Source of the DNA: Diadema antillarum
Lineage: Eukaryota
Direction of reading: 5' to 3'
Assembly (NCBI RefSeq): GCF_040938485.1
Contig: NW_027270931.1
Coordinates: forward strand, 1,364,001-1,428,000
DNA: 64,000 bases
The translations under genes were made by a program, and so were the position numbers. Position 1 is the first letter of the stretch. Each line of letters starts with the position of its first letter. This document shows positions 1-64,000 of the stretch, piece by piece. The notes under the pieces were generated by a model, which saw only the letters and a program-made list of their open reading frames with translations, was not told the origin of the DNA and made no database searches.

Positions 1-266
1 TAGAAAAAGTATTTGAAAAGCCAGGATTATAGACATGAACACCCTAGCAACATATTTGTGACGAGCTATGACGTTTTTGGCACACAACTGGCCGAATGGA
101 TGGCCATATAGAACGCCACATATATAAATGTAATTTAAGAATGCCATTTGTTTTGAGAAATCATGTCAACAAATATAGGACATTAATAAGGTACGCGTGA
201 TCACATACAGTTTTGCGGCGTATGACAGACACAGTGTGGAGAAGAGAGGCGTTCGTTTTTAAAGGT

Positions 267-427
267 CGGGTCTAGGGCAATTACGCCGTAGGCAATTACC
301 CCGGACCCTTATCCTGGCCCTAATCCTGGACCTAAACCTAACCATAACACTAATCTTTAATCTGACCTTACAACTAACCAGTATTTAGGCGGGGGAATTA
401 CCCTCTGAGGGTAATTGCCCGGATACG
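267..427. mobile_element. Small MITE-like element with GGCAATTACC subterminal inverted motifs and a degenerate CCTAAC tract
   Basis: GGGCAATTAC at the left end and GTAATTGCCC at the right end; internal cctaaacctaacc-type repeats. Confidence 0.5.
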
Positions 428-561
428 TTAAAGATCCCACGACTTGGTTACAATTTGGTAAAGGGTCAATGGACGTTGTAGTCGCTCACAACATGAATAC
501 AGACATTATGTTGTGGAATTAAAACGGATGCACGTCACGAGACCAACATCCACAAATCATT

Positions 562-762
562 CAGCCCACTAGTCATACAGGCCTTGAGTCATACAGTCCA
601 CGAGTTTTATATAGCCCACGAGTCATACAGCCCACGAGTCTGACTTCAAGAAAACAAGGCCCACGAGATCGAGACATTTAGCCCCGCGTTGTATCTGTCG
701 AACTCATGGGCTGTTTTTACCGTCCTAGTGTCGAATTCATTGGCTGTGTGACTCTTGGCTGT
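562..762. mobile_element. Foldback MITE with tandem CATACAGCCCACGAGT subterminal repeats
   Basis: Repeats on the left, their inverse (TGGGCTGT..ACTC) on the right; same family at 57634..57850. Confidence 0.65.
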
Positions 763-1249
763 AACAAAAAAACAAAAAAAAAAACAAACAAACAAGAGAC
801 CCATTCTTTCCCTCACAATCAGATATGCCTTGCTTTTTCCGATTTCCGATGGATTCTTTTATTATCATTCTTTGACTTCCCTCCTTACAACATTATCATT
901 CCTGTGACATTTTCAAGTACATTTTCTTACTGCATTCCGTTTGACTGCCCTAGTCATTGCTGCGACTATTCTACGGATATACAATACATACTGACATAGT
1001 ACTCTTCTAAAAACTGACTGAACAAACCGACCGAAAAGACAGAAATTATGTTTATCGGGTTACTATAATTTTGTACGCACTGAAATTGTTTGTTTGTTCC
1101 TCCCGAGTTACGTATGTAATTGAAAAAGCCACTATTAGTGTATACATGATAGAATGGAAAAATAATTGCATGGCCTTTCATTCGCGGTAATGATGTCACT
1201 TGTGTAATGTGACTTGAGTGACATATGCGACTACGGGAATTTCTCCTTT

Positions 1250-1855
1250 AAAGATGAAATCCAGTCCAAATATAAATTAGTCTGATCAAAAAAAAAAAAA
1301 AAAAGACGAGTACAATTTTACGAGTTCAACGGTAAAAATTTGATTGAAATCGGGTGAAAAAATATAAGTTATGAATTTTTGAAGTTTTGATAATTTCTCC
1401 AAAACAGTTCTTGTACAGTTGGTATGAATATGCAAATAAGTGACCTAACCATGCCATACCCTCACAATTTTCCATTGATCGTGTACAAAAAAAAAAGTGA
1501 CGAAAGTTTCTATTATTGAAGTCTGAAACATGACATTGTTCCTGGTTGAAATTCAGAATAGTGATCAGTTGGATCTTGAGGATTTTAGCCTCGGGCATAA
1601 TTGCGTTTGAATGAAGAAATGGAAATTTCAACATTTTCTGTACAAATGTTATGGAAACTTGTGAGGGAATGACATGCTCACTTTGCCATTTGCATATTGA
1701 CTGTTCAAGAACTGTTCCCACAAAAATAAGAAAACTTCAAAATGTCATGGCTTCCTTATTTTTCATCCGATTTCGATCAAATTTATACCGTTGAACTCGT
1801 AATATTTTACTCTTTCTTATCAGACTAACTTATATTTGGACTGGATTTCACCTTA
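1250..1855. mobile_element. Long-TIR non-autonomous DNA transposon (TTAA-type end, Kolobok-like)
   Basis: AAAGATGAAATCCAGTCCAAATATAAATTAGTCTGAT inverted at 1819..1855; the inverted similarity extends about 130 bp. Confidence 0.7.
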
Positions 1856-2172
1856 TGCGTGCCACATTAAGTTTTTGAACATAGGTATGTGTGTGACATT
1901 TGTGTCCATTTGACTCACTGGCACGGGAAGGGTTACTGTATTCTTAGTAACCTGGGATATGTGACCGTGGTTAAATTAAAAATGGCCTATACATGCTATT
2001 ATCTAACCTCTTTTAGAGATTCGTGTGAGTGTCTTGGTGACATAGGACTGTAGGATGTCTCCAAAATTGACAAAAAACTCATTCATTGTTTCAGTCAATC
2101 TTTGAAATCGCAACAGGGTGCTTTGAAATCAAAATGCTCGTGGCCTTAATGTATTAAGATATAATTAATTAT

Positions 2173-5100
2173 CTACATAGCCCCAATTAACATCCGAATC
2201 GTGGCGACAGACTTTTCCCCCGTCAGATCAGCAACGGCTTCGCCCAGCGCTTTCTTGTCCTCAGGGAGAACGACCAGGTGTCTGAAAACCGGGTCGTCGA
2301 CCTCGACGCATTTCGTCATCAAGACGTCGAGCACGTCGTTAACTGAAGGGCCCGGGGTCACTTTCATTGCGTTGATTAAGCATCTCACTTGACGTCTATC
2401 AATGTCATGAATGGTGTCGTCATTGCTCTGGGCTTCTAGTTGAGACAAAACCGATGTCACCATTCCTGTTTCTACCTTAGTAGGTTCGATCAGGCACACC
2501 CTAAAGTAAAATCAACAAACATGTTATACAGTTTTAAACTGAACATGTAAGGGAGCTTTAGACTTTCGCGATGCGGACGTTTAAAGGGAAAACATGTCCT
2601 GCGCTTGCGCAAAATTCCTTATCAACATCTATTCATAGCTCGCGTTGTCTGAGCTTCACTACGCGTTTTGGGCTATTTTTTACGTCCGCTCAATTCATGG
2701 CGCAGAGAGCTACACGTACTTGACGCACCAATCATATAGGGGTGCCATTGTATTTTCATAGATTGCGTCTCCCCGTTATCTCAACTACTTTGTTACACAA
2801 CGCAGGGAGAAAGAAGAACGCCCAACGAAATCGTCGTCTTAAACGTCCGCGTCTAATCTAAATCTAAAGGTTATGCTCCCCATTGCCACGATCGCTATGA
2901 CAGCAATCACGGACACACATGCACACACACATCAATAATACAGGACTGGAAAAAGATCGAACAACGTTCTCTACAAATAAGCTATGACTTGCAAGATTCG
3001 TTGTCACATCTTCCACTAGCTGTGATGTTGTGGCCCTAATTAAACATATATAATATAGAAGAACACATTGAAGAATTATGGATTCATAGGTAAGTTCTAG
3101 CTGATACACTAATGTATCCAAAAAACACAAGTCTAATATTTCGAAAGCGGCTTTGAGATCAATTTTTGTTACTAATGGAACATATGGACCTGTATGTCAC
3201 ATTGCATTCAAAATTGTAATGAATAAATGCAAAATACAAGTATCACTTTAATAGGATGAAACTCTCTTTTGGTCATCTCGATCTTTTCAAAGTTTATTTT
3301 TATCACGAAATTTTCATTTGCCTCTAAAATCATGCGTTGACTCGATGTCCCTTTACCCGAAATCATATCGAAACCAAAATCATTCTTGTTGCTTTTAAGG
3401 AGAAATTTATCTCTAATATACCTGTGAATCTATTAAATGCACAAATATTGTTGTAGTACACGTTAGTGAAGTTTAAAGTTTATTCGATAATACTTTCAAA
3501 ACTGTTAAAAAGTTCTTAGATTTGATATTACTTAATATGCCGTCATCGCTTTGTGAAAAGACTAGTTTTCAAGCATAGTGAAAGAGCGCAATATCCATGA
3601 TATTTCTCATATTTAGGTCAGTAACAAAATCTAAGGAAAGATTCATGGAATTTAGGCATACTCTCTTCAACTTGTCACAAATCGTTGTTGATTGCTCATA
3701 AATTTAATCAAATATTTAAAAGACCATGACTCTTATAAATGTTGCCTCTTGTTTGCAATGATTACCGGTAATCAGGTAATTGGATGAATTACTCTGCATG
3801 TGATTGTTTGGAATAATGAATTAGTCTCAAAGAAAATGATTACTACTCTATAATACCTGATATTGAATGACTTGACCGTGGAGAGCAGTGATTCGAAAAA
3901 TCCTTCCAAGGCAAACTTGGAGGCGCTGTAGAAGTCATAGTAAGGGACACCTGTAATCCAGTGAGACAGTATACAATAACGTAATCATTGACAATGACGT
4001 GGAGTGAAAAATTAACATGTCTGAAGTTCTGGAACATTGAAGAAATATCAGGTAACATGGCTAAGGGGCTATACAAGCGGCTTGTACGCCTTTCTCCTCT
4101 ATATTATCCTGATCGCATTCTCACATTCTAAGGTTGCCTAACAACTATTCTAGTATTTTTTATCAATCTACTTTATATATGTATGTATGGATGTATGTAT
4201 TCGTTTATTCATTCTTATCTATTTATTTAGTATTGTTTATAATTATGTTTATCTATCGTTTATTCTCTTTGATGAACAAATTGGTGGAGGAGATGAATTT
4301 GATCTATGGATTTTGTATTCACTATCTACATTCAGACTATTCATTAAAATGATAATCAACATGATTAAGGAGTTCTTGCTGCATTGTTGGCAGTTTCTCC
4401 TCTCAATACATTATGTTATCACCATTCTGATTATTTTTACTATCATTATCATCTTTATCGTTTAGCATATATAGAGACTGAATCTATATATGCATCTATA
4501 AGATGTGGTTGTACATAGTATCATCATCATCATCATCATCATCATCATTTTACAGTTCGGAATAAACACTTCCCGTCTTCAGTAAGTCACTATCTCATTT
4601 TATGCCTTGTGTGCGTTCAACTGCCTCTAAGTGGCACAGACAAGATTTTGAGCATTGGGATTGAAATTTGGAACAAAGCGTTACCACCAATGTGTCAGTT
4701 GGCGTTCATGCAGGAAACTTTATCCGCGTACCTTGTTTTCCCGCCACACTCGTTACGCTGATGATTTTTCCCGCCTTTTTCTGCTTCATGTGAGGGAGTA
4801 CCGCCTGAGTGAGTCGAATAGTGCCAATAGTGTTCACGTTAAAGATGCTCTCGATTTTGGCGCGTGACACGCATTCCGGGATTCCCACGACAGCAATTCC
4901 CGCTATGTTGACTGAAGAATAAGGAGATCAATACATATGAGCTACCACAGCAAAACTTTCAAATCTCCACTTGACACAATGATATGGCTAATGTACTGCG
5001 GTTATACTTCAAACGTCTATATTACTGCCTTTAGACGTGAAAAGCAGTAAACAAACAACGTAACCCCCTTGATAAAAAAAAACAAAACGTAGTGCTCTTG

Positions 5101-8100
5101 TTGATTAACAGGTTTCCGTATTGGAAAATGAATTTGGTCATAGGCAAACATTTAATGGCTTTATTAAAAAAACAAACCCGTTTTGATGGGCAGGCCATAG
5201 AAAAAAAAAACACCCTACATTATCAAATTTCAAGAGACACAATGAAAAGAGAGGCTCATTGTTTTGTCGTCAGGAGAATATTTATATTATATTGGATGGC
5301 TATGAATGGGATACTATACGTTCGTGCATTGGGGCACGTAATACCGCACTCGGCGCGAGATTCGCCACTGGTCTATTCAACGCGGCGCTACGCGCCTTGT
5401 TGAATAGACCAGTGGCTTATCTCGCGCCTCGTGCGATATTCGTGCCCTATGCACTCACAACTCATAAATTATTCGTTTTATACAACACCTTGTCCACAAT
5501 CACAGTACTAAATTAGAGACCGCTAACTCAGGAAGGCCCAAAAATAAATGTAACAATTAGGCCGAGAATTGTAAACCACCCTGTGTACTGCTTTCAAACA
5601 CTCGTCATGATTCGACCACACAGTCACAGGAATCACAAACTCCGCAGGGTCTATACCCATTCTACGCTAACGTTAGATCGAGTTAGGCCTGACTGTTAAG
5701 CCTACCTGAGATGTCGGTAGATCTACTAGTAGGTCTAGACTTTCTCTATTTCCGAAAATGATTTTGTATAAAAACACAGAAAAATAATCAAATTACGGTT
5801 TCTCAACTTGAAATGAAGTCTTGATTTTGGGATCACTGTGGTCCACGTAGCAGATCAGAGTCAAAACTAAAAACACAGAGCATGCAGTAGGTAGGCCGCA
5901 ATACATGCAACTAGCTAGGTAAAGTAGCTGCGCGTACACGTTAACGTTGCAGTACTCCGCCGCGCGCGACTGGTCTGTTTACCGGCAGCGCATCGCAGCG
6001 CAGCCGGCCAGCACGTACAATGTAGTTTGCTGGCGCTTTGCTGCTGTGAGCAGCCATGCATTAGTAGCCCCCCACGAAGCCGTGCTATAGTACCTTCGAG
6101 CCGTGCAATAGGCCCATGCCAGGGGCCTATTGTATGGCTGTCACTCTCAATGAGTTTGGTAGGTATTTTCTATTGAATGTCATGTGACATGTTCTTGGCC
6201 AATCACAATTCGACATCATTCTGAGGTGTTGTATAGCAGGGGATATTGCATGAGTTAGGGCCAATATTGCACGAATCGAAGATGAGTGCAATATTAACCC
6301 TAACGAGTGCAATATTCCCTGGTTTTCCATGAATCAAGGCCATGCAATATAATTATTATCATCTATACAATCAATCAGAGCAAGCATAACCTGCACAAAA
6401 TTACCCGGTTCTACTTGTCTTTGAAGTTGACTCGGCAGTCCCATCACAGCGCTGAAAAGGGGAAGCCCCTAAAACTGCGTATGAAACAAACAACTAGCAA
6501 GATGTTTGCGCGCTTGTGAAAATGTAACAAAATGACGCGCACTAGTAGCAAGCGTTTGCGCATTCAGCAAGCGCTCACGCAATAAACGAGACGGAATTCT
6601 TCTTCTTCTTCTGATTAGTCTGCCTCCTTCAATAGACTGAAGATTCTTGCAGACTGGTGCTATTTACATTATAATACAATTTATTTACAGATATTTACAA
6701 GCACATAGAAAATTTGACGAAAATACTAGCCACTGTGATCAACCGTTAGACGGTTTCGAAATGATCCCACAGATGGCGCTGAAACAATTTCTGACGACAG
6801 GGAATTCCAGTTCCTGGAATATCGAATATCGAATATCGAAAATTGAATATCGTGTGATCTTGAACGGCAAGTAACAACGGTAGCCTATGGGGAATTAATA
6901 CGTTGGCCTATGCGTTTCGTTCAATATGCTCTGATATTGAATGGTAAACATTGAGCGGACTACACTACGCGTTTTTAATGCGCCGCTAAAACGTCCTATA
7001 TAGATGATAATCTATGGGATTGATTCAGCAGGCGTGCAATTCAACACCTAGCTGGCTTCGCTGAAAAAGGCAAGATCCAACACTTAAGCCTGTGCCTAAG
7101 CTGAGCTGACAGTAGTTGCCTGCATGTGGACTACGCAATGTCTATTGTAAAGCAGATATTCGACTGTCAAATTTGCAAGAAAATCATCGCGACAATGTCC
7201 AATAGAATCATATCAATGCGACAGATAGGTAGGACAACTCATACACGGTGGAACAGTCTCGGGATCGCAGTGAAACTGCTTCATCAATAGATTTGATAGG
7301 ACTGTAGGGAGCATCATGTTAGGGAAAACATGTAAATATTTAGGATTCTATAGCATTTATATTCTAGATAGAACGTTAATAAAGCCTCAAATATTATTAA
7401 TATAAATGAATCAGCCTCACATGACAAATTTCATGAAAATCATTGAAAATAATCAACTGTAGGGATACTTTAACATAAGAGGTAGGTCCAAGTCCTCGAA
7501 AAATTCGCCAATATATCATGTTTCATTATTGACCACCTTTGAATCTCATTGCATAATTTTCTGTTTTAAGCAAGTTTATAGGACTGGATTAAATGGTTTG
7601 ATTCTGTTGAAAATTAGACAGACATCATCACAGATTTGCTGGTTTCAGATAAGGACATAATCTCTAACCGTGCAAAGATTGTATCATTTTATGAAGGAAT
7701 CAGCTAAGAAATGGGGCAATTAAAAGATCTGAAAAAAAAATCTGACAGTGCTATTTGAGCAGCAGCGATGACTGAGAACTAGTGAAATACATGCTTGATG
7801 TTTTAAGGGTAAACACAATGTAATGGAATGGAAAAAATTCATTAAAGCAAATTAAATGAATAGTTTTTTTTCAATGATTGCCACTTTTATTTCTTTCTTT
7901 GAAGAACAACAAACAAGAACAACAACAAGAACAAGGCAATGACGAAGATAAAACTAATATTTTGTCACTTCGCTTCCTTTTTTTTTTCGATTACGGAGCT
8001 ATGTTGGCCTTTTCAACGAAGAGTAAACCAGCCATGCAGGAAACGGCTGTGATCAGCAAGTACTCACTGAGAATATCGACGCCTCCATGCGTTGTAATGA

Positions 8101-8332
8101 CGTCATCAACTACTCGTGTGATGTCTTCATCCTTGGTGATGTCCATCTCCTTAATGAAGATTGTTTTATCAATAGCGTCCCCAACGGCGGCAACTAACTC
8201 GGCCTTTTCTGACATGGCAATGACGGTAGCGATGACAAGGTAGCGTTGATCGGGGTCTTGTGCGAGACGTCGAGCCGTAGAGAGCCCGATACCAGACGAA
8301 CATCCGGTCACGAGAACTACTTGAGGAGCCAT
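2173..8332 (-). CDS. SDR-1: classical short-chain dehydrogenase/reductase, RDH8/17-beta-HSD1-like, 288 aa; coding exons complement(8068..8332, 4732..4911, 3857..3950, 2173..2500)
   Basis: GT-AG junctions at all four exons give an 867-nt open frame. Motifs: TGCSSGIG, NIAG, helix NVN, catalytic Ser (VTSVAG) and YSASK. The exon structure is identical in four paralogs in this window. Confidence 0.92.
2551..2880. mobile_element. MITE in SDR-1 intron 3
   Basis: GGGAGCTTTAGA...GCGGACGTTTAA TIR inverted at 2839..2880; homology with SDR-2 intron 3 breaks at this point. Confidence 0.6.
5324..5454. repeat. Palindromic hairpin MITE core
   Basis: ~63-bp imperfect arms (…GCCACTGGTCTATTCAAC…) around a 3-nt loop. 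Confidence 0.7.
6130..6371. repeat. Palindromic-core MITE
   Basis: Hairpin 6239..6319 (GCAATATT repeats); short ATTGTAT terminal inverted ends. Confidence 0.55.
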
Positions 8333-9128
8333 GGTGACCACACGAAGTTCCCCGAGTTCTTTATATGAAGATAATACATGGAAACAAGTTTACCCGAATA
8401 GTTTAGCATTATCGCGGATTTGTTCATGGAAAGGTGAGATGTCGAAAAATTATTGATAATGGCATTTGAGACGAAATAAGTATAACCTGTACGAGAATGA
8501 CTCCCTGTCATTTAATTATCATAATATTTAACTTCACGCTATATAGCTGGTTAGGTTAAATGAATTATTTACCATTTGCAGATGAAACAAAAGCCAAGCT
8601 TTCGTGCTGCACGATTTTAAATGTGAACCTGCAGTCATGCAGGCTGGCCTTCTGATGTTACCACTTTCATTGAGAGATCCCATCCATTCAGAGAGACATG
8701 CATTGTTCCTTCACGATAACACTCAAATTTGGAAAAGTGTAATTTGTCATTGTTGTTTTTAAAGTTAATGTGCTCCGTTATGCATGACATTTGTCAACAT
8801 AATTAGGTATCATTGGAAAGAAGAAAAGTTTCTCTTTCCCCACAATCAACATTGCACTCTCCAGAGCTGACAATTTTGAAATATTAGCCCTCCAAATTTG
8901 GATTACATTTTTTTTTTGGGATACGCACTGTATATTCCTTTTCGTGAAGCCCGAATTCGTATTTGTCAATAAACAGGTGGTCCTCTACAGCAAAATAAAT
9001 AATATTCATCATAAATCCCGATATATTCAAAGCTAAATGAAAAAGATACACATAACGGCCCTAAGCTATCTAAATTCCGGCCTTCTTTCAAATTGAATGG
9101 AGCTATTTGGAACATGGTTGCCTATTCA

Positions 9129-9400
9129 CGAATTTGAATGATCGACGAGATTTCGTCGCCAGCTTGCCATAAATTTGAACGCTCATTGCTGAAATGCGTG
9201 CTCCTTTCTTAAATTTAAATGCTCCAATTGTGAATTTGAGTGCTCTGACAGTGAACTTGAATGTTCCGATAGTAAATTTGAATGCCCCGATAGTGAATTC
9301 AAATGACCGGATTTTGAATTTGATAGCTGATTCAGCGCTGCGAGCATGGAACGCGTAAAATTGAATGCTCGGAATAGGAACTTGGTTAACGAAAGTATGA
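9129..9400. repeat. Degenerate ~21-bp tandem repeat (GAATTTGAATGCTCCGATAGT-like)
   Basis: Recurring AATTTGAA(T/C)G at ~21-bp spacing. Confidence 0.6.
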
Positions 9401-10113
9401 AATTGAACGGGAAAACCTATAGTTTTAATAATAACAACAAAATTATTTCGACTAAACCGTCTACAGTTATTGTTATTGAGAATAAATCAAATGATAGTAT
9501 CTCCTTAGATTATATAGGCTTTATTCAAAAAAATTTATATGGTAGGATGCTTTGTGCTGCAAGTGACCTAAACATATGCATCGAATGTGATACCTCGAAG
9601 ATTTTAAAATCACTGCTCCATGTCAAACAATACCGTTAAGTTTGTCTTCCAACATAATTTTCATGCATTCTACTTCTTTTTCTTGCTCCTCATCTTCTTT
9701 GTTCTTTCCTTCCTTCTCTCTTTACACTTTTGATAGGCGCTCATAGTTTAAGTTTACTATTAAGACTAGCGGTATCCTCTCTGATGATATCTGCTCAGAA
9801 TTTTAGAGAATGTCGATTAAAGTTGACAAATTTCTAATACTCATTCAATTTCCTGCATGGTTTGCATTGCTGCTTTCTGTGTCCATACAAACTCTGTTCT
9901 CAACGTTAACAACACCTGTAATGCACGTCAAAACAATACTGACATTTACCACACAGTAGAACCCAAACATCTATCACTTTATGTTGTATTTTGCTGTGCT
10001 CGACTTCTTTTTTTTTCTCTCCTCATACTCCGGTTAACAATGTGAACTTCATATAGCGATGAAAGCAGAACACGGACCCACAATACATCGAAAAGAACAA
10101 AGCAACGTATCAT

Positions 10114-10255
10114 TGATAATAATAATAATGATAATGATGATGATAATAATAATAATAATAATAATATTGATAATTACAATAAAAATATAATTATAGAGCC
10201 TCATATAAAGCGCTCATTCTACCTAAAAAGATACTCATGGCGCTGTAGAACACAG
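10114..10255 (-). mobile_element. L2-type LINE/SINE 3' end with (TAA)n tail
   Basis: CTACAGCGCCATGAG...GAGCGCTTTATAT stem-loop-type 3' end followed by an ATT microsatellite. Confidence 0.55.
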
Positions 10256-10311
10256 TACATTCCTGTATCACGTGACAACATACATACTAATACATACTAA
10301 TGTCTTCTCAC

Positions 10312-10440
10312 CTTTTGCAGAAGGTCGGAAATCTAAAGGTGCGACGTAAAGTGCAGTGCGATCTTGTGTGTGCTGTGTCCAGTGAGACGGTCAGAATATT
10401 CTAGACAAAACTGTAATGACATTTTAGTTTTTAGCCGACT
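10312..10440 (-). other. Putative non-coding leader exon of SDR-1 (5' boundary approximate)
   Basis: Donor AAG|GTGAG at 10312/10311; sequence homologous to the leader blocks upstream of the other four SDRs. Confidence 0.55.
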
Positions 10441-11239
10441 TGTGTAAACTGTATAGGGGCAGTTGGTCAGTACGACTGCGATATATCTTGAGGGTGAAGT
10501 CTATGTATGCTCAAGACAAATAGTCCAGGAGTATTTTCATAGTTTTAACCTGGCCATAAAACAAGCTGATTTTTTTTTTTTCTGGATAGGTCTCGAAATA
10601 TGTCTAGAATAACATACTTAAAGTCCTCATAAATCCTCCTTGAGCGTTTTTTTGCAATCCACGCAAGTATCGTAATCCAAGATGGCGTCCAATATGGCCG
10701 AAATTTCATGAAATTCCAAATACAAAATTTAAATGTCTAAATATATGTTTTGAAGTATGAGGAACTCAATAAAATACCTACCAAGAGTTGTTGAAGCATG
10801 CAAGTACCGTAATACAAGATGGCGTCAAAATGTCTAAATATATATTTTGAGACATAAGGAACCTAATGAAATACTTATTCAGAGATCATGAAGCGCGTAA
10901 TTACCCAAAAACCACTCGAGTTCTTCGCGAAAACCAAATGTTGCCCCAAATGGCCACCATTTGTTTATCAAAACATTGCTGCTTTTAGCCTGTTTCAGAG
11001 ACAATGACATTCAACATACTGTTCAAGATTCAACAACACAGATGGTCCAGGGGAATCTTTCCCTAGAATGTGCACAACATGGATAAAGGTTGGTCTGGAT
11101 GCATCCTCTGATAATACAATACTTTATTTTCCAAATATTTAACTTGAAATATACGAACTTTGTCATTGAATTGCAATCATGAAAAGGCTAAACGTATTAA
11201 AATAATATTAAATATATTCTTTGAGGATGGACAATTTTC

Positions 11240-12110
11240 TCAATATTACACCAAGGGTGCAGTAGGCCGTTTAATGACGATCATAAAAATACAGAACTCC
11301 CTCCATTCGAAAGGGGTCTCCATCCCCCACATCCTCCACTAGCTCATTGCCTTGAGTATACTAGTCTTTATTCTATTTACACTCGAAATAAATATCTAGT
11401 ATTTCATCAACAGTGCATACCATAAAACCCGTAAAAAAAATCCCCGTTTTGTTGGAGGGTGAACCACCTCATACACGTTCCCCGCATATTTTCATAGATA
11501 TATAATTTCTTACTTTTATGACAAAAACAAATATCAAATATTTCACCTAAAGAGTGCCCTAAATCTCTGAATATCAAATTGGAAAATGCTAAAGACTCCA
11601 TCGTTTAGGAAGCAGTGTTCTCCTCCCATACTCCCTCCTACCCGACACTTTCCTGAATATATATTTTTCCTAACGTTTTAAAATAGAAAACAAATATTGG
11701 ATATTTCACCAAAAGGGTGCAACAGATCTGTGAATTTCAAGTCTGAAAAAGCGAAATTTTCCCTCGTGTGGGAGCGGGCAACCCTATGATCGCACACTTC
11801 CATGATTATATATATATTTGCTCCTTTTTTGATGGAAACAAAAATCTAATATTTCACCAGTAGGGTGCACCAGATGTCTGAATATCAAGTCTGAAAATGC
11901 AATATCTCCCACATGTTGGGGGGGGGGGGGGATTCCTCTTCCACACCCTATTGCCCGTTTCCCTGAATACTACTTTATATTTTTCCTACTCTTTGATTGA
12001 AACAGTTCAATATCTTATCAAACGTTTGCACTATACTAGTATGTTTCTCCTAAATATAGCAGTAAAAAAAAATCCTCGTGTGGGAGGAGAGTATCACTCC
12101 TCCATGTACC
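11240..12110. repeat. Degenerate ~150-bp satellite-like repeat, about 5-6 units
   Basis: Recurrent TTCACC...GGGTGCA..AGAT..TGAAT.TCAAGTCTGAAAA and CCTCGTGTGGGAG motifs. Confidence 0.6.
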
Positions 12111-12599
12111 CATAACTATGAGTGCCATATTCTCTTATTTCTATCTTTTATCATTATAATTTTACCTCATCTACGCGAAGTGAATATCAAAGATAATTTA
12201 GACACTATGTTTTAGGTCCTATGTGTGTATGTGTTTGAATATTTACACCTGAAGAGTTTCATTTCACAACATGATATATCTATTATAGTCCATAACAGAA
12301 AGTTGCATTTAAAGCATACAGAACAAATCTTTGATACATGTATAACTTTAAATACAGGGAGAAGTGGGACAGTGATGCTTTCCCAGTTCACCCCAGCACC
12401 CCAAAAAATTCAAAATAGCGGCTAACATGACATTCTATTTAATTTTTGCACAATCTTTTAATGCAAATTATTGGAACTTAGAAGGCCTTCATAAATTATA
12501 ACATGCTAAGTGCCTGCTAAAGCCTTGTAATGAATGCAGAAAGCATTTCAAACTGAATGCAAAAACTACCAAAAAAATGTGTGCGAAAAAAAGTTAATT

Positions 12600-12960
12600 C
12601 AAAATCAAACTTCTTTTACACGATCCCAATATAGGAACGAGTACCTACACATTTATACGAGTCAAGAGTTCACTCAACAATAAGAGAGAATGCACTGATA
12701 ACAATCCTATTGCTAACTGGTTGATCAGAGTCTCGAAGCATACTATAGTGACCGTCATATCATAAGGTAAACATTGTCGTTGATAGCTGGAGAAAGGTTC
12801 ATCAATTATAGATGATAGGTCACTTTTACGATAACTTAGTCGACATTACATATTGGCAGTCGTTCGGTAGTCTTATCTTTGAGCATTCCAAAGTGTAAAT
12901 TTAATGAACAGGAATACTGGAGCTGACCCACAAAATGATAATGACACACCGCAACAGTCT
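12600..12960 (+). pseudogene. Fragment of the repeated spacer block; candidate decayed GPCR remnant (TM3-TM4 region)
   Basis: Homologous to the blocks at 17.4, 31.3 and 41.3 kb; IVVDSWRKV (12773..12799) at a DRY-like position and LSLSIP (12873..12890) as a TM4-like end; many stops. Confidence 0.4.
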
Positions 12961-13025
12961 TTTAATTATAGAAACTGCAGTTAAACATAGTAACAATAAC
13001 TGATGTGGTGTCAAACGGCAATATA

Positions 13026-13059
<34 letters not shown>

Positions 13060-13214
13060 AGTCAAGTAGTGTCCGTATAAAAATAACAAAATCATTTTGG
13101 GAACATTTCGAGTCTATTCCTTCACCCCACCCCCCCCCCCCCCGCAACGAGGAAGGCATCCCTAGATCCGCCACAAGCAATTTGCATACTGATAGCATTA
13201 AAATACAAACTAAT

Positions 13215-16200
13215 TTCAGTTCAGTTCAGTTCAGTTCAATCATAGTTTATTTCCAATCAGCGAAAATCAAAACGTAATACAAAGTATACATATCATAAAA
13301 TGATATTGTCTAAACTTTTACAAAAGGTTCATGTAATATACGAAATAAATTATATACATCAACATATGTACAATAATCAGAAGGAACGATGCGTATACAT
13401 GTATACTTCGCGAGCTTTCAGAAAATAACTTCAATTTTGGAAAATAGCGATCCACTAAAAAGCTAAGCTTGTAGGACGTGGATCGCTAGATAATTGATGA
13501 GTAAGCAATATATTATTCAAGTTTGTTTTATCATTTTCTTACAGCATTTGTATTGAATGTCATTTGTAAAAATATAGCTATTTTGAGATACGCTGGCTTC
13601 GACAATAATAGGAAATAAGAATAGAGTATCAATGCTAATGCCCAGACGGTGTTCATTGAACTGGTGTACCGGGAAAATATGAGAAGGACGACACACTCGT
13701 ACAGACATTCAGTTACCCACACACATATACGACGCGAGACAGTACCGAGAAGAGAGAAGACGGTGACAATACAAGTCTACGAGGAACAAAAGACAGGAAG
13801 GAAGAGGAAAGAAGAAAAAAGAGAGAAGAGAGGTCTGCATACAGAACACGCCAAGTGCTGCGACATCAGGACAGGTGAAACCTCAAGCATAAATTAAAAC
13901 AGTTAATTCAGATTATCTAAAATTATAAGTAGACAATAAATGTTTTCTGAATTTGTATTTAAACGTGAGGAATGAGGGTGAATCTTTTAAGCTATCATCT
14001 AGATTATTCCAAAGTCTGGGTCCGGTATACAGAAATGTATTTTGGGCATGTGCGGTTCTCATTAATGGAAGATGGAATTCGTCGGATCGTCGCGTAGGAT
14101 AATTATGTACATGACTGTTTCGATGAAAAGAGTTGTGAAATATTTTGGGTAAAAAGTTGCTGTTATAATTAAACATGAACTGACCAAGTTGAAACACATA
14201 CAAATCTTTTATTTTTAGTATTTTATGGTCAAAAAACAAAGGATCTGTATGTTCTCGTGTATTTAGGCTAAAAACAGTTCTGAGCGCTTTCTTTTGCAAT
14301 AAAAAAAGTTTATCAAGTAATATCTGATATGTATTACCCCAAGCAAGAATCCCGTAGTTTAGATAAGGTAGTATCAAACTAGAGTAAAGAGTTAATAATG
14401 CATATGAAAGAAGATAATATTTTAATCTGTTCATTACGCCAATGTTTCGTAAAATAATTTTACATATGCTATCAATATGATTCCTCCATGAAAGCTTGTT
14501 ATCAACGCAAACACCAAGAAATTTAAAAGTAGAAACTTCTTCTAGGGGAGTAGTGTCAAATGATACATTGCTCAGGAGGCTATCTAAAGAGTTACTAAAA
14601 AGCATGAATTCTGTTTTTTGAATGTTAAGTGACAATTTATTTGCGTATATCCATTGTATGACCTTTTTCAGTTCTTCGTTTACTGTTCTTGCTAAGATAT
14701 TTGGGTCAGGATGGGAAAAGAAAAGGTTAGAGTCATCCGCGAATAATATGAATGATAGTTTCTCCGAGGATCTATGAAAATCATTGATATAAATAATGAA
14801 TAACAACGGGCCTAGTAAGCTCCCTTGTGGGACACCACATGTTATCGTTTTATTTTGAGAGTCAAAGCCGTTGACATGTACAAAATGGGATCTGTTTGAT
14901 AGGTAACTCGTGAACCACTCCAAGGCCTTTCCACGTATGCGATAATGGGATAATTTGGCGATAAGTATTCCATGGTTAATCGTGTCAAAGGCCTTGGAGA
15001 AGTCCAAGAAGATACCTATTGTGTGTGAAAATGTTTCGAGTGCGTGTGTGACTTTGTCGATGAGGGCGAGTAATGCGTGTGTTGTGCTGTGGTTTTCCCT
15101 GAATCCAAATTGAAAATTTGAAAATATGTCGCAGGTTTTAAGAAAACGTACTGTCCGGATGTAAACTATTTTTTCAAGAATCTAGGAGATAGAAGATAAT
15201 AAAGATATAGGTCTATAATTGTTGACATCATCCTTCTCCCCTTTCTTGAAAATAGGAATTACTTTCGCAATTTTCATGCTATTTGGCACATGTCCAGTTG
15301 TAAGCGATGAATTGATAATACATGTATGTACTAAAGGGATCCACTATTTGGGGAATTATGTTTTTTATCAGGTGGTTATCAATTCCGTCGTGGCCAGGAC
15401 TTTTTCCTTCTTTCAAATTGGCAACAATCCTTGCTATTTCTTCTTTATATGTACAGTAGGGTCAAAAAATATAGTTTTGGAGTTGGGTGTATCTAAAAAA
15501 TCAGTAAAAGTTTTACTAGAAAGAGGAATATTTTGAGAAAGATTTTGTCCAATTGAAGAGAAGAAGTCATTAAAAATTTCAGCCATGCCAGCGGGAGTGT
15601 TGCTGGAGGCATCGCCCCATCGAACTTCAGTAATATTGGATGAATTGTAAGGTGTATTCATAGCATTTTTTTATATTTTCCATGTGTTTTTAATATCATT
15701 TTTATATTTACTTATCTGATTTACGTAAAAAATTTTCTTCCGCGTACGTAATAATGTGGTGAGTGTGTTTTTGTATGAAACATATTTTTTCTTATTTGTT
15801 TCAGTAGGATTGCATCTGTATTTATAAAATAAATTATTTTTTCTATTTATAGATCGTAATATGGACTGGGTTATCCACGGGAGTCTTGGAATTTGCTTAT
15901 ATCTATCTTTTATGTTACGCTGCGGAATACGGTTATCGATTCCGGAGGTAATAGTAGATATGAAGTAGTCATAACACAAGTTGACATCGGTGGTGTTGTA
16001 TACAAAGGACCAGTCGATTTCTTTGAGGCTGTTTTGGAGACTTGTAAGCTTATCTGCGGTAATCTTACGTCGCTTGTAATAGTTATTTTATTTAGTAAGT
16101 TTAATTGGAACCTGGGCAAATATAGGATAATGGTCAGTGATGTCTGAGAGGACGATACCAGACTCAGGAAGTGGAAGAACGTTACAAAAAATGTTGTCTA

Positions 16201-16575
16201 TGAGGGTAGCCGATTGACTGGCGACACGGGTAGGCTTGGAAATTAATGGTAAAAATGAAGCAGACATTAATGTTTCTATAAATTCTTGTGGGTTGTTTTG
16301 GGAATTACATTTGTCATGAGATCAATATTAAAATCGCCCATTAAAAACGTGTCTTTGTTAAGTATAATGGGATTTTGTACTAAATCCTGCATATATGTCA
16401 GAAAATCATTCAAATTCAACCGAGGGGGTCTGTAAATTACGCCAATCACAATGTTTTTTCCATGTGGATTTATCAGTTCAATGAAAAGGGATTCGAGTTT
16501 ATCGTTCATAACACTGATCTCCTCATGTATAATATATTTAAATTTTTTTCGAGATGTACAAACCAATGGCATAAT
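13215..16575 (-). mobile_element. 5'-truncated CR1/L2-group (Crack/Daphne-like) LINE: partial APE + RT, 3' UTR and (ACTGA)n tail
   Basis: ORF 13913..15007 with FSKAFDT, GVPQGSLLGPLLF and LFADD; APE motifs IGVIYRPP, MGDFNID and SDITDHYP; AATAAA then (ACTGA)n at ~13215-13253; internal stops and frameshifts. Confidence 0.9.
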
Positions 16576-16879
16576 ACAAGCTAGATTTGTGTAACAATTC
16601 CATAATTTTGGTGCTTTTGAACCCCTGCCATTCAAGGCAATACGTTTGCAAATTTCCCGGCAAGACATTTGCACATTTCCCGGGCCACGACTCAGGCAGG
16701 TATGAGACCACACGCACTGTATACATTCAGTGCAATGTAACGTGCTCCCCCTACCCAACTGTACAAGAAAACTGGCGAGTGGTTCCAATCCCTCGTGGTT
16801 CGCCCCAAGTCAAGGCAAACGGTATCAGCAAGGCACATCCATTATACGCTTGAATAACTCTGTTAAAGGGCACACAGAG

Positions 16880-17100
16880 GGAAGGTAAACGCACGGATGA
16901 CAACATTTTATTACTGAATGGTTGATCAGAGACTCGGGGTGATAATTGCAGAAGATTCATCGTGTAGACAATGATTGGTGAGTTTTATGATAACCGTGGC
17001 ATTATTAGACTCTAGAGTCTTTCCTTTGAGCATTCCCAAGAGTAACTTTGATATACTAGTAAATAAGAACAAAGAGCTAACCCCTAGATGACTTTTAACG
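16880..17100 (+). pseudogene. Second partial copy of the spacer block / candidate GPCR remnant
   Basis: GGATGACAAC...TGGTTGATCAGAGAC and TTGAGCATTCCC (LSIP) match the other blocks; interrupted by a MITE at 17109. Confidence 0.35.
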
Positions 17101-17108
17101 AACATCTT

Positions 17109-17278
17109 CAGGGGCGGATCCAGGAATTCCGTAAAGAGGGGGCGCGTTTACAAAATTAAAGGGGGGGGGGGGCGCACGCACCCCTCCCCCATTTTTTTCT
17201 TTTTATTTCTTTTGTTTCAACAAAAAATAAGGGGGGGGGGGCGTGCGCCGGTAGCGGTCCTCCCTGGATCCGCCCCTG
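17109..17278. mobile_element. 170-bp MITE with CAGGGGCGGATCCAGG TIRs
   Basis: Perfect 16-bp TIRs; ATCTT on both sides (possible TSD); a half copy at ~13125-13155. Confidence 0.85.
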
Positions 17279-17394
17279 ATCTTTTAGATACAGAAACTAT
17301 AGAGGGAAGAAAGGCATCAAAGAATGATGCGGTATAATATAAATAGTGTGCGTGTTTGTTTGTTTGTTTGTTTGTTGTTTTGTTTTGTTCCGTT

Positions 17395-19360
17395 TTGATG
17401 GAGGAGTTCCGAATTTCAAGTACAAGCATGTACCTGTATGAAAACATAAGAAAAAAAAAATCAGTTTTATGAACACTTCTCTTACAAATTCCCATTAAAA
17501 AAGGAGTCCATTACGAGTATATAAGGGCACAGAGAGGGAAGATAAATTCACAGATGACAATTGCGTACTGGTTGATCAGAGGCTCAAAATGAAGTTTATT
17601 ATGAACACTCCCATTGATAACTGCAAAATATTTCTGTTTACAGGTGTGTGTGTGTGCGTGTGTGTGTGTGTGTGTTTTAAACCGAGTCGTCACTATACAT
17701 TGGAATATCAATGGACAATCTTATCTGTGAAGCATTTTAACTGCAAGCTGAAAAACTCGACCACTTCAGGCGACACTAAAAGGACTATACCCTTGAACCA
17801 GAGTGACACCAACCCGTGCAGAGTGAATGTTTGAAGGTTATCGTTATTGCCAGTGATCTTTTGACCGCAATGGAGAGAAAACCAAAGCCCGCCCTCCGTG
17901 TATGCTTTACCAACTTACACATGCCTCGACGATGATAGAGGGGCCTGCAGATGAAATATGGATGGAGATATCCTCAAAAAACAACAAAGAAACAATAAGA
18001 TAATTCTCACTTTCGCCAATGACATAAAAAGTACGCGGATGTCGATTTTAGCGTCATTTACGGTGCATTATGGGATAGTCCAGTAGCGTAGTCACTTCCG
18101 TTCGTACGCGCGTGATACGTGACTAATGCTATTTACACACACAACCGACTGTATTCGACGTGTACTTCCTGTTTTCTCGACTTGAATTTAAGCTTTGATA
18201 TATTTAAAATTTCTCCATTCTTCAGAAATTGCTGTTAATACGACTATTGGTTGTTGCTGCGAAGCTGCCATGTGTTGTTCGCACGACAATAAATGAAAAA
18301 AAAATTCTACAGAAATAGGACCCTTACTGGCATGCGAGACGTGACGTGGCCGCGTGGGTGAAGTTTGCGGGTGACTCCACAGCGCAGTACGTGCGCTTGC
18401 GACTTACTACTAGTAATAGTAGTACGTACTTGCTTGGAAGAAATTGCTTCGGAGACAGGATAAGTTCGAGATCACGGTTCGTTCCCGATTGTGTTCGCGA
18501 CACTTCGACAGAGAACAAATAAAAACGAGATGGGCATTCCATGACGGTATCCAGGTGGGTGAATATTTTCCAGCACATTTTCAGCGTATGCAGAGATGAC
18601 CGATCAGCGGGCGGTTCAGCCGCCTACATACTGTACTAGTATCCGTGGTCGGCGCGGCGCTATAGGTAAAGTACACGTACGCGCACGCTAGCGCTGTGCA
18701 AAATATGCCCCGCGCCGGAAGTGCCCTTGCCCACGAAGTGCACTAAATCTTGACGAAAAAGCCACATCCGGGTACTTTTTACGTCATTGGCGATAGCGAG
18801 AATTACTTTTTCACGTCACATACTGGCTTTTAGATTTACAGCAATGCGTTTAATTATAATAACTACAACGCAGAAAAACTACCGGTAATGAACATTTGAT
18901 GTATGTATGCCTTTATTATATTTCGGATGTAATGCAGACGCCACATTGTCCAAAATTGAGCAGAGATGGACAGACAACAAAGGAAATGTTCAAATTTGGC
19001 TCTGATCAAATAAACATTGAATCATCTTTAGTGAGGGCTTCTAAAACCATCCGGCGGAGTTTTCAAGCTCGGGCAGCAACTTCCTTCGTATATCGTTCAG
19101 GTAAACCTCCATAAAAGGATTCAAATCTTCATGTAGCCTTCTTGTGTGGTTCTGTAGTGTCATCATACGACCTTCTTCTAGTCATCGTATCTGTTTCGGC
19201 TGTTGATTGGTTTTTGACCACGTTTGGGGTCAACTTCTTACGAAATTGAAAATTCAATATTCATGTCGCCAAACGACAGAGGGCGCATTCATCAGTTTTG
19301 CCGTTTTTGTGTAATAGGTGCTTTGAAATCAAAACGTTCCAGCGCTCGATATCTGATCAA
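17395..19360 (+). pseudogene. Candidate decayed single-exon class A GPCR pseudogene, tail-to-tail with SDR-2, interrupted by an ~800-bp MITE
   Basis: About 1.1 kb after removing the MITE; GVP-N (17403), ECL2-like SEC, TM6-like LLLVIVSVSAVDWFL (19172..19216), and TM7-like PFLC (19301..19312) in the same frame; many stops and frameshifts. Manual alignment only. Confidence 0.45.
18001..18805. mobile_element. ~800-bp non-autonomous DNA transposon with ~75-bp TIRs and TA ends
   Basis: TAATTCTCACTTTCGCCAATGACATAAAAAGTAC… inverted at 18730..18805. Confidence 0.8.
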
Positions 19361-19394
19361 ACTACACGTAATAAACTACACAGCCCCAATCAAT

Positions 19395-22300
19395 TCATTC
19401 ATATATTCTTTCATTTTTTCCAATTGACTCGCGGATAACTTCGATAGACTTTTCTCCCGTCAGATCGGCAACGCTTTCTCTCATTGTATCCTCATCGTTC
19501 GACGAGGGAACGACCAGGTGTCTGAAAACCGGCTCGTCGATCTGCACGCATTTCGTCATCAAGACGTCGACCACGTCGTCCACGGAAAAGCCGGTGGATC
19601 CCAACAATGAGTCGTAAAAGCCTCTTAGTTGACGTCTATCGATGTCGTGAATGGTGTCGTCATTACTCTGGGCTGCTAGTTGAGACAAAGCCCATCTAAC
19701 TAGTCCCGTTTCCACCTTAGCAGGCTCGAACAGGCACACCCTAAAAATAAATTAACAATCTAATACGGTTTTAAACTGAACATACTGCTATATTACAAGT
19801 AACACAGTTGCGAACATGCACTAAATCGCACAAGATTGATCAACGGTCAAACAACGTTCCCTAGAAAGAGACCATGCCATGCCATGTCTAAGAGAAAATT
19901 AATTTCATTTCATTCCTTTTCATCTCATCTCATCTCATTTCATTTACCTAGCTAGATATAATTAATACCTTTTCCAACAATTATTCAATTGCAAATATAT
20001 ATACATGTATATATATGCACTCATAATTACATAAAACCAGCACAACATTGCAATCGATGAAAATACTGTGAATTGAAATAAAAAATTGATGGTTCAATAA
20101 TCAGAATTGAATATGTTGATAACTAAACAAAATATGAATGAAACAAATAACTAAAGAGATGAACGAATAAATCTGAATAATTACTTTACAGATACTGCCC
20201 AAAGTCATCTTAGTGAAGCTTAGTGCTTCTGTGACAGACCATGAATCAAAGGAAAAAAAATTAAAGAATCCTGAATACAAGGGTAAATGTTGATACAATA
20301 ATAAATCCAGAAATACATAGACAAAGACTACATGTTCAAAGCCACAAGAGCTTTAGAACAATCAATGGGACTCTATTAGCGAACGGAACTATTTCACAGT
20401 GCATTCAAAACTGTGTATTCATTTTATCCATTTACTGTAATTTGTAAATAAGAAATATGTAGATTATATACAGAATATAAGTGCATATCATATCGGTATT
20501 GCAAGACACAATAAACGGGATTTATAACTATGCATCTAAAACAGCTACCCTCTGTAAACCCTCCCCCCCCCCCACCAAAAAAAAGGCCAAAAATCAAGGG
20601 TATATGACTGTGCAAGCGATAGGGAGAAATACTTTAAAAAGTGTAAGGAATGATTATTTTTTTTTCCTTAAAAAATAATGTGGATTTTCTTAAATGTCAT
20701 CTTCATGTTGTTGTAAAATTCTTGTTGACGGTTCCTGGATTTAACAAAAACTTTACACAAATTCAGTATCGCTGTCCGTCTATATTCATAAATTTAGGTA
20801 TTTAATTATTTGGGCAAAAATACCCTACGACGATTTGTGTGGATTAAAATTACTTTAAGAGAAAACCATTGCTATTATCTTTACCTGATGTTGAATGACT
20901 TCACAGTGGAGAGCAGTGACTCAAAAAATCCCTCCAAGGCAAATTTGGAGGCGCAGTAGAAGTCGTGGTAAGGTATACCTTCAATTTAATGAAACAGTTC
21001 AATGTTGTGCCATTGAATGGAGTGGTTTAATTTTATATCACACATATATACATGATGATATAAATATGATATTATATACATATCATGTTTAAGTTCACTT
21101 AAATGAGGCAGTACAGTGTAATGCCATTGGCTGAAGGTAGTTTACCTTCGCTGCAGGTAATTCACGTTAAAAGTTTTTTCGTATTCATAGCCTCCAAAAG
21201 TAGTTACAACAATATACTTTTGAACGACGTTGGAAGGTGACTGAAGTCATCTTCAAACGTCATTTTTTTTTATTTGGTAATACTCATTAAAGGTCATGTT
21301 TACCATTGGGAACAGTCATTTCAAAAATATTTAAGATATGACATTTAATGCATATGTGTAGCTCTGTTGGGGGTTAGGATCACTGGAGGAGTTTTACCTT
21401 TACTAGGTGGCCCCCTCTGCCCCCTGGGAGTCCTAGACTGGTCTCCCCATATCCAGCACCATGAGTAGCGCAATACATGGGACCTAGTCCCAAAAAACAC
21501 CAGCTTCCCTCATGGTGAAGACCGACCATGTGCCTGTACGAGGCGCCCCTACCACGGCTGAACATGGCGGATCTACGGAAGACAACCCCAATAAAAAGCA
21601 TGCCACTCTGGGCTGGTGGAACCCTCAATCCTGAACACCTTGGTTGAAAATCTACCTCAGGAGAAGGTAACCTCTGACTTCAAAACCCGGGCAGGTGGAA
21701 CTCGTTAGCCTTGGCAGGCCATCCACCTAGGGACTTTGCTCACCTGAACCAGTTAACCAAGCCTGTTTGGGCGGACCAGGCGGAAGAAATGTTGTGTTTC
21801 AACCGCTGTGAACGCGACTCAGCAAAAGCACTGTGGAGCGCGAAGGGCAAGTCAGAGCACGAAAGAAGACCTGGCCATCCACTGCAGCCAACGAAGCCCC
21901 CAGACGTAACGGTATATTCGTGCCACTGGAACGTGACTTCTGAGGCCGAGAGAGTGGGTTTGCTCCAGTGCAACAGTTCTCCCACTTAAAACCCATTCAA
22001 GCACAGGCTACGTTGTGCTCTCTACGTCCCACGTAACCCAACTTCTGTAAAAGTCCTGCGGCGATGGAGGAGCGGTGAAGCAACAGGTGGAGGTGACCAC
22101 TGGCAGTTGTAGTCGCAATCCCACACGTAGGCGGTTCTGGACAAGTGGTCGCTCTTCTATGTACCCAGGGCAGCAGAGAAGTTCGGCAGCATCCAGGGTG
22201 ACTGAGCAGCCCTCTTTAGGATAGCACTGCTCACCCTAGTAAGGGAGGGGCCTAAAAAAGGTGGCCTAAACATTGCCTGCCCTACTGCATCTGGTCAGTT

Positions 22301-25300
22301 TACCGCGGCTGACAGGATCATCCAACTCAGCGGTCGAAATCAAATAAGGAAACAAACAGAAAGAAAAACAAAACTGCTTTTGGGAGCATGGAATGTCCGT
22401 ACCCTCATGGACAGAGATGATGCAGCAAGGCTGCAACGGAGAACAGCCCTAGTTGCCAAAGAGTTGTCACGCTACAACATTGATATTGCTGCCCTCAGTG
22501 AAACTCGGATTGCAGAGGACGGCTCAATCACAGAACCTACCACTGGCTACACCTTTTTCTGGAAAGGCAAAGCCAAAAAGGAAGACAGGATCCATGGAGT
22601 TGGCCTGGCTATAAAGACCAGTCTGATGAGACAAATTTCAGACCTACCCACTGGCATCAGTGAATGGCTTATGACATTACGCCTGCCCCTCAGTCATAAG
22701 CGACATGCAACAATCATTTAGTGCATATGCTCCAACGCTAACAAGTTCAGAAGAAGCAATCGAAGAGTTTTATGCCGACCTCAGTTCCATACTCAATACG
22801 ATCCCGGCCACTGACAAAATCATCCTTCTAGGAGACTTCAACGCTCGAGTAGGCAGCGACCATGGTCGATGGGACAGGGTTCTTGGTAGACATGGTGTTG
22901 GCAACATGAACAACAACGGCCTCCTGCTGTTGAGTAAGTGTGCTGAGGTTGACCTCGTCATTACAAACACAGTGTTCAGATTGGCAAACAAGTACAAGAC
23001 TACCTGGATGCATCCCAGATCAAAACAATGGCACCTGATGGACTATATCATTGTTCGACAGAGAGATCTCCGGGACGTCTATGTTACCAGGGTCATGCGA
23101 GGAGCTGAATGATGGACAGATCACAGACTTGTCCGCACCACCATGAACTTGCACATCGCTCCCCATCACCATAGACGACAAAAGCTTGTTCGTACTGCCT
23201 TCAACACAGCCAGACTCAAGCATCCTTTCGTCCTGCAGAAGTTCCAATCTAGGCTCAATGAAAAGCTGTCTTCCACTGGACCATTGAATGGAGACCCAAT
23301 GCAAAAGTGGAACAAGTTGAAAGAAGTGCTGACCGACGCTGCCAAGCTAGAGCTTGGCCTCAAGAAGCGACACCACAAGGAATGGTTTGATGAGAACAAT
23401 GCTGCCATCGATGAGCTGCTTGCCGAAAAGAAGAAGGCTTTCATGGAATGGCAGAACGACAATGACTCCATCTCTAAGAGGAACAGATTCAGGTCGTTAC
23501 AGAAAAAGGCCCAACAAAAACTGCGCAAAATGCAAGATCAATGGTGGGAGAAAAAAGCTGAAGAGATCCATAGTTTTGCTGACTCGAACCAATCTAAAGA
23601 GTTCTTCAGCTAAATCAAAGCAGTCTTTGGCCCTGTAAAATCAGGCTCCTGTCCATTGCTTTCAGCAGATGGAAACACCTTGATCAGGGACATGGCTGGC
23701 ATAAATGAGAGATGGAAGAAACACTTCAGTCAACTCCTGATCACTCGTCTGCAGTTGAACAAGCCGCACTTGATCAGGTCCCACAGCAAACAGTGAAAGA
23801 GGAACTTGATGTTCCCCCATCAATAGCCGAAGTCAAGAAAGCCATCAAACAGATGAAGCCAGGAAAGGCATCTGGCCACGGCGGTATTCCTGCAGAGGTG
23901 TACAAGGCACTCAGCGACCAGGCCTTTGAGGCATTCTACTATGTTCTTACCAGTATCTGGAATGAAGAAAAAATGCCAGCTGACTTGCGTGATGCCACTA
24001 TAGTTGCCTTATTCAAAAACAAAGGCTCAAGAGCAGACTGTGGAAACTACAGAGGCATATCCCTCTTGTCCATTGCCATAAAAATTCTTGCCCGTGTCAT
24101 TCTGAATAGGCTGATCTCCACAGTTGCAGAGAAAAACCTCCCTGAGACTCAGTGTGGTTTTCGACGCAATCGTAGTATAGTCGACATGGTCTTTGTTATG
24201 AGACATGTCCAGGAAAAGTGCATCGAGCAGAACATGAACCTCTATGCTGCCTTCATAGATCTATCAAAGGCAATCGACAGTGTGAACAGGGAAGCTCTCT
24301 GGACAATTCTAAGAAAACTTGGCTGTCCAGCAAAGTTCACTACACTCATTAGACTGTTCCATGAAAATATGACTGGTCAGGTTCTGTCAAACGGTAAACC
24401 ATCCGAAAAATTTGCCATCTCCAATGGTGTAAAGCAAGGTTGTGTGCTCGCCCCTGTGTTGTTGTGCAACCTCTTCTTCGCACAAGTCCTGTTCCACGCT
24501 GTCAGAGACCTTGACCTCGGCATCTACATCAGGTACAGATTAGATGAGTCGATGTTGGATCTGCGACGCCTTGCAGCAAAGACAAAGGTGCTGGAAAGGC
24601 TCATTCTTGAAGCTCTGTTCGCAAATGATTGTGCTCTGATGGCACAGGGAGAGAATCACCTACAGCTGATCGTCAACAAGTTCTCTGAAGCGTCGAAGAT
24701 GTTTGGCCTTACAGTCAGTCTCAGAAAGACAGAAGTCCTCCTCCAGCCAGCACCGAACAGTGCACCCTGCCAGCCAAGCATCACTGTTAATGGCACACAT
24801 CTTAAGAATGTCAAAAGCTTCAAACACCTGGGCAGTACGCTCTCCAGTGACGGTACTCTTGACAATGAAATAGCAGCAAGAATACAGATGGCCAGCTTGG
24901 CACTTGGAAGACTACGCACGAAAGTCCTACAACACAAAAACGTTCGCCTTCAACCAAACTCAAGGTGTACAACGCAGTTGTCCTGTCATCTCTGCTCTTC
25001 GGCTGCGAAACATGGACCCTGTACCGCAGGCATACCAAAAAGCTGGAACCGTTCCACATGCGCTCTCTGCGGTCCATTATGCATATTCGATGGCAAGATC
25101 GCATCACAAACCAAGAGGTCTTGGACAGAGCCAGGACATCAAGCATTGAAACCAAAATCCTCCAAGCTCAACTTCGATGGTCCGGTCATGTCATCCGCAT
25201 GGAAGAGTCAATAATCCCTCGTCAGCTCCTCTATAGCGAGCTGTCACAGGGCTATCGCAATCAAGGCCGTCCCAAGAAACGTTATAAAGACAATCTCAAG

Positions 25301-39078: not shown

Positions 39079-39629
39079 GGTGACCACACGAAGTTCATTC
39101 AATTCTTTTGAATAAACAGAATGCATGGGAACGCTAAGTGTTGTCGGGGAGTCGTTCATGTAAAGGTGAAATGTCCTTTTCACATGTATTATTGCTTTTG
39201 CCCCTTTTCCATACTACTTTTCTTCTCCTCCTCATCTTCATATCCTTTTCATAATCTTCTCTTTATTCGCCTTCTGATATGTCCTCGTAGTTTAAATATA
39301 CCACAAAGACTATCGTTTCTGTTCTATTCTCTGACAATTGGAGCGTCGTTGCAGTCATACGTTTCTGTTTATTCCCCCATTTTTCCTGCGTTGTTTAGTC
39401 TTCACTTCCTGCGTCCGTTCGCTTCTCAGTTACTACATCTGTAATACACTTCACAACAATGCCGACATCAAGAATGCGAGCAATTCAAAGTCCATTACTG
39501 GTTGGCAATGGAAACTCCTTATATCAATGCAAATCTGCAAGGACTACAACACGTCAAAAGAACAGAGCAACATCCACATATTAACTTATTCCAGGGAGGT
39601 GAGAGGGTCACCTCCCTGCTTATTCTTAC

Positions 39630-39745
39630 CTGTTTCATGGAATCCACCGCTGTGATGTTGGAAGGCAGTACGATTTTATGTCTGCTACGTTTGTTGAGCC
39701 TTTGACAGTAAGACGATCGGATTTTTGTTTTTTGCCAACTTCATC
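39630..39745 (-). other. Putative non-coding leader exon of SDR-3 (5' boundary approximate)
   Basis: AAACAG|GTAAG donor at 39630/39629; homologous to the other leader blocks. Confidence 0.55.
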
Positions 39746-39905
39746 AACCATGGGGCCATGAATCAACCCAAGGTCAATGTTCAGCACCCGCCGCACACTA
39801 TACGATCTGATCAGTCGTACGACCTTTACACCGGAGATGTGACATCACCAGTCTTGCCAGTTTCAGTCGTACGACTGGGTCTGATGGCACGAATACGTAA
39901 TAATA

Positions 39906-39912
<7 letters not shown>

Positions 39913-39980
<68 letters not shown>

Positions 39981-40000
39981 CGCGAGAGAGAGGGAGAGAG
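39913..40000. repeat. (GA)n microsatellite; (AT)n tracts follow at ~40169-40200, ~40272-40335 and ~40675-40720
   Basis: Seen directly. Confidence 0.95.
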
Positions 40001-40165
40001 AGAAGGACGAAAATACAATTTACATAGTGTCTGTGTGTGTGCGGTTGCGTATGTGTGCGCGTGTTCGTGTAAAGCAAACAAGTCAGGAGCCCAGATGGCA
40101 AACAAAATGACCTCAGATAAAAACCTACACCAAAAGAGGGGGTCAACTGTGGAAAGGCGGAATTG

Positions 40166-40204
<39 letters not shown>

Positions 40205-40268
40205 TTATTTATTTATAGTGACAGCAATGGACTTGACCAGGACATGGTGGAGCGGTGCAAGGACAATA

Positions 40269-40323
<55 letters not shown>

Positions 40324-40331
40324 ATAATATA

Positions 40332-40629
40332 TATAAGAAGAATGAGTCTAAAATACGCCATCTGTAGATCCAACAAGAAGGTTTTTATTCTCAAAATTTT
40401 CAACCCGCCTTGGGCCTTCGTCAGTGTAGTGTATACTAGTACAATAATAAGAAAGTCTTTACAAACATGAATCATCATAACATCATAACAATACTCTGCA
40501 GAGCTTTGCAGAGCATTGTTATGATGTTATGTTGTTACGGGTTGAAAACGAGGCGGATTGAAAATTTTGTGAATGAAAACCTTCTTGTTGAATCTACATA
40601 TGGCGTATTTGAGACTCATTCTTCTTATA
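40332..40629. mobile_element. ~300-bp MITE with ~80-bp TIRs inserted in an (AT)n tract
   Basis: TATAAGAAGAATGAGTC…TTTTCAACCCGCC inverted at 40552..40629. Confidence 0.75.
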
Positions 40630-40671
40630 ATTACAACAATCGAAGTCCAACACGTGGAAAATTCCAAGATG

Positions 40672-40723
<52 letters not shown>

Positions 40724-41329
40724 AAGATGCTCTCATATTTCTTTAGAAGTAACACTTTCCGTTTCTTTACTCCTGAATCTATCACTTATTTCCTTCATGT
40801 AAATAGTTACCAAAATACTTTGTATGAAATCAGAATCAGATTGATTGCTTGAAAATTGGATCATCTTTGCGAGTATCAGGTGTCTGTTTTAACAACAAGT
40901 CTGGAAGACGTTTGGTAGCAGGAATAACTATTCCATTATGACATCTTGAACACTGAGGGATATTTGCTCGTATTTATTTCTTTATCTATTTGAAATCATG
41001 TAATCTGCGTAAATCGCGAAACAAAATATAGAAATTTACTAATTTGAGACTGAAAGAGTGATTATTACCTGCTACAAGTGCAGTTGCCAATTATATAAAG
41101 TACTTTTAATGAAGGAACAGGATACTTTTAGAATGAATTATGTCACTAAAACAACGGTATTATATGACCGAACAAGGCCAAAGATGAAAGAGAGGTTTTC
41201 ATACTAGTTTAAAATCTACTAACAATAAATAAAGCAATTCTATATTATAGTGAAAAGAACGGTGCGGCATCAAACGGCAAAATGTCTTTTTTGGCATGGG
41301 TGCATGGATTTCATTCAACTGACTTTTTA

Positions 41330-41940
41330 CGAAGGAGTTCCGAATTTCAATTACAGGCAAGAGCCTGTTATCAAAGAAGGACATATATGTACAAAGGTCT
41401 ACAGTCTTTGGAACACTTCTCTAACAAGTAATTATAGGAATGAGTCTATATCACGAGTGATAGGTTCACTCAGGAGAACGATGGAATGCACGGATAACAC
41501 CAATGCTGACTGGTCCATCAGAGACGCGAAGCAAGTCTACTTAATGTTACAAGGCAGACATTGCCGTTGGTAGCTGCAGAAGATTTACCGTGTAATCAAA
41601 AGGCAATTTCAATGATAACTGAACACTCATCACACATTGGAATCATTAGACAGTTTTTATCTCTGAGTAATCTCAACTCTAAGTTAAAAAAGGAACACTT
41701 ATAGAGCTGACCCCTAAATGTCACACCACAAACGTCTTTTAGCTTTACGAGAGTGACCCCGTCCCGAACACAGTGAATGTTTGAAAGTAGAGCAATCTTT
41801 TCAATTGCAATGGTGAATAACCAACCCCTACGTTTATTTTTTATCCTAAATTTCTACAAATATTCCAACGTGATAAAGGGAGTTCATAGATAGTTCATGA
41901 ACTGGCATATCCTGATAAAACGACAATGCTTCCGGAATTT
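41330..41940 (+). pseudogene. Partial candidate GPCR pseudogene downstream of SDR-4
   Basis: Collinear with the other blocks; GVP-N (41334), IAVGSCR (41560..41580), LSLSNL, SEC; homology lost after ~41940. Confidence 0.4.
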
Positions 41941-42432
41941 ATGGGCAAGCAAGTTTGGCATGGACCTTGTTCGTTGAAGGTTCATTGTTATGGTAAGTGC
42001 TTCATTTTATTATTCAAATAGGCCCTACTGCTAGCTAAGTGTAGTGATTACTTTCGCCGTAAAACTTGCGGATTAAAAAGGTACCCGAAGAACATAATGC
42101 GGATGAAGGAGAGTACAAGTTGGAATCGAAGGAGAATATTTCATCAAAACCGGACCACAATAGGAAGAACGACAAAACGACAAGCAGTTATTAAAGATTG
42201 TCACTTTATTAGGTCTTTCAACCAGCACTTTTGACACCTTAATGCCTGCAACACACAGCTTGATACCTGTTTATACTTATCGGTCATCCGCACGAAGTTA
42301 CGCAATCCTGTGATTCTGAAATAGGACTGATGTGCAGCGTTAAAAATAACAGATACTCAGCGCATTATGTTTGAGAAACAAAGGCAAGGGTATGAAAGTC
42401 TTTTATGAAGAAGTGTATTTTTTTAAAAGAAA

Positions 42433-42635
42433 ATGTTCGTTTATCCGCAAACGAAATAACCTTTGTCGTTTCAAATTTTCGTTAATCCGACATGAAAACA
42501 AGGTGGGTATACGAACGAACTATCGGAATGACGAACTTGATTTCGTTTTCAGATTATCGTATCTTCGGAATAGCGCTTCTTTTTTGGGGGGTCATTTTCA
42601 GAATAACAAACCATCGGAATAACGAAAGTAACCGT
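42433..42635. mobile_element. MITE with TTCGTT..TCCG / CGGAATAACGAA repeats
   Basis: Same motif family as 29690..30483. Confidence 0.5.
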
Positions 42636-43209
42636 CAGGTGGCTGAACACCAGGTCGTCGACCTCTTTTGTCATCAACTCGTCGACCGCCTTGATCGGCT
42701 CTCATGGTGGGAAACGTAGAGATGACTTAGGACAGAAATCGGAGTTGACTTCAGTCTGACTATCAATAGAAAATGAGGCCTTCGAGAGGAAACGCCAGAA
42801 TCCACACGATCCCTTGATAGTTAGAATATTCTGTCGAATGAAGAGTTACAACTTTGCTGCATCCGTTGGAGAATGACTTTCGACACGGTAGACACCCTTA
42901 ACCCTGTTTAATAATGACCATGCAAAATCTTTATTGAAAATTTACCTTACTTGCATGGGGAAGATTTACTTCAATACTTGACCATTGATTATCTATTCCG
43001 TGTGTTTTTCTATTCTTTAGGGAGAGGAGAAAATCGAAGGTTCTAAAACATATCACTCAATCAAATGTATTCACAATAATGCATGGACCAATTACGTACG
43101 CGTATACACCCGAGCACATTGATGACGATCAGACTTTGTTTCATTAACATCATTAATTATCATAGATATTTATTGTTTTTAAAAGCTCCTGCGCATATAT
43201 CCGATCTAT

Positions 43210-46200
43210 TTATACAGCCCCTATCAACTTGCGTAGTGCGGCGATAGATTTCTCCCCCGTCAGGTCGGCAACCGATTCTTCCAGGGCCTCCTTGGTCTCA
43301 GGGGGAGCGACCAGGTGTCTGAAAACCGGGTCTTCGACTTCAATGCATTTCGTAACCAAGACTTCGACCACGTCGTCTACTGAAAGAGCGGGGAACTTTG
43401 ACGCTAGGTCGCAAAGGAATTTTAGCTGTCGTCTGTCGATTTCGTGAATGGTGTCGTCATTAATCAGGGCATTGCGTGCTGACAAACCCGATGGTAACAT
43501 TCTTGTATTAACGAGAGTAGGTTCAATCATGCACACCCTGTTCAGAGTAAAATAAATAAAACACACATATCAAGTTAAACATACTTTCACTTTCCATAGT
43601 CATGTTTACAGCGACAGACAAACAGTAATAATATACATAAACTGTACACAGCAAGATTGTTGCTACTGAGTGGCAAAGTTTTGAAAATAGTTTGTATTAG
43701 TCTGTCGATCCAAGAGAAACAAAACTAAGCCGAATCTGGAATCTGTAAAATTCGATTAGATAGTATATTCTTAAGTATTAATTCTCTATTGAATCGAATC
43801 TAATCAAATATCAAGTATCTAAACAAATTCAATGAGAAAAGAATGAAGGGCTTTCTCAACCGAATCTGCACTTTCTACATAGAGGGGGATTCAATCTAGA
43901 GTTTACATTTGAATATATAGAAAGAATGCAACAATGTTAGTACTAAAGATTAGTGCAGATCGAAGGAAATCGAACAATCAATTAGAAAGATAATTTATGA
44001 CTTTAAAAAAATTTCGAGTGATCCATTTGACGCCATATCATGATAAGATTAGCACTGCATGTCCACTAACCATTAGCCAATAAAAATTCGTGATATCACA
44101 CAATTTCATTTTATTTTTCTGGCATGATGACAGTGCAATCCACGTGATAACATCTTTAAGGAAGCAGGGGAATATTATCCGTAGCATAATTATGTCAGTC
44201 AGAAGTACAAGGAATAAATACTTTCAATGAAAAAGAAATGGAATTCTCTCTACAATGATATAATTTTTTTTCTGTAAATCGTTGTCTACCCGTTACATCA
44301 TGAATTGTTATATTCCTCTAGATGGTGGCGCATGGATTTAATCAACAAGGTTAACGTTAGAAAACGGAACTTTTTGATATACTCCGTACCTGATATTGAA
44401 TGACTTGACAGTGGAGAGTAGTGATTCAAAGAATCCTTCTACGGCAAACTTAGAGGCGCTGTAGAAGTCACCGTAAGGCAAACCTGAAATTCGATGGACA
44501 TTTCTCGTTTATAAGAGGAGCTTGCTTCCAAAAGGCGCTAAACCCATCATTTTTCCATGGGTTTAGCGCCTTTTGGAAGCAATCTCTTCGAATACATGTA
44601 TTATAGTTATAATGTATAGATACACGCCTACCTCACATTTCAGATCTTCGTCCACATATCACTACTGGTTTCTCCAAAAATAAGTATAAATAAGTGAGTG
44701 CAAAACGATGGAACAATTAGCAAGACTGTAGGCATATTTGTTGAGTGAATTCAAGAAAGCTGTGAAACCTTCAAAGCTTTCCTATTTAAGGTGTGTGCTT
44801 ATGTTAATTTGTTATGTTAATCTGTGCTACCCACCAAGTTATTATCTTTTACTCTTTAACACAAAGGGACTGAAGCCAAATGCGCTACAAATGTGATGTT
44901 ATTATAATTGTCATTATTATTATAATTATCATTATTTTCATCATTATAATTATTATCATTATTATTATCATTATTATTGTTTCTATCACTTTTATTTTCA
45001 CGATGATACTATCACAAAGTCTTCTCATTATGTGATGTTTGGAGGGTTTGGATTAACAGTTAGGTCGAACCTGGATGTTATCAATGTACAATTTGGCGAG
45101 GGTACAATGTGTATGTGGGTTGTTCATTGTTGAGTTTTCTTTTTCTTTTTGTAGTAGAAAGGGGCGATGCAAATAAGATGAATGAGGCAAAGTGGAGACT
45201 GGAATTATCTAAGTGAGGTCCATGGTGAACTAGGTGAATGTAGTGGTCAATTATAAACTCAGATGTTTATAATTATTATTTACCAATAGGCATGTTTGGA
45301 ATGACGAAATTTGGCATAAATCTAGTACCTTGCTTTCCCGCCAAACTCGAGACACTGATGATTTTTCCCGCCTTTTTCTGCTTCATGTGAGGGAGTACCG
45401 CCTGAGTGAGTCGAATTGTGCCGATAGTGTTCACATTGAAGATGCTCTCGATCTTGGCACGAGACGCACGTTCTGGGAGATCTGTGGAAGGAACTCCCGC
45501 TATGTTGACTGAACAGAGATCAATATGAGAAAAGGAAATAAACATCACGAGTATCTCATCACAACGCAAATTTTTCAGTCTACCTGTGTCCATTTAAAAG
45601 TCACCAATGTACTGCGGATTTACTTCAGATGACGTCTACATGGCATTTTGACGTACGAAGTAAGCTAGCTTTAGATTCATCACAAGGGCAAAAAGAAAAA
45701 TAACAGCAATCTATGGGAAAAATGCAATGTACCGGTTGATCAGCAGGTTTTGGTCGAGGTATATGAACCTGACGATGGACAGATATTTGGTCAGAAACAA
45801 ACCAACGTATTGATGGACAGGATTAGTATGAATAGGAAAAAACAGCATCTCCAAAATCCAATGGTGATAAGTACTAGAGAGGTACATTCAAAATTGCGGA
45901 GGCCCCAATCACATATAAACACGGATCCTCAAGGATCCACACGGTAATCCGGGGAGATCCGGGGAGATCCGGGATAGTTCGACCTCGATGAAATGTCGAC
46001 GAGCGTTGATATGATATGATATGATACACACGGTATCAACACGGCAGCTACACGGATAAGACCGGAAGAGCCCGGCGTCTTCACGGACAAACACGGCATC
46101 TACACGGATCAACACGGCAGCTACACGGCAGCCACACGGACCATTCCGGATTGCTCTGCCAAGACGGCAATCCCCGGATGACACCGGATGTTTTTGACCT

Positions 46201-47714
46201 CCAAAAGTTGCCGTGTTGGCCTCCAGGATGTCCCCGGATCTACACGGACAAACACGGATATCCAAGGCGTGAACACGGGTCTCTCCCCGGATCCTGGGAG
46301 ATCCGGGAAGATCCTGGGAGATCCGGGAAGATCCTGGGAGATCCGGGAAGATCCGGGGAGATCCGGGATAGTTTCGACCTCGATGGAGTGTCGACAAGCG
46401 TTGATATGACTGTACACACGGCATCAACACGGCAGCTACACGGATAAGGCCGGAAGAGCGCGGCGTCTTCACGGACAAACCGTCCCGGATTGCTCTGCCA
46501 ACACGGCAATCCCCGGATGACGCCGGATGTTTTTGACCTCCAAAAGTCAAAAGTTGCCGTGTTGGACTCCCGGATGTCCCCGGATCTACACGGCCGGACA
46601 TACACGGATGTCCAAGGATGTTCAAGGCGTCAACACGGATCTCTCCCCGGATCATCCCGGATCAGATCCGGGATGGTCCGGGGTGATCCGGGACGTCTAT
46701 GTGACTGGGGCATTAGAGAAGAAAATTACACTTTCACAAGTCAGCTGCATGTTGTCATACTTCCTTCTCGATTGGCGTGATTGGAAGAATGTTTTACGAG
46801 CCTAATTTACTAAGTGTGCGATTCCACACCACGTTCAGTGGACTTTACTAGATTACTAGATACAGTATAGGATGAGATCAGAAACAGAATGTCAGGAATT
46901 CAGTCAAAATCACACTACTAAAAAGAAAATGAGGGTTCCGCTTTCATAGAGGGGAAGCGAATATAATTTTTGAAGTTTTGATATAGCCTGCGCCCGAATT
47001 CGGGTTGGTCTGTCATGGTTTGTCATAACGGCGGTAACAAAACACTGCAATACACCGAAATCTGCAAATAAATAGTTCATATCTGCACAAATCAGAAATG
47101 TTAACAAATTTTCCCACTTGAGATAAAACCAAAGCCAAAAACCTATAGTCTATGTATTGAGTCTACTGCCTTTAGAGGACTCAGGTAAGAAATAAAAGCG
47201 TTTAAACCTTTGAATATCAAAAATGCATTCCACTCGAAAAAGAGGAATAACCCAGTTCAGGTGAAATGCTGCCAGCTGCATTTTAGCGGCAATACCAACA
47301 GTGAAATAACAAGGTAATTAAGGTAAACCTGTGGATCTTTCTTTTCATTTTTCTGGCGAGAAATATACCCTGCCAAGTTCACAGGTCTAGGTCGAGAATA
47401 ACTACTGGTCGTGCAGTGACAGTAACTGTTGAGCCCAGCAATTACTCACTAAGAACATCGATGCCTCCGTGTGTCTTAATGACGTCATCAAGTACTCGTG
47501 TGATGTCTTCATCCTTGGTGATGTCCATCTCCTTGATGACGATTGTCTTGTCAATAGCGTCCCCAACGGCGGCAACTAACTCGGCCTTTTCTGCCATGGC
47601 AATGACGGTAGCGATGACAAGGTAGCGTTGATCGGGGTCTTGTGCGAGACGTCGAGCCGTAGAGAGCCCGATACCCGACGAACATCCAGTCACGAGTACT
47701 ACTTTAGGAGCCAT
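43210..47714 (-). CDS. SDR-4: RDH8/HSD17B1-like SDR, 288 aa; exons complement(47450..47714, 45329..45508, 44390..44483, 43210..43537)
   Basis: Canonical splice sites and the same exon sizes; TGCSSGIG, NIAG, VSSLAG, YSASK; ends LRKLIGAV*. Confidence 0.92.
44522..44582. repeat. Perfect 26-bp inverted repeat with a 9-nt loop
   Basis: TTGCTTCCAAAAGGCGCTAAACCCAT / ATGGGTTTAGCGCCTTTTGGAAGCAA. Confidence 0.9.
45902..46711. mobile_element. PIF/Harbinger-like non-autonomous element with internal GATCC(G/T)GGGA decamers and a duplicated ~350-400-bp unit, SDR-4 intron 1
   Basis: GCCCCA(A/G)TCACATA TIRs; absent from the homologous SDR-3 intron; no clear TSD. Confidence 0.55.
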
Positions 47715-48388
47715 GGTAACCTTATGAAGTTTACCGAGTTCTTTTGTGGTAAACAGAATGCACGGGAACATGTTAATCTCAATGTTTAATATTGTCGGGA
47801 GTCATTCATGTAATGATAAAATAATAATTTCACACGTTAATCATAATTGTTTTTGACCGGAAAGCGAGGCTGGTTAAGTTTATCATCCCTCATTTTATTT
47901 TCCATGTATTGCGCTTTTCTTCGCCTTCTCATTTTCATCTACCTTTCCTACATATTGTGTCTTCTTTCCATTCAACTGCTGATAGGCCTTCATAGTTTAA
48001 GTGTGCAAGTTAAACGTCATGTTCTCCTCTCTGACAACGGTCTGCTTAGATTTAATTGGAGCGTCGATTCAGTCAATACAGTACTGTTTATTCCCCCATT
48101 TCCTGCGATGTGAACTCTTCGCTTCTAGCCGTGCCCGTTCGCTTCTCAGTTTAATTTAGGCGCCTACTACCACTACTACACGATACATCTCTAACACTTC
48201 AAACCAATGACGACACCAAGAACGCGAGTAATCCAAAGTCCATCACATTATGTTGCATCTTTTTTACACGTACGCTGGCTTACAATGGTACCATCATATA
48301 AATATCTACGAATGCAAAAACACGGGTCTACAAACTACAATACGTCGAAAGAATAGAGCAGCATGCACGTATCAGAGTGTATTCTCAC

Positions 48389-48505
48389 CTGTTGCCGGTT
48401 GTATGGAACGGCAGTGCGATTTTGTGTGTGCACCGTCCGCTGTGCTTTTCACCAATGAGTAGAAGAGAATATTTTCGGCGAAATGACGTTTTAGTTTCAG
48501 CCGAC
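48389..48505 (-). other. Putative non-coding leader exon of SDR-4 (5' boundary approximate)
   Basis: GGCAACAG|GTGAG donor at 48389/48388; homologous to the other leader blocks. Confidence 0.6.
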
Positions 48506-49491
48506 TTCCATCGACCATGGAGTTAGTAGCCCTGAATCAACCTCAGGTCAACAGGACAGTACATCATTGCCAGATACCCGAGGGTTAAAGTCTATGTGTG
48601 CTTAACACATATTTTTAATCTGCCATAGCGTGAATATATGGTGTTTTATTGTGGGTTTTTTTTCTCATGTGTGACTTCGCGAACGCATCATAATACCTGA
48701 TGTGCGTGAAGACTTTCTCAATAGACATTCTGCAAGATTACGTTTACACACCAAAAAAGAAAAAGAAAAGAAAATCACTGTTACTCCTGCGTCGTAAATA
48801 AAATAATAAAATAAAATAAAAGTCAATATTTCATGTAGGTGAAAGAATGGAATACATGCAGCATCATAATATATCCATCTCTCATGACAAACAAGAACAT
48901 AAACACACTCACACGTACAAACAGAAAAAGAAGCACAGAAAAGGGGAGTGGCAGAAATAAATACTGATGAAGAGAAAAAAGAGCGACAGGGAGAGAGAGA
49001 GAAAGTATATAAGAGAGGGAGAGAGAGGGACGATAATGCAAAACGTGTGTTACGAAAAGTGTGTCTGTGTTTGTGTGTGCGTGTTTGTGTGAAAAATTGA
49101 GTTGTACTTTAAGGAAACCAAAACCCCAAGAGGAATGTGGATTGAGTGAAAGCAGCAACATTAGTAGAACACATGAGTGAAAGTTTGAGGACAATCGATG
49201 CAATAGATTAGTGTTTTCTGAACTTGGAAACTTCTGTTTAAAAAAGGAAATCATTTAACCCTTGAAGTCCTCAATATAACAATATGTAATGTTGCACGTT
49301 TATGTTATTTTTGTCTCTTATTGTATTTCATGAAGTAAGCTTAAACTTCTCTCTCATCTTTAGACCCATATTTTGTCTTTTTTTTTTGTACCGTTGATTA
49401 TTTCGGTTGCAGAATTTGTTTCTACAACTTACAAGAATGGTTGCTTTGATGTATGATCACCCTTTAAATTGGAAAAGCATTTTAGGAGATT

Positions 49492-50069
49492 AACGTTGTG
49501 ATGCAAATTTATGAAGTTCTTCCGTCGAGATGTTTTCATTGCAACTGATTGACAAATTGCCCTACATCGACGTAAATAAGCACTGAATTGATCAGTGTTT
49601 TAGTAGTAGCCATGATAAAAAATCATGGGCGTACATACTCGAGCAGGATTCGAACCCACGACCTCCTGATCACCGGACAGGCGTCACCTCCACTAGACCA
49701 CCGAGCTTTCGCCCGACAGCAAGTGTTGGTTCTAATCCTTATAGCATGCAGCGGGTACTGCTTTGTTATTCAAATTTATGAAGTTCTTCCGTCGAGATGT
49801 TTTCATTGCAACTGATTGACAAATTGCCCTACATCGACGTAAATAAGCACTGAATTGATCAGTGCTTTCAACACTTGCTGTCGGGCGAAAGCTCGGTAAT
49901 CTAGTGGAGATGACGCCTGTCCGGTGATCAGGAGGTCGTGGGTTCGAATCCTGCTCGAGTATGTACGCCCATGATTTTTTATCATGGCTACTACTAAAAC
50001 ACTGATCAATTCAGTGCTTATTTACGTCGATGTAGGGCAATTTGTCAATCAGTTGCAACGTTGTGATGC
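49492..50069. mobile_element. tRNA-derived SINE-like element in a direct-plus-inverted arrangement, flanked by a 13-bp direct repeat
   Basis: tRNA-like heads with A box TGGTCTAGTGG and B box GGTTCGAATCC at 49636..49707(-) and 49890..49961(+); 190-bp inverted arms 49539..49728 / 49869..50058 (3 mismatches); 94-bp direct repeat 49504..49597 / 49771..49864; AACGTTGTGATGC at 49492 and 50057. Confidence 0.8.
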
Positions 50070-51329
50070 TTCACGATTATGATTTATGTTGTAAAATACC
50101 CACTACCTGGGTTACACCCGATTCCTAATGTGCAATAGCTACTCGTAGTCGACCCGGGGATAGCCCCCTTTTTTTCAATTGAAGCCATCTATGACACTGA
50201 CCCGGTATGACAATTTCAGGCAAAGCATGTGGGGATTATTTACAGGCTCGCCATTCTTTGAAAATACAGTGTAGTGTTGAAAGATTCGGAATGACGATAC
50301 GGCACTGATCAATTCAAAAGAGACCCATATTTATCATTTATATCATTGTTCATTTCGGTTGCAGAACCATGCGTTCGGTTCCGATTTTTTTTTTTCACTT
50401 CCCACCTTTCCTTCGGTTAGGTTTTTCCTGATGTTAACTTTGTTTGTCAGAATTGCTACTGAATTTATTGTACTTAAGAAAAGATGTACGATATTATTTG
50501 GCCCCATGGCAGAATAGAATCATTCTAACAATGGATCTGAAATGTAATCTATTTTGTAATCTTTTTTGAATCTGAATCTATTTTGTAATCTTTTTTGAAT
50601 CTGAATCTATTTTGTAATCTTTGACTATTCATGTATGATATAAGTATTTTTGTGTATTTTTCTAAAGAAAAATGGAAAATAAACAATCAGAACAAAAACA
50701 AACAAGGCAAATAAACGATTATGTCGAGCTCTCCACAGCTGGTGCCATCTCTGTTCTCTCCCTCTCTCTCTCTCCCTCACACACACACACACATACACAC
50801 ACACACACAAACAAACACACACTCTCTATGTTTTCTCTCTTGTCTGTGTATCTTGTCTTTGTGTCCTTGTGTGTGTTTGTTTGTGTGTGTGGTAGTCTGT
50901 TTAAAGATCGAGGGATGGAGAAAATATCATGACGCTTTTTATCCGTGCCATATTCATTGCTTAAACATTGTTTGGAATTCTGACCAAAATAAGATTTGAT
51001 CATAACGTAAACTTGATTGAACGTTAATCTGAGATTTGACAACACTTTCTTTTGTGATATTTTGTTCATTAGTAATATCTCTCACATCCCTAAATCTCAA
51101 TTTCAATGTAGTCCCGAATAGATCTATTTCAAACTCAGTCACGAATAGATTTCAAACTGTGTATTTAGCTTATGTTGGGAAAAAAAAGCCAACTTCATTC
51201 CCAAATGGAAACTTGAACTTTAACCGTAATCTGATCTCGCGATTGTAATATGTCCTTGTATGTGTGACCTCGGTCTGTGACCGAGTCTGTGATCGGTGTG
51301 TGACCTTTAGGTCTTCCGAAACTCCAAAG

Positions 51330-51452
51330 CAGAAAAATATTCTGGCCGTCTCACTGGAACATACCATTGGCATCCAAAGCAACGGACGGAGCACACAGAT
51401 GATCGTACTGCCATCTAAACTACCCCGTTGAAATTCAGGCTAGTGGCAACAG
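51330..51452 (+). other. Putative non-coding leader exon of SDR-5 (5' boundary approximate)
   Basis: GGCAACAG|GTGAG donor at 51452/51453; matches the reverse complement of the SDR-4 leader (GAAAATATTCT...CGGACGG.GCACACA...ATCG.ACTGCC). Confidence 0.6.
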
Positions 51453-52107
51453 GTGAGAAAACTATCTTTTTGTGTGTGTTTTTTTTTTTCAATGTGGGCC
51501 TACTGTGGGACCGTGATTTGCACTCGTTGTTACAGGACCCATGATCAGTCAGTGTATACATCATGTAAAAACAAATGGAAAATGTATTTCCCTTTTAATC
51601 CAAAGCAGGAGTTATCAAGCAGGAAGAACCAAATAAATGACAGTCATGTGTACTATGCAAGTATAGCCACCTATTATTACTATTATTGTTGTTATTAGTA
51701 TTAGTTTTGATATCAGTATTAGTATTATCATTATCATTATAATCATCATTACTACTACTACTACTACTACTACTACTATAAACTAATATTAGTCCTATGA
51801 TATTGGAGCTATCAGAGAAAATGAAAAAGGAGACAAGAAATGTAAGGAGAAGAAGAAATCAATTGAGTTGGAAAAAAGAAAGTGGATAAAAAACATATTT
51901 ACCAATCACAAAGTGTTGCTGTCAAGCATGTAAATGTTGTGTGAATGTAAATGAACCACTTTCACTTTAGGGCAATGTTCGTCCCTGACCTACACCATGA
52001 TTGGTACCTCAATCTAAACTTTTTATCCATTCAAAAAAAAAATGGTATCTTGCATTCTGTTTCATCATGTTCGTAGGAACGAACTTGGCGAACTTTATTT
52101 GGTTACT

Positions 52108-55100
52108 ATGGCTCCTCAAGTAGTACTCGTGACTGGATGTTCGTCTGGTATTGGGCTCTGTGCTGCTCGACGTCTCGCACAAGACCCCGATCAACGCTAC
52201 CTTGTCATCGCTACCGTCATTGCCATGGCAGAAAAGGCCGAGCTAGTTGCCGCCGTAGGGGACGCTATTGATAAGACGATCTTCATCAAGGAGATGGACA
52301 TCACCAAGGATGAAGACATCACACGAGTAGTTGATGACGTCGTTAAAACGCGCGGACGTATCGATATTCTCAGTGAGTAGGCCCTACTTTCATATCTGGT
52401 CTAAATATTCAGACCTTATTAACCCCGAAATGTCCAAATCAAGGAGGTTCAAGATCTGGAGTACAAAAACTGGATAGCCATTATTCATACGCTGCCAGTT
52501 TTGTTTGGATGGATAAAAGAATTCCATATACATTGTAGGTGCATCTGTGCTTTTACTGATCGGGATTTGATGCCACCACATTGTCTTACCTGCGTAAGAT
52601 TGCAACACCTTACATTAAGTAGATCAAATATGGAGGGGTTAATGAATGCTACAGAAAAAATCATTACAAGTTAAGCTTTGACTCTGGGCACATAAAGGGT
52701 TAATAGGTCTGTACTTGACAGGTTATAATATTTGTCGTCGCAAACAAAGCGAACAAAATACTGTCATTCCATTGTTGCTATTTAAAGAGACGGGATGGTG
52801 TCCTACCATCCCTGTGCATCATACGGTACAGTACTCATTGCAGTTCATGGTAGTAATCCCTTATGTTCGAATGACACTTTCAATTTTCAAAAAAAAAAAA
52901 ACCTTTTGACTGTTATATTTGACTGATGCTTATGAATAAGCAACACACTTTAGGAAATGTATAAATACAGTTCTCATTATTTTTTACGGATTCAGTGCGA
53001 TGTGATGTAATCTTTGTTCAAGACAAAATATGCGGTGAAAATCAAGGGTGCTCTGACGTCATCCTTGTTTTGTCTGTTTGTTCATCTTTTTATTTTTTAT
53101 TTTTTAATTAATCCAAAGCATGCCATGATGTAATGATGATTCGTATAGGTGCAAAGGCAACGCCCATGTCATCTGAAGTGGAATTGAAAAGTCTTACCCG
53201 GTAGATTTGAAATGCTTTGCCTTGACGAACTGCTCGAGATGTATTATATAGATCATTGAAACATTTTTCATGTATCCATTTTTTCAGTCAACGTAGCAGG
53301 AATTGCTATCATAGGAGTCCCGGAGCGCGTGTCACGTGCCAGGATCGAGAGCATCTTTAACGTGAACACTATCGGAACAATTCGACTCACTCAGGCGGTA
53401 CTCCCTCACATGAAGCAGAAAAAGGCGGGAAAAATCATCAGCGTCTCGAGTTTGGCGGGAAAGCAAGGTACGAGAATAAAGTTTCGTGCATGAATAATTG
53501 TTGCCAAACTACTTCATTCCGAACTTGCCATCTTTGGAAAATTATGCAAATTTGATTTTGTGAAAGATTAGTATTTTGTATGTTGATACTTTGCTCTAAA
53601 TGTATCTCTCCTGAAATGCCCTGCTGTTTGACAAAAAATTACGCCAATGCAATATAAATAGCGCCAGCCAAAAGTAAATTGATGACAATGAGGTTTAACT
53701 GAAGTAGTCTTCGTATCAACATCTTCTTTGACCATTGACGTAGCTACATGCAGACGAATCGTAGCATAAGAAAACGATTTGCTTTCAATGAAAAAAAAAA
53801 AAACAAAATGAGTTAGCAACGTGTTAAACGATGGCTTTCAGGCGATGCATTTTCCACACCGGCCAATTTACGTCACTACACTTTTCTGGAGACTTTACAT
53901 CCACAAATTATAAACGTACTATCATTTTTGCACTAGAAGTAGAGAGGGTGAAATTTGTGAAAATTTCAGCATCAGTAAATATTCCTCGTTTAGATTAAGG
54001 TGCTTAGTCAAGGTTTATTCTGCTTAACATTATTGTTATCATCATTATCTCTATATCAAAGCTGGATGATATGTTTTAATTACCATACCTACCGTGTACT
54101 TCAAATCGCAGGTGTGCCTTATGGTGAATTCTACAGCTCTTCCAAATTTGCCGTGGAAGGGTTCTTCGAATCGCTTCTCTCTACTGTCAAATCATTCAAT
54201 CTCAGGTAACAGCCAGGTGAAATATTTATGCCAGTATAATTCACCGGTACAGCCCCTGTTCATTAAGAGCAGGGCAATCATTTATTAGAACTAAAAATGG
54301 ATCGTTTTGTTGAATGATTATTTGTCTGAACTTAGGATTGTTCACAATTGGTTTCGTGTTTGTTTGTTTGCTGTTGGTGTTGTTCGTGTTGTTGGTGTTG
54401 TTGTTTGTTTGTTGTTGTTGGGGTTTTTTTTTTTGGGGGGGGGTGGGGAGGGTATGTTACAAAACGAGGCCAAAATGTATAATTCTAAAGGTAAATCAGA
54501 GCATCTTGATTAAAATCGGTTTGAAAATGAATGAGATAACCAAAGTAAGTCATCATCATCCTTGCCATATCAAAATGGTGTTCCAATCTCTCAATCCGGA
54601 TTTTAAACGGAAGGTGAGAAATCGCTGTATGTTCGGAAAAGCTCATTTCGTCTTGAAAATGTTAATTTTGTTTCTGTATTAATGAAGTCATGAAGCTGTC
54701 GAGTTACCCCTGGATTCGAGCTTCGTGCCAATGTTATGTTAGATATAAAGTCTAAATACGGTATAAACCTCCTATATGACCAGATTATTATTTGTGCAGT
54801 TTATTCACAAGACAATGTCCATCTGTTTTCATCAGTTTGGGACGATCAAACAATAGGAAGTACAGTTCGACCTCGATTATCTGGCCTCCTTTTATCCGGA
54901 AATCTCTATTATCCGGACGCCTTCACGCATTGAAGGACTTTTCATCCAAAAATTGAGAAAAAAACAGTGACTTTAACATCTTTTCATGGATCTATTTCAC
55001 TAATTTCATAAGATGTGCATGATAGGTTTCTCAATATCTAATGAGGTAAAACATGTATGATTTTCACATAAAGATAAACTTTATTTTTGTGAAGAAGGGA

Positions 55101-57591
55101 CTACAATTTTGCGCAGGCTTACATAGATTACACCACCGTTGCGGGGTACGCTACCTGCCTAGCTGCCAGTGCACTGGGACGGCAGCTTGGACGGCAGCTA
55201 TATACATTAACATTGTGTCTCCCAAATCCGGCCAATTCGCTTATCCGGATGAGCGCCGGTCCCGACATGGCCGGATAATCGAGGTCGAACTGTAAATGCT
55301 TCTACCAACCTTAAGTAATTGTACTAAAAACTTTCATCGGCTGGGGATGATGATAAATTAAATGACTGAGCTTCAACCAACCTTGAATTGTAGAGGGCAA
55401 GCTTTCGTCCTGCTCCTGAGGACTTTCTCAAGCCTTATGCAGTGGAGTGTTGTCTTGCTGCCGTTGCCTGTCTTTGTTAATCACTGGACCATAGATTGGT
55501 GAAAGGGTATAGCCCGAGTCTCTGTTGAGAGCAGGATTGACCCTTCTGATCCAAAGTGCTTCCTTTATTTTTCTTTTCAACCAGTTGCTTTCAAAGTCAA
55601 TGATACGCGCCTCATCCCATTCAATGTTGTGTCCTGTGTTGTAAGAGTGCTCAGCTATCGCCGAGTGTGATGGATTGTTTTAGTCTCAGCGCCCTTTTGT
55701 GTTCCTTGAGTCTCTCGTTCAAGGTTCTGCTGGTTTCCCCGATGTAACAATCATGGCAATCAGCACAAGTGATCTTATAGACAATGCCTGACCTTATTTG
55801 CCTTGGGACTTTGTCTTTAGCATGGACTAGTCTACTTCTCAGGGTATTAGAGCTCTTGAATGCAATATCAACATCCTTGTTGTGGAATGCTCTTTTCAGA
55901 AGGGAGGATATGGTGTTTACGAAGGGGAGGACTACCCTAATGCTAGTCTCCTTCCTTTCCTTTGTGGGTGACTTAGTTCTTGTTTTGTCCTTGGCTTTTT
56001 GTCTCATCCAAGCTGGGTATCCACATGCTGTAAGGGCCTTGTCAATATGGTGGAATTCACTCTGTAGTGCATCATTGTCAGAGGTTACATTTCGAGCTCT
56101 CAAATACAAAGATCTAGCAAACACTCAACACAAAGGAGTTTGACATTGACATTGACTTTGAAAGCAACTGGTTAAAAAGAAAAATAAAGGAAGCACTTTG
56201 GATCAGAAGGGTCAATCCTGCTCTCAACAGAGACTCGGGCTATACCCTTTCACCAATCTATGGTCCAGTGATTAACAAAGACAGGCAACGGCAGCAAGAC
56301 AACACTCCACTGCGTAAGGCTTGAGAAAGTCCTCAGGAGCAGGACGAAAGCTTGCCCTCTACAATTCAAGGTTGGTTGAAGCTCAGTCATTGAATTTAGT
56401 AATTGTGCTGGCTAGCTTTCCTCCACTCCTTTAGACTTCTTCAGGCCAAATGGTTACACCGTTTCTCTTTCACTGCCTGCCTGTCTCCTGATCACTGGAC
56501 CGAAGATCGGTGATAAATAAGTATCCCTAATCCCTATTGAGCGTGGGCTTCATTATCTTAACTAAGATGGACTCTTTCACTTGTCAACACAAAACACAAA
56601 ATAGGATGGAATGACGCCACGGCCGCAGTCCTAGTCAATTGAAAGGAATATTTGGCCAAGAAAAGTGAAAGAATGCATCTGGATTAAGAGAATTAAGCCC
56701 ACACTTAGGATTCGAGATACACTTTATCACCGATATTCGGTCCAGTGCTCAGGACACTAGCAGGCAAAACAAGAGAAACGGTGCAATCACTTGGCCTGAA
56801 GAAGTCCACAGGAGTTGACGAAAGCTAGCCAGCAAGTCACTAAAAGATTGGGAGAAGCCTTAACCTCTTATTGAATGTCCATCTCATTACAAAAATTAGA
56901 CTTTTCCAAAAAGTATTTGTCAAAAAGCAATGCATTACTCTACCATTACTGACGTGGGAAGTCAGGAGAAGATATTTCAAGTCGTTCAGACACTTTATGA
57001 AAGATATCTTTAGCTTGGTGATTGCGTTGTACTGAACTTGACTGAGATAAGTTTGAAAATTAAGGCTACAAGATCACTTTCAAGATGTCTCCTGGCGTGA
57101 CCTCTTAATAACGATTAGCCTGTTGTGGGTAGGTCTTCTTGTTTGTGTCTGTGTGTGTTTGTGTTTGTGTGTGTGTGTGTGTGTGTGTTTCTGAGTGTGG
57201 TGTGTGGAACACGTCAGTTGCAGTATCTTTAGTTCCAATTGAGCTGATTATTATTTTCTCTAGGATTTGCATGATGGAGACTACTCAAGTAAAGACAAGA
57301 CTAGTGACAGGAGTTTTCTCGGACATTGACACCCAGATCAACGACGATACCATTGACGACATTGATCGACGTCAACTACGCTGCCTTCTTGACGTATTGA
57401 AAGAATTCCCCTTCATTTCAGTAGACGACGTGGTCGACGTCATGATAACGAAATGCGTCGAGGTCGACGACCCAGTTTTCAGACACCTGGTCGTTCCCCC
57501 TGAAACCAAGAAGGCGCTGATTGAAACCGTTGCCGACCTGAAGGGGGAAAAGTCAATCGTGGCACTGCGAAAGTTCATAAAGGCGTCATAG
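52108..57591 (+). CDS. SDR-5: RDH8/HSD17B1-like SDR, 288 aa, inverted relative to the others; exons 52108..52372, 53288..53467, 54112..54205, 57264..57591
   Basis: Canonical splice sites and the same exon sizes; TGCSSGIG, NVAG, VSSLAG, YSSSK; ends LRKFIKAS*. Confidence 0.92.
54861..55294. mobile_element. Tc1/mariner (pogo/Tigger-like) MITE with TA TSD
   Basis: TACAGTTCGACCTCGATTATC … GATAATCGAGGTCGAACTGTA perfect TIRs. Confidence 0.85.
55396..55434 (-). ncRNA. Hammerhead variant motif (U3-A8 core), PLE-A 3' pseudo-LTR
   Basis: Identical to 56318..56356 on the opposite strand, at the end of the GIY-YIG ORF. Confidence 0.6.
56318..56356 (+). ncRNA. Hammerhead variant motif (U3-A8 core), PLE-A inverted arm
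   Basis: GGC-TTGAGAA-A-GTCCT(CAGGAGC)AGGAC-GAAA-GCTT-GCC. Confidence 0.6.
56410..56447 (-). ncRNA. Degenerate hammerhead motif in the other PLE-B arm
   Basis: GGC-CTGAAGA-A-GTCTAAAGGAGTGGAG-GAAA-GCTA-GCC; stem II is broken by mutations. Confidence 0.5.
56793..56830 (+). ncRNA. Minimal type I hammerhead ribozyme motif (canonical CUGAAGA core, one extra A), PLE-B
   Basis: GGC-CTGAAGA-A-GTCCACAGGAGTTGAC-GAAA-GCTA-GCC; stem I extends to TTGGC/GCCAG; palindromic AGCT stem III; CUA cleavage triplet. Confidence 0.7.
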
Positions 57592-57633
57592 ATATACGTG
57601 TTTCATCGGGGTCATCCCACAAGACCGACACCC

Positions 57634-57850
57634 GGCCATGAGTCATACAGCCCACGATTCCTACAGCCCACGAGTTCGACACTAGGCAAATAAAGCTCAT
57701 GTGACAGACACTGGGTAAAACGGCCTACGAGTTCGAAAGATACAATACAGGGTTTGATGTGTCAGATTCGTGGACCTTGTTTACTTAGTGTCGAACTTAT
57801 GGGCTGTATGACTCGTGGGCTGTATAACTTGGAGGCTGTATGACTCGTGG
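57634..57850. mobile_element. Foldback MITE, same family as 562..762, about 40 bp downstream of the SDR-5 stop
   Basis: GAGTCATACAGCCCACGA repeats and inverse TCGTGGGCTGTATGACTC repeats. Confidence 0.7.
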
Positions 57851-60440
57851 GTGTGGGTCTCCACCCGTTTCCTAATATGCACAGGAGTGTTTTGATCCCT
57901 TCGCACCTTCTGCTCCTCCAGAAATAAACATGAAGGAGGGAAACTTTATGTGCAACAAGGTGTAAATGGGAACCTGTAAAATTAGATGATATTTAACTGA
58001 TAATCTGTGAAATCATGACAAAATAACTGCATACAGAAATTAGGAGATACATCGAAAAGGGAATTTGCAGTATCATAATATAATTTGTCATTAAAGACAT
58101 ATTACATAAATGATGCCATAATCATAAACGAAGACCTATGCATCAAAGGACAATTGTGAACCAGGAATAACTTGATTTCCAATAAAGATAAACAATTTGC
58201 ATACGTATAATAAAGGAATGTTTGCAAAATGTAGCCATGACTACTCGTAAATTGCAATGTCACAAATTTCAACCCTTCCTCTGTGTTGTTATACAACGAT
58301 ATCAATGTTGGAATTTTGCTTCCTATGTGAAAGATTGTCGTTACTGTCGTGACTGTTGATGTTTTTAAAGCAGATCATTCAAATGACACGGGAAAGCGTT
58401 AGATTCACTTTGCATTTGTATGGCATTTATCCCGGCTAAATATCATTAAAACACTCACCAATGAAACACTTGCAAATCGTTGAACCTATGAATTATCTGT
58501 AGGACATAGTCTGCTTTTGCTAGTTAAATTACATACAATGACATCACAAGTATCAGTCGTGTTCCGCGAGTCTCGGTAGGTTTTCTATATAAAAAGAAAA
58601 AAAGGTTTTCTCCTCTCCTTATGTTGCACTAATCTTTTCTGTGACGTCGGAAATTTTAATAACTAGGGCTGGCTTGTAAAACTATAAGTGCAATTTCATG
58701 AAATATTCAGGTTTAACATCCTTGAATGGGCAATTTAAACCAATATCTTTGTATAGCTTTAACAAAAGGGCATAATTTGTAATATATAATGGAAGGTACG
58801 TACGCACTTGTTTTGAATGCCTCGGAGGTAAAAGTCTCTCTCTCTCTCTCTCTCTCTCTCTTAACTCGCTGTTCATTGAAACAGGAATTCTATTTCCCTG
58901 ATGTGCATTCAAATACAAATACACACGCGCTCACAAATACTCAAGGAATTATACAGTGCTGTAATACCCAGAAAAACATTGCTTTAGGCTTTATAATTTC
59001 ATCAATGATTCGACAACTCTCCCCCACACACACACGCACACACACACGCACACACACACACACACACACACACTATTTTTCCACAGAAAAGGAAACCTGC
59101 CGCCATAGTGCCGCCAGTAAAATCCACCAAATATCATCCAAAAAAAAAAAAAACCTCAACAGAACATTGATGATTATTGGTCAGATGGGGAGATGAACAC
59201 ACCACACAGGACAAGGGTAATATCTCAGGCGCTAGGGTCTTTTTATTACGTCATTTCTTCCAGCCAATCGTATTCGACACACACTCCAGATTCAGAATCG
59301 GAGATGTATAAATGCTATCGGCCTATACCAGTGTAGTCTAAGTTTTGGTGTATACCCTTATTACATTGTGTCAGGAAAGGAATACATTTTGTCTTGACTG
59401 TTTATAACCATTGACTTTGCACAGAAGTTCATTATGTCAATGCCGTCTCTATTGGGTAGGATATTCCAGACAAGAAGTTTAAAAGGAACATTTTAATTAG
59501 CACATCATATACATCGAAACGGGTTCCAGTCATAATCCATGAGGCTTGACTCGACGTCGGCGAGCGGGACTGTAAGGCAGGGGCGACTTCCGATACGAGG
59601 AACGTCGCTAGCATATTGAGGGCCGAATCTGCTGACGATCTGCGAGGTTTACCGGGCAACACATCGGCGCTGCACCAGCTTCTAAGGAGGGACCCGAACC
59701 CGGACATTCAAAGCTAGAAGTTACGTGTTTATCTATATTTTATATTGTATTTGATATTTTCATATCAAAACTTCAACGTTGTACCCACAACCAAAACTCG
59801 CTTATCAAAAACGTTGATTTAACTTTACTTGATCTGTTTCGATTGGAATGTTTATGAGTCAACGTAGAAGAATAAATAACAAAAAGGTCGGTCATGTGAC
59901 ACATTGTAATACAAGAACACCGTAATCACAATTTTCGAGCCTAAATGATCGTGTACGACGCAGTTTACAATGCACCGAATTCATTTACATGTATTATTTT
60001 GCCATTGAGGTGGGACTCTAAGTTAGTTTTAAGTTAGTTTAGAGTTTGAGATTTAAGAGAATTTTCAACGACATTTAGAGTGGTGAGCTGGGCTACCACG
60101 GACAAGGAGCAAGTTAATATCACGGTTGAATGTCAGTCATAGTCAACGTGTCTCTCATCTCCATATAAGCATAGACGGTGATATCGGCACTGTATCCCTT
60201 GTTCAATTAATTTTACGTTTCGAATACAGTTGATATAAGAACATCGAGGACAAATTGACTAATATTCTGAGCAATCAAATGAGATCTCCTCTCAGCACCC
60301 ATCACATCTAAGGTCATTGGCCAGCTTGATACTGCAAGTTTGGTAACACCCAAGTATTTTTATCATCGAATAAATGGTATAGATTTTGGCAAGGTCTCTT
60401 TATTATTGGAAGCGTCATCGTCCATCGAAAATTTGTTGCC

Positions 60441-61541
60441 ATGTTTTTAAGCGATTTCGCGATCGTGCGTTTGACAATCGGGAGTTTAGCTATCGGTTTC
60501 GGGATTCCTGGCAATATGATCATCATCGCTATCTTTACCCAGCAGTCAATCAGCAATGCCACTGACGTCGCCTTCATCGCCCTTGCCGTAGTCGACCTCG
60601 TTGGGAGTATGATCAGTGGTGTGAAAATAGCCGCCGTCTTTTTCCACGATGAGCACCAATGGGCTTGCTTCATCGAGGTCATTGGCTCAAGATCTCCTCT
60701 TTTCGCAAGTCTGTTACTAACGACGTCTATTGCGGCATATCGCCACCGAGCCGTGTGTAATCCGTTCGGAAAACGTGTCGGACGTCGGGCTGCTACCTGG
60801 CTTTCTCTTACGTGCGCCGTCGTCGCGTTTTCTGTACATGTACCGTTCTTTTTCATCACGACGTCGTACAAGTTAGGCCGCGAGTATTTCTGCAATGTAT
60901 ACGGAAACATTGCATGGGTGCAGAATGTCTACGCCCGATCACAGGCGGTTCTCTTCTGCGCCTCCGCCTTACCTGTCACTGTATTCTATGCCTTGATTTT
61001 AAAACACATCCGATATTACCAAGGAATCCGTCGTGAAATACTAAGTGATAAATTTGCTTCCGAACGTACGAGCAAATCAGACACAGTGGGAGCTGTCTCC
61101 TGTATAAGCAAGAGCATCGATATGGCCTGTAACTCATCAGACCCTCAATCGAACAATTTCTCATCCAATTCCATGGGCAGTGATACGGCAAATCTCAAAC
61201 CGTGTCCACCACATCCGTCGGATATGGAAGAACCAGCAAGCCGGCAGAACCTCGACCAGGCTCAAACTAGATCCAGAAACGTTCGGAAATCGGATCACAA
61301 GACTACACAGATGCTAATAGTCATCACGGCCGTATTATTTCTCCTCTGGCTGCCTAGTGTCGTGCTCGATCAGCTCTCCATCGCACAAATCAGCTATATC
61401 GGCAGCATTATGCCAAGGGGAGTACTTTACTTTCTCTATCAGGTCAAATATGTCAGTCACATCACTAATCTTTTCGTTTACATAGCCGTTAATAGACGTT
61501 TCAGAGATAATTGCAAGAAACTGTTTCTCTGTCCGAAATAG
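60441..61541 (+). CDS. Single-exon rhodopsin-family (class A) GPCR, orphan, 366 aa
   Basis: Seven hydrophobic segments; TM1 GIPGN, TM2 LAVVD, TM3 Cys and ECL2 Cys, DRY position YRH, TM6 LWLP, TM7 NLFVY, helix 8 NRRFR, long Ser-rich ICL3. No in-frame ATG between the upstream stop (~60327) and 60441. Confidence 0.9.
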   Translation: MFLSDFAIVRLTIGSLAIGFGIPGNMIIIAIFTQQSISNATDVAFIALAVVDLVGSMISGVKIAAVFFHDEHQWACFIEVIGSRSPLFASLLLTTSIAAYRHRAVCNPFGKRVGRRAATWLSLTCAVVAFSVHVPFFFITTSYKLGREYFCNVYGNIAWVQNVYARSQAVLFCASALPVTVFYALILKHIRYYQGIRREILSDKFASERTSKSDTVGAVSCISKSIDMACNSSDPQSNNFSSNSMGSDTANLKPCPPHPSDMEEPASRQNLDQAQTRSRNVRKSDHKTTQMLIVITAVLFLLWLPSVVLDQLSIAQISYIGSIMPRGVLYFLYQVKYVSHITNLFVYIAVNRRFRDNCKKLFLCPK

Positions 61542-63351
61542 TTCAACTCCTCTTTTTTTTCGACTCGCATACAGAAGATCAGACCAAACGCAATACGCAT
61601 TATATGTGTGCGACAACGTTAATGTTGCCTCACACCTCTTCAATAATGGTTATACCGAAAATTCGACGATTTATCAAAAGCCCCTCCCTTTCAATGTTTT
61701 CGATCGTTGTATTAGGAGAAGTGTATATGTGCACATGATGGGAAGGACGAAACGATCAATTGTGACCCTGCACGATAAAAGTAACAAGTCATTAGACATG
61801 TATTTGGAAGTTAAGGGCAGATTCGGGAAGAGCAGATTTTAAGCTTTAAAATGATTTTTAACTTCAATCTCATGGACTCTCTTAACCTATCTCGATATTG
61901 GACAGAAAACATGCACTCTGGAAAAGTGTGTACTGAGAAAAGAGGCTCTAAAGTATATTGTATAGGGTCTATTTCAAGTGCTTAATTCTACCACGCTGTG
62001 CTCTGTGCAATGGGACAGTAAAGGATGTAAACCCCATAGCAACAACAGCGAAGGAATTATAAATCTAAGCTGAAATTGAGCATGTTTTATCAAGACATTA
62101 CATCCATGAATAACATCAACTTTCAAAGCAGTAGCATTGTCCTTTCAAAATCTATTAGAGTTGAAATTGAAGAGTGTGTCAAGGGTTTTTAAGATATTAA
62201 CAGATTCCTCTCAGATATGTTTCATCACATTATTCTACAAAAAAAAAAGTTCTTAATTTTCCATTCGTTTTATGACAAAAAACATCAGAATATTGCTGAA
62301 GAATTATTCTTTCAGAAAATACGAAAATTCAAGATTTGACGAGGCTGACCCGTTTCACCTATTTGGAGTGCTTACGCTAAATCAGTGCTTGTGACTTTTT
62401 GTCGGTTGTGATGCACGGTCATAACTATTGTTAACAAATTCATTTCGAAAAAAAAAATGTATGCATTTACATGGAAAACATGTGAGTAAGATCAGTGCAA
62501 CCTCATATGATTTACAAAATTAAGACATAAAACATGAAGAGGTTTATTTCCACAACTTTTTAAAGATTTAATTCAATTCACAACTTCTACCGTTTTGTTT
62601 TAATAGTTCATTGTTTGTCAGCTAGGTCATTGCGTGGTGGTTCACAATGCTTAATGAAAATAACTCAGATTGTGAAATAGAAACATGTAAATTGATTCAT
62701 TATAACTCTCTATTATGACTTCATTATGTATTGTACACGAAGGGTCGACACAAATACAATTCATGATTGGATTCATCACGGTAATGTCACAATTTTACAA
62801 CAACAACAAAACTTAATCTTTAAAAACATGGACACATTCTTCGTGCGTTGACAACATCAGGAAATAGCCGCAAATATCTCATCAAAATGGAGGTATAGAT
62901 GCCACCGACATAATCATTCATGTGAAAATTATCATCAACGTTTATACGTGACATTCAAAGAGAATGACTAACATCGATATTTGCCAATGTCGTCTGGAGA
63001 TCAAATATGGGAAAAATCCATATAATTATGCCTCCAAGAACGGAACAAGTTAACCTCAGACTGAAAGAATCATACTATAAAGGGGCTCCCCTACCGTTGA
63101 ATGACAAGACTTCTGTTACTAACACATTATAGTTACTATAATTAGAAAGGTACAGAATGTTCGTATAGTTTGATATCTGAGACAGTTACTTGGAGGGTTA
63201 CGACTCTCTATCATATTTGCCATTATTTTCTTTTACCCTTTGCTAGACAAATAAAGCTAAGACTTTTATCTTTTGAAAGCATGGAGCTCTGACGACTTAA
63301 TAAAAATTGCGAAACAGATTTGGGAAATGGAACGTGGCTACCTGGACAAGA

Positions 63352-63397
<46 letters not shown>

Positions 63398-64000
63398 GAA
63401 ATTGTCGATTTTTGTCTCCAGAATATCAATCTAGCAGTTTGTTCCTATTATGCCTGTATGCATTTTAATGATAAAGTCGACTGTTGAATGCGCATGAACA
63501 TTGGCACAATACGGCAGTGAAGAATGGGAAAAAATATAAGATGTTTAAAAAAATGAATTCTAAAGTTTCACTAGCACCATGACTGGATAGAAAGAATACA
63601 ACATTTCATGATGTTTAAAATTGACAACGATGTTAAGAAATGTATTGATAACTCTACAAAATGTTATTTTTTACACGGGGTTTTATGAAAATTACAGATT
63701 TCTGCCACTGTTTACTGACATAGATTGAGGATAATCATTGATCCCCCTGCCTTCTGAAAACGGTAAAACAAGTTAACACACTGTTGGCCAATACAAATGA
63801 AACGAATACAAATGAATAAATAAAGGATAGCGGAAAATTAATATCTAACAACACGAACATACACACACACACCCACACGCACATACGCACACACACACAA
63901 ATACAAAAGAAAACCCGTGACTTTCACAGGTTCTCTCTTCTATACAATCCCCCTCCTCAGACTCTCCTAGTCTTTATCCTCGGCCCCTAACAAGAAGTTT

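What the first reader, a model, noticed from the sequence alone, without database searches (positions are those of the whole stretch)
55354..56834. Four hammerhead-ribozyme motifs from two Penelope families packed into one intron of SDR-5; the two sense-strand motifs share a dimerisation palindrome
Seen: PLE-A carries GGC-UUGAGAA-A-stemII-GAAA-GCUU-GCC (55396- and 56318+); PLE-B carries GGC-CUGAAGA-A-stemII-GAAA-GCUA-GCC (56410- and 56793+). Established: Penelope pLTRs encode minimal type I hammerheads whose palindromic stem III lets them cleave as dimers, and C3-G8 is a tertiary pair that can covary to U3-A8. Inference: the two plus-strand motifs lie in the SDR-5 pre-mRNA about 475 nt apart. 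Both have the AGCU palindrome and a GGC/GCC stem I, so they could form a cis heterodimer between different families and cut the intron co-transcriptionally. The 249-bp and ~150-bp inverted arms compete by sequestering each motif in dsRNA, which would give a cleavage-versus-hairpin switch.
Basis: partly seen in the sequence, partly recalled or inferred. Interest (0 to 1): 0.7.

Follow-up and report, generated by a model that had tools for sequence, protein, structure and literature searches.

The report
Nested Penelope retroelement stubs with hammerheads
The four hammerhead-ribozyme motifs are real, but they are the usual baggage of two truncated Penelope-like retrotransposon insertions, one nested in the other, in a dehydrogenase-gene intron, and nothing supports a ribozyme switch acting on the host gene.

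Summary
Observation confirmed. Four minimal type I hammerhead motifs lie at 55396-55434(-), 56318-56356(+), 56410-56447(-) and 56793-56830(+). They sit inside inverted arms of 249 nt (98.8% identical) and about 180 nt (80-86%).

They belong to two related Penelope-like element (PLE) families.
- Family A is young. It has at least 136 exact motif copies, and tandem 2.5-kb units carry an intact reverse transcriptase plus GIY-YIG open reading frame. It uses the U3-A8 core.
- Family B is older and uses C3-G8.

Every feature matches the min-HHR of Cervera and De la Pena 2014: an extra base before helix II, a 6-bp helix II, no loop 3, an AGCU palindrome, and pairs on opposite strands.

The packing comes from nesting. 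PLE-A (55323-56397, 9-bp target-site duplication AGTAATTGT) inserted into the tail of B's left arm. It is absent from a collinear 94-98% copy of the locus on contig C880.

The host-intron claim holds by paralogue homology: intron 3 of the fifth SDR gene, 54207-57263.

The cis-heterodimer/switch idea is unsupported.
- AGCU is the default palindrome in this genome (about 2900 motifs against about 270 with ACGU).
- Forcing the double hammerhead costs about +180 kcal/mol against the hairpin fold.
- The antisense arms are transcribed first.
- No RNA runs were listed.

The scan has already found the same kind of feature many times on other DNA of this genome. Ordinary, new members of a known kind.

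The parts
54105..54206 (+). Exon 3 of the fifth SDR gene (YxxxK active-site exon), followed by a GT donor at 54207
   Evidence: tblastn to paralogue exons; splice sites read; weak adh_short match, E 0.0035
54207..57263 (+). Intron 3 of SDR-5 (about 3.06 kb, against 0.8-1.35 kb in the four paralogues), holding all the insertions
   Evidence: Exon positions by paralogue homology; GT...AG borders. No RNA evidence was available
54862..55293 (.). MITE-like DNA transposon with 26-nt terminal inverted repeats (96% complementary) and a TA duplication, inserted in the outer tail of PLE-B's left arm. Absent from the C880 copy
   Evidence: Inverted repeat I5; empty site in L014
55314..55322 (.). Left copy of the 9-bp target-site duplication AGTAATTGT of the PLE-A insertion
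   Evidence: a single copy is present at the empty site in C880
55323..55353 (-). One-sided tail extension of PLE-A. It continues into the start of the next tandem unit, including its ATG
   Evidence: blastn to full-length unit L025: window 55322-55934 matches L025 611-1 at 97.7%; L025 sequence
55354..55602 (-). Left arm of PLE-A: C-terminal end of the endonuclease coding region, a stop codon UAA directly before helix I, the hammerhead, and the 3' tail
55396..55434 (-). Family A min-hammerhead (U3-A8 core), minus strand
55603..56120 (-). 5'-truncated, frameshifted GIY-YIG endonuclease coding fragment of PLE-A
   Evidence: Pfam GIY-YIG, E 8e-5; 97.5% identity to unit L025 positions 2346-3108 with 2 gaps
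56121..56149 (.). 29-nt junction filler between the two head-to-head PLE-A copies
   Evidence: Unmatched to the unit
56150..56397 (+). Inverted, 5'-truncated second copy of the PLE-A 3' end (right arm)
56318..56356 (+). Family A min-hammerhead (U3-A8), sense in the SDR-5 pre-mRNA. Predicted cut after U56353
56398..56406 (.). Right copy of the target-site duplication AGTAATTGT. It is itself part of PLE-B's left-arm tail
56406..56585 (-). Main part of PLE-B's left arm. Its tail continues at 55294-55322 and about 54826-54861, beyond the two later insertions
56410..56447 (-). Family B min-hammerhead, decayed (G at 11.1, helix II disrupted)
56660..56870 (+). PLE-B right arm (endonuclease C-terminal remnant, hammerhead, tail). 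The end point is approximate
56793..56830 (+). Family B min-hammerhead (C3-G8), sense in the pre-mRNA, with one C.U mismatch in helix II. Predicted cut after A56827
57264..57590 (+). Last exon of SDR-5, with an open frame running to a stop

Best explanation
The region is a stack of transposon insertions in intron 3 of the fifth gene of a tandem short-chain dehydrogenase array.

First, an older Penelope-like element (family B) landed as a head-to-head pair of 5'-truncated 3' ends. Later a young family A element inserted into the tail of B's left arm, in one event. It also arrived as a head-to-head pair: a 0.8-kb endonuclease-plus-tail fragment and a 248-nt inverted copy. It made a 9-bp target-site duplication and carries a one-sided tail extension. 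A small TA-flanked MITE followed nearby.

Each PLE 3' end carries, just after the stop codon of its reverse transcriptase/endonuclease reading frame, the minimal type I hammerhead typical of metazoan PLEs. So two inverted pairs give four motifs, two on each strand.

The hammerheads belong to the retroelements' own life cycle. Their proposed role is processing of tandem PLE transcripts as dimers (inferred from the literature, not shown here).

In the host pre-mRNA the motifs are most likely inert. Each sense motif is complementary to an arm transcribed before it and would be locked into a long hairpin.
For: Motifs and arms.

PLE identity:
- GIY-YIG fragment in the window.
- Tandem 2531-nt units elsewhere in the genome carry an 844-codon open frame with RVT_1 and GIY-YIG domains. 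The same hammerhead lies between the stop and the next ATG.
- The window copy is 97-98% identical to that unit.

Abundance: at least 195 first-look tail candidates for family A and at least 197 for family B. Exact motifs: 136 and 50 against 0 in controls.

Nesting and youth:
- C880 is collinear with window 21952-64000 at 94-98% identity. It has the B pair but lacks A and the MITE.
- The AGTAATTGT duplication flanks the whole A structure.
- The two A arms differ at 3 of 249 positions.

Architecture matches published PLE features: an inverted 5'-truncated copy adjacent to the 5' end and a one-sided 30-40 bp tail (PMC8557442); a PLE protein that cleaves and extends both strands in vitro (PMC11167929); and insertion into or beside older PLE copies (PMC6765202).

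Hammerhead features match the published min-HHR, including U3-A8 and opposite-strand pairs 100-700 bp apart (PMC4209133).

Genome-wide counts by positions 3 and 8: C-G 1961, U-A 724, C-A 170, U-G 51.

Hairpin sequestration.
Against: No RNA data were available. Transcription of SDR-5, the folding of the intron and any cleavage are therefore untested.

Whether C880 is the other haplotype or a recent segmental duplicate was not settled.

Nearest-neighbour energies ignore tertiary contacts, helicases and co-transcriptional kinetics.

Single-event origin of the B pair was not tested, because no target-site duplication was sought for B.

Hammerhead conservation within family B is only slightly higher than in the flanks: majority fraction 0.92, against 0.89 upstream and 0.80 downstream.
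Confidence: 0.9

Rival explanations
1. The two plus-strand motifs (A at 56318, B at 56793) pair through AGCU and GGC/GCC into a cis heterodimeric double hammerhead that cuts the SDR-5 intron co-transcriptionally. The inverted arms act as a competing hairpin, giving a switch.
For: Both motifs have complete catalytic boxes, AGCU, and GGC/GCC flanks. A nested double-hammerhead pairing can be drawn and has a negative energy in isolation, -15.0 kcal/mol. Dimer-dependent cleavage is the accepted mode for such motifs.
Against: - Enforcing that fold costs +180 kcal/mol in the 55300-56900 RNA.
- The complementary arms are transcribed first. In a snapshot ending at 56400, A(+) is already fully paired.
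- Trans helix I is only 3 bp on each side, and B(+) has a helix II mismatch.
- Sharing AGCU is the genome-wide default.
- The A insertion is missing from the second locus copy.
- Published min-HHR dimers cleave poorly in vitro. No reads ending at the hammerhead site were found for an active PLE.
Confidence: 0.03
2. The biologically relevant property is the long intronic hairpin, not the ribozymes. The 249-bp, 98.8% complementary arms form double-stranded RNA in the pre-mRNA. That RNA feeds small-RNA or editing pathways, or disturbs splicing of SDR-5 on the chromosome that carries the insertion.
For: The predicted fold pairs the arms completely: -882.5 kcal/mol for 1601 nt. The insertion roughly doubles the intron length relative to the paralogues.
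Against: No expression, small-RNA or editing data exist for it. The insertion is young and not shared with C880, so no selection can be inferred. The splice sites lie 866 to about 1100 nt from the insertion.
Confidence: 0.06
3. A chimeric retrozyme-like unit. Cleavage at both sense motifs would release a 474-nt RNA (56354-56827) that could circularise and be mobilised.
For: There are two same-strand hammerheads in direct orientation within the size range of animal retrozymes (literature).
Against: The A+B composite occurs nowhere else. The hit lists share only this locus, and C880 has B alone. There are no tandem direct repeats. The interval consists of decayed PLE-B arms. The sequestration problem is the same as for the first rival.
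Confidence: 0.01

Closest known systems
Minimal hammerhead ribozymes (min-HHR) of metazoan Penelope-like elements (Cervera and De la Pena 2014, PMC4209133; dimer cleavage by Lunse, Weinberg and Breaker as cited in PMC6765202)
   Same: - Type I topology, with no helix III loop.
- Palindromic 15.2-16.2.
- An unpaired base between A9 and 10.1.
- A G10.1-C11.1 pair.
- A long helix II (6 bp) and a short helix I (3-5 bp).
- Location in the pLTR just after the RT-EN reading frame.
- The U3-A8 core variant.
- Frequent opposite-strand pairs 100-700 bp apart.
   Different: Nothing of kind. These are further families in another genome, which earlier scan notes call a sea urchin (not tested here). Family A has sub-variants with a bulged C or U in helix II. 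Activity was not tested.
Canonical endonuclease-positive PLE insertion architecture (Craig et al. 2021, PMC8557442; PAc in vitro system, PMC11167929)
   Same: 5' truncation, an inverted 5'-truncated copy adjacent to the 5' end, a one-sided tail extension of about 31 bp, a short target-site duplication, tandem full-length units elsewhere in the genome, and insertion into an older PLE.
   Different: Here the target is the tail of a different but related PLE family, which puts two families' motifs side by side.
Animal non-LTR retrozymes (Cervera and De la Pena 2020, PMC7229834; Li et al. 2026 preprint)
   Same: They carry type I hammerheads related to PLE pLTRs, and their hammerheads act as dimers.
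   Different: Retrozymes are non-coding tandem direct repeats that yield circular RNAs. This locus has inverted pairs with a coding remnant and no tandem array.
Rfam hammerhead families
   Same: From my own knowledge, not tested here: these families (Hammerhead_1, Hammerhead_3, HH9, HH10, Hammerhead_II) share the same catalytic core boxes.
   Different: No match at E<=10. My reading, from knowledge and not tested, is that those models include a closed helix III.

Membership tests
PLE minimal type I hammerhead (min-HHR) | Catalytic boxes: C3/U3-U4-G5-A6-N7-G8/A8-A9, G12-A13-A14, A15.1/U16.1, H17 | tested here: met
   All four motifs have them. Family A has UUGAGAA...GAAA...CUU and family B has CUGAAGA...GAAA...CUA.
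PLE minimal type I hammerhead (min-HHR) | C3-G8 pair kept, or covaried to U3-A8 | tested here: met
   Family B is C-G and family A is U-A. Genome counts are C-G 1961, U-A 724, C-A 170 and U-G 51. The copies are related by descent, so these counts are not independent events. Most listed C-A cases belong to one family whose N7 is C, which fits CpG decay.
PLE minimal type I hammerhead (min-HHR) | One unpaired nucleotide between A9 and 10.1 | tested here: met
   An A is present in all four motifs. The feature is described in PMC4209133.
PLE minimal type I hammerhead (min-HHR) | G10.1-C11.1 closing pair and a long helix II | tested here: met
   A(+) and A(-): GUCCUC/G(C)AGGAC, 6 bp with a bulged C. 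B(+): 5 of 6 pairs. B(-) fails, with G at 11.1. Three of four motifs meet the feature.
PLE minimal type I hammerhead (min-HHR) | No loop 3, with palindromic 15.1-16.1 (AGCU) allowing a helix III between two copies | tested here: met
   AGCU in all four. AGCU is also the majority form in this genome: about 2906 motifs against 273 with ACGU.
PLE minimal type I hammerhead (min-HHR) | Location in the pLTR/3' tail of an element encoding RT and GIY-YIG EN | tested here: met
   Family A: the window fragment has GIY-YIG, and full unit L025 has RVT_1 plus GIY-YIG with the hammerhead between the stop and the next ATG. Family B: only an endonuclease C-terminal remnant and tail homology to A were seen.
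PLE minimal type I hammerhead (min-HHR) | Helix II differs between families through compensatory changes | tested here: met
   Family A has GUCCUC/GAGGAC and family B has GUCCAC/GUGGAC, a U-A to A-U change. By eye, roughly a dozen other families listed have different, self-complementary helix II sequences. No formal covariation statistic was computed.
PLE minimal type I hammerhead (min-HHR) | Mg-dependent self-cleavage, as a dimer | not testable with these tools
   No RNA runs were listed. The literature reports low activity in vitro.
Canonical EN+ PLE insertion | 5' truncation, an adjacent inverted 5'-truncated copy, a one-sided 30-40 bp tail, and a target-site duplication | tested here: met
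   compared with PMC8557442.
Rfam hammerhead families | Score at or above the family threshold | tested here: not met
   No hammerhead hit at gathering score or at E<=10. This shows that the library models do not cover the minimal form. It is not evidence against the motif.
Animal non-LTR retrozyme | Non-coding tandem direct repeats, each with a hammerhead | tested here: not met
   The pairs are inverted, a coding remnant is present, and there is no tandem array.

The most novel reading that the evidence does not exclude
Hammerheads from different PLE families that end up on the same strand of a host intron can transiently form heterodimeric double hammerheads during transcription and cut the host pre-mRNA. 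Nested PLE insertions would then create allele-specific, self-cleaving introns.
Probability: 0.03. Interest if true: 0.6.

Novelty: new member of a known kind. Interest (0 to 1): 0.15.

Why it matters
As it stands, this is an annotation point. Intronic clusters of minimal hammerheads in this genome mark nested Penelope-like insertions and should not be read as host ribozyme switches.

Three results have modest value:
- A young, high-copy family with an intact reading frame carries the U3-A8 core. This suggests that variant is compatible with recent retrotransposition.
- Genome-wide counts show positions 3 and 8 strongly coupled.
- The locus offers a presence/absence pair (C43 against C880). 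That pair could serve as a natural control for any effect of a long intronic hairpin on splicing.

Tried and rejected
- Rfam scans at gathering score and at E<=10 gave no hammerhead. I judge this a limit of the models, not evidence against the motif.
- An RNA-seq search listed no runs, so read laying was not used and no in vivo ends, editing or splicing could be checked.
- I first took the 31 nt at 55323-55353 for filler copied from nearby target DNA. I rejected that once the full unit showed it to be the normal continuation of PLE-A into the next tandem unit. The resemblance to 54826-54850 is homology between the A and B tails.
- A per-column conservation test of family B showed only a weak excess of conservation in the hammerhead (0.92 against 0.89 and 0.80). 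I do not use it as evidence of selection.
- The Lunse et al. paper is not held, so it is cited only through a review.
- The N run at 29225-29352 was left alone.
- The organism name was not tested. Earlier scan notes say sea urchin.
Full report
**What is in the sequence**

- Family A: GGC-UUGAGAA-A-GUCCUC-AGGA-G(C)AGGAC-GAAA-GCU-U-GCC, at 55396-55434(-) and 56318-56356(+).
- Family B: GGC-CUGAAGA-A-helix II-GAAA-GCU-A-GCC, at 56410-56447(-) and 56793-56830(+).

The arms are real.
- 55354-55602 against 56150-56398 is 249 nt with three mismatches.
- 56406-56517 against 56723-56834 is 86% complementary.
- 56540-56585 against 56660-56705 is 80% complementary.

The exact family A pattern occurs 136 times in the 1.75-Gb assembly, against 0 for the reversed control. 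Family B occurs 50 times against 0.

The copies are not equal in quality.
- B(-) has G at 11.1 and two non-pairs in helix II.
- B(+) has one C.U mismatch relative to the family form GUCCAC-AGGA-GUGGAC.
- Both A copies match a common subfamily with a bulged C in helix II. Other subfamilies have a U there, or no extra base.

Rfam finds no hammerhead here at any threshold. My reading, from knowledge and not tested, is that its models include a closed helix III, which these motifs lack.

**What the elements are**

The 547 nt between the A arms encode, on the minus strand, a frameshifted GIY-YIG endonuclease fragment. The last part of that reading frame runs into the arm and stops at a UAA directly before helix I.

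Elsewhere the family A tail has at least 195 first-look candidates, and the scored full-length matches are 96-98% identical. They include tandem copies spaced 2531 nt apart. One such unit (L025) has an 844-codon open frame with RVT_1 and GIY-YIG domains. The same hammerhead lies between the stop codon and the next ATG. The window copy is 97-98% identical to that unit.

Family A is therefore a young, canonical, endonuclease-positive Penelope-like element. Family B is an older relative: most copies are 77-83% identical to the window copy. It has a homologous tail and a remnant of the endonuclease C-terminus.

**Why four motifs are packed together**

Contig C880 carries a collinear copy of window 21952-64000 at 94-98% identity. 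It may be the other haplotype or a recent duplicate; this was not settled.

That copy has the B pair but lacks PLE-A, and it also lacks a 432-bp TA-flanked MITE. The empty site defines PLE-A as 55323-56397, flanked by the 9-bp duplication AGTAATTGT at 55314-55322 and 56398-56406. The target is PLE-B's own left-arm tail, a few bases beyond B(-)'s cleavage site.

The A insertion consists of four pieces:
- a 5'-truncated copy, 55354-56120(-);
- a 31-nt extension into the next tandem unit, 55323-55353;
- a 29-nt junction, 56121-56149;
- an inverted 248-nt copy of the 3' end, 56150-56397(+).

The duplication flanks the whole structure. The two arms are closer to each other (98.8%) than to other copies (about 97%). 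The structure therefore arose in one event.

This is the published PLE architecture: an inverted 5'-truncated copy next to the 5' end, and a one-sided tail of 30-40 bp (PMC8557442). A PLE protein cleaves and extends both target strands in vitro (PMC11167929). PLEs tend to insert into or next to older copies (PMC6765202). The link from both-strand priming to the head-to-head structure is my inference.

**Host gene**

The window holds five paralogous SDR genes. Exon 1 matches adh_short at E 1.5e-12.

For the fifth gene, on the plus strand, paralogue homology places the exons as follows:
- exon 1 at 52078-52379;
- exon 2 at about 53283-53483;
- exon 3 at 54105-54206;
- the last exon from 57264.

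The borders are GT and AG, the codon phase is consistent, and the frame is open to a stop.

Intron 3 is about 3.06 kb here, against 0.8-1.35 kb in the paralogues. The difference is of the size of the insertions. "One intron of SDR-5" is therefore supported by homology, without RNA evidence. I did not build a joined spliced model.

**Comparison with what is known**

Cervera and De la Pena 2014 define the metazoan PLE min-HHR by features that are all seen here:
- no helix III loop;
- palindromic 15.2-16.2;
- a conserved extra base between A9 and 10.1;
- a G10.1-C11.1 pair;
- a long helix II and a short helix I.

They also report the U3-A8 core covariation (about 1300 hits in one genome), pairs on opposite strands 100-700 bp apart, and low cleavage even as dimers.

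In this genome, a descriptor of the form YUGANRA-A-G...C-GAAAGCUH gives these counts by positions 3 and 8: C-G 1961, U-A 724, C-A 170 and U-G 51, against reversed controls of 4-12. The C-A class is mostly one family whose N7 is C, which fits CpG decay. The counts reflect family expansions, not independent events. Even so, several distinct families carry each paired form.

Helix II differs between families through compensatory changes. Family A has U-A where family B has A-U, and many other self-complementary variants appear.

**The heterodimer and switch idea**

Sharing AGCU is not informative. About 2906 motifs in this genome use it, against 273 (control 54) with ACGU.

A double hammerhead needs helix I in trans. 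Between A and B this is only GGC/GCC, 3 bp on each side.

In the nearest-neighbour model the A+B double hammerhead is worth -15.0 kcal/mol on its own. The minimum-energy fold of the plus-strand RNA 55300-56900 is -882.5 kcal/mol. In that fold 39 of 39 bases of A(+) pair with 55396-55434, and 33 of 38 bases of B(+) pair with 56410-56447.
- Keeping both motifs free costs +150 kcal/mol.
- Enforcing the double hammerhead costs +180 kcal/mol.

The complementary arms lie upstream and are transcribed first. In a snapshot ending at 56400, A(+) is already fully paired.

The arrangement is absent from C880, so it is not conserved. For an active lizard PLE, hammerhead cleavage was not needed for insertion in vitro, and no RNA-seq reads ended at the site.

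I therefore give the switch about 3%. The energies ignore tertiary contacts, proteins and kinetics. No RNA runs were listed for this sequence, so this remains a computational argument.

**Verdict**

The naming of the motifs is correct. The functional reading is not supported.

The locus is a textbook nested Penelope-like insertion. Its hammerheads are new members of a known kind.

Earlier notes of this scan describe the same kind of feature many times elsewhere in this genome, with the same conclusion. They also call the organism a sea urchin, which I did not test.

Noticed in passing
window 54862-55293: A 432-bp MITE-like element with 26-nt terminal inverted repeats (96% complementary, starting CAGTTCGACC) and a TA duplication. 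It is inserted in PLE-B's outer tail and is absent from the C880 copy, so it is recent or polymorphic.
   Followed up: partly
G000:C880:267000-304574 against window 21952-64000: A collinear second copy of the whole SDR array at 94-98% identity, differing by several insertions and deletions. This fits an assembly that keeps both haplotypes (my guess; 1.75 Gb in 2963 contigs). Haplotype or segmental duplicate was not settled.
   Followed up: partly
window 45624-50057: About 4.4 kb is represented by only about 330 bp in C880 (only matches of 400 bp or longer were listed). It holds exon 1 of the fourth SDR gene (47443-47744) and an inverted pair of near-identical tRNA-like sequences (49635-49707 minus, 49890-49962 plus). 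The tRNA-like sequences score 36 and 33 bits in Rfam and have mismatched acceptor stems.
   Followed up: no
window about 32240-32290 (-): A fifth well-formed min-hammerhead from a third family. It has a U3-A8 core (UUGAGAA), a 6-bp helix II, an ACGU palindrome and a 4-bp helix I.
   Followed up: no
window about 40380-40590: A decayed opposite-strand pair of min-hammerhead-like motifs about 120 nt apart, with AAUU in place of AGCU. It is probably another PLE foldback stub.
   Followed up: no
window 3775-8389, 19442-28726, 34268-39213, 43222-47801, 52078-57590: A tandem array of five SDR paralogues, four on the minus strand and the fifth on the plus strand. Exon 1 copies are 91-93% identical to that of the fifth gene.
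   Followed up: partly
window 13916-15181 (-): A 422-codon open frame whose sequence looks like part of a reverse transcriptase (judged by eye; no family search was run).
   Followed up: no
G000 family A copies: Family A hammerheads fall into three sub-variants of helix II: no extra base, a bulged U, or a bulged C. All keep the rest of the motif identical.
   Followed up: no
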